Source: Planctomycetota bacterium (lineage in GTDB: Bacteria; Planctomycetota; UBA1135; UBA2386). From it: 64,000 nucleotides of DNA. The notes below the pieces were generated by a model that was not told the DNA's origin, did not search any database, and saw nothing but the letters and a program-made list of their open reading frames with translations. Numbering within the stretch: position 1 is the first letter of the stretch; the number at the start of each line of letters is the position of its first letter. The position numbers were made by a program, and so were the translations under genes. Below, piece by piece: positions 1 to 64,000 of this stretch. Where the stretch lies: positions 4,704,001-4,768,000 of the forward strand of contig OZ245006.1 of NCBI GenBank assembly GCA_965223545.1. The letters run 5' to 3'.

Positions 1-13
1 GAGCGGCGCGCCG

Positions 14-730
14 TTGGTCGAGCAGCTGTCGCTTGCGCTGCGCCGGGTCAACGTCCATCCGCGTGCCGCCGCGCTGGAGATCGCTTGGGGCCCGCACCGC
101 TTGGTTGCGGACCTGCGCTTCGAGCGCGCCGCCAACGAAACGCCGGTGGCCGGCATCAGCCACGGCTGGGCCGGCACGGAGGAGCGCGGCTCGACGCGCA
201 TCATCTTCTTCGATCGCACGCCGCCGCCGAACTGGAACACGTCGCCCGGCCAGGTGGCCATCGAGTACGGCCGCGCCGTGTGGAAGGAGAAGTACGCCAG
301 CCGGGTCGACCACATCCTCGAACACGGGGCGCCCGAGTTTCAGAACGGGGCCCGACGGCGGTGGCGCCTGGGCCAGAACCAGTGGACCAACCTGGACACC
401 CGCTTCCCGCTCCGGTTCGGCGATGTCGTGATCCCGACCGGCTACTACTACCTCTTGCTGGAGGCCGGCGACGACGGTTTCCAACTGGCGTTCGTCGAAC
501 CCGACAGTCTCGACGGCATGCTGTTCGACGCCTGGCACGCCGACCGTCGACCGATGCCGCGCGGCACCCTCGTCCCGCTCCAACACGAGCGCACCAACGA
601 GGTCGCGGACACCCTCGACATCCGCTTCGAGCACCCAGGCGACGATCCCCGCGACGCGGTTCTGCGCATCGCTTTTGGTCCGCATCTCCTCTCCACCAAC
701 CTCTGGTTGGAATTCGAGCCCACCCGATAG
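14..730 (+). CDS. DUF2911-like domain protein, probably 5'-truncated by the window edge
   Basis: Motifs 'VAIEYGRAVWK', 'RWRLGQNQWTNLDT', 'LRFGDVVIPTGYYYL' and 'LRIAFGPH' resemble DUF2911. An earlier 'LEIAWGPH' suggests a tandem domain. The frame is open to position 1. Confidence 0.55.
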   Translation: MVEQLSLALRRVNVHPRAAALEIAWGPHRLVADLRFERAANETPVAGISHGWAGTEERGSTRIIFFDRTPPPNWNTSPGQVAIEYGRAVWKEKYASRVDHILEHGAPEFQNGARRRWRLGQNQWTNLDTRFPLRFGDVVIPTGYYYLLLEAGDDGFQLAFVEPDSLDGMLFDAWHADRRPMPRGTLVPLQHERTNEVADTLDIRFEHPGDDPRDAVLRIAFGPHLLSTNLWLEFEPTR

Positions 731-750
731 TACGGAGCCAGGCTCCGATT
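729..750. repeat. Short palindromic intergenic repeat, copy 1 (AGTAC-GGAGCC-A-GGCTCC-GATT)
   Basis: Same architecture as the copies at 11137 and 43160. It lies between convergent genes. Confidence 0.55.
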
Positions 751-763
751 CATCACTCCGCCA

Positions 764-2242
764 CTAGCGCGCCGCGTCGATCCGCACCCACGCGCGCCGC
801 GCGGCCTCGCGCACCGAGGGATCGGGGTCCGACAGCCGCCGTTCGAGTTGTTGCGCTGGGGTCACTGCGAGCGGCGTTCCGATGCTGTCCAGCACCGAGT
901 CGAGCGTGATCCCGCTGAACCGCTGCATCGTGCGTGTCATCTCGATCGCGTGCAGGTCCATCGAGAAGTGTGGCATCGGCGTGGTGAAGCGGCTGAGGCT
1001 GAGTGCCGCGAGGCGCCGCACGCGCGGGTCTTCGTCGTCGAGGCAGGTGCTGACGACGACGTAGGCCGGCACGCAGCCGATCCGCGCCAACGCCCAAACC
1101 GCCGCAGCCCGCACTCCTGGATCGGGGTCGCGCACGCGCCGCACGACCTCGTAGAACGTGCGCCGCTCAGCGAGCTCGCCGAGCCGCAACAGTGCGCGTT
1201 CGCGCGCGGCCGGATCCTCGGCACCGAGCTCGGCCATCAACGACGCTTCCTCTGCGGGCGACACGGCGGGGGTGCCGCCGGCGTCGATCGTGGCGACGGC
1301 CGCGAAACCCGGCAGCAAGAGCCACAGCGCGCTGCGCGCCCACGCGTTTCGCCTCGACGTAGCCACGCGCACCGGTGTCAACAACGCGCGCACGCGGCGA
1401 TCGAGATCGTGCGCGATCGCGGGCGCCAGGCCGGGTCTGGCCCTGCGGCTGCGGCGCGCCATCGCCACCAACGCATCGGCATACGCCAGGCGGTCGGTCG
1501 GATCGCGGACCGCGCGCTCATCGGCAGCTCGTTCGCGCAAGTGCACGACCCGCCGCGCCAGCACCCAAGCCGCCGGATGAAACCACAGCACCGCGCACGC
1601 CAGGCGCACGACCACGTTGCTGACATCATCGCGGCGTGCGAGGTGCGCGAACTCGTGGCGCAACACCCAAGCCGCTTGCCGCAACGGCCAACGCCCGGCG
1701 GCCGGCGGCACCAAGACCATGGGCCGCAGCACGCCGAATGCGATCGGTGAGCGCAGACCTTCGGCGACGCGCACCGTCACCGCGGAACCGCTCGGTGCCA
1801 GCCGTGCCGCCAGCCGTCGCAGCGCGCGCGGCGCGGGCGTCGACCGCCGCCGCAGCCGTTCGAGCATCAGCAGCTGGGCCACCAGATGCGCCACGACAAG
1901 CGCGCCACCCCAGGCCCACCCCCACAGCACCCAAGGCGCCGCCCCGCTCCACCACGTCGTCGTCGGTCGCAGCTCCGTCACCGTCAGTGCGTCGGCGGCG
2001 AGCAGCTCGGCCACCGGCACCGGCTCGTGCCAGCGGGGATCGGCGAACAGCGGCAACGGCCCGGGGCCCAACAGCTCCACCATCGGTGCCAATGCCGCGA
2101 AGAAGAGGGCGGCGACGCACAGCGCGTGCCGCCATGCCGGAGCGATCCCGCCGCGCGCCGCCAGCGCATCGCAAGCGAGCGCGATCGCCAGCACCGCGGT
2201 GCCACGCACCAAGACCGCTTCGACCCAGGGATCGCCGATCAT
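764..2242 (-). CDS. BlaR1/MecR1-type M56 metallopeptidase with C-terminal HEAT repeats
   Basis: N-terminal TM segments, 'SPIAFGVLRPMVLVP', zinc motif HEFAH-LARRD and 'WFHPAAW...RERAADE'. The C-terminus has 'DPDPGVRAAAVWAL', 'DEDPRVRRLAALSL' and 'DPDPSVREAA' HEAT/PBS repeats. ATGA overlap with the blaI-like gene. Confidence 0.9.
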   Translation of the reverse strand: MIGDPWVEAVLVRGTAVLAIALACDALAARGGIAPAWRHALCVAALFFAALAPMVELLGPGPLPLFADPRWHEPVPVAELLAADALTVTELRPTTTWWSGAAPWVLWGWAWGGALVVAHLVAQLLMLERLRRRSTPAPRALRRLAARLAPSGSAVTVRVAEGLRSPIAFGVLRPMVLVPPAAGRWPLRQAAWVLRHEFAHLARRDDVSNVVVRLACAVLWFHPAAWVLARRVVHLRERAADERAVRDPTDRLAYADALVAMARRSRRARPGLAPAIAHDLDRRVRALLTPVRVATSRRNAWARSALWLLLPGFAAVATIDAGGTPAVSPAEEASLMAELGAEDPAARERALLRLGELAERRTFYEVVRRVRDPDPGVRAAAVWALARIGCVPAYVVVSTCLDDEDPRVRRLAALSLSRFTTPMPHFSMDLHAIEMTRTMQRFSGITLDSVLDSIGTPLAVTPAQQLERRLSDPDPSVREAARRAWVRIDAAR

Positions 2243-2631
2243 GACCGCCGCGCGCGCCGCGCCTGGCTGATCAACCGCTGCAGCTGATCGAGGTCCGCAT
2301 CGGACAGATCTTGGCTCTGCAGGTCGAGGAGCGTCGAGACCACGCCGGGCGCCGAGCCGTCGAAGAACGTCTCCATCACGTGGCGCAGGGCCGAGCGCTG
2401 CGCGCGATCGCGCCGCACGCGCGGCGCGTAGACGTAGCGTTTGCCGTCGCGCCGGTGCGCGACGTGTCCCTTCCGCTCGAGCACCCCCAGCGTCACCCGC
2501 ACCGAGTTGTAGCTCACGGCATCGCGCAGGCCCTCGACGACGTCCGCCACGGTTGCGGGTGCGCGGCGGTGCAGCACCGCCATGATCTGGCGCTCGCGCA
2601 TGCTCAGGTCGTGGTCGATCGGCCGTGGCAC
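2239..2631 (-). CDS. BlaI/MecI/CopY family transcriptional repressor
   Basis: 'LSMRERQIMAVL', 'SYNSVRVTLGVLERKGHV' and 'FFDGSAPGVVSTLL'; coupled to the M56 gene. Confidence 0.92.
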   Translation of the reverse strand: MPRPIDHDLSMRERQIMAVLHRRAPATVADVVEGLRDAVSYNSVRVTLGVLERKGHVAHRRDGKRYVYAPRVRRDRAQRSALRHVMETFFDGSAPGVVSTLLDLQSQDLSDADLDQLQRLISQARRARRS

Positions 2632-2685
2632 GACGCCATCATTGCATAAAATCCTTCATTTCGAGGCGCTCGACCGGCCGGGAAA

Positions 2686-3645
2686 TCAACCCGTCACCAA
2701 GGCCGCCGCCTCCGATGCGCAGCCCCACGCCAGGGTCATGCCGCAGCCGCCGTGGCCGTAGTTGTGCACCACCGTGCGTCCCGCCGCCGTCGTCCCGCGC
2801 TCGAGGCGCACGGCCGGGCGGCCAGGGCGCGCCGCGGCGGCGACGCTGACCACCCGCGCCGCGCGCAGCTCCGGCAGCATCGCCTCGCAGCGGGCGCGAA
2901 TCGAAGCGGTCATCGCCGGGTCAGCGGGTGTTTCGCGGCCGCGCTCGGCGCACCCGCCGAGCACGACGTCGCCGCTGCGCGGCACCACGTAGGTCACTCC
3001 GCCGGGGTGGTCGTCGTCGAGAACAGCGCTCTCCACCGACACGCCAGTGACCCGCACGACCTGACCCCAGAGCGGGAACATCGTGCCGTCGGCGACGAGC
3101 TCGCGCGCACCCAGCCCACTGCAGTGCACCACTACACAGCCCTCGCCGGCGAGATCCGCGGCCTCGTCCAGGGTTGTCAGCGCGCGGGTCACGCGGCGGA
3201 CCCCGGCGCCTTCCAGGCGCGTCTCGAGCGCTTCGAGGTAGGCCGGCATCTCCGCCAGCGGTGCGTCGAGCGCGAAGCCATCGACGCACCCTGCGGGGAG
3301 CGCGGCGACGGGCAGATGGAGAAACCCCTCGACCGCTCCGCACCAGCGCGGTGGCGGCGTCGGTCGGCGAAAGCCGGCGACCACCCGCGTCATCCGCACC
3401 GGCCAGTCGCCGCGGCGGGCTTGGGCCGCGTAGATCTCATAGCTCGCCGCCGCCCACGCTTCGACGCGGTCCGCCGGCTGCGCGGCGTAGGGAAACCAGA
3501 TCGCCGCCGCGACCGCCGACGTCGTCGCGGAACCGGAATCGCGCGCCACGACGGTGACCTCGACGCCGCGTTCGGCCAGCCGCAGAGCTGTGGTGAGACC
3601 GGCGATGCCGGCGCCGACGACCAGGGCGCGAACCATGACCCGCAT
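2686..3645 (-). CDS. D-amino-acid oxidase (FAD-dependent, DAO family)
   Basis: Rossmann motif 'VVGAGIAGLTTA', 'TTSAVAAAIW', 'RPGRPAVRLE' and the DAO signature 'VVHNYGHGGCGMTLAWGCA'. The start is moved to ATG 3645 (or 3636); the ORF-track extension overlaps the next gene. Confidence 0.88.
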   Translation of the reverse strand: MRVMVRALVVGAGIAGLTTALRLAERGVEVTVVARDSGSATTSAVAAAIWFPYAAQPADRVEAWAAASYEIYAAQARRGDWPVRMTRVVAGFRRPTPPPRWCGAVEGFLHLPVAALPAGCVDGFALDAPLAEMPAYLEALETRLEGAGVRRVTRALTTLDEAADLAGEGCVVVHCSGLGARELVADGTMFPLWGQVVRVTGVSVESAVLDDDHPGGVTYVVPRSGDVVLGGCAERGRETPADPAMTASIRARCEAMLPELRAARVVSVAAAARPGRPAVRLERGTTAAGRTVVHNYGHGGCGMTLAWGCASEAAALVTG

Positions 3646-3697
3646 CTTTTGCTGCCGCGGCCCGCGGCGCAAGCCGTGCCGTCGGTCTGCCTGTGCG

Positions 3698-5143
3698 TCA
3701 CCGCCGCTCGAAGCGCGGTGCTCCGCCGCCATCGCCGCCCTGCGGCGGCGATCGGACGAACTCGGGAGCGAACGCGTCGGCCGGCGGCAGCAGGGGTTCG
3801 CCGCGCACGACGAAGCGCTCGTAGTCGGCGCGCGCTGCCAGGCCGTGGCGTTCGAGCAGGTCAAACAGATCGGCCTCGCCGATTGTCCCGCCCCGCGCCT
3901 CGGCGGCATCGATGAAAGCGTCGACCACGCGGTCCAACGGCGGCCCGCCGTGTGCCGCGAGCTGCCGATCCCATCGCAGCGCGAGCAACGGGCCGCGCGT
4001 GTAGTTGAGGCGTTCGTGATGATTGGTGTAGTCGCCGGCGGCCAGCGCGGCGGCAACCTCCTCGAGCGACGCGTGGCGCATCGGGTTGCGCGCCAACTCG
4101 CTCAGGTCGCGGTTGAACGCCGCCACCAGAGCGTCTTCGTCGATCAGGCCGGCAGCGCGCAGACAGACGCGCGTGCAGTACTCGACGAACCCCTCGATGA
4201 ACCAGTCGAGGCGGTACTCGTCGACGCCGTGCTCGCCCTTCCTGCGCCATTCCTCGACCGCAGCTCGTCCGGGGATCCAGTGGTGCAGTGTCTCGTGAGC
4301 GACCAGCAGCAACAGCCGATCGATCCCTGTGTCCGGGTCGACGAAGCAGGCGAAGGCGTTGTCGATGGCGACGCCGGCGCGGTACTTCGGTCGCCCGGTG
4401 ATGCAGATCGCGTAGCTGTCCAGCCCGAATGGACCGAAGCGCTCGGCCAGCATCTCGACCGCGGCGCGCACCGCGCTCCGGACGTGGGCGCGATCCTCGA
4501 ACGCGCCGGTGACCAGCACCGACACCGCCGTGCCCGCGCACTCGAACTCGGCCAGCGGTGCGCGCGCGCCGGCGACCAGGACCTCGATCTCGTCGTCGGT
4601 GCGCTCGGCGTCTAGATTGGTGAGTACCGACCAGCCGGCGGGCACGTCGGCAAACCGAAGCCGCGGGCGCTGCGCGCCCGCGCCCCCGTCCGCGACGCGG
4701 ACACGCCATTGGCCGTCGAAGAGGTGAAAGTGGTCGGCCGACACCGCGGGCCGGTAGGCCCGGTCCGGGTGCAGTGTGGGGTCCCAATCGATCTCGTAGT
4801 GCAGCGTGAGGTCCGCGCTGGGCGGGTGGCGTACGACCCGGTCGGCACCCTCACCCGCCACCAGGCTGCCGCCCTCGACGCGCAGTTCGCGCACGTGGTC
4901 GAACATCCGTGGCACGCCGTATCGGTCCTCCGGCAGCCGAATCCGGGTCTGGCCCGAGCCATGTCCCCGAAACTGCATCGAGATCGCCAGCCGCGTGCGG
5001 TCGGCAGCCGGTTCTGGCCGGAGGACGTAGGTAACGGTCTCGTGGGTGGTTGTGCCGGCTGGTTCGGTCTTGCCCGGCGCCGCGCACGCCGCCAACCAAG
5101 AGAAGGCCGTGGCCCCGAGCCCGGCGCGGGAGAGGGTTCTCAT
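3698..5143 (-). CDS. M61/M1-like gluzincin aminopeptidase, probable lipoprotein
   Basis: HETLH zinc motif with downstream 'WFIEGFVEY' and 'YTRGPLLAL'. Lipobox 'LAAC' follows ATG 5143. Confidence 0.75.
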   Translation of the reverse strand: MRTLSRAGLGATAFSWLAACAAPGKTEPAGTTTHETVTYVLRPEPAADRTRLAISMQFRGHGSGQTRIRLPEDRYGVPRMFDHVRELRVEGGSLVAGEGADRVVRHPPSADLTLHYEIDWDPTLHPDRAYRPAVSADHFHLFDGQWRVRVADGGAGAQRPRLRFADVPAGWSVLTNLDAERTDDEIEVLVAGARAPLAEFECAGTAVSVLVTGAFEDRAHVRSAVRAAVEMLAERFGPFGLDSYAICITGRPKYRAGVAIDNAFACFVDPDTGIDRLLLLVAHETLHHWIPGRAAVEEWRRKGEHGVDEYRLDWFIEGFVEYCTRVCLRAAGLIDEDALVAAFNRDLSELARNPMRHASLEEVAAALAAGDYTNHHERLNYTRGPLLALRWDRQLAAHGGPPLDRVVDAFIDAAEARGGTIGEADLFDLLERHGLAARADYERFVVRGEPLLPPADAFAPEFVRSPPQGGDGGGAPRFERR

Positions 5144-5374
5144 CGAACCCGTCCTTCGTGCGGACTGGGCTGCGATTGCCGAGAAGATTCGGTGGGCGGC
5201 CGGTTCGCCTAAAGGCGGCCCCCCGGGGGGTGGTCGATACCTTCGGAGAGGGCTCCGGCACGCCGCGCGCGGTTTTCCGATGGATCCGCGGCGGGGGGTC
5301 GGACAACCTCTCCGACGGGCCGTCGCGGGCACGCGCCAAGCGGCCTCCGAGCACTCAAAGAGCCGCTAGAAACC

Positions 5375-6397
5375 ATGAAACACTGCAAAGCTGAGTACAT
5401 CTGGCTCGACGGCACGCAGCCGTCGGCGCTCATGCGTTCGAAGACCAAGATCCTGGCCGACGGCGAGCAGCCGCCGGTATGGGGGTTCGACGGTTCGTCC
5501 ACGAACCAGGCGCCGGGGCGCAACTCGGACTGCGTGCTGCAGCCCGTGTGCACGATGCCGGACCCGCTGCGCGGCGCGCCGCATGTCCTCGTCCTGTGCG
5601 AAGTGCTGCTGACCGACATGACGCCGCACCCGACCAACACCCGGGCCGCTTGCCACGAGGTCGCACAGCGCTACGCCGCTGAGGAGTGTCTGTTCGGGCT
5701 GGAGCAGGAATACACCTTCATGAGCGAGTCGGGGACGCCACTGGGGTTCCCGGCCCGTGGCTATCCGGCGCCCCAGGGGCCGTATTACTGCGGTGTTGGC
5801 GGCAGTCAGATCTTCGGTCGCGACATCGTCGAGAAGCACTTGGACAGCTGCCTCGCCGCCGGCATCCAGATTTCGGGGATCAACGCCGAGGTGATGCCGG
5901 GTCAGTGGGAGTTTCAGGTCGGACCGCTCGGGCCGGTGGAAGTCGCCGATCAACTGGTGCTGGCGCGCTGGCTGCTGTGCAGGATCGCCGAGGACTTCCA
6001 CTGTGATGCGACCTTCGACCCCAAGCCGGCGAAGGGCGATTGGAACGGTGCAGGGTGCCACTCCAACTTCTCGACCAAGGCGATGCGCGGGAGCTACGAA
6101 GCGTGTGTCGCCGCGTGTGAGGCACTCGGCGCGCGCGCGCAGGAGCACGTGCGGCACTACGGTCACGGCATCGAGGATCGCTTGACCGGCCACCATGAGA
6201 CCCAACGGTGGGACACGTATTCTTACGGGGTGTCCGACCGCGGTGCGTCGGTGCGCATCCCGTGGCAGGTCGAGCGGGACGGCAAGGGCTACATCGAGGA
6301 TCGGCGGCCCAACGCCAACTGCGATCCGTACTCCGTCACCCGGTTGATCACGGAAACCGTGTGCTCGGCAGAGCGTGGTGCCCCGGTGACGGCCTGA
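5375..6397 (+). CDS. glnII: Glutamine synthetase type II
   Basis: 340 aa; 'AEYIWLDG', 'WGFDGSSTNQA', 'PQGPYYCGVG', 'INAEVMPGQWEFQVG', 'GDWNGAGCHSNFST' and 'GYIEDRRPNANCDPY' are GSII signatures. Confidence 0.95.
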   Translation: MKHCKAEYIWLDGTQPSALMRSKTKILADGEQPPVWGFDGSSTNQAPGRNSDCVLQPVCTMPDPLRGAPHVLVLCEVLLTDMTPHPTNTRAACHEVAQRYAAEECLFGLEQEYTFMSESGTPLGFPARGYPAPQGPYYCGVGGSQIFGRDIVEKHLDSCLAAGIQISGINAEVMPGQWEFQVGPLGPVEVADQLVLARWLLCRIAEDFHCDATFDPKPAKGDWNGAGCHSNFSTKAMRGSYEACVAACEALGARAQEHVRHYGHGIEDRLTGHHETQRWDTYSYGVSDRGASVRIPWQVERDGKGYIEDRRPNANCDPYSVTRLITETVCSAERGAPVTA

Positions 6398-6514
6398 CGG
6401 GTTCCTGTCGCGGAGCCTGCATCGTTCTTCGCGATGGTGGCGTGTTCCGAGAAGAATCTTCGCTGATAATCCGAATTTGGCGACAGGGCGTTCGTCAGAT
6501 GCGATCATCAGCGA

Positions 6515-6988
6515 ATGATTGATTCCGTCGACCGCAAACTCCTCGGCCTGCTGCAGGCCGATGCCCGAGTGTCCAACGCCGCCCTGGCGCGCGATCTGGG
6601 CATGGCGCCCTCGGCGGTGCACCAGCGCGTGCGCCGGCTGGAGGAGCGGGGCGTGCTGCGCGGCTACACGGCGCGGGTCGATCCCGATTCGGTCGGCCGC
6701 GGTCTGCTCGCGTTCATCCATCTGCGCACCGAGGAGGCGCTGGACGACACCGACATTCCAGAGCGCGTCGCGCAGCTCCCCGGCGTGCTCGAAGTGCACG
6801 ACATCGCCGGCGAGGACTGTTACCTGGTCAAGGTGCGAGCCGCCGACCCGGCCGCGCTGCACCGGTTGATTCGGCGCGGCTTCGGTGGTGTCCCGGGCGT
6901 TCGCTCGACCAAGACGACGATCGTGCTGAAGACCTTTGCCGAGCGCTGCGAGGTCCCCCTCGCGGCGGAGGCGGACGACCTTCGCTGA
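6515..6988 (+). CDS. Lrp/AsnC family transcriptional regulator
   Basis: 'DSVDRKLLGLLQADARVSNAALA...RVRRLEERGVLRGY' HTH and RAM domain 'VHDIAGEDCYLVKV'. Confidence 0.93.
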   Translation: MIDSVDRKLLGLLQADARVSNAALARDLGMAPSAVHQRVRRLEERGVLRGYTARVDPDSVGRGLLAFIHLRTEEALDDTDIPERVAQLPGVLEVHDIAGEDCYLVKVRAADPAALHRLIRRGFGGVPGVRSTKTTIVLKTFAERCEVPLAAEADDLR

Positions 6989-7037
6989 CCTACGCCCCCT
7001 TTCTTCCCACCCTCGACTCCAGAGGCGGAGATCTCCG

Positions 7038-8423
7038 TTGTACGCCATTCCTCCCTCTCCCGCTCTCAGCGCTGCCGTGTGCTGGGTGGCGCTCTCGCTG
7101 CCGGCCACGCTGGCTGCTCAGGACAAAGCTGCCGAAGCAGCGCGGCCGTGGACGCTGATGATCTACGGCGGCTCCGACAACGACAGCGAGCGCAGCTTCT
7201 GCCCGGACATGGCCGACATGCGCGACGCTCTGGCGACCGACGAGGCCAGCGCGGTGCTGTGCTTGGCCGATCGCTCCGCCAAGTACTCCGATCGGCCCGG
7301 ACCATTCGGCGAGGACTACACCGGCATGCGGCTGTACGAGCTCACGCGCGCCGTCGCGACGCGGCTCGACGGCGGCGACCTGTTGCCGTCGGCGCGCATC
7401 GACGCCGGCGCGACGGCGGATTCCGGCGACGCCCACAACGTGCGTGGGCTGGTGCGCTACGCCAAACGCAACTACCCGGCGCAGCGCTACGCCCTTCTGT
7501 TCTACAGCCACGGAAACGGTGCACAGTGGTGTCCGGACGAGGGCGAGGGGACGGCGCTGTTCCCGGCCGAGCTGAGCGCCGTTCTGGGCGAGGACGAACG
7601 CGTCGACCTCATGGTGTTCGACGTCTGCGAGATGGCCTCGATCGAGAACGCCTACCAGTGGCGCGCGCGCCCGGGCGCGTTCTCCGCCGACGTCATGGTG
7701 GCGACGCCGATGGCGGGCGTGCCGTTTCCTTGGGCCGATATCGTCAATGCGGGTGCGCTGGCGAGTGACGATGCCGTCGAGTTCGCGCGCATCGTCGTCG
7801 CCCAGACGGAGGCGCACCGCAGGCGAGAGGCCGGCATGCAGCACAGCGCGCGGGTGCGGCAGATGATCGACCGCGAGGCGATGGTCGGCGTCGACCTGCG
7901 CCGCATCGAGCCGGTGGTCGAGGCGCTGCAGCAGGTGGCGCGAGGACTGGCCGCGGCCGAGGACGGCCGGCAGCTGCTGGCTGCGATTGCCGGCGGGGAG
8001 CCAGCCGCCGCCGTCCGCTACGGCGGCCCGCTCGTCGATGTGCTCGACCTGGGTGCGCGATTGGCGGAGCGCGGCACTGGCGCGGCCGTACGCGAGGCGG
8101 GCGCGGCGCTGGCGGCGGCGGTCGACGACGCGGTGTTCGCCAGCTACGGGATGGACGCCTACGCGGCGGGGGAGGGCTTCCGCCCCGGCGCGCACGGCCT
8201 GCAGGTCACCCTGCCGCCCCTGGACACTCCCGCCGAGCCGCTATGGCGGCGCCTGCAGTGGTATACACCCCTGCAGCGGCGGGCAAAGGGCCGCAGCTAC
8301 GGCGAGTTGGAGATCTGCGCCGCGGGCGCCACCCCCGGCGATGGCCGCGTCGACAACTGGTTCGAGCTGCTCGATGCCTGGCTGGATCCGGGCGAAGACG
8401 ACCGCAACGGCTACCGGTACTGA
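7038..8423 (+). CDS. Secreted clostripain-family (C11) cysteine peptidase; start uncertain
   Basis: 'WTLMIYGGSDND', 'YPAQRYALLFYSHGNG' (catalytic His) and 'DLMVFDVCEMASIE' (catalytic Cys). Signal-peptide-like segment ending 'LAAQ'. Confidence 0.82.
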   Translation: MYAIPPSPALSAAVCWVALSLPATLAAQDKAAEAARPWTLMIYGGSDNDSERSFCPDMADMRDALATDEASAVLCLADRSAKYSDRPGPFGEDYTGMRLYELTRAVATRLDGGDLLPSARIDAGATADSGDAHNVRGLVRYAKRNYPAQRYALLFYSHGNGAQWCPDEGEGTALFPAELSAVLGEDERVDLMVFDVCEMASIENAYQWRARPGAFSADVMVATPMAGVPFPWADIVNAGALASDDAVEFARIVVAQTEAHRRREAGMQHSARVRQMIDREAMVGVDLRRIEPVVEALQQVARGLAAAEDGRQLLAAIAGGEPAAAVRYGGPLVDVLDLGARLAERGTGAAVREAGAALAAAVDDAVFASYGMDAYAAGEGFRPGAHGLQVTLPPLDTPAEPLWRRLQWYTPLQRRAKGRSYGELEICAAGATPGDGRVDNWFELLDAWLDPGEDDRNGYRY

Positions 8424-8475
8424 CCGGCGTTTTCGTCGCCGCCGCGACGTGCGATGATGGCGGCCAGATTTCGTC

Positions 8476-10044
8476 ATGATCCACTGCCGTTGCCCCCTCG
8501 CTCTCTTCGCCTTCGCGGTCTTCGCCGCCGTGCCGGTCGCGGCGCAGGCCGCACACTCCCCGCCCGGAAGCGGCGTCACGATCAAGCCCCCCAAGGGCTG
8601 GCTCTGGCAGCCCGCCGCCGACGAGCGCGGCCAGGTGGTGCTCAGCTTCGCCGCGCCCCGGGCACTGGCGATGCGCTCGCGCGGCTCGCATTTGCCGGTG
8701 CTGCGCGTCGCGCGCCTGGCCGATGAAGAGCCCGCGCCGGCCGACATCGACGGACTGCCGGGCCGGGTCACGGGCCACGACGTCACCGACTACTTGCAGG
8801 GGGTCTACGGCAACGGCATGTTCGTCGCCGAGCGCACCGACGGGGAAATCGGGGGGCACCCTGCGGTGCTGTTCACCGCGCGGACCGCGCGCGACGAGAA
8901 CAAGATCGCGTGCTACGGCGCGCTCGTCCGCGGTCCACAGCGGATCATGGCCGAGTTCGAGATCGACAACGATCAGCTGGCGAAGCACCAAAAGGTGTTC
9001 GACCTCGCGATTGCCTCGTTGCGGATCGAAGCCCCCTCCGATACCGCGGCGCCGGTCGCTCCGTGGCAGGCGGATGCCGGCGACTGGCAGGCGATGGACG
9101 CCGCCGCGCGCCGCCGCGCGCGGCAGGCGCACGCGGAAGCGTGTGTGGAGGCGGCGGCGAAGGCCGATGAGCCCGGCTGGAAAGCGCACAAGAGCAAGTT
9201 CTGGACGGTGCGCAGCGCCGCTGGCGGCGGCGAGACCAAGAAGGCGATCAAGGCCGCCGAGGCCGCGCGCGCTTGGTGCGAGAAGACCTTCGCCGGCATC
9301 GGCGACGGTGGCCCCTTGCCGGCCGTGCTGCGCGTCTTCTCATCGCCCGACCACTACTCGGTGTTCAAGGCGAGGCTTAACGAGCAGCGAGAGTTCTCAC
9401 CCGAGCGGCGCGAGCTCTACTTCTACGAAGACCCCAACGCCGGTACCGCGGACGGCTGGGGCATGATGTTCCGCGCGGTGCTGTGGCAGTGGATCGACGA
9501 TGCCGCCCCGGGTTCGTTCGCGCACCTGCCGCGCTGGCTGGACAGCGGGCTGTCGGAGTACTTGCGCAGCAGCAAGCTCAAGGGCCGCAACATCGAGTTC
9601 CTCTCCAGCGAGGTCGAGAGCGGGCGCATCGACTACCAGCAGCGCAACGAGACCATGCCGGCGTTGTGGAACCTGGTCCAGGAGTCGATGCAGCCGAGCC
9701 CCGAGAACGGCGCTGTCGAGGAGCGCTGGGGATACACCCCGGAATGCGCGCGTCTGGTGCGCTGGGTGGTGGATCACGACGGCAGCAAGGCGTTCGGCAT
9801 GGAGTCGATGCTGTCGCGCTACATCGCGGGAGTCGCGGAAGCCGCGGCGGCGGTCGGCCCCGATCCGACCTTGCGCATCGACACGATGGCGCTCGACGCC
9901 GCGCAGGCCAAAACCCGACGCGAGCGCTACTACGCCTGGCGCGACCAGTTGCTCGTCGCCATCAACGACCGCGTCGTGCCGCTGGAGACGGACGCTTGGC
10001 AGGCTGCCAACGCCGCCTGGCTGCAGTTCAACAAGGACTTCTGA
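8476..10044 (+). CDS. Secreted protein with a degenerate gluzincin (DUF1570/peptidase MA-like) domain
   Basis: Signal peptide. 'LPRWLDSGLSEYL' resembles the PxWxxEGxAEY motif, but HExxH is replaced by 'RAVLW'. Confidence 0.55.
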   Translation: MIHCRCPLALFAFAVFAAVPVAAQAAHSPPGSGVTIKPPKGWLWQPAADERGQVVLSFAAPRALAMRSRGSHLPVLRVARLADEEPAPADIDGLPGRVTGHDVTDYLQGVYGNGMFVAERTDGEIGGHPAVLFTARTARDENKIACYGALVRGPQRIMAEFEIDNDQLAKHQKVFDLAIASLRIEAPSDTAAPVAPWQADAGDWQAMDAAARRRARQAHAEACVEAAAKADEPGWKAHKSKFWTVRSAAGGGETKKAIKAAEAARAWCEKTFAGIGDGGPLPAVLRVFSSPDHYSVFKARLNEQREFSPERRELYFYEDPNAGTADGWGMMFRAVLWQWIDDAAPGSFAHLPRWLDSGLSEYLRSSKLKGRNIEFLSSEVESGRIDYQQRNETMPALWNLVQESMQPSPENGAVEERWGYTPECARLVRWVVDHDGSKAFGMESMLSRYIAGVAEAAAAVGPDPTLRIDTMALDAAQAKTRRERYYAWRDQLLVAINDRVVPLETDAWQAANAAWLQFNKDF

Positions 10045-10046
10045 CC

Positions 10047-11129
10047 TCAGCTGCGCGGCGCGCGCGCGATGTGTACCGGTCCTTGAACGTGCACCGTGCG
10101 CTGCGGAAACGGGATCTCGATCCCGGCGGCGTTGAGCCGGGTGTAGATCTCGGTGAGCAAGGCGTCGACGCAGCGTCCGCGCAGCTCCGGGTTCTCGATC
10201 CACACCATCAGCTCGAAATCGAGCGACGACTCGCCGAGGGCGCGGAATCGCACGCGCGGCTCGGGGTCCTGTTGCGCGTAGTCGACGGCCTCGGCGGCGG
10301 CGTGCAGAATGGCGCGCACCGCCTCGATGTCTGAGCCGTAGGCGACACCGACCGGCACGCGCACCCGCGACTTGGTCCACCGTCCGCCCGCCTCGTTGAT
10401 GATCTTGGCGGCGGCGATCTGCGCGTTGGGCAGCGTGATCTCGATATCGTCGCGGGTCAGCAACCGCGTGCTGCGCAGCCCGATCTTGGTCACTTCGCCG
10501 CGCTCGCCGGAGTCGAGGTTGATGTAGTCGCCGATCTTGTACGGCGCGTCGACGATGATGAAGAAGCCGCCGAACAGGTTGGCCAGGGTGTCCTTGGCGG
10601 CAAAGCCGAGCGCCAGGCCGGCGACGCCAGCCGAGGCCAGCCACGGTGCGACGTCCAGGTTCCATACCCGCAGCAGCGCGTAGACCAGGAGCAACACCAG
10701 GAGTGCGCGGCCGACGTTGTCGATCAAGGGCACCGTGCGGGCGTCGAGCCATTGCACACGGTCGGCGAGCCGGCCGATGGCGTCGAGCACCGGCCGGCAC
10801 ATGCGCCACAGTGCGCCGAACCACAGCAGCACCCCGAGCGTCTGCGTGATCCGGGCGACGACCTCGAGTGCTGCCGGCGACAGTCCCAACTCGCGCGCGG
10901 CCAAGAACACGCCGATCAAGACGGCGGTGACGAACACCGGCCGGGCGCATGAGCGGATCAGCGTGTCATCGAGCTCGGTGACGCTGTGCCGGGTGATCCG
11001 GCCGACGACACCGGTCAACAACAGCCGCGCGATGCCACCGGCGACCACCGCGATGCCGAGGATCACCAAGGCGCGCATCCACGGCTCGGGCAACGCCTCG
11101 TGCAGCACCGCGATCCATCGTTCGATCAT
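10047..11129 (-). CDS. mscS: Small-conductance mechanosensitive channel
   Basis: 'AGVAGLALGFAAKDTLANLFGG', 'PYKIGDYI', 'IGLRSTRL' and 'GIEIPFPQR'. Confidence 0.93.
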   Translation of the reverse strand: MIERWIAVLHEALPEPWMRALVILGIAVVAGGIARLLLTGVVGRITRHSVTELDDTLIRSCARPVFVTAVLIGVFLAARELGLSPAALEVVARITQTLGVLLWFGALWRMCRPVLDAIGRLADRVQWLDARTVPLIDNVGRALLVLLLVYALLRVWNLDVAPWLASAGVAGLALGFAAKDTLANLFGGFFIIVDAPYKIGDYINLDSGERGEVTKIGLRSTRLLTRDDIEITLPNAQIAAAKIINEAGGRWTKSRVRVPVGVAYGSDIEAVRAILHAAAEAVDYAQQDPEPRVRFRALGESSLDFELMVWIENPELRGRCVDALLTEIYTRLNAAGIEIPFPQRTVHVQGPVHIARAPRS

Positions 11130-11136
11130 GTCGAGA

Positions 11137-11165
11137 AGTACCGAGTCAGGCTCGATTTTCTCGCT
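11137..11165. repeat. Short palindromic intergenic repeat, copy 2 (AGTAC-CGAGTC-A-GGCTCG-ATTTTCTCGCT)
   Basis: 27 of 29 nt are identical to 43160-43188. Confidence 0.8.
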
Positions 11166-11198
11166 ACCGCTGCCGTCGCCGCAACAGTTCGCTCCGCA

Positions 11199-11837
11199 TC
11201 AATCCCGCGTTCCGCCTTGCGGCCGGATGCCGGCGGCGCGCAGGCGCAGCACCAGCTTGGCCTGCGCCTCGCACAGCGCCTGGCGCGCGGTCTCGGCCGA
11301 CGCATAGCCCAGCTCGCCGGCGATCTCCGGGAAAGTCTTGTTCTCCATCAGCCGCAGCTCGAGCAGTGCGCGGTGGCGTGGCGGGAAGCCGTCGAGCACG
11401 GCGCGCACCGCGCTGGCCTGTTCCGACAACGCGGCCGCCAGCGGTGGGCCGTCCAGAGTCGGTGCCGTGGGTTCCGCGGCCCGCGGGGCGTCGACTCGGC
11501 GGCGCAGATCGCGGCGCTTGGATTCGTGGAACCGCACGGCGCTCAGCAAGTTGTTGCGCACGATCGTCGCCAGATAGCGCACGAACGCGCCCTCGGCCGG
11601 AAAGTCGGTGTCCTCGAGGTTGCGGATCGCGTCGGTGAGCACGTCCTGCACCACATCGCTGGTGCTGAACAGCGGCAGGATCCAGCGGTGTTGCGCGCGG
11701 AACCGTCCCTCGAGTTCGCGGTGGACGATCGCGCGCACGCGGTCGTGGACGCGCAGCACGAGGGCGTCCTGCGCCTCGCGCTCCCCTGCACGGGCGGCCG
11801 GAATCAGCGCCAGCAGGTCGGCTTCGGAGTCGGCCAT
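11199..11837 (-). CDS. ECF sigma-70 factor
   Basis: Region 2 'AARAGEREAQDAL...SDVVQDV...YLATIVRNNL' and region 4 'LELRLMENKTFPEIAGELG'. Confidence 0.85.
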   Translation of the reverse strand: MADSEADLLALIPAARAGEREAQDALVLRVHDRVRAIVHRELEGRFRAQHRWILPLFSTSDVVQDVLTDAIRNLEDTDFPAEGAFVRYLATIVRNNLLSAVRFHESKRRDLRRRVDAPRAAEPTAPTLDGPPLAAALSEQASAVRAVLDGFPPRHRALLELRLMENKTFPEIAGELGYASAETARQALCEAQAKLVLRLRAAGIRPQGGTRD

Positions 11838-11852
11838 CGTTGCGCTCGGCGT

Positions 11853-13325
11853 TCAGAGGCGGACGAAGTGCGGCCACGCCTCGCCGACCGTCGTCGCGTC
11901 GCCGGCAAACCAGCGCAACATCACGGTGGCGCCGTACCACGCCGGCACCGGCGCGAACTGCAGCGTGCCGGCCTGCGGATCACCGCACAGCACGTTCGCG
12001 GGATTGCGTACCACGGCATCGGCCTGCACGAACGGCACCACGCTGGCGAGCGGTGTCACGAGTAGCACGGCGGCCCCGGGGTTGGCGACGTTGCCCGGCC
12101 AGCCGATCAGCGGCGAGACGAAGCGCAGCAGGCCCGTCGAGTGGTCGAACTCCCGGAATGCCGCCGCGCTCAGCACCGGCTTGCGAAACAACCCGGTCGT
12201 CGCCTGGGGCGTGCCGTGCACGTAGAACGCGTTGTTTGGGCGCCCGCCGGCGAGGGTCGACCGCCGTGGAACGCTCGGATCCATCGAGCAGATCGCGTCG
12301 ATGTCGTCGACGCCGATCAGGCCGATCGTCGACGACAGCGGCGTACCGGTCGAGGTGGTGTACGGCACCGGGATCGCGGTGCGGCAGCCGGGCGCCCAGG
12401 AGAAGAACATCAGTGGGTCGCGGGGCACGATGCGAATGTCGGTCGAGAACAGCATCTGCTGCCCGTCGATGTCGATTCCCAGGCCGTCGATGTCTTCCTT
12501 GTCCGACAGGGACAGGTCGGCGTAGCTGCGCCACACGCGTGGACACGTCCAGATGCCTGCGGTCGGCAGCCAGCTCACGCAGAGGATCGTGGCCCCGCTG
12601 GGCAGTGGACCGGTCTGCGACGAGAACCACTGCGCCGGCGCCAGCTTGGCGCTCGCGCTGGTCAGCGAGAAGTAGATGTTGGTCTGCGCCAGCATCATGC
12701 CACCGCCGCGTGGGTCGACCGTCGTGTTGCCGACGCGGTCGTCGAGCGCGTGGTAGGGCACGAACATATCGAAGCCCGCCACGTCACCGCGCAACCCCAC
12801 CTCGGCCGCGTCGTACGCTCGCTCGGTTTGCCCCACCAACGCCGCTGGAATCGCCAGCTCGCTGCCCGGCAGCACGTAGGAGTAGATGTCGGCCTCGACC
12901 GAGGAGCCCGCCGCGCGCTCGGCCGCGATGCGCGAACCGCGCCTTCCCCCGGTGCCGCGGGTCAGGGACAACGTCACCGCCGCCCACCGGCCGGGCGGCA
13001 CCATCGCGCGGCCGGCGCAGTCGCCGATGACCCAATCCTCGCCGATCGAGATCGCGTCGACCTCGAGCGGAGTCCGCGTGCACTTGCGCAGCAGCTGCTG
13101 CAGATCGAAGTCGGGTCGCAGCGGTGGCAGCCCGCCGGGCCAGGCGCCGGGCGCCTTGCCGTCGAGTCCGGCACGCTTGTGGTACATCTGGTCGGGGGCC
13201 AGCGCACCGCTACCGTGCACCATGAACGCGCCCGGCACGCCGGCGAACGGTCCGGCTGACTCCGGGCACTGTGCGGCGACCGCGCCGCTGGCGACGAGGA
13301 GGGATACGAAGGGAGCTGCGCGCAC
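11853..13325 (-). CDS. Secreted hypothetical protein, possibly with a divergent copy of the shared C-terminal domain
   Basis: GTG 13325 is preceded by GAGG; signal peptide 'APFVSLLVASGAVAAQ'; repeated 'DIDGL'/'DIDAI'/'EVDAI' motifs. Confidence 0.6.
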   Translation of the reverse strand: MRAAPFVSLLVASGAVAAQCPESAGPFAGVPGAFMVHGSGALAPDQMYHKRAGLDGKAPGAWPGGLPPLRPDFDLQQLLRKCTRTPLEVDAISIGEDWVIGDCAGRAMVPPGRWAAVTLSLTRGTGGRRGSRIAAERAAGSSVEADIYSYVLPGSELAIPAALVGQTERAYDAAEVGLRGDVAGFDMFVPYHALDDRVGNTTVDPRGGGMMLAQTNIYFSLTSASAKLAPAQWFSSQTGPLPSGATILCVSWLPTAGIWTCPRVWRSYADLSLSDKEDIDGLGIDIDGQQMLFSTDIRIVPRDPLMFFSWAPGCRTAIPVPYTTSTGTPLSSTIGLIGVDDIDAICSMDPSVPRRSTLAGGRPNNAFYVHGTPQATTGLFRKPVLSAAAFREFDHSTGLLRFVSPLIGWPGNVANPGAAVLLVTPLASVVPFVQADAVVRNPANVLCGDPQAGTLQFAPVPAWYGATVMLRWFAGDATTVGEAWPHFVRL

Positions 13326-13451
13326 GGTAGGCCTCGTGAGTTGCGGGATTGGCGTCCAGGTACAACGCCGGAGCGCTGCCGGACCCCAGGACAAATCCGC
13401 CGAGAATCCCGCGATCCTACCAAGACGCGCGCGCCGCTGCCGCGCAGGCCG

Positions 13452-15068
13452 CTACTGCAGCCCCTTCACCACGGCGTTGGAGGCGGACAGCCCCTGTGGC
13501 CCGCCGGCATCGAGCACCCAGGATTGGATCGAGAGCTCGGTGGCCACCGGGACGAACGTCGGCATTCGCGCCACCAACCCCGCGCTTCCCAGCGCATCAG
13601 TGATCAGCGGGACGAGCGCGGTCCAGTGCGGCACCAGGGTGCCACCGGCGAACGGTAGGTTGACGCGGGCGTTGCCGAGCACGTGCACGCCCGGCGCCGT
13701 GGCGAGCGCGCCGGTCAGCGCGAGGGACAGCGGTGCCGACGGCTGCAGGTAGCCGCGGACCTCGAGGGCCGGCGTCCCGGCGCTGCCGGCGAGGCCGGCC
13801 GGCACCGTCATCCATTTCTCCCGCACCAGCCGCATCAGTCGGCCCGCGCCGCCGTTGACGACGATCTCGCCCAGCGAGTCGAGCCCCAGCCCGAGCGCGC
13901 GGGTGCCGAAGCAGGGCGCCTCGTAGATCCAGCCCAACCGACCGTCGGGCTCGTAGCGGATCACCGTCGTGCCCAGGCCGCGGGGCGCGGTGGGCGAGCA
14001 GCCGGGAGTCCCCGACAAGCCGCTGGCGTAGACGCCGCCGTCCGGCCCGACCGCGATCGCGGTGCCGAACTCGTCGTTGAAGTCGAAGCCGTCGTGGGTC
14101 GTGCCCCACAACAGATTGCCGGCCGGATCGAACTTCGCGACCAACCAGTCCTGGTAGCCGTACCGCCCGGTACCCCAGCCGATGGCGACGACGTTGCCGG
14201 CGGCGTCCATCGCCAAGCGCTGCAGATTGCCGAATGCGCTGTGCGGCGTGCGGTGCACCGCCGCCCACTGCTTGATTCCGGCCGCGTCCCAGTGCACCAA
14301 CGTCCCGCCCGCTCGCGAGTCCAGGCCACACGCGAACACCGAGCCATCGGCGGCGAGCAGCACGTCGTGGCCACCGCGAACGGGGCTGTGGACGTCGCCG
14401 AACACCTCGCGACCGTTCTCGTCATAGACCACCACCGCCATCGTGACGTTGGTGCTGCCACTGACAGCGACCCTGCCGGACGGGCTGACCGCCATCGCTT
14501 GCGGCGTGTCCTGATTGAGGCCGAAGTCCCGCTGGTTGCGCCACACCTCGTTGCCGTCGGGGTCGTACTTGATCGTCAGGAAGTCGTCGCGGCGCCCGGT
14601 GAGATCGAACACGCGGCCGAAGACGTAGACGTTGTCGGCGGCGTCCACCTCGACGCGGTATCCCTCGTTCGACGCCGGCGCGACCACGCTCCACAGCTCG
14701 GTTCCGTTGGCGCTGAACTTCACCGTCATCATGCCGCCGGGCACCGTCGTGCCGCCGTTGCGGTGGCCAGTGACGATAATGCTTCCGCGAGAGTCGACCG
14801 TCATCCAGCGGGAGTGTTCGTTCACCAGCGGGCTGCCGGAGCTCTGCTCCCAGATGAGGTTGCCGCGAGGGTCGAACTTGCGCGCGTAGAAGTCCTTCAG
14901 CGGCCCACTCCCGTCGACGCAGATGTTGTTCTGGAAGTCGAAGCGGAAGCGTGTGGCCCAGGATTGGATGCGCCAATCTTCCGTCACCGGCTGGGTCGCT
15001 GGTCGGACGGAGAGTGCGAGGGCAAACAGCGCGGCGAGCGCGCACCGGGCGGCGGTAGGAGGCGTCAT
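13452..15068 (-). CDS. Secreted SBBP-like beta-propeller repeat protein with shared C-terminal domain
   Basis: Signal peptide from ATG 15068. Repeats 'KFDPRGNLIW', 'KYDPDGNEVW', 'KFDPAGNLLW' and 'VDAADNVYV'. Confidence 0.8.
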   Translation of the reverse strand: MTPPTAARCALAALFALALSVRPATQPVTEDWRIQSWATRFRFDFQNNICVDGSGPLKDFYARKFDPRGNLIWEQSSGSPLVNEHSRWMTVDSRGSIIVTGHRNGGTTVPGGMMTVKFSANGTELWSVVAPASNEGYRVEVDAADNVYVFGRVFDLTGRRDDFLTIKYDPDGNEVWRNQRDFGLNQDTPQAMAVSPSGRVAVSGSTNVTMAVVVYDENGREVFGDVHSPVRGGHDVLLAADGSVFACGLDSRAGGTLVHWDAAGIKQWAAVHRTPHSAFGNLQRLAMDAAGNVVAIGWGTGRYGYQDWLVAKFDPAGNLLWGTTHDGFDFNDEFGTAIAVGPDGGVYASGLSGTPGCSPTAPRGLGTTVIRYEPDGRLGWIYEAPCFGTRALGLGLDSLGEIVVNGGAGRLMRLVREKWMTVPAGLAGSAGTPALEVRGYLQPSAPLSLALTGALATAPGVHVLGNARVNLPFAGGTLVPHWTALVPLITDALGSAGLVARMPTFVPVATELSIQSWVLDAGGPQGLSASNAVVKGLQ

Positions 15069-15247
15069 TGCGGACTCCGATTCTGAAACCAGGTGGAGGT
15101 GGCCGCGTGCAGCGGCCGCTTCACCGGTGAGCGAACACCGTGCCGCAATACCGGTCGGCGTCGGTGTGCCCCGCGCGCCGCGCTTCTGTCCGGTCGTCGA
15201 ACACAGGGGTGGCCGGCTTCGAGGCACTTGGCCCACATCGGTGTTGG

Positions 15248-15263
15248 CGGCACGAGCGTTGCG
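15248..15263 (+). promoter_or_regulatory. Putative sigma-54 (-24/-12) promoter
   Basis: CGGCACGAGCGTTGCG matches TGGCACG-N4-TTGC with correct GG-N10-GC spacing, ~40 nt before GTG 15305. Confidence 0.6.
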
Positions 15264-15304
15264 CCGATGGCACTCGTTCTTCTTCCGAGTCCTGAACCCA
15301 CGAG

Positions 15305-16231
15305 GTGATCTCCGTGCGCCGAACCGCATTCGTTGCTGCCGTCTCGCTGCCCTTGGCAGCGGTTCCCGCTGTCGCGCAGTCGTGCACGAAGGTCATGGCC
15401 GAAGCCAACATGGGGCAGCCGCACCGGGCGACCCAGTTCACGCCGACGACCGTGGCGTTCCTGGTGCCGGGAGACCCGGCGGCGAAGACGATCTGCGCCA
15501 TCGAGCTCTACTGCTACACCCGCAACGCGGCCCCGGTGCAGCTGCCGGTCTGGATCTACGACCGCGCGCCCAGCGGTGCGCCGGGCAATCCCCTGGCCAG
15601 CGGCACGATGCTAGTGGACACCGCGGCCGCCGTCTATCGCGCTTCGATCAGGGCGTCATTGCCAGCCGGCGCCGACTTCTTCATCGCCTTCGACAACGCC
15701 GCCGGCAACCTGGCCCCGCCGGTGTCACGGACCGGCGTGGTCGGCACGCACTACCACTCGGGGCCCAACTGGGCGGGACCGTACGGCAGTGGAGCCTGGA
15801 TGTACCGTGTGTACGACGACAGCGGTGTGCAAGCCGCGACGTTCACCACGGTCGGTTCCGGCTGCGCCGGTTCGCTCGGCGTGCCGCGCATCGGCAACGT
15901 CGGCCAGCCCGTCACCGGATCGATCTTTCAGGTGACGTTGGCGAACGCGCCCGCGACCGGCCCGGTGGCACACGTGATCGGTACCGTCGCGACCGCGCTC
16001 GATCTCGGCCCGTTGGGTGCGCCGGGCTGTACCGCCGAGCAGCTGCCGATCGTCGCCCTGCCGCGGAGCACGACGCCGACTGGCGCCGCCGCGGTGGCCT
16101 ACCGCGTGCCTGCGGACCCCGCGCTGATCGGCGCCGTGCTGCGCATGCAGTGGGTCGTGGTCGACCCGCCCGCCAATCCGCTGGGAGTCGTGGTCAGCAA
16201 GGGCGGGGTCGCGCAGGTCGGCGACTTCTGA
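15305..16231 (+). CDS. Secreted hypothetical protein (small beta-rich domain plus shared C-terminal domain)
   Basis: GAGG directly at the start; signal peptide ending 'AVAQ'; C-terminal 'GSGCAGSLGVP...GAPGC...QWVVVDP...LGVVVSKG'. Confidence 0.75.
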   Translation: MISVRRTAFVAAVSLPLAAVPAVAQSCTKVMAEANMGQPHRATQFTPTTVAFLVPGDPAAKTICAIELYCYTRNAAPVQLPVWIYDRAPSGAPGNPLASGTMLVDTAAAVYRASIRASLPAGADFFIAFDNAAGNLAPPVSRTGVVGTHYHSGPNWAGPYGSGAWMYRVYDDSGVQAATFTTVGSGCAGSLGVPRIGNVGQPVTGSIFQVTLANAPATGPVAHVIGTVATALDLGPLGAPGCTAEQLPIVALPRSTTPTGAAAVAYRVPADPALIGAVLRMQWVVVDPPANPLGVVVSKGGVAQVGDF

Positions 16232-16246
16232 CCGAGTGGGACGAGC

Positions 16247-18784
16247 TCAACGAAAGCCGAGCTCCAGCCCGTTGGTGTAGCCGATGCCCGAGGCGCGCGC
16301 GCCGTCGACGATGAAGCACTGCAAGAACACCTGTGCGCCACTGGCGGCAGGCGGCACCGGCCACGACAGGGAGGCCTTGCCCGCGCCCGCTCCGGCGCCC
16401 GCCAGTGCCAGGGGAACGGCGACCAGCGGGGGCGCCACCAGCAGCTGAGTGCCCGGCAACGGGGTGCCAGGCAGCGCTGCGCGCGCGGTGCCGAACACGA
16501 GCGCGGCGGGCGCGCCGCCGAGTGCGCCCGTCACCCGCAGCTCGGTCACCTCGCCGACCCGGAACGGGCCGCTGGCTCCCAATGCCGGCACCGCCCCGCC
16601 GGTGCCCTGGGTCGCCGTCCCATATTGCTGGCGGAAGCCGCCGTCGAGCGTCGTTCCCCGCACCATGCGGTCGCCGGCCCACGCATCCTGGTCACCATCG
16701 CCATCGGTGTCGAAGACGAGCTGGAACGGAATGGCTTGCAAGAACGGCGCGTGCCAGCCGCCGCCCACCTTGCCGCGGATCACCCAGGTCGTGTCCGGCG
16801 CGAAGTTCTCCTCACCGGCGAGGATGTCGGGAGCTCCGTCCTGGTCGACGTCGGTGCACGCCAAGCGCAAGAAGCGCAGGATGCGGGTGGGGATCGTGTG
16901 GGTGCCGAAGGTTCGGTTTCCCAGGTTCTCGTAGACGATGACCGCCCCCGTCGTGGCTTGGCAGACGTCGAGGTCGCCGTCGCCGTCGGCATCGGCGATC
17001 AGGTCGCGACCCAACGTCCCGATCGCGGTCGGGCTCGGATCCCAGATGCCCGCGCCGCTGCCCCAGTAGAGCTGGTGGTCCAGGGTCAGCACGTCGATCC
17101 AGCCGTCGCCGTCGACGTCGGCAGCGGCGGACGGCCGATCGGAGAACGCGGTGGCCGGACCCTGGCTGAAGAAGCCACTGCCGTCGTTGATGCCGGCGAA
17201 CGCCGTCGCCTGATCCGGCACTAGGTCGAGATCGCCGTCACCATCCAGATCCACCGTCAGCACCTGGCCGGGCAAGCCGCGGCTGGGTGGTGCGGTCAAG
17301 AGGCTCACGCCGGGGGCGGCCGCCGGCCCGCCGTCGACGAGCAGGCCGCCGCCCTCGTTGCGAAGCAGCACCAGCTGGAAGAAGAGCCCGCCATCTTGCT
17401 GAGGCGCGATCTGGTCGTCGTCGCCATCGCCGTCGAAGTCACCGGCCCACGCGCTCGACTCGAGGCTGGGGATCGGCGGTCGGGTGGGTTGAAGGACGCG
17501 CATCCAGCCGGCCCCATCGTTGATCAGATACTGCACTCGGCTGCCCAGGGGCACCCGCACGTCCAGGTCGCCGTCGCCGTCGAAGTCGAGTTCGTTGCCG
17601 CTGAAGGTCTGTGGCGAGCCGCTGAACGGCTGCGGCACCCGCCGGAAGCCGTCCTGGTTGAGCAGCACGCTGCGGCCGGCCAGCAGGTCTGGGTCGCCGT
17701 CGCCATCGAGGTCGGCGAGGCCGGCGAGGCCGGAGCTTCCCAGCGCGGGGATCGACCAGAAAGTGCTGAACTGGCCGGTGCCGTCGTTGAGCGAGACCAG
17801 AAACGGAGTGCGGCGGAGGTTGGCGCCGCTCAGAGGCATGCGAAACGATGGGTTGCAGGCAGCCGCGTCGAGGTCGCCGTCGCCGTCGAGGTCGGCGAGT
17901 TGCTCGCACGCGACGAGATTCTGCACGGGTTCGGCGACGAAGGTCGGCCCGGTGGCGCGCTGCACCGCGCTCCTCGCGGCGCCGTCGGAGACCACGATGT
18001 CCAGATCGGCGTCGCCATCGATGTCCCCGACGGCCGCAAGGTACACGCCGAACGACGCGGAGACCCCGTGGAGCCAAGACGCCGTGGAGCTGAGCGAAGC
18101 ACCATCGAAGTCGTAGATCGTGCACTGGCGCGCATCGGTGACCAACAGCTCGGTCTTGCCGTCGCGATCGAGGTCGACGACGTCGATGTCGAACGCCGCG
18201 CCGGTCGCGCTGGCCGCGATCGGGAACGAGGTGCCGCGGTTGAGGCGGATGCGGAATCCAGTGCCCGACACGGGGTCGTGGCCGGCGACGATGAGATCGT
18301 CGGCGCCATCGCCGTCCAGGTCGGCGGTGATGATCCTGCTCGCGGCCGCCGTGGTCGTCCACGCGGCCATCGGCACGGGTTGGCCGGTCGCGCGCGATTG
18401 GAGCAACATGGTCGTGCCGTCGTCGAAGATCAGTGCTACGTCGGCGCGCCCGTCGCCGTCGAAGTCGCCGGTACCCGATGCGGCGAGGGTATTGACGAAG
18501 GTCATCGACCACGCTGCGTCGAACCACCCCGAGCCGTCGTTGAACCAGGCGGAGACCTTTGACCCGGTGGCCGTCAGCATCCAGCCGACAGCGTCGAGGT
18601 CGCCGTCCGCGTCGAGGTCCGCGGTGTGCAGCGCGCGCTCGGTCTCATCGAAGGCGATCACCGGCGCGTCGAACGGCGGCTCTGGTCGCTGCGCTCCTGC
18701 GAGGTCGGTGCCGAGGAGGACGCCGAGTGCGGCGAGCGGAAGGAGGGTGGGCGGCGGTGGCCCCGGCGTGCGTTCACAGGACAT
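16247..18784 (-). CDS. Secreted FG-GAP/VCBS repeat protein with shared C-terminal domain
   Basis: More than ten DxDGDGxxD repeats, a signal peptide and a GGAG RBS. Confidence 0.88.
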   Translation of the reverse strand: MSCERTPGPPPPTLLPLAALGVLLGTDLAGAQRPEPPFDAPVIAFDETERALHTADLDADGDLDAVGWMLTATGSKVSAWFNDGSGWFDAAWSMTFVNTLAASGTGDFDGDGRADVALIFDDGTTMLLQSRATGQPVPMAAWTTTAAASRIITADLDGDGADDLIVAGHDPVSGTGFRIRLNRGTSFPIAASATGAAFDIDVVDLDRDGKTELLVTDARQCTIYDFDGASLSSTASWLHGVSASFGVYLAAVGDIDGDADLDIVVSDGAARSAVQRATGPTFVAEPVQNLVACEQLADLDGDGDLDAAACNPSFRMPLSGANLRRTPFLVSLNDGTGQFSTFWSIPALGSSGLAGLADLDGDGDPDLLAGRSVLLNQDGFRRVPQPFSGSPQTFSGNELDFDGDGDLDVRVPLGSRVQYLINDGAGWMRVLQPTRPPIPSLESSAWAGDFDGDGDDDQIAPQQDGGLFFQLVLLRNEGGGLLVDGGPAAAPGVSLLTAPPSRGLPGQVLTVDLDGDGDLDLVPDQATAFAGINDGSGFFSQGPATAFSDRPSAAADVDGDGWIDVLTLDHQLYWGSGAGIWDPSPTAIGTLGRDLIADADGDGDLDVCQATTGAVIVYENLGNRTFGTHTIPTRILRFLRLACTDVDQDGAPDILAGEENFAPDTTWVIRGKVGGGWHAPFLQAIPFQLVFDTDGDGDQDAWAGDRMVRGTTLDGGFRQQYGTATQGTGGAVPALGASGPFRVGEVTELRVTGALGGAPAALVFGTARAALPGTPLPGTQLLVAPPLVAVPLALAGAGAGAGKASLSWPVPPAASGAQVFLQCFIVDGARASGIGYTNGLELGFR

Positions 18785-18885
18785 CGATCAGCTCCTCCGG
18801 AGGGCGTGGCCGCTGGCGCCACGCGGGGCCGACCATTGTAGCGCGTCGTGCGGCTCGGTGTCGGTGGGCCTAAGATCGGGGGCGC

Positions 18886-20289
18886 ATGGTGGGCGCATCG
18901 GTGGACCGGCCGCGCGGGTGGCGTGCACTGGGTCGCGGCGCGGTCGTGAGCGGCGTCGTTCTCGGTGCGGCCTTCGTGCTCTCTTGGCTCGGTCGAGACG
19001 GCGGTGCGATCTGGTCATCACCGCTCGTGCCGCCGGCGACGACGACGCCGAAGCAGGTCGACCCCGCCGCTCGTGCACCAGCTGTGCCTTTGCTGTCGGA
19101 CGAGGAGGCCGCCGAGGCCGGCGCGCGCTCCGACCCACCTGCACCACGGATCCCGGTTGCGGCTGCGGACTCGGCCGGGGGATCCGGTGCGGTTGCCACT
19201 CCGGCCCACGTCGGTCTCGTGCGCTTCGCGGTGCGCGATTCCACTGGTGCGTCGCCGGACGCGGTCACGATCCGGTTTGGCAGCGTGGACCGCTGGGGCG
19301 AGTACCACGGCGCGGCGGCGGCAACCACCCGCCTGACCGCCGGTGTGTACGACCTGATCGTGTCGCTCGGCGGACACGAGCCGCTTTCGCGGGCCGGCGT
19401 CGAGGTGCGACCGCAACACGTCACCGACTTGGGAGTGTTGCAGTTGGTGCGCGGAGCGGGCGCGATCGGCGGCACGATCGCCGGTCCGGCCGTGGCTGCC
19501 GACGAGTCCGTCCGGGTGGCGCTCTTCGGCCGCGGCCGTGCGCGGTGTGGGCTGTGCCCGACCTCGGCGGTCGAGCGCGATGGTCACGCCGCTTGTTGTG
19601 GCTACTCCGAGCGCTCGACTTCGCGCAGCGTGGATGCCGACCGACGCTTCCTCTTCCGCGGCCTGGCGGCCGGCGTCTATCACCTCGTGGTGCGCATCGG
19701 CACCGCCCGTCATCCGGTGGTCCGCACCGTGGAGTTGGCGCGCGGAGACACCGAAATGGTCACGATCACTCGAGAAGCGGAGCACTCGGTATCGCTGCGG
19801 CTGCTGCGTGCAGACGGCGCTCCGTACTTTGCGCGCGCGGATCGCGGCATCCGGTCGGTCAGCGCGGAGGATCTCGTCGAAGAGTCCGAAGGTCATGAGG
19901 ACTCGTTCTTGGTGTTTCGTGCGCTCGAGGACGAGGCGCTGCTCGGGTCGGCGACGGCACAGGTGTATCTGGACCGGGGCGCCTGGATGACCGAGGTCTC
20001 GGTGAGCGAGGCCTGGGCGGTCGTAGCCGACCTCGAGGCGCCGATCGACCGCGCCCGCGGACCGCGGGATGAGCTGCGGTTTTCCTCCCCGCGCCCGCGC
20101 CCGGCAGTCTCGATCGACGCAGTCGGGCGCGATGCCAACCACTGGACGCTGGCGCCGTTGCCGGCACGGCAGCTTCGCATCGAGGTGGCTTTCCGCGGCG
20201 ATGCGGGGGCCGCGGTGGTCGACCTTCGCCACGGCAACCGGGATGGCGTTGGTGTCGTCCTGCGCCCGCGGAGGCGGGCTGGTTCTTGA
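18886..20289 (+). CDS. Membrane-anchored protein with carboxypeptidase-regulatory-like (transthyretin-like) domains
   Basis: N-terminal TM, Pro/Ala linker, and motifs 'LTAGVYDLIV', 'GAIGGTI' and 'FLFRGLAAGVYHL'. Confidence 0.6.
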   Translation: MVGASVDRPRGWRALGRGAVVSGVVLGAAFVLSWLGRDGGAIWSSPLVPPATTTPKQVDPAARAPAVPLLSDEEAAEAGARSDPPAPRIPVAAADSAGGSGAVATPAHVGLVRFAVRDSTGASPDAVTIRFGSVDRWGEYHGAAAATTRLTAGVYDLIVSLGGHEPLSRAGVEVRPQHVTDLGVLQLVRGAGAIGGTIAGPAVAADESVRVALFGRGRARCGLCPTSAVERDGHAACCGYSERSTSRSVDADRRFLFRGLAAGVYHLVVRIGTARHPVVRTVELARGDTEMVTITREAEHSVSLRLLRADGAPYFARADRGIRSVSAEDLVEESEGHEDSFLVFRALEDEALLGSATAQVYLDRGAWMTEVSVSEAWAVVADLEAPIDRARGPRDELRFSSPRPRPAVSIDAVGRDANHWTLAPLPARQLRIEVAFRGDAGAAVVDLRHGNRDGVGVVLRPRRRAGS

Positions 20290-20411
20290 GCGGCGCTGCG
20301 TCCGCCAAGCGGCGCAGAACAGCGAGATCCGCTCGGAAACACACCGGCGGCGCGAAGATTGCAGTCAGCCAAAACTGCGTGGTTTCGCCGTCTTCGGTCG
20401 CGCGCTGTCCT

Positions 20412-21707
20412 ATGGTCTCGCCCATGCACGTCACGCACCCACGTTCGGTGGCGACGCTGCGGCGCGCGTTCTCCCGCATCCGCGGCGAGACGAGACGCCT
20501 GGTCGACCCGCTCACGCCGGAGGACTGCATCGTCCAGACGATGCCCGACGTCAGTCCGACGCGGTGGCACTTGGCACACACGACGTGGTTCTTCGAGACG
20601 TTTGTCCTGGCGGCAGTGGAGGAGGACTACGAGCCCTTCGATCCCGCGTTCGCCTATCTGTTCAACTCGTACTACGAATCGGTCGGCAACCAGTATCCCC
20701 GCGCGCAGCGCGGCTTGCTGTCGCGCCCTGGCCTGGCGCGGGTCCTGGACTACCGCCGGGAGGTCGAGCAGCGCGTGTTGGCTTGGCTGGAGCGGGTCGA
20801 CCCGGAGCGCGACGCCGCCATGTTGGCGCGCATCGAGCTCGGGCTGCAGCACGAGCAGCAGCATCAAGAGCTGATCTTGACCGACATCAAGCACGTGCTG
20901 GGGCACAACCCGATCGGTCCGGTCTATCGCCACGACGCAATCGACGAGCGGCCGATCCAAGCACCACCGTTGCGCTACTCGCGGCATGCCGAGGGGTTGG
21001 CCGAGATCGGTGTTGCTCGTGACGCCAGGCACTTCTGCTTCGACAACGAGCGGCCGCGGCATCGCGTGTTCCAGCCGGCGTTCGAGTTCGCCAGCCGGCT
21101 CGTCACCAACTCCGAGTATCTCGAGTTCATGACAGACGGCGGCTACGAGCGGCCGGAGCTGTGGCTGGCGGACGGTTGGGCCACGGTGCGGCGCGACGGG
21201 TGGAACGCGCCACTGTATTGGCGCCGAGTGGATGGCGAGTGGCGTGAGTTCACGTTAGCGGGGGTCGTCTCGCTCCGGCCGGCGCGGCCGGTGTGCCACG
21301 TGAGTTATTACGAAGCGGATGCCTTCGCCCGCTGGGCGGGAGCCCGGTTGCCGACCGAGGCCGAGTGGGAGATCGCGGCGTCCGGATCGAGCACCGAGTC
21401 GCCGCCTGACGGCGCCGTGCACCCGCGCGCGGCCTCGGCCATGGAAGACCATGACCCGGTCCGTGCAACCCAGCTCTACGGCGATGTCTGGCAGTGGACC
21501 TCTAGCGCCTATGCTCCCTACCCGGGATACCGACCGCTGGCGGGCTCGCTCGGCGAGTACAACGGCAAGTTCATGAGCGGCCAGCAGGTGCTGCGGGGCA
21601 GCTCGTGCGCCACCCCGCTCGGTCACGCGCGCTCCAGCTACCGCAACTTCTTCTACCCCCACCAGCGCTGGCAGTTCGCGGGCCTGCGGTTGGCTCGCGA
21701 CGTGTGA
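20412..21707 (+). CDS. egtB: Ergothioneine biosynthesis sulfoxide synthase
   Basis: DinB-like 'MPDVSPTRWHLAHTTWFFETF', iron ligands 'HEQQHQE', FGE-sulfatase domain 'RLPTEAEWE', 'EYNGKFM' and 'YRNFF'. Start is ATG 20412 or 20424. Confidence 0.92.
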   Translation: MVSPMHVTHPRSVATLRRAFSRIRGETRRLVDPLTPEDCIVQTMPDVSPTRWHLAHTTWFFETFVLAAVEEDYEPFDPAFAYLFNSYYESVGNQYPRAQRGLLSRPGLARVLDYRREVEQRVLAWLERVDPERDAAMLARIELGLQHEQQHQELILTDIKHVLGHNPIGPVYRHDAIDERPIQAPPLRYSRHAEGLAEIGVARDARHFCFDNERPRHRVFQPAFEFASRLVTNSEYLEFMTDGGYERPELWLADGWATVRRDGWNAPLYWRRVDGEWREFTLAGVVSLRPARPVCHVSYYEADAFARWAGARLPTEAEWEIAASGSSTESPPDGAVHPRAASAMEDHDPVRATQLYGDVWQWTSSAYAPYPGYRPLAGSLGEYNGKFMSGQQVLRGSSCATPLGHARSSYRNFFYPHQRWQFAGLRLARDV

Positions 21708-21731
21708 ACGCGCAAGACAGAGACAGTGCCG

Positions 21732-22001
21732 TCAGGATCGCCGGCGCCGGCTGTTGCCGCGTTCCGGAGGGGTCGGCCGACTCCCGTCGCTCGGGCTTGC
21801 GCGCCCGGCGAACTCCAGCAGGGCCTCGCCACCGAAGGTGAGATAGCCACCGATCAGCAAGCCCGGCGCCGCTGCCTTCGCGGCCAGCCAACCCGCCTCG
21901 TTGGCGATGAGGGCGGCGCTGAGCAGGCCGCTGATCGCGGTGGTGAGCATGTAGATGCCGATCACTTTGACCGCGAGCCACAGCCACTCATGTCTGTTCA
22001 T
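21732..22001 (-). CDS. Small two-TM membrane protein (89 aa, MNRHEWLWLAVKVIGIY...)
   Basis: The last 89 codons of a long shadow ORF encode two clear hydrophobic helices from ATG 22001. Confidence 0.6.
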   Translation of the reverse strand: MNRHEWLWLAVKVIGIYMLTTAISGLLSAALIANEAGWLAAKAAAPGLLIGGYLTFGGEALLEFAGRASPSDGSRPTPPERGNSRRRRS

Positions 22002-22084
22002 CGCCGGAGTGTAGTCTCGGCTCCGCCCGATATTCACTCTTGCGCGACACGCCCTCGCCGGTGTGGTCTCGCCGGCGCGCGACA

Positions 22085-23890
22085 CTAACGGTCCCGCGAT
22101 CGCACCCAGCGCAGGATGCGCGAACGCGGCAGCACGGCGGCAGGTTCGGGTGGGGCGAACCCGAGCGCGCGCAGCTCCGCTTCGCGGGCGAGGCGCCGGG
22201 CCTCGATGCCGCCGTGCGCGCGCAGGCGCCGGCGGGCGGGCGTGGAGTCGTTGCCGTCGGAGACGACGATCGAGTACGCGACGGGGGCGGTGGCGAGCCG
22301 CGCTTGGTCGAGAAACCGCGCGGGGTTCCGCATTCCCAAGCGCAGCAGGCGCGCGTGGATCAGCGGCCCGGCCTCGACCAGCACAGCGTCCTCGCGCGGC
22401 AGGTGCTCGGCGAGCCAGGCGGTGGCCGCGTCGATGTCGAGGTAGCCCAAGTGCCAGGGGTTGTCGACGTGGGGACGCAACGCGACCGCGCGCGTCGCCT
22501 GGCCGGCGGCGAGTACGCCGCAGACCGCGACAGCCAGTATGATGCCGAGCGGCCGCCCGCCGGCGGTCCACCGCGCGACCTGGGCGATGCCGGTGCCGGT
22601 GATGGTCGCGGCCGTGAGGAAGAGATAGGGCAGCGCCCACATCGGTGGCGCCAGCCCGGTCGCGGCGTAGACGAGGGCGTAGCCGCCGAGGGCGGCGCTG
22701 GCCAACGGCCAGCCGCGCACCAGTCCCGCGAAGAAGCACAGCAGCGCCGGGAAACGGAGTGCGGCTGGCAAGCAGTAGAGGTACTGCTCGCCGAGCTCGG
22801 CAAGCAGACCGGCGGCTGCCGCCAGCGAGTGCGTTTCGCGCCCCGCCAGCCACGCCAGCTGCACGCCGGTATCGTCCGTGCTCGGGGTCACAAAGAAGGC
22901 CGGCATGTAGGCCAAGGCGGCGAGAGCGGCACCGGCCAGCGCCGCGGTCGCGGCGCGCCGCAGCGCCGTGGTCGCGGCAGCCCCACCGCGTGGCGTCGCG
23001 CGCAGTCCGGCCAAGAGCACGACGCAGGCCAGCGGATAGGCCATCATCGGCACCGCGAACAGCCCGAGGGCGGCGACGGTGGCGAAGGCCCAGGCGGCGA
23101 CCGGCGGGGCGCGATCCGCGGTCGATCGCACCAGCAGCAACAACCCGGCGAACGCCGCGTTGATCATCGTGTAGCCGCGCGCGTTGGTGCACAGATCGAC
23201 GTGGTAGTACGACGTGGCGACCAGCGCGGCGACACAGAGCGCGGCCGAGGTGCCGCCGTGCCGGCGCACCGCGGCGGCGAGCAGCGCGATGGTGGCGAGT
23301 CCGAACAGGAAGGCCGGCAAGCGCAGCACCGGATCGCTTTCGCCCAAGACGAGCGTTGCCGTCCGGGCTGCCATGGAATGCAGGATGTGGTTGTTCGGAT
23401 CGGCGTAGTCGGTGGCGATCCGCACGTACGACGCGCGCACCGAATGCAAGAGCGTGTGTGCCTCGTCGACACGCAGGCCGAGCGAGAGGCGGGGCACGGT
23501 CAGCAGAGCTGCCAGCGCGATGATGGCGAGCAGCGCACCGCGCGCCGCCGTCCACCGCCAGCCGACGTCGTGCCAGGCGGTGCGCAGCTCGGCGGCGCGG
23601 GCGGCGAGCGTGGCGCGCAGCGCCGCGCGCCTGCGCACGCAGGTGGCCGCGGCACCGGCCGCCATCGCCGCGATCAACCAGAGCCACGGCCGTCGGCCTT
23701 CGATTTGATGCCACGTCCGGTCGTCGATGTGCCCATCCGCCGAAAGCGTCTCGAGCCAGCCGCGCACGTTGTCGGCGGGCGCGGCTGCTGCGACCGCCGC
23801 GACCAGGGCGACGATCGCACCGCCGGCGGCGAGCCACCACGGCGCCGACCGCCAGCGGCTAAGTTGCAACTGCCTCGACCGCGAGGGCAT
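22085..23890 (-). CDS. GT-C fold membrane glycosyltransferase (PMT_2/GT39-like)
   Basis: 'LRVDEAHT', 'YADPNNHILHS', 'LRLPAFLFG' and 'NARGY', with multiple TM helices. Confidence 0.75.
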   Translation of the reverse strand: MPSRSRQLQLSRWRSAPWWLAAGGAIVALVAAVAAAAPADNVRGWLETLSADGHIDDRTWHQIEGRRPWLWLIAAMAAGAAATCVRRRAALRATLAARAAELRTAWHDVGWRWTAARGALLAIIALAALLTVPRLSLGLRVDEAHTLLHSVRASYVRIATDYADPNNHILHSMAARTATLVLGESDPVLRLPAFLFGLATIALLAAAVRRHGGTSAALCVAALVATSYYHVDLCTNARGYTMINAAFAGLLLLVRSTADRAPPVAAWAFATVAALGLFAVPMMAYPLACVVLLAGLRATPRGGAAATTALRRAATAALAGAALAALAYMPAFFVTPSTDDTGVQLAWLAGRETHSLAAAAGLLAELGEQYLYCLPAALRFPALLCFFAGLVRGWPLASAALGGYALVYAATGLAPPMWALPYLFLTAATITGTGIAQVARWTAGGRPLGIILAVAVCGVLAAGQATRAVALRPHVDNPWHLGYLDIDAATAWLAEHLPREDAVLVEAGPLIHARLLRLGMRNPARFLDQARLATAPVAYSIVVSDGNDSTPARRRLRAHGGIEARRLAREAELRALGFAPPEPAAVLPRSRILRWVRSRDR

Positions 23891-23903
23891 GGTCACGGTG
23901 GGC

Positions 23904-26827
23904 TTACATCTCGTCCAGCGAGGGGCCGCGACCGAGCCGTTTGAAGCTCGCACGCTCGCGTGCGCCCAGAAACTCCAGCTCTTCTTCGAGCAGGGCCAGC
24001 AGGTGTCCTCCCTCGGTGGGCGCGCGGTTCTCGAACACCTGCCGGAGGGTCTCGCTGGCGGTTGGCACGGCACTCTCCTTCTTGGCGAGGTCCAGCAGCC
24101 AGTCGACCGAGTCGCACATCTGCGCGAACAGATAGATCGGGCCGCGCCACCACTCCTGCGTCAAGTAGCTGCGCAGACTGAGCGCTCGATTCTCGTGAAA
24201 GTGGCGCGCGACCATGTACTCCTGGTAGCGCAGGTGGCCAAACCCCAGCATGCCGTCATCGGTCATTGGCACGAGGACGTTGCAAGGGTCGGCGAGCTCG
24301 CCGACCGCGTCACGCAGCCGCCGCTGCCTTGCCTCCGGTGCGTCGGTGTCGACTACGCAGCGTTCCAGGGTCTCGATGGGGGCGTCCCGCAGACCCTGCT
24401 GGTGAAGCCAGAAGGCGATCTTGCGCGCGGCGAGCCACAAATCCTCGCGTAACGACGTCAGGCGTCGGAAGCCTCGCTGCGTGTCGTATGCGCCGAGCAG
24501 CAGATTCATCCGTTCTTGGTAGAGGCGAAGTTCCGTTTCTGGCAAAGGGACCGAGGCCTCTTGGAGGATGCAGAGCACCGTGGCGAGGAGTGGTGATTTC
24601 GTGATCTCCGCGACTTCGTGATTCTGTTCAAGGTGCGCCTGGATCCGCAAACTGTCATCGCCCGGGGTATTGGCGAACCAGCTTGCGATGAATGCGTCGC
24701 GCTGCTCGGTACGAAATGGCAGAAGGCGGATCGAGAAGAACGGGAGTTCCGCAACGTACGTGCCGGAGACCCGCGACGACGTGACGACCTGAACGGCGGG
24801 GAAGGTCTGTGCGAACTCGCGGATCTTCTCCAGGATCCAGGGCGCGCTCTTGATGGCCTCGTCGATGCCGTCGAGCAGAAGCACGCAGCGACTCTCGCAG
24901 AACGCTGTCTTGAAGGTTCGGGCGTCGACTCTCCCCCGGGTCAGAGTCGATAGGTAGTCGGTGAGCTGAGTGCACAGATCGGGGTCGGTCCTGGTTCGTG
25001 GAGTGTCCTTGTCTTCGCCACCGCGAGCGCTGGCCACCAGCTGGGCGAGCGGCACGAACAGCGGTAGGTCAACCGTTTCGGAGGTGAGCAGCGTTTCAGC
25101 GTACATCTGGAGTGCCGTGGTCTTGCCGGAGCCCGCCGGTCCGAGAACGGCGAAATTGACGCAGTGGCAAAGACCCGGTCCAGCGGCACTGTCAGCCGAA
25201 ACTCGCTCGTCCGCGGCTCGTCGCGGTGTGGGCAAAGCACGAGCTGACTCATCCGATCTCCACCGAACACAGTATCGATGGACTCGAACAACGTGGCGCA
25301 CTCGGTGATGAACCCCCGCAGCCGATGCACAGCTGGAAGCTGCTCGTTGTATGCGGCGACCGATTCTCGTAGCCACGCGCGCCTGTCTCGCAGGAACTCG
25401 ACAAGCTCGGTGCCATCGAACCGAACCTCGACGTCTGCGACGCGGGCGTGATGAAAGAGTGCACACTCGTCGATGGCGGCGAGCAAGCGGCGGAGACCGG
25501 GCACCAGGCCGGCCGGCGCAGCGGTCTCTTCCCGGGTCCCGGTACTTGGCTCAACCAGCGCGCTGATCGCCGTCACACACTCGTCGTAGGTTTGCAAGAA
25601 CAGCGGTGCGCCGCATTGGGCGACCGCCTGGATGCTCAGCGAGCGGGCGCGTACGTAGAGTTGGAAGTACGCCCAGAAGTCTGGGTTGTGCACGCCAGCG
25701 CGGGCGTGGTCGATCAAGCCCTTGGCGGCGTGGTCAGCGATGTCGATCACGGCCTGGACCTTGCCTATAAGTTGCCTCGTCAGTGGCCGGGGCACGAGGG
25801 TGCGATGGCGCTGCGCCAGCGGCCGCAGCAACCGCGCAAAGTCACCTTTTCCAGTAGTCGCCGTGTGCCAGGACTTGCCGAGAACCAGCGGTTTGCCGTC
25901 GAAGACTTCGTCATCGCAGCTCGCCAGAGCCTGCGCGAATGCGCCGCCGACTTCGAGGTACCTCGGGACCATCGTCTTGGGATCCCTCGCCGCGTCGATC
26001 GCCGCTTGCATCTTCGTCGGCAGCGTGCGCCACGCGATATCTGTGACCCGCACGCCCCAGTCGTTGCGCGCGACCTCGAGTCGATCGCGCTCGTCGTCTT
26101 CCCCGGCGAGCCATAGGTGGGCGTTGATCCAGAAGCGCTCCTCCCTCGCCTCTATCTCTGAGGCGAGGTACTTCGTCACTCCGGGTCGGGCGACGAGAAA
26201 ATCGATGTCGGTATAGATGTCCTTGGCCTGGCGCGGACGTGTGCCTCCTACCGCACCGACGAGGGCTCGATTGTCCAAATGGTCGCGGATGTAGCGCGCC
26301 ATGTCCGTGCTGATCCCCGCGAGGCTGCGAGCAAGAGTGGGGAGCTTCTTTTGGATCAGTTTCGCCAGGACTTGCCCGTCGACGATCTTGAGGTTGCGCG
26401 AACGCAGGCTGGCGATTGGCTCAAACCGTGATTCGAGGACCTTGGTGTCGACCGTGAACGGAGTCACGAAGTACACCGCAGATGGTCTGACCCGGTCGCC
26501 TTCCAGTGTGGGCAGGGTTTTCTCTGCGGCCTGCGACAGCTGGGTCACGATTTCCGAGAACGACCGCTGATCGGAGGCGCGGCGCGTCGGTTGATAGCGC
26601 TTCACCTGAACGACGGCGACCGTCCGGTTCTCGAGCTCGTCGGTGCCCCAGCAGACGAGGTCTTTGCCTTCTTCGTCCACCCCCCCGTAGTACTCCACTC
26701 GCTCGTAGCCGAGCTGTCGGAACAATGGGATCAAGACAGAGCGCGTAAGGTCATACTCGCTCATCTCGATCAAGGCATCGATGATGATCGCACTCGGAGC
26801 TTGCTGCGTTCCCTTGGGGTTGCCCAT
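23904..26827 (-). pseudogene. Mrr-like restriction endonuclease + NACHT (STAND) NTPase, split by a 1-nt frameshift near 25161 (real lesion or sequence error)
   Basis: The 5' ORF has 'VEYYGGVDEEGKDLV...VVQVKR' (D...QxK nuclease motif). The 3' ORF has Walker A GPAGSGKTT, Walker B 'LLLDGIDE', 'SPLLATVLC' and 'FGHLRYQEY'. The 2924-nt span becomes one 974-aa frame if one base is added. Confidence 0.82.
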
Positions 26828-27134
26828 CCGGTTCGTGGGTGCGTCGGTGGCGTTGTTCCCTGCGCCGACCGCGGCATGGTAGCCGACAACCTTGGCTTGT
26901 GCGGCTGTTCAGGATCTCGGAAACCGGTGACTTGCGATTCCCGCACCGACGGTTCGTTGCGTCGGCATTGGCTCTGTCGGCGTGTTTGACGAGGGCGCCG
27001 CGCAGCACTGACGGCCGGAAGTGCGCGGCGCGACGCCAGCGGACTGGCGTCCCTAGCGGCCCGTTCCCGCGGTCCGGCAGCGACTTTCCTTCGCGGCTGC
27101 GCGCCGCGGTGGCGACCGATGGCGCGCAGTCCGG

Positions 27135-29750
27135 TCAGCGCCCGCGACGGGCCTGGATCGCGGCCCGCGTCTCGCGGTCGGTGACTTCCAGCAGGGCGCG
27201 GTAGCGCGCGATCTCGTCGTCGTTGCCCTTGACGAGGTCCATTGCCATGCGGATGACCAGTGCGCGCAGCATCCCCATGGCTTCGGCGTCGATGCCCTCT
27301 GCCGGCAGCAATCCCCACAGCATGCCCAGGAAGTGGGGCTCCAGCACCGAGCCTTGCATCAGCAGCATTTGCATGCCGTGCGCGGCGGCTTGCTCGTCAT
27401 CGGCGCCCCGTAGCCCTCTGGCGATGTCGGCGTACACCTGCGACCGCTTTCGGTAGGTGGCCGGCGCGTGCGCGGCGGCGTGTTCGTAGTGCTCGGCGGC
27501 TTGTTGGGCGTGCGCGCCATCGATGGTGCCGAGCTCGTTCCTGGCGTGGACCACTTGCATCAGCCGGATCGAGCCGAGCAGGTAGGGCTTCTTCCAGCGC
27601 AAGCCCTCGAAGTCTTGCTCCGCGGCTGGCACCGCGACGGCGGCTGCCAGGTCGTAGGCCCGGTCGAACTCGCCGCGGTCGCGATGCAGCTGGGCGAGTG
27701 AGTACATCGAGTTCCAGAAGTGTGGCCGCACGGCCACGGCTTGGCGCAGGTACTCCTCGGCCAGGTCGAGGTCGCCCTGCCGGCGATGGACGATGCCGAG
27801 ATTGAGCAGCGGCCCGTGGCGGTCGGGGCGCAGCGCGAGCGACTCCTCCAGCGCCGTCTCGGCCTCGTCGTAGCGGCCCAACGACAGCAGTGCCGTGCCC
27901 ACCGCGAAGCGCGTGCGCGCGGTGGGACGGCCGTAGCGCCCCTCGAGCTGCAGCGCCTCGGTCAGCAGCGGGCCGAATTGTTGGCGCGCGAGCAGCACGA
28001 TGAGGTGCAGGTCGCGCGCCGGCAGGTAGTGCTGCAGAGCCGGCGCCAGGGCGGCCTCGGCGCGCTCCGCAAAGCCCGGGACGTGCCGGTTGCGCAGCTC
28101 GTGAAACGCTTGCACGTAGCGCTCGGCGTGGCTGCGCGGCGCTGGTAGCTCGTCGAAGCGCACCGCTTCGGTGCCACGGTCGCCGGCCGGAACCGCCAGA
28201 TAGCGCTGCGCCAGCGCGCGGAAGTACTCGCTCTCGTTCTGCTCGGCCAGGATCTCGAAGTCCGCCGCCGCGGCGTTGGCGGTGCCCTGGTCGAGATGGA
28301 TCGCGGCGCGCCACAGTCGCGCAGGCAGGTCGTGGGGAGCCAGCTCGAGCAGCTCGGTCAGCAGAGCGATCTGCTCTTCGTGCTCGGTGGATAGGCTCGC
28401 GACCAGGCGTTGCGAAGGCTGGCCTTCGACGCAGAGATGGGCGGGCAGGGTGGCGTGGATCTCGTCGACGCGCTCGGCGTCACGCCGCGCTTGCGCGTCG
28501 CTCAGCAGCCATAGCGTCACGGGGGCGAGAACGGCGGTGAGGCCGAGGCCGGCAACCGCCGCAGCCCGCGCTGGCCGACGCTGCACCCGGCGCCAGGCGC
28601 GGCCCCAGCGGGTGATCGGCCGGGCCCGCACCGGTAGGTGGGCGAGGAACGCCTGGAGATCGTCGCGCAGGGCCGGCATCGCCGGGTAGCGGCGGCCGGG
28701 GGCGCGCTCCATGCCATGATCGATGATCGCCGCCAGGTCGCGCGGCAGCCGCGGGGTCAGCGCCGATGCCGGCACCGGGTCCTCGGTGACCAGTCGGTGC
28801 AGTACTTCGTGCACGTCGCCGAAGAACGGTGGCCGGCCGGCGACAAGGTGGTAGAGCGTCGCCATCAGGCTCCACACGTCGCCGCTGGCGTCGGGCTGCC
28901 ACTGGCCGGCGGCTTGCTCGGGCGGCATGTACCACGGAGTGCCCAGCACCGTCTCGCTCGCCGTCAGGCGACCGTCATCCGGGCGCGCGGCGATGCCGAA
29001 ATCGAGCAGCACAGCACGGTAGTCGGCGACGATGAAGATGTTGGATGGCTTGATGTCGCGGTGGAAAACGCCGCGCGCGTGCGCGGTCGCGAGGCCGTCC
29101 GCGAGCTCGGCCGCCCAGCGCGCCGCGAGCCGCCGCCACGAGCTCTCGGGAGGTAGTGTGTCGAGCAACGCGGCGACCCAGCGGGTGTCGTCGTCACCGG
29201 CCGTGCCGTTCAACCGCGCCTCGCGCTCGGCGAGCAGCGCCGAAAGGGAGACGCCGGCCAGCTCCTCCATGACCAAGAATGGCAGCCCGGCGTCGCTGCG
29301 GCCCCGATCGAAGACGGCGACGATGTGGGGATGCTGCAGCGTCGCCAACAGCTCGGCCTCGCGCGCGAAGCGCTGCTCGGCGATCTCGTCGGGAAAGGCG
29401 CGCGCCATCACTTTGACGGCGACGTCGCGCTTCAGCTCGAGATCGTGGGCGCGATAGACCGCGCCCATCGCGCCCATTCCCAGGCGCTCTTGCAAGCGGT
29501 AGCGGCCCGAGAGCAGCTCGCCGGCGAGCGGATCGACGGTGTTGGCGTCGCGAAGCAGGGTGGCATCGCCGAGCTGGAGCGCGTCGCGCAGCGGGTCGAT
29601 CAGCTCGGGGTGCGACGCGCACAGGCGGTGGGGATCGACGGCTTCGCCCTGCTCGATCAGCGTCATTGCCTCGCGCAGATAGCGCGCCAGCAGCGTCTCG
29701 TCCCCCGCGATCGGAGCGTCGTCGCCTGGCTCACGTGTGGGAGGGCCCAT
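27135..29750 (-). CDS. Ser/Thr protein kinase with TM segment and C-terminal TPR repeats
   Basis: LGMGAMGAVY, VAVK, HRDIKPSN, DFG, GTPWYMPPE and DVWSL; TPR-like 'LLNLGIVHRRQGDLDLAEEYLRQA'. Confidence 0.92.
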   Translation of the reverse strand: MGPPTREPGDDAPIAGDETLLARYLREAMTLIEQGEAVDPHRLCASHPELIDPLRDALQLGDATLLRDANTVDPLAGELLSGRYRLQERLGMGAMGAVYRAHDLELKRDVAVKVMARAFPDEIAEQRFAREAELLATLQHPHIVAVFDRGRSDAGLPFLVMEELAGVSLSALLAEREARLNGTAGDDDTRWVAALLDTLPPESSWRRLAARWAAELADGLATAHARGVFHRDIKPSNIFIVADYRAVLLDFGIAARPDDGRLTASETVLGTPWYMPPEQAAGQWQPDASGDVWSLMATLYHLVAGRPPFFGDVHEVLHRLVTEDPVPASALTPRLPRDLAAIIDHGMERAPGRRYPAMPALRDDLQAFLAHLPVRARPITRWGRAWRRVQRRPARAAAVAGLGLTAVLAPVTLWLLSDAQARRDAERVDEIHATLPAHLCVEGQPSQRLVASLSTEHEEQIALLTELLELAPHDLPARLWRAAIHLDQGTANAAAADFEILAEQNESEYFRALAQRYLAVPAGDRGTEAVRFDELPAPRSHAERYVQAFHELRNRHVPGFAERAEAALAPALQHYLPARDLHLIVLLARQQFGPLLTEALQLEGRYGRPTARTRFAVGTALLSLGRYDEAETALEESLALRPDRHGPLLNLGIVHRRQGDLDLAEEYLRQAVAVRPHFWNSMYSLAQLHRDRGEFDRAYDLAAAVAVPAAEQDFEGLRWKKPYLLGSIRLMQVVHARNELGTIDGAHAQQAAEHYEHAAAHAPATYRKRSQVYADIARGLRGADDEQAAAHGMQMLLMQGSVLEPHFLGMLWGLLPAEGIDAEAMGMLRALVIRMAMDLVKGNDDEIARYRALLEVTDRETRAAIQARRGR

Positions 29751-29821
29751 CGCCCCGTCATACCACGACCGGGCCACGGACAGGGAGCGCCACCGCGAGA
29801 GCTCGGGAACTCGTTCTTGGG

Positions 29822-30772
29822 TCAGAGGGTCTGTTCGTCATACCTCGCGCGAGCCTCGCGCAGGAGCCGCTCCCAGTCGAACGCCGGCCCTGGATCCTGC
29901 TTGTTGGTCTGCACGTGGTAGTGGCCGACGATGCCGGAGAACGCGTGGAGGGCGTCGGGTTCCATCCGTTCGGCGGTGACGTTGCCGTCGGCTCCGCGCG
30001 GGATCTGCAGCTCCACCTTGGGCAGGACACGGGCCAGCGTCGCGGTCAGTCTCGCCAGGGCCTCGTACTGCTGCGGCGTGAAGTCGAACTGATAGACCTC
30101 GCGACCGTTGATCGTGCCGCGGTGCAGGGTGTCCGTCGCGGGGCGCGGCACGAACTCCGGTGTGCGCACACCCGGGTCGCCGAGGAACGCCGGATAGCGG
30201 ATGAAGCGTCCGGCCGCATCCTCGTCGTACCACCGCCGCATCGCCGGATGCCCGGGCTGCGGATAGGCGCCCGGGTGCGCGATCTCGATGCCGATGGAGT
30301 GGTCGTTGGCGATGGTTGCGTGCCAGGCGCGTTCCTGCAGGTCCAGCGTCTGGTAGAGCGTGCCGTCGACGTCGAGCATGAAGTGCACCGACAGGTTGCG
30401 TTCGTCTTGCAGCACCTTGAAGCACTGTCGGGAGACACCGGCGACGTCGTAGTGCAGGACGAACAGGTGGACGACCGCGCGCAGGTCCTCGAGGGTCCAG
30501 CCGCGTTCGGCGACGCGCGCGGCGATCGGGGCGGGCAGGTTGCGGCGTGTGCCGTAGCGGCGGCTCTCGGTTTCGTCGGCGCGCAGCGGTCGGAAACGCG
30601 GCACCGTGGAGTAGGCGTCGTAGCCACCGGGGTCGGTCCACAGCACCACCGGCGTGCCGGTGTGGAAGCGCTGGCCGCAGACTACGATCTCGTCGCCTAC
30701 GGTCGCTGTGGCATGGCAACCGGCGAGTGCTGCGGCGAGCAGCGCCGCGCAGATCTGCGCTCCGCGGTTCAA
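29822..30772 (-). CDS. N-acetylmuramoyl-L-alanine amidase (Amidase_2), probable lipoprotein
   Basis: 'FVLHYD', 'LSVHFMLDVDG', 'RAWHA', 'SIGIEI' and 'GHY...KQDPG'. Lipobox 'LAGC'. The TTG start at 30772 overlaps the upstream TGA. Confidence 0.88.
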   Translation of the reverse strand: MNRGAQICAALLAAALAGCHATATVGDEIVVCGQRFHTGTPVVLWTDPGGYDAYSTVPRFRPLRADETESRRYGTRRNLPAPIAARVAERGWTLEDLRAVVHLFVLHYDVAGVSRQCFKVLQDERNLSVHFMLDVDGTLYQTLDLQERAWHATIANDHSIGIEIAHPGAYPQPGHPAMRRWYDEDAAGRFIRYPAFLGDPGVRTPEFVPRPATDTLHRGTINGREVYQFDFTPQQYEALARLTATLARVLPKVELQIPRGADGNVTAERMEPDALHAFSGIVGHYHVQTNKQDPGPAFDWERLLREARARYDEQTL

Positions 30773-31440
30773 CGGCGGCCGGCCACGGCGGCGCCGAGCG
30801 CACCGAACAAGCCACCGGCGATGACCGTGAAGATTGGCCAGATGGTGAGCTGAGGCGTGCACAACGCGAACAGCAACTCGTTGCCTTCAGCGGCGGGGAC
30901 GCCGACGGGCAGCTTGGTGTAGTGCGTGTCCCAACCGTTCTCCAGTGCTAGCCACGTGACGATGACGACGGGGATGCGTGCCGCGAATCCGTAGAGCAAC
31001 AGTGTTCGACCCAGGCGCCACCACGCCGACATGCCGACGAACAGGCTGATCACCGCGAGCAGCAGGAGATAGCCGAGGCCGCGGGGTTCGCCCGGGTTGT
31101 CGGCATCCGGTGTGAACACCAAGCCGAGTGCCGACAGACCGAAGAAGCCGCCGATCACGATGGCGAGTGCGACGATGAGCCTCACGAAGACCGCAGGTAG
31201 GTGATCCGGCTCGCCGTAGGCGCGGCGCAGCTTGAAGCCGAACCAGAAGCCGAACACGGGAATGAGCCAGGAGATTCCGACCCAGCCCGGCTTGGGTTCG
31301 CCGCCGGGCGCGACGTTGCTGAACAGCTGGTCGTTCCAACCCTGCAGCTCACCGACGAGCCGCAAAATGGTGACGACGAGCGAGATCAGCGCCGGGATGG
31401 CGATCAGCGACCAGGTCGAGGGGCGCGACTTGTCTGACAT
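30769..31440 (-). CDS. Hypothetical integral membrane protein (~6 TM)
   Basis: Alternating hydrophobic helices; translationally coupled to the amidase. Confidence 0.75.
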   Translation of the reverse strand: MSDKSRPSTWSLIAIPALISLVVTILRLVGELQGWNDQLFSNVAPGGEPKPGWVGISWLIPVFGFWFGFKLRRAYGEPDHLPAVFVRLIVALAIVIGGFFGLSALGLVFTPDADNPGEPRGLGYLLLLAVISLFVGMSAWWRLGRTLLLYGFAARIPVVIVTWLALENGWDTHYTKLPVGVPAAEGNELLFALCTPQLTIWPIFTVIAGGLFGALGAAVAGRR

Positions 31441-31509
31441 GAGGCGGCACGATAGAGGAGAGTCCGTGCCCCAGCCAACGCAATGGGGCTTTCGTCACTT
31501 GGAGCGCAC

Positions 31510-31728
31510 ATGCACGTCGAGATCGAGTACTGCGGGGTTTGAGGCTTCGAGCCGCAGGCGACCAGTTTGGCCGCCGCCATCCACGGAGAGTTCCCCGACG
31601 CCGAGGTCCAGCTGATTCGAGGCGGCGGCGGTGTGTTCACCGTCGAGGTCGAGGGCCGCCGGCTGTGGGACAAGAAGCAGAGCGGGCGGTTTCCCGAGGA
31701 TGACGAAATCCTGCGTGAGCTGCGCTGA
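31510..31728 (+). CDS. SelW/SelT/SelH (Rdx family) selenoprotein, 72 aa, Sec at TGA 31540-31542
   Basis: Reads MHVEIEYCGV-U-GFEPQATSLAAAIHGEFPDAEVQLIRGGGGVFTVEVEGRRLWDKKQSGRFPEDDEILRELR. It has CxxU, the 'GGVFxV' motif and 'KK..GRFP' typical of Rdx proteins, with a GGAG RBS at 31501. Absent from the ORF track. Confidence 0.9.
31554..31577 (+). promoter_or_regulatory. Putative bacterial SECIS hairpin
   Basis: GC-A-GGCG-A-CCA-[GTT]-TGG-C-CGCC-GC. The apical loop starts with G and lies 22 nt after the UGA. Confidence 0.65.
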
Positions 31729-31804
31729 TGCGGACCGGCGCCGCGTGGGTGTCTCGAGTGCCGTTGTCTCGAGTGGAGGGGCCTCGGTCGCCGATGGAAG
31801 GCAC

Positions 31805-32029
31805 ATGGGCGCGCTGCAAGCGGTTGGTTTGGCGGTGCTCGTCGTCTGTAGCCTCGGCTGGGCCGGGGCCGTGGCGCGGCGGCTGCCATCCGATCTGAGC
31901 GACTACCGCACAGGTGATGATGCCGATCGCATCGCGATCGGCGTTCACTGGGTCATCGCGGTCTTGGCGTTGCTGGTGGGGATTGGCCTGGGCTGGCCGT
32001 TCGTCCACCAGCTCGTCGCCGCGCTTTAG
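31805..32029 (+). CDS. Small two-TM membrane protein (74 aa)
   Basis: ATG 31805 follows GGAAGG; two hydrophobic helices flank a short acidic loop. Confidence 0.6.
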   Translation: MGALQAVGLAVLVVCSLGWAGAVARRLPSDLSDYRTGDDADRIAIGVHWVIAVLALLVGIGLGWPFVHQLVAAL

Positions 32030-32079
32030 ACAGGTCCCCCGCCAGCGCCGTGGGCGGAGCGCGTATCGTGCGCGATTGC

Positions 32080-32949
32080 ATGAAGAACGCGCTCCACGTC
32101 ATCCTTTTCGCCACAGCGGCGGCGGCGCCGATGGTGGCGCAAGCCACCGAGGTCCAACGGGTCGTGTTGCCGCACGCGACCGAGCCCGAGAAGCAGGTCG
32201 AGTACTTCTGGCACGCGCCCGAGGGCGAAGGGCCGTGGCCGGTGCTGTTGTTCGTGCACGGCCACCAGTCCGGCCGCGAGCGGCCCGGGGCCAAGGCCTA
32301 CGTCGATCGAGGCTACCTGCGGCGCGCAGCCGCCGATGGGATGCTCGCCTGCGCGGTCTCCATGTCCGGCTACGGCGCCAGCGATGGCCCGCCGGACTTC
32401 TGCGGCCCCCGCACACAAGGTGCAGTGGCGACGGTGCTGCAGCACCTGCGTGAACGCGACGACGTGCGGGCCACGCGCATCGTCCTCTACGGCTATAGCC
32501 GGGGCGCGGCCGTCGCGGGCATGGTCGCGGCGACGGACCCGAAGCTGGCGGGCGTCATCTTGGGGGCCGGCATCTACGACGTCGCCGCGGGCTTGCGCAG
32601 CTTGGGTGACAGCGAGCGCGAAGCACGCATGCGCACCAATGTCCTGACGGAATCGGGCGGGACGGAAGCCGCGTTCCGCGAGCGCTCGGTACTGCACGCG
32701 GAACCCACGATCCGGGTGCCCACCCTGATCCTGCACGGCGAGGACGACTCCAATTGTCCGGTGCAACAGGCGCGCGACCTTGCCGAGCGGCTGCGCGCGG
32801 CGGGGACCCCGGTGACTTTGAAGGTGTTTGCCGGCGTCGGACACGGCATCCCTTCCGCCAAGAGTCGACCGTTCACCGACGCGTTCCTCGCTGACAGAGC
32901 GCGCACCGATCCGGCGGAAGAGCCGCGACCGACTTCGGCAGGTCCGTGA
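32080..32949 (+). CDS. Secreted alpha/beta hydrolase (S9/dienelactone hydrolase-like)
   Basis: 'PVLLFVHG', nucleophile elbow GYSRG, 'PTLILHGEDD' and 'GVGHG'; signal peptide. Confidence 0.88.
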   Translation: MKNALHVILFATAAAAPMVAQATEVQRVVLPHATEPEKQVEYFWHAPEGEGPWPVLLFVHGHQSGRERPGAKAYVDRGYLRRAAADGMLACAVSMSGYGASDGPPDFCGPRTQGAVATVLQHLRERDDVRATRIVLYGYSRGAAVAGMVAATDPKLAGVILGAGIYDVAAGLRSLGDSEREARMRTNVLTESGGTEAAFRERSVLHAEPTIRVPTLILHGEDDSNCPVQQARDLAERLRAAGTPVTLKVFAGVGHGIPSAKSRPFTDAFLADRARTDPAEEPRPTSAGP

Positions 32950-32998
32950 GGTCGGATCTCCTGCTGGATCGGCGAGGTCGTGTCGTATCGTCGGGACG

Positions 32999-33430
32999 AT
33001 GAGCGGCTGCGATCTCCGTCATGCGTGCCCGGCCTCTGTCCTGAGTGCCGCGCTCTTGTTCAGCGCCGGCTGCGAAGCGCCGCCCGCTTCCCGTGCGATG
33101 TTGGGACAGTGGAAGCTCGCGCCGACCACGTTCGAGACCTGGGACGAATACCAGGTCGCCTCGGAGTCGATCCGGCAAATGTGGTCGTCGATGCTGGACG
33201 AGATGCGCTTCGATCTCGAGGTCACCGCCGACTTATTGGTGCTGGAGCACTCCCTGCGCGGACCGACGCAGACCGAGTCGTATGCCTACACCATCACGGA
33301 AGAAGCGGGAGACAAGGTGGTGCTCCAGTTGGGCGACGACCCGCGGAACCGCGCGACTGTGCGCGTCGTCGGTGACTTGATGCTGCTGACGACGGTCAAT
33401 GCCGAGAAGCTGCCTCTGCGGCGCAAGTAG
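32999..33430 (+). CDS. Hypothetical lipoprotein (lipocalin-like)
   Basis: Lipobox 'FSAGC', 'MLGQWKL' and beta-strand-rich content. Confidence 0.55.
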   Translation: MSGCDLRHACPASVLSAALLFSAGCEAPPASRAMLGQWKLAPTTFETWDEYQVASESIRQMWSSMLDEMRFDLEVTADLLVLEHSLRGPTQTESYAYTITEEAGDKVVLQLGDDPRNRATVRVVGDLMLLTTVNAEKLPLRRK

Positions 33431-33573
33431 GAGCTCGACGCGGGGGGCGTCGGTGTGGTGGGATGCCACAAACACGGTGAGCGCGCGCTCTCGTTTAGCG
33501 CTACTCTGTGACCGCCCACGTCGGGCACTCCTCCATTCCTCGACCCGCATCGCAAGCCAACCGCGGCAACTCC

Positions 33574-34251
33574 ATGGAGCAAGCACAAAAGTCCCCGCCA
33601 CCGGCGATGATGCCGGACTGGAAGCTCGACAACTACGGTTCGGCGCGCGGCGCGACCGCCTACAAGTCGGATTGGGATGCCAAGCTGCACCGGCGCGTGT
33701 CCAACCGGCGCGAGCAGCGCATCTACGCCCAACTGCTCGCCGAGATCGGGCACTCCCGCTCGCTGCTCGATCTGCCGAGTGGGCATGGGCGGTTGTTCCC
33801 GATGCTGGCCGCGCATGCCGATCGCGTGATCGAGGGGGACTGGTCGTTCACCATGCTCGGGCTCAATGCCCGCGATCACGATCGGGCGGCCGCCGGCTAC
33901 GTGCGCTGTTCGGCGCTCGAGATCCCGCTTGCCGACCGCGTCGTAGAGACCGTCTTCTCGATCCGGCTGTCGCACCACTTCGATCGGCAGGAGGATCGCG
34001 AGCAGCATCTGCGCGAGGTGATGCGCGTCGCCGACCGCTGGGTGGTGGTCACCTTCTTCTCGTTCCACTCGCTGAAGAACGCGCTGCGCCGGCTGCGGGC
34101 GCCGTTCAACCGCAAGCGCGCCAAGAACACGCTGCGCACGGCGCGCGTCGCCGAGGTCGCGGCGGACTGCGGCTACCGGATGGTGCGCACCCTGCCGCTG
34201 TCGCGGTTGGGTTCCGGTCACGTCTTCGCTCTGTTGCAGCGACAGGAGTAG
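33574..34251 (+). CDS. Class I SAM-dependent methyltransferase
   Basis: 'LLDLPSGHGR', 'DWSFTML', 'SALEIPL', 'IRLSHHF' and 'LREVMRVA'. Confidence 0.85.
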   Translation: MEQAQKSPPPAMMPDWKLDNYGSARGATAYKSDWDAKLHRRVSNRREQRIYAQLLAEIGHSRSLLDLPSGHGRLFPMLAAHADRVIEGDWSFTMLGLNARDHDRAAAGYVRCSALEIPLADRVVETVFSIRLSHHFDRQEDREQHLREVMRVADRWVVVTFFSFHSLKNALRRLRAPFNRKRAKNTLRTARVAEVAADCGYRMVRTLPLSRLGSGHVFALLQRQE

Positions 34252-34265
34252 AGGCGCGGTCGACC

Positions 34266-35084
34266 TCAGGCGTCGCGGGCGACGGCCCAGACATCCTGCC
34301 GGCACATCCACGCCGCGGGTGCGTGCAGGACGAGGCGCACTCCGATCAACGCCGCGAGCTGCGTGCGGACCCAATCCGGCGCGGCGACCGCGCGGCCGTA
34401 GACCTGGCCGCTGTCGGTCTGCTGGGGGTAGGCCCCGAAGCCGAAGCCGTCGCGGGCATAGTCGTCGAGCATCGCGGCGCAGGTCTCCGGGCGCAGCCCA
34501 CCGTGCTCGCCGGCGCGGGCGAGGGCGGCGACCAGCGGCCCGGCCGAGGTCAACACCAGCACGCCGCCCGGTGCCAGGGCACGCGCCAAGCGCGCCAGGA
34601 ACGGCTGCCACGCGGTCGCCGCGAAGTGGGTGAACAGCGAGCCGACCCAGATCAGGTCGAAGCCATCGGGCAGCGCGATGGCGTCGGGGTCGGCGGCACC
34701 GTATACCCCACGGGCGCGAAACCGCGCGGCGCAGTAGTCCACGCCGCCGCGGTCGAGATCGCACGCGACGAGCTCGGCGTCCGGCAGGGCGGCGCGCAGG
34801 GCGCGCAACACGCGGCCGTGGCCACACGGGAGGTCCAGCACTTGCCGCAGGCTGTCGGGCTTGCGCTCCGCCGCCAGCGTCGCCACTTCGATCCAGTGCA
34901 AGGCGGACAGTCCGGTCAGTAGGTAGTCGTCGAGGTCGCCCGCGAACATCTCGTCTCCCGCGGCGATGTCGCGGTCCACATCGACGAACCGGTGGCGAGC
35001 CAAGAACTCGCAGTGGGGGCGGCGGCGCCGCAGGATGCCGGCGCGGAGCGCGGCGAGGTCGGCGTCGTCGTGGGGCGTCGGCAT
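34266..35084 (-). CDS. Class I SAM-dependent methyltransferase
   Basis: 'VLDLPCGHGRV', 'FDLIWVGSLFTH' and 'LAPGGVLVLT'. Confidence 0.85.
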   Translation of the reverse strand: MPTPHDDADLAALRAGILRRRRPHCEFLARHRFVDVDRDIAAGDEMFAGDLDDYLLTGLSALHWIEVATLAAERKPDSLRQVLDLPCGHGRVLRALRAALPDAELVACDLDRGGVDYCAARFRARGVYGAADPDAIALPDGFDLIWVGSLFTHFAATAWQPFLARLARALAPGGVLVLTSAGPLVAALARAGEHGGLRPETCAAMLDDYARDGFGFGAYPQQTDSGQVYGRAVAAPDWVRTQLAALIGVRLVLHAPAAWMCRQDVWAVARDA

Positions 35085-35157
35085 GGAGCGGTGGCAGCGG
35101 GCTTGCTGGCGGGGTTGGCCCCGCAGCGGTTGCTTTGGCATGATCAGAACTCCACGC

Positions 35158-35754
35158 ATGCAGCGCGCCAAGTCCGTCGACGAGTATCTCGAGATCCACG
35201 CCGAGTGGTCGGCCGAGCTCAGCAAGCTGCGCGGCATCCTCACCGCTTCCGAGCTCGAAGAAGAGGTCAAGTGGGGCGCGCCGTGCTACACGCTCTCGGG
35301 CAAGAACGTGGTCGGTCTGGGCGCGTTCCAGCAGCACGTGGCGCTCTGGTTCCACCAGGGCGTCTATCTGCAGGACAAAGACGGCGTGCTGATCAACGCG
35401 CAGGAGGGAACGACCAAGGCACTGCGCCAGTGGCGGTTTCGCCGCGCGCGCGACATCCCCGTCCGGCGGGTCACAGCCTACGTGCGAGAGGCTATCGAGA
35501 ACCAGCGGCAGGGCCGCGCGCTGCGACCTCAGGCGAAGAAGGCAATCGCGTTGCCGCCGGAGTTGCGCCGCGCGCTGCGTGGCCGTGCCGCTGCCGAGCG
35601 CGCGTTCGCCGCGTTGACGCCGGGCCGCCGGCGCGAGTACGCCGAGTACGTGGCCAGTGCCAAGCGCGCGGAGACCAAGGCCTCTCGAGTGGCCAAGGTG
35701 CTGCCGATGATCGAGGCTGGCTTCGGCCTCAACGACCGCTATCGCGACTGCTGA
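35158..35754 (+). CDS. YdeI/OmpD-associated family protein (DUF1801 + OmdA domains)
   Basis: 'LEEEVKWGAPCY', 'LWFHQG' and 'FAALTPGRRREYAEYVASAKRAETK'. Confidence 0.88.
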   Translation: MQRAKSVDEYLEIHAEWSAELSKLRGILTASELEEEVKWGAPCYTLSGKNVVGLGAFQQHVALWFHQGVYLQDKDGVLINAQEGTTKALRQWRFRRARDIPVRRVTAYVREAIENQRQGRALRPQAKKAIALPPELRRALRGRAAAERAFAALTPGRRREYAEYVASAKRAETKASRVAKVLPMIEAGFGLNDRYRDC

Positions 35755-35775
35755 GCCGCCGAGTGCAGTGGTCGT

Positions 35776-38004
35776 TCACCAGTCGAAGCCGAGCACCGCG
35801 TAGCCCGCGCCCGCGGCGCTGACCGGCAGCGAGAACGCCGTTCCCCCACCGACGCTGCCGAAGTTCGTGGTGATCGGTAGCGGCAGATGGAGCGCGGTCA
35901 GCAACAGCGCGGTGTACGTGTTGCCGACACCGGCAAACAAGGTGCCGAACGGTCCGGCGGCGAGGCCGCGTACTTGGCCGCTGCCCGCCGGCACGGTGCC
36001 CAGCGTGCGTGGCGTGCCGCCGACGAACAGATCGACCTCGATGCCGCCACTGCTGTTGCCGAGCAACAGCACGCCGGGCAGGTTGGGGTGGGTGGCGATC
36101 GAACGGAAGTAGCCCCGGCGGATGAGCTCGAGCTGTTTGGACGTACCGTCGAACACGTAGGCGTCGCTGCCGTCGACGATGCCGATGATCTCGAGATCGC
36201 CGTCGAGGTCGAGGTCGGCGACCTCGACGTCGGTGATCTTCGACCAGAACGACCCCATCTGCAGCGAGTTCCACTCCAACGCGCCGGTGGCGTAGTCGTA
36301 GACGTAGACGAACACGCCGTTGGAGCCGGTGTGCTCGGTGCCGGAACCGGCGACGATCTCCAGCTCACCATCCCCGTCGACGTCGGCGATGGCGACGGAG
36401 TAGAAGGTCTTGCCGCTGGGCAACACCGTGTTGCTCCAGATCTCGGTGAAGTTGCCGGCAGCGTCCACGTCGTAGATCTCGACCAAGGCGTCGTAGGTCG
36501 TGCCCGCGGCGATCGCGATCTCCTCGTCGCCGTCGCCATCGACGTCGTGCAGGGCGACGTCGTGGATCCCGGTCCAGCCGAGGTTGTTGGCGAGCTCTTG
36601 CGAAGTGGCCCGCAAACGCCGCGTCGCGGGGTCCAGCCAAACGATGCGGCCGGCACCGTAGCCGGCGTCCGAGGACCAGGAGACCGCGATCAAGTCGTCG
36701 TTGCCGTCGCCGTCGACGTCGCCCACCACCGGGCCGGTGAACGGCCCCTCGAGCTGTTCGTTCTCCCACTCGATCTGCTGGCTCACCGCGTCGCCGACGA
36801 ACAGCCGGTCCTCGCCGGTCGACGTGGCGCCGGCACCCCAGAGCACCTCCGCCTGGCCGTCGCCGTCGACGTCGAAGACGGTGACATCGGTGGTGCCGTG
36901 CTCCGGGTTGCGGATCGACCACAACGACGCCTGCGTCGCCATGTCGTAGGCGTGCACGCTGCCCCACTGGGCATCGCCGATGATGAGCTCGTCGGTGCCG
37001 TCGCCGTCCGCGTCGGCGACGTCGATGGCGCCGACGTTGAACAAGCTGATCGACCACTTGGGCAGCCCCCGATCGATGTCGAATGCCCAGCAGAAGCTCC
37101 ACGCCTCACTGGCGATGAGCTCCTGCATTCCGTCGCCGTCGAAGTCGGCCACCGCCAGCTCGAAGCCGAAGCCTGCCGGCCAAGTCCACTGCACGGTGCC
37201 CGTCGCATAGTCGAGCACGCGGCCGTCGGTGGTGGCGATCTCGAGCCCGGCATCGGCGTCCATCTGGCCGGCGATCACGTCGCTGCCACCCGTACCGTTG
37301 TGGGCGAGCAGCTGGTCGCCGCCGCCGGTGTAGGCGTACACGTTGTTGTCGTTGCACAGCAGGAGCTCGAGCTTGGCGTCGCCGCCGAGGTCGACCAGCC
37401 GCATGCTGTTCAACGAGAAGGCTGCGGTCGCGAACTCGCCGATCTTGGCCTTGCTCGCCTGGTCGTGCAGCTCGATCACGCCGTCGCGCCGCGCGACGAC
37501 GATCTCGGCGCCCGGGTTCGGGTGGACGTCCCCGACCGCCAGCCGTTGGACTCCGGACGTGTAGGTCGTCGAGAAGTACACCTGCGAGTAGCCGCCGGTA
37601 CTGGCATCGTGCCGGAGAGCGTACCAGTAGGAGTTGCCGCCGAACGTCGCCCCCGACCCGCCGCTGTAGATCTCGGGCGTACCGGAGGCGTCACTGGCGA
37701 CGATGTCGGACAGGCCGATTCCGGCGCCGAACGCGGCGTAGCCCCACGACGGTGCGAACCCCGTCGAGGTCCGAACCGTGCCGGCTGGGCCAGCGTCCGG
37801 CGGGGTGGGCGCCGCCCGCGCGGCCTGCCGCGCGAGCGTGGCGCGGTCGTAGTTGATCGGAGCTCCACGCGCGTCGAGCACCGGCGCGCCGTGCGCGTTG
37901 GTGCGCGGTGCACGAAGCTCGCCCTGTGCGGCCAGCGGTAGGGCCGCGGCGAGCCACGGCGCACAGAGGGCAATGCGGCGGAGGAAGCAGTGAGGGCGTG
38001 CCAT
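35776..38004 (-). CDS. Secreted FG-GAP repeat beta-propeller protein
   Basis: Signal peptide 'ALPLAAQ'; repeated 'DxDGDGxxE[IL]' motifs. Confidence 0.88.
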   Translation of the reverse strand: MARPHCFLRRIALCAPWLAAALPLAAQGELRAPRTNAHGAPVLDARGAPINYDRATLARQAARAAPTPPDAGPAGTVRTSTGFAPSWGYAAFGAGIGLSDIVASDASGTPEIYSGGSGATFGGNSYWYALRHDASTGGYSQVYFSTTYTSGVQRLAVGDVHPNPGAEIVVARRDGVIELHDQASKAKIGEFATAAFSLNSMRLVDLGGDAKLELLLCNDNNVYAYTGGGDQLLAHNGTGGSDVIAGQMDADAGLEIATTDGRVLDYATGTVQWTWPAGFGFELAVADFDGDGMQELIASEAWSFCWAFDIDRGLPKWSISLFNVGAIDVADADGDGTDELIIGDAQWGSVHAYDMATQASLWSIRNPEHGTTDVTVFDVDGDGQAEVLWGAGATSTGEDRLFVGDAVSQQIEWENEQLEGPFTGPVVGDVDGDGNDDLIAVSWSSDAGYGAGRIVWLDPATRRLRATSQELANNLGWTGIHDVALHDVDGDGDEEIAIAAGTTYDALVEIYDVDAAGNFTEIWSNTVLPSGKTFYSVAIADVDGDGELEIVAGSGTEHTGSNGVFVYVYDYATGALEWNSLQMGSFWSKITDVEVADLDLDGDLEIIGIVDGSDAYVFDGTSKQLELIRRGYFRSIATHPNLPGVLLLGNSSGGIEVDLFVGGTPRTLGTVPAGSGQVRGLAAGPFGTLFAGVGNTYTALLLTALHLPLPITTNFGSVGGGTAFSLPVSAAGAGYAVLGFDW

Positions 38005-38054
38005 GCCGCGAGACTAGGCGGCCCGCCAGTGGCCGACAACCCGGGTGGCGTCGC

Positions 38055-40847
38055 CTACTGTCGCCAGTAGTGCGCGAGGCACGCAACGCCGGGCGCGTCG
38101 ATCACCGCGAGCTTGGTTCCCGTCGCGAGGTCGAACACGTCGACCTTGCCGACGTCGGCCAGGGCGACGAACAGTAGCTGCGGTGCGTGCGCCGGCAGTG
38201 CCGTGCCCGTGAGGTCGATCTTGACTTGACCCTTGCCGCTGTGGGCGGCGGCGAAACCCGGTAGACCCGGCAACGATCGATCGGGATAGCCACCGTTGTT
38301 CGCGTTGTCGTCGAACGCGAGGTCGACCGGTTGATTTCCGGAGAGCAAGTCGCCCGCCGGCGTCGTGAACGACAAGCCGCCAATGCGCTTGGTGACGGTC
38401 AAGCCCTCGATGCGGCTCACTTGGCCGAGGCCGCTGGTGTCGCGGTGCGTCACCCAGCAGGCCGGCGTCAGGCCGGAGAGGTCCGGCTGGATCGCAGTGG
38501 CGGCGGCGAAGGTGCCGGAGACCGTGCCGACCAGCGAGCCCGCGCTGCCGATGGGGCCCGATTCGTACAGCGACACCGAGCCATCCGCGTTGAGGATGTG
38601 CGCGAAGTAGGTCCCCGAGCCGGTGCCGATGCCGGTCTGTCGGGCGGTGACGGCGACGCCGATCGGGCGCACGGCGTCTGGGGGCAGCCGCTGCAGAATC
38701 GTCGCGTTGGGGTCGAGGATGGTGAGGCCGCCGCGGTCGTGGCACACGAAGAGCGCCTCGCCGTCCGGCTGCCAGGCCAGCTCCGTCGGGCCGGCGGCGA
38801 CCGCGATCTGCTGGATGACCTGGTGGAACGAGGCGCTCGTTGGATCGATGTCCGCGATGAGCACGCCGTCGCGGTCGCTGCTGATCGCCAGCCGCCGCAG
38901 GTCCGGAGACACCGCCAGGTCGACGGGGTCGGCGACCTCGATCTGGTCCAGGATCGTGAAGCGATTGCTGTTCAGCACGAGCACGCGATCGGCGTCGGCG
39001 TCCAGCGCGTACAAGAACTGTCCGATCTGCTGCCGCGCGGTGAATGGCGTGAACGCCAAAGGTGGTGGCGGTGAACCCGGCGGAGGCTGTGGCCCGACGA
39101 ACGTGCCGTCGAAGTTGCCGCCGAGGATCCCGGTGCCGATGAACGGGTTGCCCGCCACGAGCAGGTTGTTGGGGCTCGCGAAGGCGGGCGGCGACGTCGT
39201 CGTGACTCTCCCCGGAACTCCGGTCGATGACGTGACCGTTGGTTCTTCGCTGTAGATCGCACGCTGCGGATTGGTCGCCGGGAACAAGATGCGCGGCGGG
39301 TTGGGGTGCGGCGCGACCCCGATCGTGTTGCCCGCCACCGGCAGACCGGTGGCTGGGCTCACCTGGTTCGACGCACTCGCGGTGCGATTGATGTTGGAGC
39401 TGTTGTAGACGAGATCGAGCGGTTGCCCGAGCTGGATCTCACGGATGCCGGCCGTCAGTGGTTCGCGCAGCAGCCGGGTGTCCGCCACGTCGTCGATGGT
39501 CTTGGTCAAGAAGCCGGAGCCGCCACCGTCCAACAGCGAGGTGCCGGGGGCGAGCGGGGGAATCACACCGGGGGCTCCGAGGTTTGGATTGAGGACGAAG
39601 CGGCTGCTGAGCGGGTCTCCGGTTCCCTGGCCGAAGCCGTTCAGGTCGAGGACCTCGATCCCGACGCGCGCGCCCGACAGGCCGATGTAGATCGCCTCGG
39701 GCGCGACCGGCGCGTTGACCAGCCCCGGTCCCGTGGCGGTGGTGAAGGTGGTCTGCTCTGCGGTGGCCATCACACCCGTGAGTGAGCGGACGAGCGTCGT
39801 GACGGAGACCCGACTCTGGCCCGCGAGCGGGTGGATCGGCTGCACGCGAAACCGGCACAGATCGCCGTGGCTGATCGGCTCCGCGCGGACCAAGACCGGA
39901 AACTCGCCGCCGGTTCGGCGCTCGGCAACAGCCAGCGTCACGCGGCCCGGAGTCGGCACCAGCGCTCCGGTCAGATCGCCGACGTCGATCGGCTGTGCCG
40001 GTTGGTCGTACTCCAAGACGACGTCCGTCGTGACATCGACGTCGAACGCGCCGTTGGCGGGGGTCGAGGACGCGAGGCGGGGGCCGCTGCTCAGGGGTCC
40101 GACGCTCGTCGCCGTGCACACCGCGGTGCTCAGCGGCGCGCCGGCGGCGCTCAGCACGGCGTCGCTCGCTTCGATCCGCAGCGAGACGCCGGCCGGAAAG
40201 GTCTCCAGCGTGGTCAGATCGTCATCGGTGTCGGCGACGAACACGAAGGAGCGCGGCGAGACCAGCTCCGCAGCGCCCGCGAACCCGGTGGGGAAGCCCG
40301 TGGCCCGCGGGTCCACGATCACCGTGCCGCGGTCACTGGCACGCACGGCGACGACCAAGGTCGGGTCGGGCGTGGGCGTCGTCGGGTCGTCGAACACCGC
40401 GTGCCCGCCGACGAACGCGCGCCCGCGCACGGCGGTGCGCGCGCCGGTCGCCGGATCGATCGCGGTGACCTGCAGGGCTCCCGTCAGGTAAGAGCTCGCT
40501 GCCGCACCGGGCTGCGTGCTGAGCAGCGTCCCGATCCGCGGCCGCGCGTTGAACCGCACGTGGATGAAGTGGTTGCCCGGTGCCCCACTGGGCAGTACCG
40601 CCGCCGTGCGCATTGTCGCCGGCGGCCGCACCAGGTTGGTCGGCGTCGCGTTCTGCACGAGCGTGTGCAGGTTGCGGATCTCCAGGATGGTCGCTGTGGG
40701 CTGCCCGAACGGGTCCACCTTGGCGATCTCGTACGGATACAGGCGTCCAGCGCCGACCTCGATCCGATCCACGTCGAAGCCGGGGCCTTGGGCGGGTAGG
40801 GCGGTCGCGATGGCGACCAAGATGGAAAGTGAGGCGGTGGGGGTCAT
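38055..40847 (-). CDS. Large secreted protein with an Ig-like (Big_5-type) domain and a YVTN-like beta-propeller
   Basis: Signal peptide 'ALPAQ'; Ig-like start 'STPANGAFDVDVTTDVVLEYDQP'; propeller blades 'DPVDLAVSPD' and 'GPTELAWQPDGE'. Confidence 0.7.
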   Translation of the reverse strand: MTPTASLSILVAIATALPAQGPGFDVDRIEVGAGRLYPYEIAKVDPFGQPTATILEIRNLHTLVQNATPTNLVRPPATMRTAAVLPSGAPGNHFIHVRFNARPRIGTLLSTQPGAAASSYLTGALQVTAIDPATGARTAVRGRAFVGGHAVFDDPTTPTPDPTLVVAVRASDRGTVIVDPRATGFPTGFAGAAELVSPRSFVFVADTDDDLTTLETFPAGVSLRIEASDAVLSAAGAPLSTAVCTATSVGPLSSGPRLASSTPANGAFDVDVTTDVVLEYDQPAQPIDVGDLTGALVPTPGRVTLAVAERRTGGEFPVLVRAEPISHGDLCRFRVQPIHPLAGQSRVSVTTLVRSLTGVMATAEQTTFTTATGPGLVNAPVAPEAIYIGLSGARVGIEVLDLNGFGQGTGDPLSSRFVLNPNLGAPGVIPPLAPGTSLLDGGGSGFLTKTIDDVADTRLLREPLTAGIREIQLGQPLDLVYNSSNINRTASASNQVSPATGLPVAGNTIGVAPHPNPPRILFPATNPQRAIYSEEPTVTSSTGVPGRVTTTSPPAFASPNNLLVAGNPFIGTGILGGNFDGTFVGPQPPPGSPPPPLAFTPFTARQQIGQFLYALDADADRVLVLNSNRFTILDQIEVADPVDLAVSPDLRRLAISSDRDGVLIADIDPTSASFHQVIQQIAVAAGPTELAWQPDGEALFVCHDRGGLTILDPNATILQRLPPDAVRPIGVAVTARQTGIGTGSGTYFAHILNADGSVSLYESGPIGSAGSLVGTVSGTFAAATAIQPDLSGLTPACWVTHRDTSGLGQVSRIEGLTVTKRIGGLSFTTPAGDLLSGNQPVDLAFDDNANNGGYPDRSLPGLPGFAAAHSGKGQVKIDLTGTALPAHAPQLLFVALADVGKVDVFDLATGTKLAVIDAPGVACLAHYWRQ

Positions 40848-41027
40848 CGAGTCTCCGGGGTCATGGCGTGGCCTGGCAACCGCGTGCCGCGCCGCTCTAC
40901 GTAGCTCGGGTGCGATCGGCGGTCACAGAACGCTCTGGATCCCAACGAGTGGCCGCGCCGCGACTCCCCATTCTCGGCGGGTTTTCCGTACGATGGGAAG
41001 GGGAGCACCCGTCGCCAAAGGAGCCCG

Positions 41028-43157
41028 ATGCCGTTCCGCTCTGCACCGATCGCCGCAGCCCTTTGCTGCCTGGCGCCGCAGTCCGTCGCCCAGCCACAGC
41101 CCACTTGGATCGGGGGGACGCCGGCTCCCAACACCTACCCCCACGTCGTCTACGACGAGGCGCGCGATCGAACGGTCATCTTGACGCTGCTCGGGACTTG
41201 GGAGCTCGTCGACGGCCGTTGGCAACTGAGCACCACGACCGGTCCGAAGAACGCGGTGTTCTCGGGGGCGGCCGCCTACGACTTCGATCGCCAGGTCATC
41301 GTGTTCTTCGGCAATGCTACGCAGCCGGAGACCTGGGAATACGACGGCCTGTCGTGGCGGTTGCGGCCCTCGGCGACTCAGCCCCCACCGCGGACCCACA
41401 CCATGCGGTACGACCGCGCCAACCGGCAGATGATCCTACTGTCGGCACAAGGTGGGCTGCCCACCGAGACGTGGTCTTGGGACGGCGGCTCCTGGAGCAA
41501 GCTCGCGCCGACTTGGTCCCCGCAGCTGGGGCGGGGCAAGCTGGTCTACGACACCGCGCAGAACCGGCTGCTGGCGATCTACGATTCTCGTGTCAGCGGC
41601 TCGAGCGGCATTTGGGTGTGGAACGGCGCGACCTGGGGACACATCGACCCGACACCACCGCCGTTCCTCGGTCCGCTCGGGTGGGACGAGGGACGGCAGC
41701 GCGCCGTGATGTTTGGCAACACCTTCGTGTGCGGTCCGTACGGAGCGATCTGCGAGGCCGGGGAGACTTGGGAATGGGATGGGGCGACGTGGTCGATCCT
41801 GGGTTCGTTCGGCGCGCCCGGCCGTCGGAACGACGTCGGCATGACCTACGACAGCGCCCGGGGACGCATCCTCTACGACGTCGACGACAAGACCTGGACA
41901 TGGAACGGGACGGCCTGGACGTTCGTCGCGGAGCGCTCGGCGCCGTGTGTCGGGCACATGGCCTACGACTCCGCACGCCAGGAGATCGTGCTGCACGGTG
42001 GCGTGCGCCAGTCCGTCGTCGAGACCTGGGTGTGGAACGGCGAATGGCAGCGCCGCGTGCTGCCCTCGGGCCCGCCTCTGTTCGGCCCGATCGACGATGC
42101 CCCTGGTCGGGGGCGGGTGCTGCTCGTCGAGGAGTTCGCGATGGATGTCTGGGAGTGGGATGGAAGCGCGTGGACGCGCGGCTCACCGTCGCTGACCGAG
42201 CCCTCGAGCCGTGACCTCACCGCGGGTGCGTTCGACGACGCCCGCGGCGAGTTCGTGTTGTTCGGTGGGTTCGAGGGTTGTTGCAACCGGCGCGTCGGCG
42301 ACACCTGGCTGTGGCGAGACAGTTGGCGCCAAGTCACGCCCACGACAGCTCCTTCGCCCCGGGCCAACCACGCGATGTGCTACGACCCGGTGCGGCAGCG
42401 CGTGGTGTTGTTCGGTGGTGCGCAGGAGGTGGGGGGGCTGGCGAACGACACTTGGGAGTGGGACGGCAACAGCTGGACGCAGCGCTCGCCGGTGTCCTCG
42501 CCACTACCGATGGCGGCCCACGAGATGACGTGGGACGCGACCGCGCAGCGCGTCGTCTTGTTCGGCGGCTCGACTGCGAGCGGCCGCGTCAACGACACTT
42601 GGGAATGGGATGGCAGCGACTGGACCCTGCGGCCGCCAGCACCGCAGATGCCGCCGCCGCTCATCAATCACGGGCTCGCCCATCACGCCGCCCTGCAGAT
42701 GCTGGTCGCCTTCGACGGCCATCAGCGGTCGAACACCTGCGCGACTTGGGTGTTCGGATCCCACGTGGCGGGCAGCAAGTCGGTGCGGGGATCGGGCTGT
42801 GCGGGAAGCGCAGGGGTGCCGGGCATCGGCGTGCTGGGCGTGCCACGGCTCGGCGCTCGGGTGCTGCTCGACCTCGTCGGCGGGACAGCCGTCAGCCCGG
42901 CGGTCGCGATGATCTCGGCGTCGCCTGCAAGCCTGTCCCTACCCGGCGGCTGCACCCTGCTGGTCGACCCGACCGTGGGCGCGATACTGCCGCCGTTCCT
43001 CACCAACGCGGCGGGATTCGCGTCCGTCCCGCTTTCGATCCCCGCGCTCGCGCCCCTGCGCGGCGCAACCCTCTCAGTGCAGGCCGCGGTCGCCGACCCC
43101 ACCGGGCCGCTCGGGCTGCCCTGGACCAGCGCCCTGGACCTCACCATCGGCACGTGA
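41028..43157 (+). CDS. Secreted Kelch-like repeat protein with shared C-terminal domain
   Basis: Repeats 'MxYDxxRxxxVLFGG...DTWEWDGxxW'; AAGGAG RBS; signal peptide. Confidence 0.88.
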   Translation: MPFRSAPIAAALCCLAPQSVAQPQPTWIGGTPAPNTYPHVVYDEARDRTVILTLLGTWELVDGRWQLSTTTGPKNAVFSGAAAYDFDRQVIVFFGNATQPETWEYDGLSWRLRPSATQPPPRTHTMRYDRANRQMILLSAQGGLPTETWSWDGGSWSKLAPTWSPQLGRGKLVYDTAQNRLLAIYDSRVSGSSGIWVWNGATWGHIDPTPPPFLGPLGWDEGRQRAVMFGNTFVCGPYGAICEAGETWEWDGATWSILGSFGAPGRRNDVGMTYDSARGRILYDVDDKTWTWNGTAWTFVAERSAPCVGHMAYDSARQEIVLHGGVRQSVVETWVWNGEWQRRVLPSGPPLFGPIDDAPGRGRVLLVEEFAMDVWEWDGSAWTRGSPSLTEPSSRDLTAGAFDDARGEFVLFGGFEGCCNRRVGDTWLWRDSWRQVTPTTAPSPRANHAMCYDPVRQRVVLFGGAQEVGGLANDTWEWDGNSWTQRSPVSSPLPMAAHEMTWDATAQRVVLFGGSTASGRVNDTWEWDGSDWTLRPPAPQMPPPLINHGLAHHAALQMLVAFDGHQRSNTCATWVFGSHVAGSKSVRGSGCAGSAGVPGIGVLGVPRLGARVLLDLVGGTAVSPAVAMISASPASLSLPGGCTLLVDPTVGAILPPFLTNAAGFASVPLSIPALAPLRGATLSVQAAVADPTGPLGLPWTSALDLTIGT

Positions 43158-43159
43158 CC

Positions 43160-43188
43160 AGTACCGAGTCTGACTCGATTTTCTCGCT
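43160..43188. repeat. Short palindromic intergenic repeat, copy 3 (AGTAC-CGAGTC-T-GACTCG-ATTTTCTCGCT)
   Basis: Near-identical to 11137-11165; fills the gap between convergent genes. Confidence 0.8.
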
Positions 43189-43191
43189 TCG

Positions 43192-46100
43192 CTAACAGGC
43201 TTTCGCCACCGGTGCCCGGTCGCGCTGCTGCTCGTTCGTCGGATCGCGCACCAGCCACCGCACTCCGGCGCGCAGGTCCTCGAGGATCAGATACCCCGAC
43301 GGCACCAGGATCAGCGTGATCAGGGTGGCGAACAGGACGCCGAACGCCAACGACACCGCCATCGGCATCAAGAACTGCGCCTGCACGCTGCGCTCGAGCA
43401 GCATCGGGGTCAGGCTGGCGAACGTGGTCAGCGACGTCAGCAGAATCGGACGAAAGCGCGCTGCGCCGGCCTGATGCACCGCGGCGACGCGGCCGTGGCC
43501 TTCGCGCCGCCGCTGGTTGACGTAGTCGACCAGCACGAGGCTGTCGTTGACCACGACGCCGGTCAGTGCCACCAGCCCAAGCATCGAGACGATGCTCAAC
43601 TCCATGCCCATGAAGACGTGGCCCCAGATGGCGCCGACCAGGCCGAACGGAATCACGGCCATCACCATCAGTGGCTGGGTGTAGGAGCGGAACGGGATCG
43701 CCATCAGGGCGTAGATCGCGATGAGCGCGACAATGGCTCCGCGCAACAGGCTGGCGAGCGTGCGCTGTTGCTCGCTGGCATCGCCCTCGAAGTCCGCGGT
43801 CAGGTCGGGGAACTCGGCGAGCAGGGCGGGGATCGCGTGCGCTTGCAGCTCGGCGACGATTTGGTTGGTGTTGGCGCGCTGGGCGTCGATGGCGGCGGTG
43901 ACGTTGACCGTGCGCGCCAGATCGGTGCGGGTGATCGTCGACAGGCCGCGGTCGCGCCGCAAACGAGCGACCGTCGACAGCGGGACTGCATCGCCGGTAG
44001 CGGTGCGGATTCGCATGTCGTCGAGATCGGCCACCGAGCGCCGCGCGTCGGCGGGGTAGCGCACCATCACCTTGATGTCGTCGCGGCCGCGCTGCAGCCG
44101 CTGCGCTTCTTCACCGTAGAACCCCTGCCGCACTTGTCGGGCAACGTCGCTCAACGTCAGGCCGAGGGCATCGGCCCGCGGCAACAGCTCGAAGCGCAGC
44201 TCGGGCTTGCCGGCGCGCAGGCTGTCGGCGATGTCGACGACGCCGTCGTAGCTGGCCAGCGCCGCTTTGAGGCGGTCGGCGGCGGCGCGCAGCGTGGCGA
44301 TGTCGCCGGCGGCAAGCTGCACGTCGATGTCGGGGCCGGCGCGCACGATCGTCGAGGTGAACGCGATCTCGTAGCGGTCGACGATGTCGCCGGCCAGCGC
44401 GCGCCAGCGGCGCTGGACCTCCTCGGCGGAGATCTCGCGCTCCTCGGAGGCCACCATCTGCACGTTGATCTCGCCCAGGTGCGAGCCCGACTGCGCGTCC
44501 GCCATCACTCCGGCGTTGCGCGCCATGTCGAGCTGGTAGGGCTGCTCGCCGATCGAAGTGAGGACATGGCGGAACACCGGCGCGCCGTGCTCGCGCTCGA
44601 GGTCGTCGCCGAGAGTCGTGGCGGCGGTCTCGAGCTGTCGCAGCACCGCGCGGGTGTCCGCGGCCGGAGTGCCCAACGGCAGCACCACCGAGGCCACGAC
44701 GTTGTCGCCTTCGACAGCGGGAAAGAAGTCGAACCGGATCCAGCCGCCGGCCACCAGGGTCAGCGTGATCAGCAGCGTGCCGATGCCGGTCGACCAGGTC
44801 AGGTAGCGCCAGCGCAGGCACACCGCCAGCACCGGGCGGTAGACGCGGTCGACGAACGACTCGAGCCCGCGCGACAGAGGGCGCTGCAGCGCGCCCCACG
44901 CGCGTCCGACGACGGCGAAGGCCCGTCCGATTCCGCGCCTGGGGCGGGCCTCGCCGTCGGCGCGCTCGTGCGAGAGGTGCGCCGGCAGAATCAGCTTGGA
45001 CTCGATCAGCGAGAACGCGAGACAGGGGATCACGATCAGCGGCACGTGCCGCCAGAGATCGCGCGCGTTGGTGTCGACGTCCAGCAGCGGAGTAAACGCC
45101 GCGACGGTCGTCATCACGCCGAACACCACGGGCAAGGCGACCAACTTGGAGCCGCGGATCGCGGCCTCGACACCGCTGGCTCCGCCCCGCAGTTGCTTGA
45201 AGACGCTCTCGCCGACGACGATGGCGTCGTCGACGACGATGCCGAGCACCAGGATGAACGCGAACAGCGACACCATGTTGATCGACACGCCGAACGTCGG
45301 CATCAGAGCGATGGCGCCGAGGAACGAGATCGGGATGCCCAGGCTGACCCAGAACGCCAGCCGGAAACGCAGGAACAGCGCCAGCACGCAGAACACCAGC
45401 AGCAAGCCGGTCGCAGCGTTGCGCACCAGGAGGTCGATGCGGCTGTTGAGGATGACAGTCTCGTCGCGCCACGGCGTGAGCGTGACGCCATCGGGAAGCT
45501 CGGCCTGTTTGGTTGCGACGTAGGCGCGCGCCGCGCCGCTGATGTCGAGCGCGCTCTGGTCGCCGACGCGGTAGACCTGCACCATGACCGCCGGTTCGCC
45601 ATCGAAGCGTGCGGCGGTGTCGGCGTCGGCGAACCCGTCGGTCACGGTGGCGACCGCGCCGAGCTCGACGGTGGTGCCGTCCGGGCGGCGCAGAACCACG
45701 ATGCGCTCGAACTCCTCACGACTGCGCGCCTGGCCGGCCGTGCGCAGCAGGATTTCGCCCCCGGTGGTCTTCAGCGAACCGCCGGGCAAGTCCAGCGACG
45801 ATCGGCGCACGGCGGCCGCGACCGTGTCGAAGCCGATGCCGAAGCGCCGCAACGCCTCCTCGGCGACCTCGATCGAGATCTCGTCGGGTCGCACGCTGAC
45901 CAGCTCGACCTGCGTGATGTCGGGCAAGCGCGCCAGCTCGTCGCGGACCTGCTGGCCGACGTTCTTGAGGGCGCGCTCGTCGAGGTCGCCGGAGATGGCG
46001 ATGTTGAGCACTTGTCGGCGCAGGACGACCTCCTGCACGATCGGCTTCTCGCTCTCGTCGGGAAACGTGTCGATCGCGTCGACGCGCGTCTTGACGTCGT

Positions 46101-46437
46101 TCAGCATCGCCGAGGCCTCGATCCCGGGGAGCAGCTCGACGTTGACCGCACCGCCGTTCTCGGCGGCCCGCGAGGTGATGCGCTTGACGCCGGTGAGTCC
46201 TTGGACCGCCTCCTCGATCCGCTGGCAGATCGAGTACTCGACCTCGTCCGGCGTGGCGCCGGGGTAGGCGACGGTGACGGCGATGGTTTGGGCGGCGATC
46301 TCCGGGAACACCTCCTTCTTGATGACCGGCAGCATCATCAAGCCGGAGACCACGATGAGCCACATCAACAGGTTGGCGGCGACGGTGTTGCGCGTGAACC
46401 ACGCGATCACACCGCGATGCTCGTTTGGCGTGGTCAT
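43192..46437 (-). CDS. RND efflux transporter permease (AcrB/AcrD/AcrF family)
   Basis: 1081 aa; 'GIVVDDAIVVGE', 'GVVVNDSLVLV' and 'RFRPILLTSLTT'. Confidence 0.95.
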   Translation of the reverse strand: MTTPNEHRGVIAWFTRNTVAANLLMWLIVVSGLMMLPVIKKEVFPEIAAQTIAVTVAYPGATPDEVEYSICQRIEEAVQGLTGVKRITSRAAENGGAVNVELLPGIEASAMLNDVKTRVDAIDTFPDESEKPIVQEVVLRRQVLNIAISGDLDERALKNVGQQVRDELARLPDITQVELVSVRPDEISIEVAEEALRRFGIGFDTVAAAVRRSSLDLPGGSLKTTGGEILLRTAGQARSREEFERIVVLRRPDGTTVELGAVATVTDGFADADTAARFDGEPAVMVQVYRVGDQSALDISGAARAYVATKQAELPDGVTLTPWRDETVILNSRIDLLVRNAATGLLLVFCVLALFLRFRLAFWVSLGIPISFLGAIALMPTFGVSINMVSLFAFILVLGIVVDDAIVVGESVFKQLRGGASGVEAAIRGSKLVALPVVFGVMTTVAAFTPLLDVDTNARDLWRHVPLIVIPCLAFSLIESKLILPAHLSHERADGEARPRRGIGRAFAVVGRAWGALQRPLSRGLESFVDRVYRPVLAVCLRWRYLTWSTGIGTLLITLTLVAGGWIRFDFFPAVEGDNVVASVVLPLGTPAADTRAVLRQLETAATTLGDDLEREHGAPVFRHVLTSIGEQPYQLDMARNAGVMADAQSGSHLGEINVQMVASEEREISAEEVQRRWRALAGDIVDRYEIAFTSTIVRAGPDIDVQLAAGDIATLRAAADRLKAALASYDGVVDIADSLRAGKPELRFELLPRADALGLTLSDVARQVRQGFYGEEAQRLQRGRDDIKVMVRYPADARRSVADLDDMRIRTATGDAVPLSTVARLRRDRGLSTITRTDLARTVNVTAAIDAQRANTNQIVAELQAHAIPALLAEFPDLTADFEGDASEQQRTLASLLRGAIVALIAIYALMAIPFRSYTQPLMVMAVIPFGLVGAIWGHVFMGMELSIVSMLGLVALTGVVVNDSLVLVDYVNQRRREGHGRVAAVHQAGAARFRPILLTSLTTFASLTPMLLERSVQAQFLMPMAVSLAFGVLFATLITLILVPSGYLILEDLRAGVRWLVRDPTNEQQRDRAPVAKAC

Positions 46438-47651
46438 CGCGGAGCTCTCGGTGCTGCGGATTCGACGCGGACTCGCATCCCATCGTGCGGCGCCAGCAGG
46501 CGCGTGACGCAGACTCGATCACCGTCGGTGAGGCCGTCGTCGATCAGCACGCGGTCGCCCTCGCGCCGCGCGACGCGCACCTGTCTGCGGGCGAGGCGAT
46601 CATCGCCATCGACGATCCAGACCGCGCCGTCGTCGCCGACCGCGGCCGCGGGGAGTTCGGCCACCGCGGGCAGCGTCTTGCCCTCGATCTCGGCGAGGAC
46701 GAACATGCCGACGGCCAGCGGTGGGCGCTCGGGCGCGTCGCCGCGGTCATAGGGGCGGTCGACGCGTGCGACGACGTACACCGTGCCCGTGCCGGCGTCG
46801 ATCTGGCCCTCGACCCGATCCAGCCGGCCGCGCCAGTGGTGGGTGGTGCCGGCGAAGTCAGCGCGCAGCACCACCGCGGGGCCGGCGGACGCGGCGCCGC
46901 TGCCGTGGTGGTCGAGGCCGATGTCGAGGAAGGCGAGGGAGTCGTCGGCCAATGGCAGCCGCACCTCGGCGCTGTCGATCGCGTAGATGGTGGCGAGTGC
47001 GACGCCCGGCCGGACGTACTGGCCGACGTCGATGTCCTCGACGCGCACGCGGCCGGCGAACGGCGCCAAGAGAGCGGTCCGCGCGCGCTGCAGCTCCGCC
47101 AGCTGCAGCGCTGCCTGCGCCGCGGCCAACGTCGCCTCGGCGCGCGCCACTTGCGGGCCGCGCAGCACCAGCGGCGACGGCGATCGCTGTAGGCCCAAAG
47201 TCTCCCACTCGGCCCTGGCGGTCGCCGCCTCGGCCTGCTCGATCTCCAGTTGCATCTCGGCCTGGGCGACCTCGGCGCGCGCTCGCGTGACCGCGAGTTC
47301 GTAGTCGCGCGGATCGAGCTGCACGAGCACCGTGCCCGCATCGAAGAAGCCACCGCTGGCGAGCGCCGGCGCGACCGACACGACGCGGCCACCGACCTCG
47401 GCGACCAGCTCGATCTCGATCGGTGGAGTCACCGTACCCTGCGCTGCGATGCGCACCGCGTGTTCGCGCAGCGCGACCGGCATCACTTCGACGACCGGCG
47501 CGGTATCGCTCGGGGTCGCGGCCTCCGGACGCGGCCGCTCCGCCAGCAGCCATGCCGCGCCGCCGATGGCAAACGCCAGCACCAGCACGGCAGCAGTGAT
47601 GTGGACGACGGTTCTCAACGGTCTGCCTCGCTCGTTGGTTTGCCGGTTCAT
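46434..47651 (-). CDS. RND efflux membrane-fusion (periplasmic adaptor) protein
   Basis: N-terminal TM, lipoyl half-motifs 'AEVGGRV' and 'APFAGRV', helical hairpin, and 'GLTDGDRV'. Confidence 0.93.
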   Translation of the reverse strand: MNRQTNERGRPLRTVVHITAAVLVLAFAIGGAAWLLAERPRPEAATPSDTAPVVEVMPVALREHAVRIAAQGTVTPPIEIELVAEVGGRVVSVAPALASGGFFDAGTVLVQLDPRDYELAVTRARAEVAQAEMQLEIEQAEAATARAEWETLGLQRSPSPLVLRGPQVARAEATLAAAQAALQLAELQRARTALLAPFAGRVRVEDIDVGQYVRPGVALATIYAIDSAEVRLPLADDSLAFLDIGLDHHGSGAASAGPAVVLRADFAGTTHHWRGRLDRVEGQIDAGTGTVYVVARVDRPYDRGDAPERPPLAVGMFVLAEIEGKTLPAVAELPAAAVGDDGAVWIVDGDDRLARRQVRVARREGDRVLIDDGLTDGDRVCVTRLLAPHDGMRVRVESAAPRAPR

Positions 47652-49096
47652 TCCTCGACGGCGTGGGCGTCGTCGCCGGTGGGGGGTGGTGGTGGTTCGA
47701 AGCCGCCGCCGAGTGCCAGGTGCAGATCGACGCGGGTGTCGAGCAGCGCGCGCTGCACCGCGATGCGTTGCCCGGCCGCGTCCAGCGCGCGCCGCTGCGC
47801 ATCGAGCACGGCGAGCAGGTCGGACAAGCCGCGCTGGTAGCGCTGCTCCGCGGTGGTGCGCGCTTCGACCGCGCGCCGCTCGGCTTCGAGCAGGGCGCTG
47901 GCGCGCTGGCGCAAGAAGGCCTCCGCCGCGAGCGCGGACTCGACTTCGGTGTAGGCCGTCAGGGCAGTACGCGCGTACGCCGCCGCCGCCTCACCGGCGC
48001 GGGCGCGGGCCAGCTCGACGTCCTTCTGCCGGCGACCGTTGGTGAGCAGCGGCTGCACGAGCCCGGCGGCCAGCTGCCAGACGTAGAAGTCGGGGTCGAC
48101 GAGGTCCTCGAGCGCGCCGCTGGCAGTGCCGGCGCTCGCGGTGAGGCCGAGGCTGGGAAACAGCGCGGCGCGCGCCGCCTCGACGCGCTGGCCGGTCGCG
48201 GCCAACCGCCGTTCGGCGGCCTGCACATCGGGGCGCCGGCAGAGCAGCGCCGCCGGCAGGCCCACGGGCGGTGGCTCCGGCAGGGCCGGCAGCTGCTCCG
48301 GCGCCGCCAGCAGGCCGCGCGGGTAGCGCCCCAGCAGCGCTTCCAGCTGGCGCCGTGCCCGCGCCTGCCGCTCCCGCTGGGCGGCGCCGCCGGCGCGGCT
48401 CGCGGCGAGGCTGGCCTGCGCGAGCTGTAGGTCGAGCACCGGGCGCACGCCGTTGACGACGCGGTCCTCGACGCGCGCCGCGGTCAGCGCGAACAGCTGC
48501 TCGGTCTCGTCGGCCAAGGCGATCTGCTGGCTGGTCTCGACCAGCGCCCAGTAGGCCTTCGCAGTCTGCGCTGCCAGCGACTGCCGCGCTCCGCGCAGCT
48601 CGTGCTCGGCGGCCTGGAGCTCGGCGACCGCCGCCCGCTGGCCGGCGCGCAGCCGACCCCAGAGGTCGATCTCCCAAGAGGTCGACAACGACACGCCGAG
48701 CTGGGTGAACGTGCGCGTGAGGGTGCCACCGGTGCCGGGAATCGGCAGGCCGATGAAGTTCTGCCGCTGACGCGACGCATCGAGGCGCAGGTCCAGGGTC
48801 GGCTGCAGCGCGACGCCGGCGAGCTCGGCCTGCACCGCGGCCGCCTGCATCCGCGCGGCCGCTGCGCGCAGGTCGTGATTGTGGCGTTGGGCCTCGACGA
48901 TCAGTGCCGACAGGCCGGCGTCGCCAAACCGCTGCCACCACTGTGTGTCGACGCTCGCCTCGCGGTCGGTGCTCGCCTGCCAGCGCGGTGGAATCGGCGC
49001 ATTCAGCGGTGGCGGGGCTACCGGCGGTGGCGACACGGTGCACGCGCTGACCGCGAGCGCAGCGAACAGAACGCAGCGGCGCCGCGGGTGCTTCAT
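47648..49096 (-). CDS. Outer-membrane efflux lipoprotein (NodT/OprM family)
   Basis: Lipobox 'VSAC', 'WWQRFGD', 'SWEIDLWGRLR', 'RRPDVQAAE' and 'LALGGG'. ATG 49096 overlaps the TetR stop. Confidence 0.93.
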   Translation of the reverse strand: MKHPRRRCVLFAALAVSACTVSPPPVAPPPLNAPIPPRWQASTDREASVDTQWWQRFGDAGLSALIVEAQRHNHDLRAAAARMQAAAVQAELAGVALQPTLDLRLDASRQRQNFIGLPIPGTGGTLTRTFTQLGVSLSTSWEIDLWGRLRAGQRAAVAELQAAEHELRGARQSLAAQTAKAYWALVETSQQIALADETEQLFALTAARVEDRVVNGVRPVLDLQLAQASLAASRAGGAAQRERQARARRQLEALLGRYPRGLLAAPEQLPALPEPPPVGLPAALLCRRPDVQAAERRLAATGQRVEAARAALFPSLGLTASAGTASGALEDLVDPDFYVWQLAAGLVQPLLTNGRRQKDVELARARAGEAAAAYARTALTAYTEVESALAAEAFLRQRASALLEAERRAVEARTTAEQRYQRGLSDLLAVLDAQRRALDAAGQRIAVQRALLDTRVDLHLALGGGFEPPPPPTGDDAHAVEE

Positions 49097-49743
49097 CGGC
49101 CGGGCTCCGTTGCGGTCTTGGTCCGCACCGGCGCGCGAAACCCCGCCGCCAAGTAGGGCACCAGATGATCCAAGATCACCTCGGGATCGCGCGTGTCGCC
49201 GACCGAGTCGCCGAGTAGGCACAGTCGATGCACGTCCGCCAGGGTGTGACACATCACGCCGATCATGAAGTGGACCCGCCACGCCAGTGTTGCCGGCGGC
49301 AGCTGCGGGGTGGCGCGGGCCAGAGCGGCGAGCAAACGGTCGCGGACTTCCTCGAATTGCGAAACGACCGGTTGCCAGTGAGCACCGGGTTCTGTGTAAG
49401 TGCGGCCGGCGAGCCGCATGAAGGTCGGTCCGTCCGGGTCGCGCACCAACCGCAGCGCCGGCGCCAAGAACACCTCCAACACCTCCTCCAACGTCGGCTC
49501 GGTCTGGGCGCGCTCGAGTGCGTCGAGTCCCTCGATGCGGGCGCGATTGATCGGCGCGATCCGGCGCTCGAACACCGCCTGCCACAGCGCTTCCTTGGAG
49601 CCGAAGTGGTAGTGCACCGCGGCGAGGTTGGCCTCGGCGCGGGCGGTGATCGCGCGCAGGCTGGTGGCGGCGAAACCGTGATCGGCGAAGAGCGCTTCGG
49701 CGGCGTTGAGGATGCGTTCGCGGGTGTCCTGGGCAGGATTCAT
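49093..49743 (-). CDS. TetR family regulator (PsrA-like)
   Basis: 'TRERILNAAEALFADHGFAATSLRAITARAEANLAAVHYHFGSKEAL' and C-terminal 'YLAAGFRAP'. Confidence 0.9.
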   Translation of the reverse strand: MNPAQDTRERILNAAEALFADHGFAATSLRAITARAEANLAAVHYHFGSKEALWQAVFERRIAPINRARIEGLDALERAQTEPTLEEVLEVFLAPALRLVRDPDGPTFMRLAGRTYTEPGAHWQPVVSQFEEVRDRLLAALARATPQLPPATLAWRVHFMIGVMCHTLADVHRLCLLGDSVGDTRDPEVILDHLVPYLAAGFRAPVRTKTATEPGR

Positions 49744-49757
49744 GGACCGGATTGGAG

Positions 49758-49773
49758 TCAAACGTTCGTTTGA
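49758..49773. promoter_or_regulatory. Palindromic TetR operator TCAAACG-TT-CGTTTGA (PsrA-box-like)
   Basis: Perfect 7-bp inverted repeat 14 nt upstream of the TetR ATG; contains CAAAC-N4-GTTTG. Confidence 0.8.
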
Positions 49774-49910
49774 AACGTACGCATGATTCGGCTCGCGGTC
49801 ACCCTGCCCGATAGAGGAAAAATTGCCGGTTCGCGGAGGCCTCGGGATGGCCGCGCCGCCGATTCCCGGTCACATTCAGCGCGGTCCCGGCATTCGGACC
49901 GGCACCGCCG

Positions 49911-52900
49911 ATGGCCTCTACCGCCCACTCTTCCACCGACGTCGACCTGTTGTTGGCGCAGACCGATTGGCTGCGCCGGCTGGCGGGGCGGTTGGTGGCC
50001 GACGCGGGCGCCGCCGACGACCTCGCCCAGGATGCGCTCGTCGCCGCCCTCGAGCACCGGCCGCGCACGGGTGGATCGGCGGAGCAGCTGCGCGCGTGGT
50101 TGGGCCGGGTCGCGCGCAACACCGCGCGGCTGCAGTACCGCCGCCTGGTGCGGCGCCGGGCGCGCGAGCGCTTCACCGCCCGGCCCGCGGCGGTGTCTTC
50201 GACCGCCGAAGTGGTCGCGCACGGCGCGCAGCTGCGGGCGGTCCTGGACGCCGCGCTGGCGCTCGCCGAGCCGTACCGCAGCGCGGTGCTGCTCGCCTAC
50301 CAAGAGGGCTTGGCGGCGCCCGAGATCGCGGTGCGCACGGGGGTCACGCCCGCCGCCGCGCGCCAGCGCGTGTCGCGCGGCCTGGCGCGGATGCGCGCGC
50401 GCCTCGACGCACAGCACGGCGGCAAACGACAACGTTGGGCGCGCGCACTGGCGCCGGTGGCGGTCGCCGGCCCGGCGCGGGGTGCGCTGCTGGGAGTCAG
50501 CTTGATGTCGACCAAAGCTCTCGTCGCGGTTGCCGCGGCGGTCTCGTTCGCCGTCCTGGTCTGGTGGTGGCCTGAACGGCCTGCAGCAGGAGGGATGGGG
50601 TCGCCGGTCGGCGTGCCCGACTCGGGCACTCTGGTCGCGGTCGAGGACCTGGTCGATGACGCCGAGGAAACGGTCGATGCGCCACCCCGCGTGCGCGCCG
50701 CGGGTTCGCCCGCCGCCGGGGGGGCGGAGCGTCCGGTGCGCGGCCGCGTGGTTTCCTCCGTGACCGAGTTTCCGGTGGCCGGCGTGGAAGTGGTGCTGCC
50801 GGACTCGGAGGAGCTGACGGCTCGGGTCGGGGTCGCGCCGTTGGCGGTCACCGCCGCGGACGGCCGCTTCGAGGTCGTGCTCGACGACGGCGAGACGGCC
50901 GGCCTTCTTCTGCAGCACGACCGCCACTTCGACTTGCACGTGGACGACGTCGCGCTGAACGAACGTGGCGACGGAGAACTCGTCGTACGGCTGACGCCGC
51001 TGGGCACGCTCGCGGTGCGCGTGGTCGACGCGCAGCGCCGGCCGCAACCCGGCGTGGACGTGCGCTACAGCATCGACCTGACCGTCGGCTCCGAGCGGCA
51101 ACGCTGGGATTGGCGGCGGACGCTGTCGGCTGGTCAGACCGACGCGGAGGGCGCGGTGGCGATCGACGGGCTGCCGGTGGCGATGCCGATCGACGTCGTC
51201 GCCGGCGGTTCGTGGGCGGGCGCCACCCTGGTGGTCATCAACCCCGCCGTCGGGCACGCCGAGGTCGAGATCGTCGCCCCGCGTTGGGGGCGACTGGTCG
51301 GCCGCGTGCAGTGGCCGGACGGCACGCCGGCGGAGGGCGTCGCGCTGTCGTGGCACGGGGGTTACACGGCGGAGGGCAACCCCGGCCACGCCACCGTTGG
51401 CGCGGACGGCCGGTTCGAGTTTCCCGCCCTCTCGCAGTCGCGCGGAGTGCTGCTGTTCGACCGTGGCACCGCCTCGCCGGTCGCTGCCGAGGTGCGCGCC
51501 GGCGAGGTGACGGACGTCGGTGTTGTCGAAGCGGCGCGGCCGGTGCTGGTCCGCGGGCGCGTGACCGCGGACGGTGCAGTGCCGCAACGATTGGCGGTGC
51601 TGGCCTGCCGCGATGGCGCGGTCCTGGCCGAAGCCGAGGTCAGGGGCGACCGATTCGCGCTGGAGGTCGCGCCGGGTCCGGTCCTGCTGATGGTGACGCG
51701 TGGCCATTGGTGGGATCCGACGCTGCCGTTCCAGGGCCAACCGCTCGTCAGCGCGACGGTCGACGCGCCGGCCGAAGGCGTCGAGCTTCGTCTGCCGGCG
51801 GCCGGCGCGCGCTTGCTGGCGACCGTCGATGGCATCGTCGACGGCACTGCCGTCGACGTCGGAGTGATGGCCGCCGACCCTGAGCAATACTGGTACGGGC
51901 CGCGGCTGTTGCGCAGCGGTGCACAGGTGGTCACCGACGCCGAAGTGGCGTCGCCCCCGGTCGGCGCGGGCGAGTATCGGCTGTACGTCCGCGCCGGGGA
52001 GCGCAGCGGCTACTCCGCGCCGGTCGCCGTCGACAGCGAAGACGTCGACGTCGGCACCGTGCGCTTGGGGACTGCAACGGTGCGCGGCGAGGTCCGCGAC
52101 GCATCGGGCCAGCCGCGAATCGGCCTCACGCTGAAGCTGAGCGGAATCGATCGCGACCATCGAGTCGCCGTGACCGACGACGATGGAGCCTTCGCGTTCG
52201 TCGACGTCGAAAGTGGTCCGTGGCAGTTGGGAGTCGAGGCCGGCAGCACGTCCCACGTCGAGGGGCGGGTGCTCCACCTCTGCGCCGGCGACATGGTCCG
52301 GCTCGACCTTACGTCTGCACCGACGGCGACTCTGGCGGGGGCAGTGGTCACCGCTGGCGACCCGAGTGGCGTCTCGGTGCGGTTGCAGCGCAACGGCACC
52401 AACGATATCTGGAGTGCGACGACTGGCGCCGACGGTCGGTTCTCGTTTGGCGACCTGCAGCCGGGCAGCTACCGGCTGTGGGTGCGCGGCGGGATCACCC
52501 TCAACGTCGCCCTGCGCGCCGGCGAGGTCACCGATCTGCGGTGTCCGGTGGGGCTCGAACTCGAAGACCTCGAGCTTCGCGATGCCAGCGGCCCGCGTGG
52601 CGACATCGATTCGCTGTTCGTCGCCGAAGTCCCGGGCGCGGCCGGCGCGCCGCTGTTGTGGCATCACGCCGAGCAGGTCGATCGCGGTCGTTGGCGCGTG
52701 TCGCTGCCGGCCGGTCGCGTGCTGGTGCAGGCCGACGTCTGGGGACTCGGCAACAACCAGCTGCTGCTGTTCGACGCGGTGCCCCGGCGCGACGCTTCCG
52801 TCGCCGTCGTGCGGCTGCCCGAGACCGGCATCGCCCTGCATACTCCAGGCGGCGCGCGCCGGCTCCAGGCACCACCGCCGGCCGCCTACTTGGTGTCTCT

Positions 52901-53096
52901 CGGTGGAGTCGAGATCGACAGCTCTTGGGGCATGCCCGCCGAGCTGCAACAACGCGTCGATGCCAGCGGGCGCGTGCTGTTTCCGCACGTGCCCGCCGGC
53001 GCCCGGGTTCGCCTCGAGGGCGTCGACGCGGCCGGCAAATGGCGTGAGCACCACGTCGTCGTCGGTGCGCAGGGGTGGACCGCGGTGCAGTGGTGA
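49911..53096 (+). CDS. ECF sigma factor fused via a TM helix to multiple carboxypeptidase-regulatory-like domains
   Basis: N-terminal 'ADDLAQD...RAWLGRVARN' and 'LAEPYRSAVLLAYQEGL..PEIA', TM 'ALVAVAAAVSFAVLVWWW', then repeated 'T(D)xDGRF', 'GRV' and 'PGxY' units. Confidence 0.88.
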   Translation: MASTAHSSTDVDLLLAQTDWLRRLAGRLVADAGAADDLAQDALVAALEHRPRTGGSAEQLRAWLGRVARNTARLQYRRLVRRRARERFTARPAAVSSTAEVVAHGAQLRAVLDAALALAEPYRSAVLLAYQEGLAAPEIAVRTGVTPAAARQRVSRGLARMRARLDAQHGGKRQRWARALAPVAVAGPARGALLGVSLMSTKALVAVAAAVSFAVLVWWWPERPAAGGMGSPVGVPDSGTLVAVEDLVDDAEETVDAPPRVRAAGSPAAGGAERPVRGRVVSSVTEFPVAGVEVVLPDSEELTARVGVAPLAVTAADGRFEVVLDDGETAGLLLQHDRHFDLHVDDVALNERGDGELVVRLTPLGTLAVRVVDAQRRPQPGVDVRYSIDLTVGSERQRWDWRRTLSAGQTDAEGAVAIDGLPVAMPIDVVAGGSWAGATLVVINPAVGHAEVEIVAPRWGRLVGRVQWPDGTPAEGVALSWHGGYTAEGNPGHATVGADGRFEFPALSQSRGVLLFDRGTASPVAAEVRAGEVTDVGVVEAARPVLVRGRVTADGAVPQRLAVLACRDGAVLAEAEVRGDRFALEVAPGPVLLMVTRGHWWDPTLPFQGQPLVSATVDAPAEGVELRLPAAGARLLATVDGIVDGTAVDVGVMAADPEQYWYGPRLLRSGAQVVTDAEVASPPVGAGEYRLYVRAGERSGYSAPVAVDSEDVDVGTVRLGTATVRGEVRDASGQPRIGLTLKLSGIDRDHRVAVTDDDGAFAFVDVESGPWQLGVEAGSTSHVEGRVLHLCAGDMVRLDLTSAPTATLAGAVVTAGDPSGVSVRLQRNGTNDIWSATTGADGRFSFGDLQPGSYRLWVRGGITLNVALRAGEVTDLRCPVGLELEDLELRDASGPRGDIDSLFVAEVPGAAGAPLLWHHAEQVDRGRWRVSLPAGRVLVQADVWGLGNNQLLLFDAVPRRDASVAVVRLPETGIALHTPGGARRLQAPPPAAYLVSLGGVEIDSSWGMPAELQQRVDASGRVLFPHVPAGARVRLEGVDAAGKWREHHVVVGAQGWTAVQW

Positions 53097-53142
53097 GCGG
53101 GCCGCGGTGGCTGCCGCCGGGCGAGTGCGGTAAATTGCCACG

Positions 53143-53724
53143 GTGCCCGCCCCCGAAGGAGAGATCACCGCGATCCTGAGCCGCATCCGCGAAGGAGATC
53201 GGGATGCGTTCCAGCAGCTGTTTCCCGTGGTCTACAGCGAGCTGCTGAGCATCGCCGCGGGCAAGGTGTCCGGGGAGCAGTTCGGCCACACACTGCAGCG
53301 CACCGCGTTGGTGCACGAGGCCTATCTCCGGCTCAGCCGGTGCAGGCACGGTTGGAACGACCGCACGCACTTCTTTCGCGTCGCCGCGGTGGCGATGCGC
53401 TCGGTGCTGGTCAACCACGCCCGCGATCGCAAGCGGCAGAAGCGGGGTGGCGGCGTGACTCATTTGCCCTGGCACGACGACGTCGCGCGGGTCGAGGCGA
53501 GGACGCTGGACCTATTGGGACTGGACGACGCTCTGCACCGGCTGCACGAGATCGATTCGCGTCAGGTGCAAGTGGTGGAGCTGCGCTTCTTCGCCGGGCT
53601 GACCGTGGACGAGACTGCCGAGGTGCTGGGTGTCTCGGCGCGCACGGTGCAGTCGGATTGGCGATTGGCGCGCGCCTGGCTGTTTCGCGAGCTCAACGGC
53701 GGCTCCTCGACGGAGATCGATTGA
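53143..53724 (+). CDS. ECF sigma factor, kinase-associated type (TIGR02999/ECF43-like)
   Basis: 'HTLQRTALVHEAYLRL', 'RQKRGGG', 'VELRFFAGLTVDETAEVLGVS' and 'DWRLARAWL'. Confidence 0.92.
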   Translation: MPAPEGEITAILSRIREGDRDAFQQLFPVVYSELLSIAAGKVSGEQFGHTLQRTALVHEAYLRLSRCRHGWNDRTHFFRVAAVAMRSVLVNHARDRKRQKRGGGVTHLPWHDDVARVEARTLDLLGLDDALHRLHEIDSRQVQVVELRFFAGLTVDETAEVLGVSARTVQSDWRLARAWLFRELNGGSSTEID

Positions 53725-53729
53725 CGGCG

Positions 53730-56700
53730 ATGGATCGCGCGCGCTGGCTGGGCATCCGCGACCTGTACCACCGGGCTCTGGAGACGCCTGAGCCCGACCG
53801 CCTGGCCTGGCTGCGGCGTCAGGCCGTCGATGAGCGCCTGCGCCGTGAAGTCGAATCGCTGATCCAGGCGGACTTGCGGGCCGGGACGTTCCTCGAGCCT
53901 GTCTCGCTGCGCGGGCTCGGTGCCGCCGCTGGCGCCGCCTTTCCGGAGGTGTTGGCCGAGGGTGCGCGGGTCGGCAGCTATGAGATTCGCGGTGTCCTCG
54001 GGGCCGGCGGCATGGGAGTGGTCTACCTGGCCGAGCAACCCCATCCGCGCCGCTTGGTGGCGCTCAAGCTGATCCGGCCGGGCCTGGCCTCGCCGCGCAT
54101 GCTGCGGCGCTTCGAGCATGAGGCCGAGGTGCTCGGTCGGCTGCAGCACGCCGGGATCGGGCAGATCTTCGAGGCCGGCGTGCATCTGTCGGCCGGGCCG
54201 CACGGCGGCGAGGAAGTGGAGCAGCCGTTCTGCGCGATGGAGCACATCGAGGGCCCGGCGCTGACCCAGTACGCCATCCTCAACGAGCTCGACTTGGCTG
54301 CTCGCGCGCGGCTGTTCGTCCGCTTGTGCGAAGCCGTCGACCACGCGCACCGGCGCGGTGTGCTGCACCTCGACCTGAAGCCGAGCAACATCCTCGTCGT
54401 CGATGACGCACGCTATGGCGAACCGCAGCCCAAGGTGCTCGACTTCGGCGTGGCGCGCATCACGGACGCGCCGGACAAGGAGGTCGACGGCGGCTTCGTC
54501 GGCACGCCGGCCTACACCAGTCCCGAGCAGATCCCGCCCGTGGGTGTCGACCTGGACGCGCGCGCCGACGTTTTCAGTCTGGGGGTCGTGTTCCAGCAGC
54601 TGTGCTGCGGCAAGCTGCCGTACGAAGTCGCAGGGTTGTCGCCGGGCGAGATCTTCGCGTTGCGCCGGACCACGCCGGCGCGGCGGCTCCGGGCACTGGA
54701 CCCGCGCGCGCCGGCCGATCTCGATGCGATCGTGAGCAAGGCGCTGTCCATCGACCGCGACGCGCGCTACTCCAGCGCGCGCGAGCTCGCCGAAGACGTG
54801 CAGCGCTTTCTCGATCACCAGCCGGTCTTGTGTCGCGTCAACTCCTCCAGCTACCTGCTGCGCAAGCTGGTCGCCCGCCACCGCCTCGCAGCCGGGTTGG
54901 TGGCGCTCTTGCTGCTGGTGTTGGTCGGAGCGGTGGCCGTGATCCGTTGGCAGCGCGACGAGGCGCGTGTCGCTCGCGATGCCGCCGAGCAGGTCGCGGC
55001 GGTCATGGAGGGCGTGATCGTTGAGGTCGATCCGGACCGCGGCGGTAGCCGGCTGATGCGCAGCATGTTGGAGCGCAGCTCCGCTCTCCTCGATGGACGG
55101 CTGGACCAGTCGCCGGTGACGCGCGCCCGGTTGTTGGCGGCGATGGGCCGGGTGCACGGCAAGTTCCAGGAGTTCGATCGCGCCATCGCGCTGTACGAGG
55201 AGGCGGTTGCGCTCACCGACGCGGCATACGGCCGTGATCACTCGAGCATGGCGACAGTGCTGGCCGGCTTCGGGCAGGTGCTCGAGGCCGCCGGGCAGGA
55301 CGACGAAGCGGTCGCTCACCTGCGTGAAGCCCTGCGCATTCGGCGGACTCAGCTCGCGCCCGACGACCCATTGATCGCCGAGACCCACGCCAAGCTCGGG
55401 GCCGTTTATCACTACTCGGGTCAGGCCGACGCCGCAATCGAACAGCTGGAGGCGGCGTGCCGGGTCGCGCGGTCGCGGTTCGGCGACCAGTCCCCGGAGC
55501 ACGCGGAGCGAGAGGCTGATCTCGGCTTCTCGATGGTGATGAACGGCAGGCCGACGGAGGGGCTCGAGTTCCTGCAGCGCGCGCTGGTGGTGCAGCGGCG
55601 GACGGCCGGGCACGAGGAGAACATGCTGCGCACGATGCAGGGGGTGGCGCATGGGCTGCACGCCACCGGCCGCACGCGCGAGTGTGAGGAGGTGTTGGCC
55701 GAGCGGGCTGCGTTCGCCGAGGAGTTCTTCGATGTCGGCGATCCCCGTCTTGCCGGCATCCTACACGACTACGGCACGGTGTTGTCATGGCGCGACTTGG
55801 TCGCCGGCATTGCCGTGCTCGAGCGTGCCGTGCGGACGCGACGGCTGGCGTACGGCGATGGGCACCCCGAGGTCGCGCTCAGCCTGCAGAATCTGGCCGC
55901 GGCGGTGTCGAAGAGCGGCGACCACGCGCGCGCGGTGGAGCTGATGGAAAAGGCCGTGGAGTCACGCCGGGCCTTGGGTGAGTTGCGTTCGCTCAACGAC
56001 GCGCTGGTCAATCTCTCCCTCAACTACGTGCGCGCCGGGCGCCTCACCGACGCCGAGCGCACCGGCCGCGAGGCGCTCGAGAGTTTGCAGCGGGAGAGCC
56101 CGTTGCGGCCCGCGCGCATCGCGACCGCGCGCCAAAACTACGCCCAGGTGCTGATCGATAGCGGCGATCCTGCCGGTGCCGAACAGCAGCTGCGCGCCGC
56201 CCTCGAGGGCTATGACGAGGGCGACCACGCGCGGGGCGGAGTCATGAGTCTGCTGGCCGGATTGCGCCTGGCGGCGGGCGACTTCGGCGGATCGGTGGAG
56301 CTCTCCGACGCGGCCATCGAGATCTATCGCGCAGGGCAAGCGGATCCCTATGCGTTTGCGCACGTCCTGCTGGGCAGCGCGCGGGCGCGGATGGAGTCCG
56401 GTGACTTCGATACCGCGCGGGCGCACCTGGAGGAGGCGCAGCAGTTGGCCGAGAGTCTGGATCCGCGCGGAGCAGTAGTGGCCGCCGTGCTGCGCGCCCG
56501 CGCGCGGCTCGAGTGGGAGAGCGACGCCCCGCAGCGTGCGCGGGCGCTGCTCGCCGAAGTGGACCAGCTCGGCGTGGCCTCGCCCGCCGAGGGCTCGCTG
56601 GCGCAGGCCGACCTGCTGTTCTTGGCCGGCGCTCTGGCGCGCGCCGACGATCCCGACCTGGCGCTGGAGGCGCTGCAGTCGGCGCTGCGCATCTACGAGG

Positions 56701-56870
56701 ACGAGGCGCCGCGCGGGTGGCAGGTGGCGCGCGCCCGGCACGAGCTGTCGTACGTGCTGGTCGATCGCGGCGAGGTCGACGAGGGAGAGCAGCTGCGCCG
56801 TGCCGCGGCGGCCGAGCTGACGCGCATCTACGGCGCCGCGCACCGGTGGGGTGCCACCGATCGCCGGTAG
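53730..56870 (+). CDS. Ser/Thr protein kinase with TM segment and TPR repeats
   Basis: LGAGGMGVVY, VALK, HLDLKPSN, DFG and GTPAYTSPE; TPR repeats such as 'GDGHPEVALSLQNLA'. Starts 5 nt after the ECF stop. Confidence 0.93.
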   Translation: MDRARWLGIRDLYHRALETPEPDRLAWLRRQAVDERLRREVESLIQADLRAGTFLEPVSLRGLGAAAGAAFPEVLAEGARVGSYEIRGVLGAGGMGVVYLAEQPHPRRLVALKLIRPGLASPRMLRRFEHEAEVLGRLQHAGIGQIFEAGVHLSAGPHGGEEVEQPFCAMEHIEGPALTQYAILNELDLAARARLFVRLCEAVDHAHRRGVLHLDLKPSNILVVDDARYGEPQPKVLDFGVARITDAPDKEVDGGFVGTPAYTSPEQIPPVGVDLDARADVFSLGVVFQQLCCGKLPYEVAGLSPGEIFALRRTTPARRLRALDPRAPADLDAIVSKALSIDRDARYSSARELAEDVQRFLDHQPVLCRVNSSSYLLRKLVARHRLAAGLVALLLLVLVGAVAVIRWQRDEARVARDAAEQVAAVMEGVIVEVDPDRGGSRLMRSMLERSSALLDGRLDQSPVTRARLLAAMGRVHGKFQEFDRAIALYEEAVALTDAAYGRDHSSMATVLAGFGQVLEAAGQDDEAVAHLREALRIRRTQLAPDDPLIAETHAKLGAVYHYSGQADAAIEQLEAACRVARSRFGDQSPEHAEREADLGFSMVMNGRPTEGLEFLQRALVVQRRTAGHEENMLRTMQGVAHGLHATGRTRECEEVLAERAAFAEEFFDVGDPRLAGILHDYGTVLSWRDLVAGIAVLERAVRTRRLAYGDGHPEVALSLQNLAAAVSKSGDHARAVELMEKAVESRRALGELRSLNDALVNLSLNYVRAGRLTDAERTGREALESLQRESPLRPARIATARQNYAQVLIDSGDPAGAEQQLRAALEGYDEGDHARGGVMSLLAGLRLAAGDFGGSVELSDAAIEIYRAGQADPYAFAHVLLGSARARMESGDFDTARAHLEEAQQLAESLDPRGAVVAAVLRARARLEWESDAPQRARALLAEVDQLGVASPAEGSLAQADLLFLAGALARADDPDLALEALQSALRIYEDEAPRGWQVARARHELSYVLVDRGEVDEGEQLRRAAAAELTRIYGAAHRWGATDRR

Positions 56871-57143
56871 ACGCTGCGCACGGCGGGCTCTTGCCGGCCG
56901 GGGTGACCCATGGCAAGGTGGCGACCGTGTTGCTCAGGAACTTGGAGAGGCTCCTCGCCGGGATCGGCGAGGACGACCGCGTTCCGGGAGGGTTCGATCG
57001 ACGCGCGCGAGGTCGTGCAGATCTGCTGAATGCCGGGATGCGGCGCGCGGCGCCGATCGCCGGCAGGCGCTCAGCCGATCGCGGCGGGCGGACCGAGGTG
57101 CACTGCCGCGCGGACTGCGCGATCGAGCCGGTCGGCCGGTCGG

Positions 57144-59921
57144 TCACTGCACCACCGCGCCCGCCTGGCCCCGCAGCTGGCCGTCGGCATCGATCCACGA
57201 GTTGAGCACGATGCCGGTGATCGGGTCGGTGAGGCGCTGGATCAAGGTCGCGCCGAGCGGACCCGCCATCGCCGGATTCTGCGCGCCGGTGCGCAACGCC
57301 GCGCCGCCACCGGGGGCCAACAACACGTGGTTGCTGGAGCCGGTCGACGCGCCGCTGCCGTCGACGATGCGGTCGAGGTTGTAGAACACTCTGGCGGGGT
57401 CCCAGATGGATGCCGGCGCGACGCCATTGCAGCCGGCGCGGTTGACGTTGTTGTCGAGCGGGTTGGTCGGACAGCCGTTCTGATCGAACAGGAACAGACC
57501 GCTGCCGAGTCCGGCGACCATGTGCACCCAGAGCGGCGAGTCGAGCTGGTTGCTCGGGTTTTGGCCGAAGTGCTGGCGCAGCTGGTTGAAGTCGAGGCTG
57601 CTGAAGTCGCCGTTTGCCATCGCGGTGCGGAACGCGTCGTAGGCGGCACCGTGCGTGGCGAGCGCGTTGTCGGTGAGGTGGCACGCGACGCAGTAGCGCG
57701 GGCCCTCGTCGGTGGCAGTCACGCGGCCGCGGATCGAGTGCGCCATCATCGCGTTGTGGCTGAGCGATGGGTGCCCGGTCGCGGGGTTGGCGCCGCCGCC
57801 GTTGCGATCGGAGAACGCCATCGTCCGGCTGCGGTTGCCGTTGAGATCTTCGTAGGTGAAGAACGTCTTGGTGTTGGCGCAGACCTGCTCGATCCGGTTG
57901 CGCGGCCCCACTCCGAGCTGGAAGAACACCGGCGACTGGTAGACGAAGTCCGCCTCGCGCTCGCGGAACACGATGCGCTGGCCGGTGATGTTGCTGAAGT
58001 TGTTGCCGGTGTCGTAGTCGCCCTCGAGGTGGCAGCCCATGCAGGTGTTGGTCCACGCCGAGTGGCACGACGCGCAGCTCATGGTGTCCGCGTGGCTGAA
58101 ACCCGACGCCGCGACGCCGTTTTGCAACGGTCCGATGCCGGTGTTGGGGTCGCCGTCGGCGCGTCCCATCGCGTAGCTGGCGCGCGGGCTGTAGACCGGC
58201 TGGTTGTCGAACGGATCGCGCACGCCACTGTCGACCACGGTGTCGCGGGTTTGCGGCACGAAGTGGCGACGTCCGGTCACACGGCTCGTCAGGTAGAAGT
58301 GGCCGTCGCTCTCGCGCACGACGTGCGGCAGGGGGTTGCCGGCGGTGTCGACCGCGACCTGCGCGGCGGCGCCGGCGTAGGTCGTGCCGGCGACCGTGCT
58401 GGCGTGGCTGTCGACGCTGCCGTGGCAGCTCTCGCAGGCGATCGCCACCGCCTGCTCCATGCGGCTCAGGATGCGGTCGCCGGCTGGGTCGCCGGGAACG
58501 CCGCCGTGCAGGTCGTGGGTCCCGTGGCAGTCGATGCAGCCCATGCCGGCCTCGGCGTGCACGTCCGGCGGCGTGTCGTCCCGGCCGTCACCGTCGTAGT
58601 CCTCGAACGCGATGTACTGATGGTGATTGCGGCCGTTGAAGGTGCGGTTGCCGACGGCCGGATCGAACAGCCGAGTGTCGTCGCGGGTGTTGACGAAGGA
58701 CTGCGGGTTGGCCGGGTACTGCACCCCGTTGCGCAGATCCTGGTTTTGATCGAGTCGAATGCCCCAGTACTGCATCACCGTGCGGTTGGAACCCTGGTGG
58801 CAGCCGGCGCAGGTGTGATCGTCGATGCCCTCGATGCGTTCGCCGTTGGGCAGATCGCGGCGCACGCTGGCGATGCGGTGGGCGCGCACGTGGCTCAGCT
58901 CGGGCGGATCGATGTCGTCCGGGTCCAGCGGCTCGTCCTTGGGCACGTTGGGATCGAGGCTGCGGCTGCGGCCATCCAGGCTGTACGGCATGTGGCACGC
59001 CGTGCAACCCGACGAGCGGAAGTCACCGTAGCGGTTGTTGGCGCCGGCGCTGCCGAGGTGGCAGTCGCCACAGGTGAACGCCACTTGCTCCTGGTAGACG
59101 TGCGCCAGCGGCGAGTCGAGCTGCACCGAGTTGTCGGGGTTGAGGTAGTTGTGCAGCAGCAGCGCGTCGTAGTTCTGATTGCGGAACATGCTGTTCGGCG
59201 CTTCGACACCGTGCACGCTGTGCACCGGATACTCGGCCAGCCGGCCGACGCGGCCGACCTCTGCCGGGGCGCTGGCAAACATGTCGTCCTGCACCGCCCG
59301 GAAGCCGAGATCGGCGGCGGTGTCGTGGTAGAGGCCGCGGTTCTCGGCAACCTGGTTCTCGATGCCTGCGGCGTAGGTGGCGCCGGACAGGACGCCGGCT
59401 TCGGTCGCCAACAGGCTGTGCGCGACGGCGTCCGAGTGCGGAGCGTGGCATTGTCCGCATCCGCGGTTGGCTTGAGTGACGCGCAGATCGCCGGGGTTGA
59501 CGAACTGCAGGTAGTCGAGGGCCGTGTAGGTGACCCCGTTCACCGTGTAGTCCGGGTACTTGTCGACGCCGGTCAGGGTGAGGCGGTTGAAGTAGGCCTC
59601 GCGGTCGGTGCGCCACTGCTCGCGGTCGCCGATCTCGGGCGGCGGCGGCACGTGGCTCTGCGCGCGGTCGGCGCCATTGGGGTTGCCGCCGTGACAGGTG
59701 GTGCACTGCAGCTGCTCCGCGCCGGGGAAGGGATGAGGATCCTCGAGCCCGGGGCCGGCGTAATCGTCGGCCTGCGAGCCGTTGTGGCACTGCATGCATG
59801 ACTGCGCACTGGCGGCAAACTGCACCCGGCCGTCGGTGTCGCCGCAGCCGGTGAGCAGCGCGCCGGCCAGCAGCAGCGCGAGCCGCCCGGCCGGCAAGAG
59901 ACCAGAATCGATGTGCGTCAT
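57144..59921 (-). CDS. 11-heme cytochrome c lipoprotein (925 aa)
   Basis: Lipobox 'LLTGC'. CxxCH x11: CMQCH, CTTCH, CGQCH, CGDCH, CTACH, CAGCH, CIDCH, CESCH, CASCH, CMGCH, CVACH. GAGGA RBS. Confidence 0.92.
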   Translation of the reverse strand: MTHIDSGLLPAGRLALLLAGALLTGCGDTDGRVQFAASAQSCMQCHNGSQADDYAGPGLEDPHPFPGAEQLQCTTCHGGNPNGADRAQSHVPPPPEIGDREQWRTDREAYFNRLTLTGVDKYPDYTVNGVTYTALDYLQFVNPGDLRVTQANRGCGQCHAPHSDAVAHSLLATEAGVLSGATYAAGIENQVAENRGLYHDTAADLGFRAVQDDMFASAPAEVGRVGRLAEYPVHSVHGVEAPNSMFRNQNYDALLLHNYLNPDNSVQLDSPLAHVYQEQVAFTCGDCHLGSAGANNRYGDFRSSGCTACHMPYSLDGRSRSLDPNVPKDEPLDPDDIDPPELSHVRAHRIASVRRDLPNGERIEGIDDHTCAGCHQGSNRTVMQYWGIRLDQNQDLRNGVQYPANPQSFVNTRDDTRLFDPAVGNRTFNGRNHHQYIAFEDYDGDGRDDTPPDVHAEAGMGCIDCHGTHDLHGGVPGDPAGDRILSRMEQAVAIACESCHGSVDSHASTVAGTTYAGAAAQVAVDTAGNPLPHVVRESDGHFYLTSRVTGRRHFVPQTRDTVVDSGVRDPFDNQPVYSPRASYAMGRADGDPNTGIGPLQNGVAASGFSHADTMSCASCHSAWTNTCMGCHLEGDYDTGNNFSNITGQRIVFREREADFVYQSPVFFQLGVGPRNRIEQVCANTKTFFTYEDLNGNRSRTMAFSDRNGGGANPATGHPSLSHNAMMAHSIRGRVTATDEGPRYCVACHLTDNALATHGAAYDAFRTAMANGDFSSLDFNQLRQHFGQNPSNQLDSPLWVHMVAGLGSGLFLFDQNGCPTNPLDNNVNRAGCNGVAPASIWDPARVFYNLDRIVDGSGASTGSSNHVLLAPGGGAALRTGAQNPAMAGPLGATLIQRLTDPITGIVLNSWIDADGQLRGQAGAVVQ

Positions 59922-59984
59922 GGTCGTCCTCGATCGAGACCGCGCCGGCGGGCGCAGTGTCGGAGAATTGGACAGATCTTCTTC

Positions 59985-60000
59985 GGCAAGCCGTGCGCCG
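59985..60000 (-). promoter_or_regulatory. Possible sigma-54 promoter for the 11-heme cytochrome
   Basis: Minus strand CGGCGCACGGCTTGCC has GG-N10-GC spacing with TTGC, ~65 nt upstream of the ATG. The -24 box is imperfect. Confidence 0.35.
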
Positions 60001-60050
60001 CGCCTGTCCTCGCGCCCGCGCCGGGTCTCAGAGCGGGACCGCTCCAGTGT

Positions 60051-60719
60051 TCAGCGCACCCGAGCATGGCTCCAGCGGGTTTGAGGGTGGCAGCGATCGC
60101 ACCGCTGTACCCAGCCGAGCGGCACGTGCGGTGGGTTCTGCGTCGCGGCCGCGTCCAGCGCGTGGCAGGTCGAGCACTCGTGGTCGATCGGCTGGAAGTT
60201 GCCGACGAACGAGCCCGGGTGGCAGCGGTGGCAGGACACCGCCAGGTGGGCGCCGGTCAGCGGAAAGCGCGTGCGCGCGTGCAGCTCGATCTGCCCGGTG
60301 GGATGCCACGTTTGCTCGCCGTGGCAATCGGTGCAGGTCGGACCGAGATCGCCGGAGTGCACGTCCTCGTGGCATCCGGCGCAGCCGCGCGCGGCGAAGT
60401 CGGCCACCGGTCCGCGGTCGTTGTGACAGCGCAAGCACTGCGCCGTCGCATGCGCGCCGTGCAGCGCCACCCCGGTGTGCGCCTCGTGATCGAAGTCGAA
60501 GTCGTCGACCAGCTGGTGCCACGAATCGCCGACGTGGCACAGCGTGCAATCGCCGGGAAAGGTGTCGTGCGGTAGAACTGGCCCGAGGCCGCTCCACCAT
60601 CGATGCACCGCCGCGTCCGGTGTTCGCTGCACGGCGCAGGCGATGACCGTGTAGGCGATCGCCGCGGCGAGCATCGGCCAGCGCAGTCGGCGTCGAGGCG
60701 AGGGGTGGTTGTTGTGCAT
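60051..60719 (-). CDS. 7-heme cytochrome c, probable lipoprotein
   Basis: ATG 60719 follows GAGG; basic N-region, hydrophobic stretch and 'VIAC'. CxxCH x7: CTLCH, CLRCH, CAGCH, CTDCH, CHRCH, CSTCH, CDRCH. Confidence 0.9.
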   Translation of the reverse strand: MHNNHPSPRRRLRWPMLAAAIAYTVIACAVQRTPDAAVHRWWSGLGPVLPHDTFPGDCTLCHVGDSWHQLVDDFDFDHEAHTGVALHGAHATAQCLRCHNDRGPVADFAARGCAGCHEDVHSGDLGPTCTDCHGEQTWHPTGQIELHARTRFPLTGAHLAVSCHRCHPGSFVGNFQPIDHECSTCHALDAAATQNPPHVPLGWVQRCDRCHPQTRWSHARVR

Positions 60720-60730
60720 GGGTGCCTCGC

Positions 60731-62446
60731 TCAGAAGCTCCGGTCGACGTGGATGCCGACCGACCAAGAGGTGTCTTCGTCCCAGAACAAGGCCTGGGCC
60801 GACAGCGACAGCACCGCGCCGGCGGACAGCAAGAACGTGCGCGCGCAGTGCGCGCGGTGCTGGAACAAATCGTCGGCGTCGTCGTCGAAGCCGCGCAGAT
60901 GGTGGTGGGACAGCTCGTACAGCGCCTCCCACGAGCCGTTGTCGTCGTGCACGCCGTAGCGCACGCGGCTGCCGATCACCGACGAGAACTGTCCGGCGTT
61001 GCCGAAGACGGCCAGCTCCAGCCGACCCCGCTCGGACCACACGCCCTGTGCATCCACGCCGGTCTCGATCGCGGCGCCGTCGTCGTCCTCGTCGTCCCAA
61101 CCGCTGATGCTGAGCCGAACGCGACGGCCGGGCGAAGTGACGCGCCAACCGCTGAGCGTCAGCCGGTCATATCGATAGTCGCGCAGCTCGGGCGCGGTCG
61201 GCAGCGGCACGAACTCGACGCGCAGGATCTCGGGAAAGCGAACCCGCCGGTAGGTGGCGTCGATGCCGCTGCCGCTCTGCCAGCGGCGCGTCAGCGAGAC
61301 CAGCGCTTGGCTGATCTCGGGGCCACTCCCCTTGGTGTCGTCGCGGCCGTAGTAGAAGTCGACCCACGCGCTGGCGTGCGCCTGCCAGCCCTCGTCGGGC
61401 AGGTAGCGCGACTTGAGCACGACCAGGTCGCGGTCGGTCTTGCCGTGGTGCAGCGTCTTCTGGTACGCGGCCGCCGCCGTGAATCGCTCGCGCGTGTCCG
61501 CGGCCCATTGGTAGTAGATCGAGGCCTGCAGGTCGGCGAAGGAATCGAACTCGTCGTCGAGCTCGGGCAGGTAGCCGAAGCTGGCGCCGAACCGCTGGCC
61601 GTCGGCGCCGCGGTGGCTCACCTGGGCACCGTCGACGACCCCGAGCTCGGGGAGGTCGTCGTGCAAGAAGCGGCCCACCTGCCAGCGCGTCGGCTGAAAC
61701 CGGGTGCCGCCCCGGGCGTAGCTCAACCGGTGCGCCAGCAGGTCGAGGCCGTCGGTGTCGTCGTGCTCGGTCTTCGCCTCGAGCTCCGCGTCCAGGAACA
61801 GTGCGCCGCCGCGGCCGAACGGGTTCTCGATGTCGAACTCGACACCGGCCCGGGCGAAGCTGTTGTCGAACGAGTCGTAGCTGTTGTGATCGATCGCTCC
61901 CGCGAGAGCGACGCGGCCGCGCATCCGCCGCGGCCGCTCCGCCGGCCGCACCGGTCGCACCTGAGCCAGCAGCGGCATACCGGCCCGCCAGTCTGGGTCG
62001 CGGTTGGTCCAGCGCGGATCGCCGGCCTGCGGTGCATCGGGCGTGTCCGGAGCAGTGGGGGGCGGCGGGCGCGGGGTCGGGTCGTTGCGCGTGGGCGGCT
62101 GCGCCGACGGCGGGGGGGCGAGGCGCGAAGCCGGAATGCGTACCTGGCCGCGAGCCCCGACCGGCACGCGCGCGCCACTCTCGTGCAGCTCGACGATGGC
62201 GCTGCGCTCGGCCAGCTGGATCACCGTGCCGCGCAGCGTCGCACCGTCACGCGGCACGATCGTGATGATGTCGCCGTTCGCCAGCCCGTCGCGCTGGCCG
62301 CGGTCGATGATCACCTGGCCACCGGGTCGCGCCGCGGTGACGCGCAGCGCCAGCTCGTGCAGTGCGCCGGGCTGCTGCGCGCCGAGAACGGGGGCTGCCA
62401 GCGCGAGCAGCAGCAGACCGAGCCAGAGGTGAGCGGTGGGCGTCAT
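60731..62446 (-). CDS. Putative outer-membrane beta-barrel (porin) with an N-terminal soluble domain and Pro-rich linker
   Basis: Signal peptide 'LWLGLLLLALAAPVLGAQ'; amphipathic strands ('WQVGRF', 'RFGASFGY', 'WQAHASAWVDFY'); C-terminal beta-signal-like 'WSVGIHVDRSF'. ATGA-coupled to the upstream cytochrome. Confidence 0.75.
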   Translation of the reverse strand: MTPTAHLWLGLLLLALAAPVLGAQQPGALHELALRVTAARPGGQVIIDRGQRDGLANGDIITIVPRDGATLRGTVIQLAERSAIVELHESGARVPVGARGQVRIPASRLAPPPSAQPPTRNDPTPRPPPPTAPDTPDAPQAGDPRWTNRDPDWRAGMPLLAQVRPVRPAERPRRMRGRVALAGAIDHNSYDSFDNSFARAGVEFDIENPFGRGGALFLDAELEAKTEHDDTDGLDLLAHRLSYARGGTRFQPTRWQVGRFLHDDLPELGVVDGAQVSHRGADGQRFGASFGYLPELDDEFDSFADLQASIYYQWAADTRERFTAAAAYQKTLHHGKTDRDLVVLKSRYLPDEGWQAHASAWVDFYYGRDDTKGSGPEISQALVSLTRRWQSGSGIDATYRRVRFPEILRVEFVPLPTAPELRDYRYDRLTLSGWRVTSPGRRVRLSISGWDDEDDDGAAIETGVDAQGVWSERGRLELAVFGNAGQFSSVIGSRVRYGVHDDNGSWEALYELSHHHLRGFDDDADDLFQHRAHCARTFLLSAGAVLSLSAQALFWDEDTSWSVGIHVDRSF

Positions 62447-64000
62447 GGTTGGCGGCGCCGCCGGCGGCGCAGTGGGTCGTAGTGCTCGCGGTGGCAGTCG
62501 GTGCACTGGTGCGCGATCGGTCGGTAGCGGATCACGCCGTCGTTGCCTTGTCCGTCGGCGAGGTGGCAGGCGGCGCAGTCCAGCGCGCGGTGCTGCGCGC
62601 CGAGCGCGAACGCGGCATCGCGTTCGTGGTCGAAGCGCGACGCCGCAAAGGCGGTGGCCGGGTCGTGGCAGCGCTGACAGTCGGTGCGACCGGCGGCGTC
62701 GTCGAACTGGCCGCCGTGCGGATCGGTGTGGCAGTCCGCACACGCCGTGCCCCGCGCGCGGTGCCAGGTGCGGCCGTGGGCGTCGGCCGGCACCATCGGC
62801 GCATGGCAGGTCGAGCACGCGGCCTGTGCGTGCGCACCGGTCAGGGCAAAGCCGGTCCACTGGCCGTGGTCGAAGCCATGTGGAAGCGCGCGGAACGAGC
62901 TGTCGGCGTGACACCGCGCGCAGTCCGCCCTGCCCTCGACGGTCGCCGGCAGGCCGGGTCCGTCGAAGCCGCCGCGGTGCGGGTCTCGATGGCAGCTGTG
63001 ACACCCCTCGAACGCGCCGAAGTGATCGGCGACCCGACCGAGCGTGCGGCCGCTGGCGTCCGGGGTCGCGCTGCGCGGGTGGCAGCTCTCGCAACCGGCC
63101 TGTTGGTGGGCACCGCCGACCGCGAAGCCGGTCCAGGCGCCGTGGTCGAAGCCTTCCCGCAGCGCGGGGTGCGCGAAGCCGTGCGTGGTGTGACAGTGCG
63201 CGCAGCGCCCGTGCGGCGGCCGGTCGATCGCCGCGTCGAACCGGTCGAACTGGCCGCCGTGCGCGTCGCGATGGCAGTCGGCGCAGCGCGTCGAGGTGCC
63301 GGCAAAGCGCCGCACGCCGTCGCCGTCCGCAGTGTGGCAGTCGGCGCAGGCGAGGTCCTGGTGGGCGCCGTCGAGCGGCAGCGCTGCGCCGGCGTGTCGT
63401 TCGCGGTCGAAGGCGGGCGGTGCAAAGTGGTCGCGGTCGTGGCACGCCCGGCAGTGCCGCCCGGCGTCGGCACCGGTCTGGAAGCGGCTGCCGGCGAACT
63501 GGCCGGCGTGCGGGTCCGCGTGGCAGCGGTGGCAGTCGTCAGCGGTCCGGCCCGGGTGCCGGGTGGCGAAGTCGGCGGCGTCGGGTGCATGGCACCGGGC
63601 GCAGTCGACGTCTTGGTGCGGTCCCGCCAGGGCAAAGCCGGTGGCCGCGTGTTGCGCCGGTGTGAGCCGCTCCGCCTCCCGCCAGTCGTGGTGCTCGTGC
63701 CGGTGGCAGTCGGCGCAGGCGTTGCCGGCCGGTCCGCCGTGCTGTGCAGCGGCGGCCTCGGCGAACGGCTGTGTGTGCGGTGAGGCGTGGCAGTCGTCGC
63801 AGCGGCGGGGCGTGCCGACGTTCTCGGCGCGTTCGAGCGCGTGTGCGCTGCCGGCCGCGTGGCAGGTGCGGCAGTCGAGGGCGGCGTGGGCGCCCGCCAA
63901 CCGCAGATGCCGGTCGTGGCCGGCCGCGCGGTGCTCGGTGAACGCGGCCTGCGTGTGGCAGGCCGCGCAGTCGCGGTGCATGCGGCCTTGGTGCGGGTCT
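62443..64000 (-). CDS. Very high-heme cytochrome c (at least 18 CxxCH), 5'-truncated by the window edge
   Basis: 18 CxxCH in the visible ~518 aa, arranged in repeats 'HxxxGFxLxGAH-x4-CxxCH...CxxCHxDPHxGxF...CxxCH'. The frame is open to 64000 (DPHQGR precedes the listed Met). Confidence 0.93.
   Translation of the reverse strand, partial: DPHQGRMHRDCAACHTQAAFTEHRAAGHDRHLRLAGAHAALDCRTCHAAGSAHALERAENVGTPRRCDDCHASPHTQPFAEAAAAQHGGPAGNACADCHRHEHHDWREAERLTPAQHAATGFALAGPHQDVDCARCHAPDAADFATRHPGRTADDCHRCHADPHAGQFAGSRFQTGADAGRHCRACHDRDHFAPPAFDRERHAGAALPLDGAHQDLACADCHTADGDGVRRFAGTSTRCADCHRDAHGGQFDRFDAAIDRPPHGRCAHCHTTHGFAHPALREGFDHGAWTGFAVGGAHQQAGCESCHPRSATPDASGRTLGRVADHFGAFEGCHSCHRDPHRGGFDGPGLPATVEGRADCARCHADSSFRALPHGFDHGQWTGFALTGAHAQAACSTCHAPMVPADAHGRTWHRARGTACADCHTDPHGGQFDDAAGRTDCQRCHDPATAFAASRFDHERDAAFALGAQHRALDCAACHLADGQGNDGVIRYRPIAHQCTDCHREHYDPLRRRRRRQP

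Follow-up and report, generated by a model that had tools for sequence, protein, structure and literature searches.

We asked whether a cluster of multiheme cytochrome genes at the end of a 64,000-nucleotide stretch of DNA (the window) encodes an electron conduit across the cell envelope and, if so, where its electrons would come from. The initial annotation had read four co-directional genes as a trans-outer-membrane conduit with at least 36 hemes and a possibly undescribed architecture in a planctomycete-like host; named relatives bear out the host.

Organization and conservation of the cluster

The four genes lie where they had been placed, all on the minus strand. H11 (57144-59921) encodes a 925-aa lipoprotein with 11 CxxCH motifs and the lipobox LTGC26. 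H7 (60051-60719; 222 aa, 7 CxxCH motifs, lipoprotein Cys28) starts 11 nt after the stop codon of the barrel gene, POR (60731-62446; 571 aa, C-terminal Phe), the start of which is overlapped by the H23 gene through an ATGA. The large cytochrome, H23, had been credited with at least 18 hemes; its gene (62443-64557; contig 4766443-4768557) begins 557 nt beyond the end of the window and when complete encodes 704 aa with 23 CxxCH motifs, bringing the total of H23, H7 and H11 to 41 hemes (23/7/11). The sequence beyond position 64000, where an inner-membrane partner was to be sought, contained a fifth gene, OX (extended window coordinates 64554-66797; contig 4768554-4770797; minus strand), which lies wholly beyond the window, is ATGA-coupled to the H23 gene and encodes a 747-aa protein with a predicted di-heme cytochrome-b domain. 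The 41 CxxCH motifs in the 1,851 residues of the three cytochromes are ~600-fold denser than the background of 355 in 9,898,321 residues (all six-frame ORFs of the genome, real cytochromes included), and this density, together with conservation, ruled out a shadow-ORF artefact. Recent foreign insertion was also ruled out (GC 0.69-0.76 vs 0.70 for the genome). Cytochrome c maturation genes are present in the genome. A sigma-70 promoter scan of the locus gave 0 sites vs 0.2 expected, and the 4 terminator-like sites (2.2 +/- 1.4 expected) offered nothing usable. None of the 4 sequencing runs listed, all from 1 study, is of RNA, which bears on expression neither way.

The cluster is real and conserved across many planctomycetes. 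Among the loci of the best 80 of 112 barrel matches, the order OX-H23-POR-H7-H11 was found in 45 of the 46 where the flanks to either side were long enough; the partial orders OX-H23-POR and POR-H7-H11 were kept in 55 of 55 and 59 of 60, respectively. The 4-nt overlaps recur at 32 of 47 called OX/H23 junctions and 28 of 50 called H23/POR junctions. Heme counts are equally constant: among full-length orthologues passing coverage and start filters, 54 of 55 H23 sequences carry 23 motifs, all 62 H7 sequences 7 and all 56 H11 sequences 11. One genome whose locus is labelled Paracoccaceae also holds a close match to OX, which makes the label doubtful. Of the 50 loci whose upstream sequence exceeds 1.5 kb, 43 have a gene for a DUF2959 lipoprotein (PF11172, 76.8 bits vs a cut-off of 26.8) upstream of OX and on the same strand; here this gene (extended coordinates 73041-73739; contig 4777041-4777739; minus strand) has moved ~6.2 kb from OX, with Kelch-like and RCC1-repeat genes between. 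Of 44 loci, 9 have ccsA/resB beside the operon; apart from an unnamed lipoprotein, the other identifiable conserved neighbours are of generic types (a sulfatase, a hybrid kinase and an FG-GAP protein). No iron transporter was found among the identifiable conserved neighbours, and assimilatory iron reduction is therefore without contextual support.

Proposed electron entry through OX

OX comprises, in order, an N-terminal TM helix, a two-cluster ferredoxin with one Cys missing from the second cluster motif, a TrxR/YpdA-type FAD/NADPH domain and a C-terminal membrane domain (~452-735). The flavoprotein domain contains GxGxSA together with R356 (53 of 53 sequences) and R362 (52 of 53), which we take to be an NADPH-type signature. 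Among solved structures it comes closest to YpdA/Bdr and to TrxR-type ferredoxin-NADP reductases, and its score against the YpdA/Bdr model TIGR04018 (113) is under the cut-off of 339.9. Since CxxC is absent from residues 170-445 in all 53 sequences, a disulfide-cycling TrxR was ruled out. The membrane domain, with four helices from hydropathy and a fifth by eye, carries the motifs W537xxxH541x13H555, S578GxxG582 and W707xxxH711x13H725; its four His and both Trp are invariant (53/53), and the S/T-GxxG motif has S in 3 and T in 50 sequences. The last helix aligned weakly (E 0.02) with a cytochrome b6 helix that is presumably heme-ligating, and PF01794 (ferric reductase-like/NOX) scored 24.1 vs a cut-off of 28 over one helix only, with matching His spacing. 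OX would thus be predicted to bind FAD, two Fe-S clusters and two b hemes.

Our leading reading, to which we give about an even chance, is that the operon encodes an outward, quinone-independent trans-envelope conduit fed from cytoplasmic NADPH. Electrons would pass from NADPH to FAD in the TrxR-type ferredoxin-NADP reductase domain of OX, then through the two Fe-S clusters to the two b hemes. MsrQ provides a precedent, with electrons coming from a cytosolic NADH oxidoreductase and not from ubiquinone (PMC12525009).

The same membrane motifs also occur in the inner-membrane protein of PCC3 and PCC4, PCC3 being a genome-predicted porin-cytochrome cluster (He et al. 2017, PMC5566968; Hoover et al. 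2023, PMC10734462), and passages of He et al. propose a quinone-active cytochrome b there. The OX membrane domain might accordingly undergo electron exchange with the quinone pool, leaving the flavin/ferredoxin module as a side entry (an NADPH:quinone reductase) or a sensor. MsrQ indeed binds ubiquinone; however, its measured potentials speak against a ubiquinone donor (PMC12525009). The gene organization of relatives bears on this reading in both directions. Of 20 hand-picked divergent or second-copy loci, 5 encode the membrane domain on its own, as does Emticicia (below), which favours quinone exchange; yet all 20 have the flavin/ferredoxin module alongside the barrel (fused in 14, split in 5), and in every examined locus with enough flank the flavoprotein is fused or adjacent, which suggests an obligate donor. 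We therefore consider a quinone-linked system unlikely. A FastTree phylogeny of 40 barrel sequences, built from their last 410 residues, resolved the five-gene type poorly, and no order of events was drawn from it.

The Emticicia locus lies on a plasmid of Emticicia oligotrophica DSM 17448 (Bacteroidota; EMTOL_RS21085-21110), is annotated merely as ccsA, cytochrome c3 family, NAD(P)-binding and hypothetical proteins, and was the subject of no paper found in our literature searches. It encodes CcsA, a membrane protein with both WX3HX13H motifs, a flavin/ferredoxin protein 34% identical to OX, a 23-heme protein (28% to H23), a 40-heme protein (36% to H7) and a barrel homologue (profile E 3e-16). 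A plasmid search using the OX membrane domain as query gave no matches, although a profile does detect the Emticicia homologue. In contrast to the planctomycete cluster, OX is split into two genes, and H11 and DUF2959 are absent from the stretch. As this plasmid carries the split version, the core crosses phyla.

TrxR-type ferredoxin-NADP reductases are reversible, which counts for flow in the opposite direction, from an outside donor (an Fe(II) mineral, reduced humics, a partner cell or a cathode) to NADP+. PCC3 was also originally proposed in Fe(II) oxidisers, according to passages of He et al. (PMC5566968). However, transfer to NADP+ (~-320 mV) would oppose the membrane potential, the operon has no ion-coupled module, and by our estimate donors near or below ~-470 mV would be needed; inward flow is thus very improbable.

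A proposed path from the periplasm to the cell surface

H23 is heme-dense (30.6 aa per heme) and has an N-terminal hydrophobic helix (18-36), which points to a periplasmic location; besides its 23 CxxCH motifs it contains 24 further conserved His. Its closest solved match is 3ov0 (E 9.6e-9). Among NCBIfam models, H23 scored below the cut-off of the DmsE/MtrA decaheme family (47 vs 192) and H7 did not match it. The H7 profile matches H23 with a probability of 99.5, and by sequence the two belong to the same repeat family. In 63 sequences, all 14 His of H7 – 7 in CxxCH and 7 distal – are conserved at >=0.98 and Cys28 at 0.98. The conserved distal His are sufficient for bis-His ligation of each heme. 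H23 is a candidate periplasm-spanning wire, and H7, with its bis-His wire pattern, a candidate barrel-associated cytochrome.

The predicted barrel fold of POR held up on modelling. Downstream of a signal peptide, a small N-terminal beta domain (~29-105) and a Pro-rich linker, the AF2 model (pLDDT 88.3) shows 22 strands from E174 to E570, and POR thus models as a 22-strand outer-membrane barrel (174-570); its C-terminal F571 is conserved at >=90%. The structural matches are membrane barrels, the best of SusC type (Z 16.0), with MtrB (6r2q_B) at rank 35 (Z 12.7, rmsd 7.4). POR had no NCBIfam match at E<=0.1, MtrB/PioB family included, and the MtrB family is absent from the Pfam matches of 89 family members. 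The Atlas places POR in unnamed clusters, of which the three shown are mostly from Planctomycetota, and all 88 proteins from a second barrel search had been recovered previously.

H11 is less wire-like, at 84 aa per heme. Its lipobox Cys26 is invariant (57/57 sequences), 14 conserved His lie outside its CxxCH motifs, and it carries a conserved acidic loop, DxDGDGxDD, which we assume binds Ca. Its best NCBIfam match is ExtM (NF040943; 78.4 bits vs a cut-off of 800, E 3.6e-22), and the Atlas places it with an ExtM cluster (0.91); by sequence, H11 is a distant relative of ExtM-type cytochromes. It did not match TIGR03507 (OmcA/MtrC) and scored 25.3 against PF22113, below the cut-off of 30, with 11 hemes vs the decaheme OmcA/MtrC. 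The whole-protein model (pLDDT 78.5) gave no Foldseek match at E<=0.001, and its best VIA match, the octaheme cytochrome 1sp3, was weak (Z 4.6, rmsd 4.9, 265 aligned). Searched as a whole model, H11 has no clear solved fold. It is a candidate terminal surface cytochrome or enzyme, and an orthologue occurs in the cultured Saltatorellus ferox Poly30.

These properties also fit a reductase confined to the periplasm. NADPH electrons would then cross the inner membrane only, with H7 and H11 attached to the periplasm-facing leaflet of the outer membrane and POR serving as a solute channel; H11 would reduce something soluble, for instance an oxyanion of selenium, tellurium, sulfur or nitrogen, on the model of the Geobacter Ext selenite/tellurite operon. 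The ExtM relationship, the octaheme match, a faint match to NrfA (E 8e-4) and the position of H11 as the most conserved member (58-69% identity vs 34-47% for the barrel) favour such an enzyme. However, the ExtM score is far below its cut-off, H11 lacks CxxCK, its additional His are enough for every heme, and 18 of the 20 divergent loci lack H11 within the stretch examined; there, the second cytochrome consists purely of wire-like repeats with 10-49 hemes, a better match to a conduit than to a solute channel. Periplasmic confinement therefore seems improbable to us.

In the NADPH-fed outward conduit, the b hemes of OX would reduce the membrane-tethered H23. This wire would span the periplasm and deliver electrons at or within the 22-strand barrel, where the cytochrome in place would be H7 and/or the end of H23 itself; from there they would reach H11 at the cell surface, where an outside acceptor would be reduced. 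The order of partners, electron direction and independence from quinones are proposed features of this scheme, as are surface exposure of H7 and H11 and transfer across the outer membrane. Against surface export, a lipobox is no proof of exposure, as lipoproteins may face the periplasm; H11 is more enzyme-like than wire-like, given its heme spacing and ExtM-like core; and the modelled POR lumen would be narrower than that of MtrB, a barrel we take to have 26 strands. Electrons moving outward from NADPH follow the membrane potential and, as for NOX, would spend it instead of conserving it; rather than respiration, the likely purpose is therefore redox disposal or the reduction of compounds at the cell surface. 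To our knowledge, cultured carriers of the cluster include strains not known as metal reducers. Classical extracellular respiration need not be the role of this cluster, given the separate MtrC-like and DmsE-family loci in the same genome.

Characterised Gram-negative conduits, as far as we know, draw electrons from the quinone pool. If true, an NADPH-wired conduit would have a different entry route and purpose (redox disposal, or surface reduction of metals, humics or oxyanions), in bacteria that are not commonly regarded as electroactive. More tentatively, we propose a widespread cross-phylum class of quinone-independent exporters, in which an unbroken heme wire from the cytoplasm to the exterior receives its electrons from one NADPH-oxidising flavo-iron-sulfur-cytochrome b and, in planctomycetes, ends in an 11-heme surface enzyme of unsolved fold. 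Heterotrophic planctomycetes and Bacteroidota would then possess a surface reductive capacity that has gone unrecognised. Cultured organisms carry parts of the system: S. ferox Poly30 the H11 orthologue and E. oligotrophica DSM 17448 the split core.

Relation to known systems

MtrCAB/MtoAB share the logic of periplasmic cytochrome, barrel and surface lipoprotein cytochrome, with generic barrel similarity. They are fed by quinol dehydrogenases such as CymA, not by a flavoprotein, and the present cluster falls outside the MtrB, DmsE and MtrC families; the mismatch to MtrA/MtrC noted initially thus stands, no member of the MtrA, MtrB or MtrC families being present. PCC4 has three periplasmic cytochromes with 4, 5 and 10 hemes, vs 23, 7 and 11 here, and the tetraheme UetA and triheme UetDEG are absent among the five genes. 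ExtM, from the Geobacter selenite/tellurite operon (NF040943), shares a heme core with H11; in contrast, H11 has 925 aa vs a 599-position model, and the Rieske-type partner is absent among the five genes. MsrQ/Fre, NOX/STEAP and MsrQ-like flavinylation systems share the path from NAD(P)H through flavin and membrane b heme to an extracytoplasmic acceptor, as described in parts of PMC12525009 and PMC8238504, the main text of the latter not containing the word 'porin'. Here, however, the dehydrogenase has a TrxR/YpdA fold and comes with a ferredoxin, and electrons would leave through a multiheme wire and an outer-membrane barrel.

Closest are the clusters of He et al. (2017, PMC5566968). Passages of that paper describe groups of a multiheme cytochrome, an HX13H membrane protein and an 'other redox protein', with the same three-part inner-membrane logic; two have a porin. 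Unlike the present cluster, they have 7-18 hemes and mostly lack a porin, and those passages name no redox protein and propose no NADPH-fed route. PCC3, as described there in part, combines a barrel with a periplasmic repeat cytochrome of 21-27 hemes, another cytochrome and an inner-membrane protein in which SGxxG occurs together with two WX3HX13H motifs; the Leptothrix PCC3 has 24 hemes, 22 TM strands and 22 hemes. Here a 22-strand modelled barrel gene adjoins multiheme cytochrome genes, H23 has 23 hemes at a low residue-to-heme ratio, and the OX membrane domain carries both motifs (as S/T-GxxG). In contrast to PCC3, the ~300-aa stand-alone membrane protein is replaced by a fusion to ferredoxin and an FAD/NADPH domain within 747-aa OX; two lipoprotein cytochromes (7 hemes, and 11 at the sparse spacing of H11) replace a single heme-dense extracellular one of 10-35+ hemes; a DUF2959 lipoprotein is added; and the host is a planctomycete, the comparison with proteobacterial PCC3 being one of published descriptions. 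No orthology to a characterised complex was found. Our literature searches found no description of an NADPH/ferredoxin module fused to a PCC3-type membrane domain, an ExtM-related 11-heme lipoprotein without a clear solved fold, or a co-conserved DUF2959 lipoprotein. Because the donor is fused to the membrane domain in OX, the predicted PCC3 inner-membrane protein becomes testable. The architecture is thus undescribed only in part: all four PCC3 component types are present and the blueprint is this known, predicted type, whereas the cytoplasmic NADPH/ferredoxin entry module and the 11-heme lipoprotein are new.

Gene cluster, barrel and cytochromes

The four co-directional genes described in the initial annotation were recovered with matching positions, lengths and CxxCH counts, all on the minus strand. 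They encode the lipoprotein cytochromes H11 (57144-59921; 925 aa, 11 CxxCH) and H7 (60051-60719; 222 aa, 7 CxxCH), the barrel POR (60731-62446; 571 aa) and the cytochrome H23 (62443-64557 in window coordinates extended into the genome; 704 aa, 23 CxxCH), whose gene runs past the window end. H23 had been credited with at least 18 hemes and the cluster with at least 36; the full gene has 23, and the full-length genes in the genome (8.1 Mb, two contigs, GC 69.7%) bring the CxxCH count of H23, H7 and H11 to 41. These motifs are about 600 times denser in the three cytochromes (41 in 1,851 residues) than in the six-frame background (355 in 9,898,321). The window itself covers C1:4704001-4768000 of this genome. 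Sequence past position 64000, which the initial annotation had proposed to retrieve, contained a fifth minus-strand gene, OX (64554-66797 in extended coordinates; 747 aa), which has an ATGA overlap with the H23 gene and encodes a flavin/ferredoxin/membrane-domain protein.

POR was modelled with AlphaFold2 on an alignment of 89 homologues (pLDDT 88.3). After the signal helix comes a small beta domain, which a Pro-rich linker of low confidence joins to 22 strands (residues 174-570). Its structural matches in Foldseek and VIA were membrane beta-barrels (ushers, porins and TonB-dependent transporters), so that the model supports the barrel predicted earlier. The best match reached Z 16.0 (rmsd 5.1, 370 aligned), and MtrB ranked 35th (Z 12.7, rmsd 7.4, 352 aligned); POR matched no NCBIfam family, and the MtrB family was absent from the Pfam matches of 89 barrel-family members. 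The barrel also carries conserved Asp/Glu-rich stretches (60731-61600), and the C-terminus of H23 is a basic tail, rich in Arg, that is present in the consensus (62443-62470); as a speculation, these could form an electrostatic docking site.

H7 and H23 belong to one repeat family (profile match, probability 99.5). Conserved His residues numbered 23 proximal and 24 further in H23, 7 and 7 in H7, and 11 and 14 in H11, thus enough for bis-His ligation of all hemes. The solved structure nearest to H23 was 3ov0 (E 9.6e-9), the Geobacter dodecaheme GSU1996; proteins of this type extend about 1 nm per heme, and on that scale H23 could span the periplasm. The lipobox Cys was conserved in H7 (0.98, n=63) and in H11 (57/57). 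H11 has 84 aa per heme and an ExtM-like core (NCBIfam 78 bits against a cut-off of 800; Atlas ExtM cluster 0.91), ExtM being a model from a Geobacter selenite/tellurite operon. This likeness bears on an alternative reading of the cluster, which we consider unlikely: an ExtM-like reductase would work within the periplasm alone, and the barrel would be a solute channel. The H11 model (pLDDT 78.5) had no Foldseek match at E<=0.001, and its best VIA match, an octaheme cytochrome, reached only Z 4.6.

Conservation and distribution

A scan of species genomes yielded 112 barrel relatives, and loci were analyzed for the best 80 of these, whose titles named Planctomycetota, planctomycete subgroups or plain "bacterium", apart from one Paracoccaceae. 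Among these 80, the five genes kept the same order in 45 of the 46 loci with enough flank, which bears out the synteny that the initial annotation had proposed to survey. In the sole exception (L071), the cytochromes have 26 and 17 hemes, and no gene for H11 lies within 10 kb. Heme counts, taken from full-length orthologues passing filters, were 23 in 54/55, 7 in 62/62 and 11 in 56/56. The cluster is real and strongly conserved. Furthermore, of 50 loci in which the flank exceeded 1.5 kb, 43 encoded a DUF2959 lipoprotein upstream of OX; both genes were called in 44 loci, and in 43 of these the lipoprotein gene was no more than 400 nt from the start of OX. Frameshifts in OX of L069 (at about 7690) and in OX, H7 and H11 of L008:5600-15212 are probably assembly errors or decay.

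Barrel profile matches at E<=0.001 occurred in at least 51 of 401 sampled genomes of the phylum, and at E<1e-80 in at least 35, among them 14 of the 27 further genomes from the host's order; both figures are floors because the search was stricter than usual. Of 36 genomes in the host's family, 23 encode full-length H11, which in two of them is split over contig ends, and 28 encode the OX membrane domain. Elsewhere in the order, full-length H11 was present in 2 of 24 genomes. An H11 orthologue (63%), Poly30_12690, is encoded by Saltatorellus ferox, a cultured member of the OM190 group according to the Saltatorellota preprint (10.1101/817700).

For the wider family, we picked 20 loci among the weaker or second barrel matches. 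Each of the 20 encodes the flavin/ferredoxin module together with two or more repeat cytochromes, the second with 10-49 hemes. OX was fused in 14 (one frameshifted); in 5 the flavoprotein and the membrane protein are separate, and the last locus, on a short contig, was counted with neither form. H11 occurred in two, each time beside a distant barrel, and the DUF2959 lipoprotein in none of the 20. An Emticicia oligotrophica (Bacteroidota) plasmid encodes ccsA, a membrane protein with both WX3HX13H motifs, a flavoprotein (34%), a barrel homologue and cytochromes with 23 and 40 hemes. The divergent loci and this plasmid therefore define an invariant core of flavin/ferredoxin module, di-heme membrane domain, long wire, second wire and barrel, and H11, the short H7 and DUF2959 are markers of the planctomycete variant. 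Locus L102:1-9359 has a single barrel, behind which lie three lipoprotein cytochromes of the H7 family in tandem, carrying 38, 17 and at least 49 hemes.

OX and the proposed electron path

OX matched a 4Fe-4S dicluster and a pyridine nucleotide-disulfide oxidoreductase domain in Pfam and NCBIfam, its flavin domain was nearest to YpdA (113 against an NCBIfam cut-off of 340), and its last helix gave weak cytochrome b561 and ferric reductase matches. The closest solved sequences were YpdA/Bdr (E 2e-36) and TrxR-type ferredoxin-NADP reductases. Across 53 sequences, counted with the frameshifted L069 copy excluded, the flavin domain contained no CxxC (0/53), and GxGxSA was present together with R356 (53/53) and R362 (52/53), which make up an NADPH-type signature. 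In the second Fe-S motif, His, Val, Ile or Ala replaces the second Cys; a [3Fe-4S] or His-ligated cluster would be expected at C91/C97/C70. Two membrane-domain triads, W537/H541/H555 and W707/H711/H725, were invariant. This domain belongs to a large family, with 3,749 representatives in a 50%-identity library at E<=0.001; of 10 stand-alone members looked up, taxon names on two clusters were Deltaproteobacteria/Myxococcaceae and Acidobacteria.

The domains, motifs, fold and linkage of the cluster are shown by the analysis. With moderate confidence, we infer its cofactors, partner order, location and direction to make up an outward, quinone-independent electron path from NADPH to the cell surface. 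Electrons would pass from NADPH through FAD to the Fe-S centers of OX, then by way of its b hemes to H23, on to a candidate barrel-associated cytochrome, and finally to H11, placed at the surface. Outward flow from NADPH would conserve no energy, and redox disposal or surface reduction is thus the likelier role; inward flow, the opposite direction, seems improbable. The membrane domain of OX has both motif types, two WX3HX13H and SGxxG, that define the PCC3/PCC4 inner-membrane protein in He 2017 (PMC5566968), where this protein is proposed to bind two b hemes and to be possibly quinone-active. A quinone-linked PCC3 model is accordingly a rival reading, though a doubtful one. For the NADPH-fed path, MsrQ offers a precedent: this membrane heme protein receives its electrons from a flavoprotein, and the quinone that it carries does not act as donor (PMC12525009).

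Host background and comparison with known systems

The initial annotation had counted a genome lacking cytochrome c maturation against a conduit; the host carries ccsA/resB at C1:703-706 kb, and these genes lie next to the operon in 9 of 44 loci. A lipoprotein accompanying resB/ccsA (L061:371-1588), with homologues in 12 loci, adjoins them in the host (C1:706-707 kb) and is possibly a maturation accessory. The genome also has four heme-copper oxidase family genes. At C1:6212296-6223464 are two MtrC/OmcA-like decahemes (206 bits against a cut-off of 209), a membrane pentaheme that weakly matches NrfH, a protein with 13 hemes and one of 611 aa without family. At C1:201560-205542, an 18-heme DmsE-family cytochrome (256 bits, above cut-off) precedes an 808-aa ORF that contains 3 CxxCH and weakly matches DUF6850, possibly another porin-cytochrome pair. 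Given the MtrC-like decahemes and the DmsE-family cytochrome, conventional conduits may thus coexist with the present cluster.

Elsewhere, the genome shows a second design for a membrane-bound NAD(P)H flavoprotein, related to that of OX: in the 822-aa product of C1:499044-501512, two flavin stretches resembling YpdA are fused to a membrane ferredoxin resembling NapH. C1:5001736-5007943 holds an octaheme with a weak hydrazine dehydrogenase/HAO-like match (75 bits against 900), a tetraheme nearby and an apparent Rieske protein. Between 49911 and 56870, a set of genes typical of planctomycetes converges on the cytochrome operon. The first encodes an ECF sigma factor that carries carboxypeptidase-regulatory repeats as a fusion, and genes for another ECF sigma factor and a TPR-containing Ser/Thr kinase follow. 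The window further contains an ordinary RND efflux operon (43192-49761: TetR regulator, outer-membrane-factor-like gene, HlyD adaptor, AcrB-family transporter) and a 628-aa ORF (24941-26827) with no Pfam match at E<=1e-8 and, by eye, a restriction-endonuclease-type N-terminus.

Among titles and abstract openings, with subscription journals mostly outside the search, we found no description of this cluster or of an NADPH-fed porin-cytochrome conduit; Tables S4/S5 of He 2017, its PCC4 redox-gene-domain figure or the bioRxiv supplements could list the flavoprotein link or these cytochromes. Four systems with 8-13 hemes are reported from Acidobacteriota and Verrucomicrobiota (Fiorito 2026, bioRxiv), and novel cytochrome clusters, left unnamed, from Planctomycetota (Olmsted 2022, bioRxiv). 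PMC8238504 describes NAD(P)H-linked MsrQ-like systems, with porins unmentioned there; the PCC3 literature also includes Hoover 2023 (PMC10734462). The initial annotation's suggestion of an undescribed architecture stands in part. The cluster follows the blueprint of PCC3, itself a predicted type (He 2017, PMC5566968), yet it lacks two defining PCC3 features, a stand-alone membrane protein of about 300 aa and a single heme-dense outer cytochrome with 10-35 or more hemes. It differs from PCC3 further in that a module for NADPH entry is added and the terminal cytochrome is unusual.
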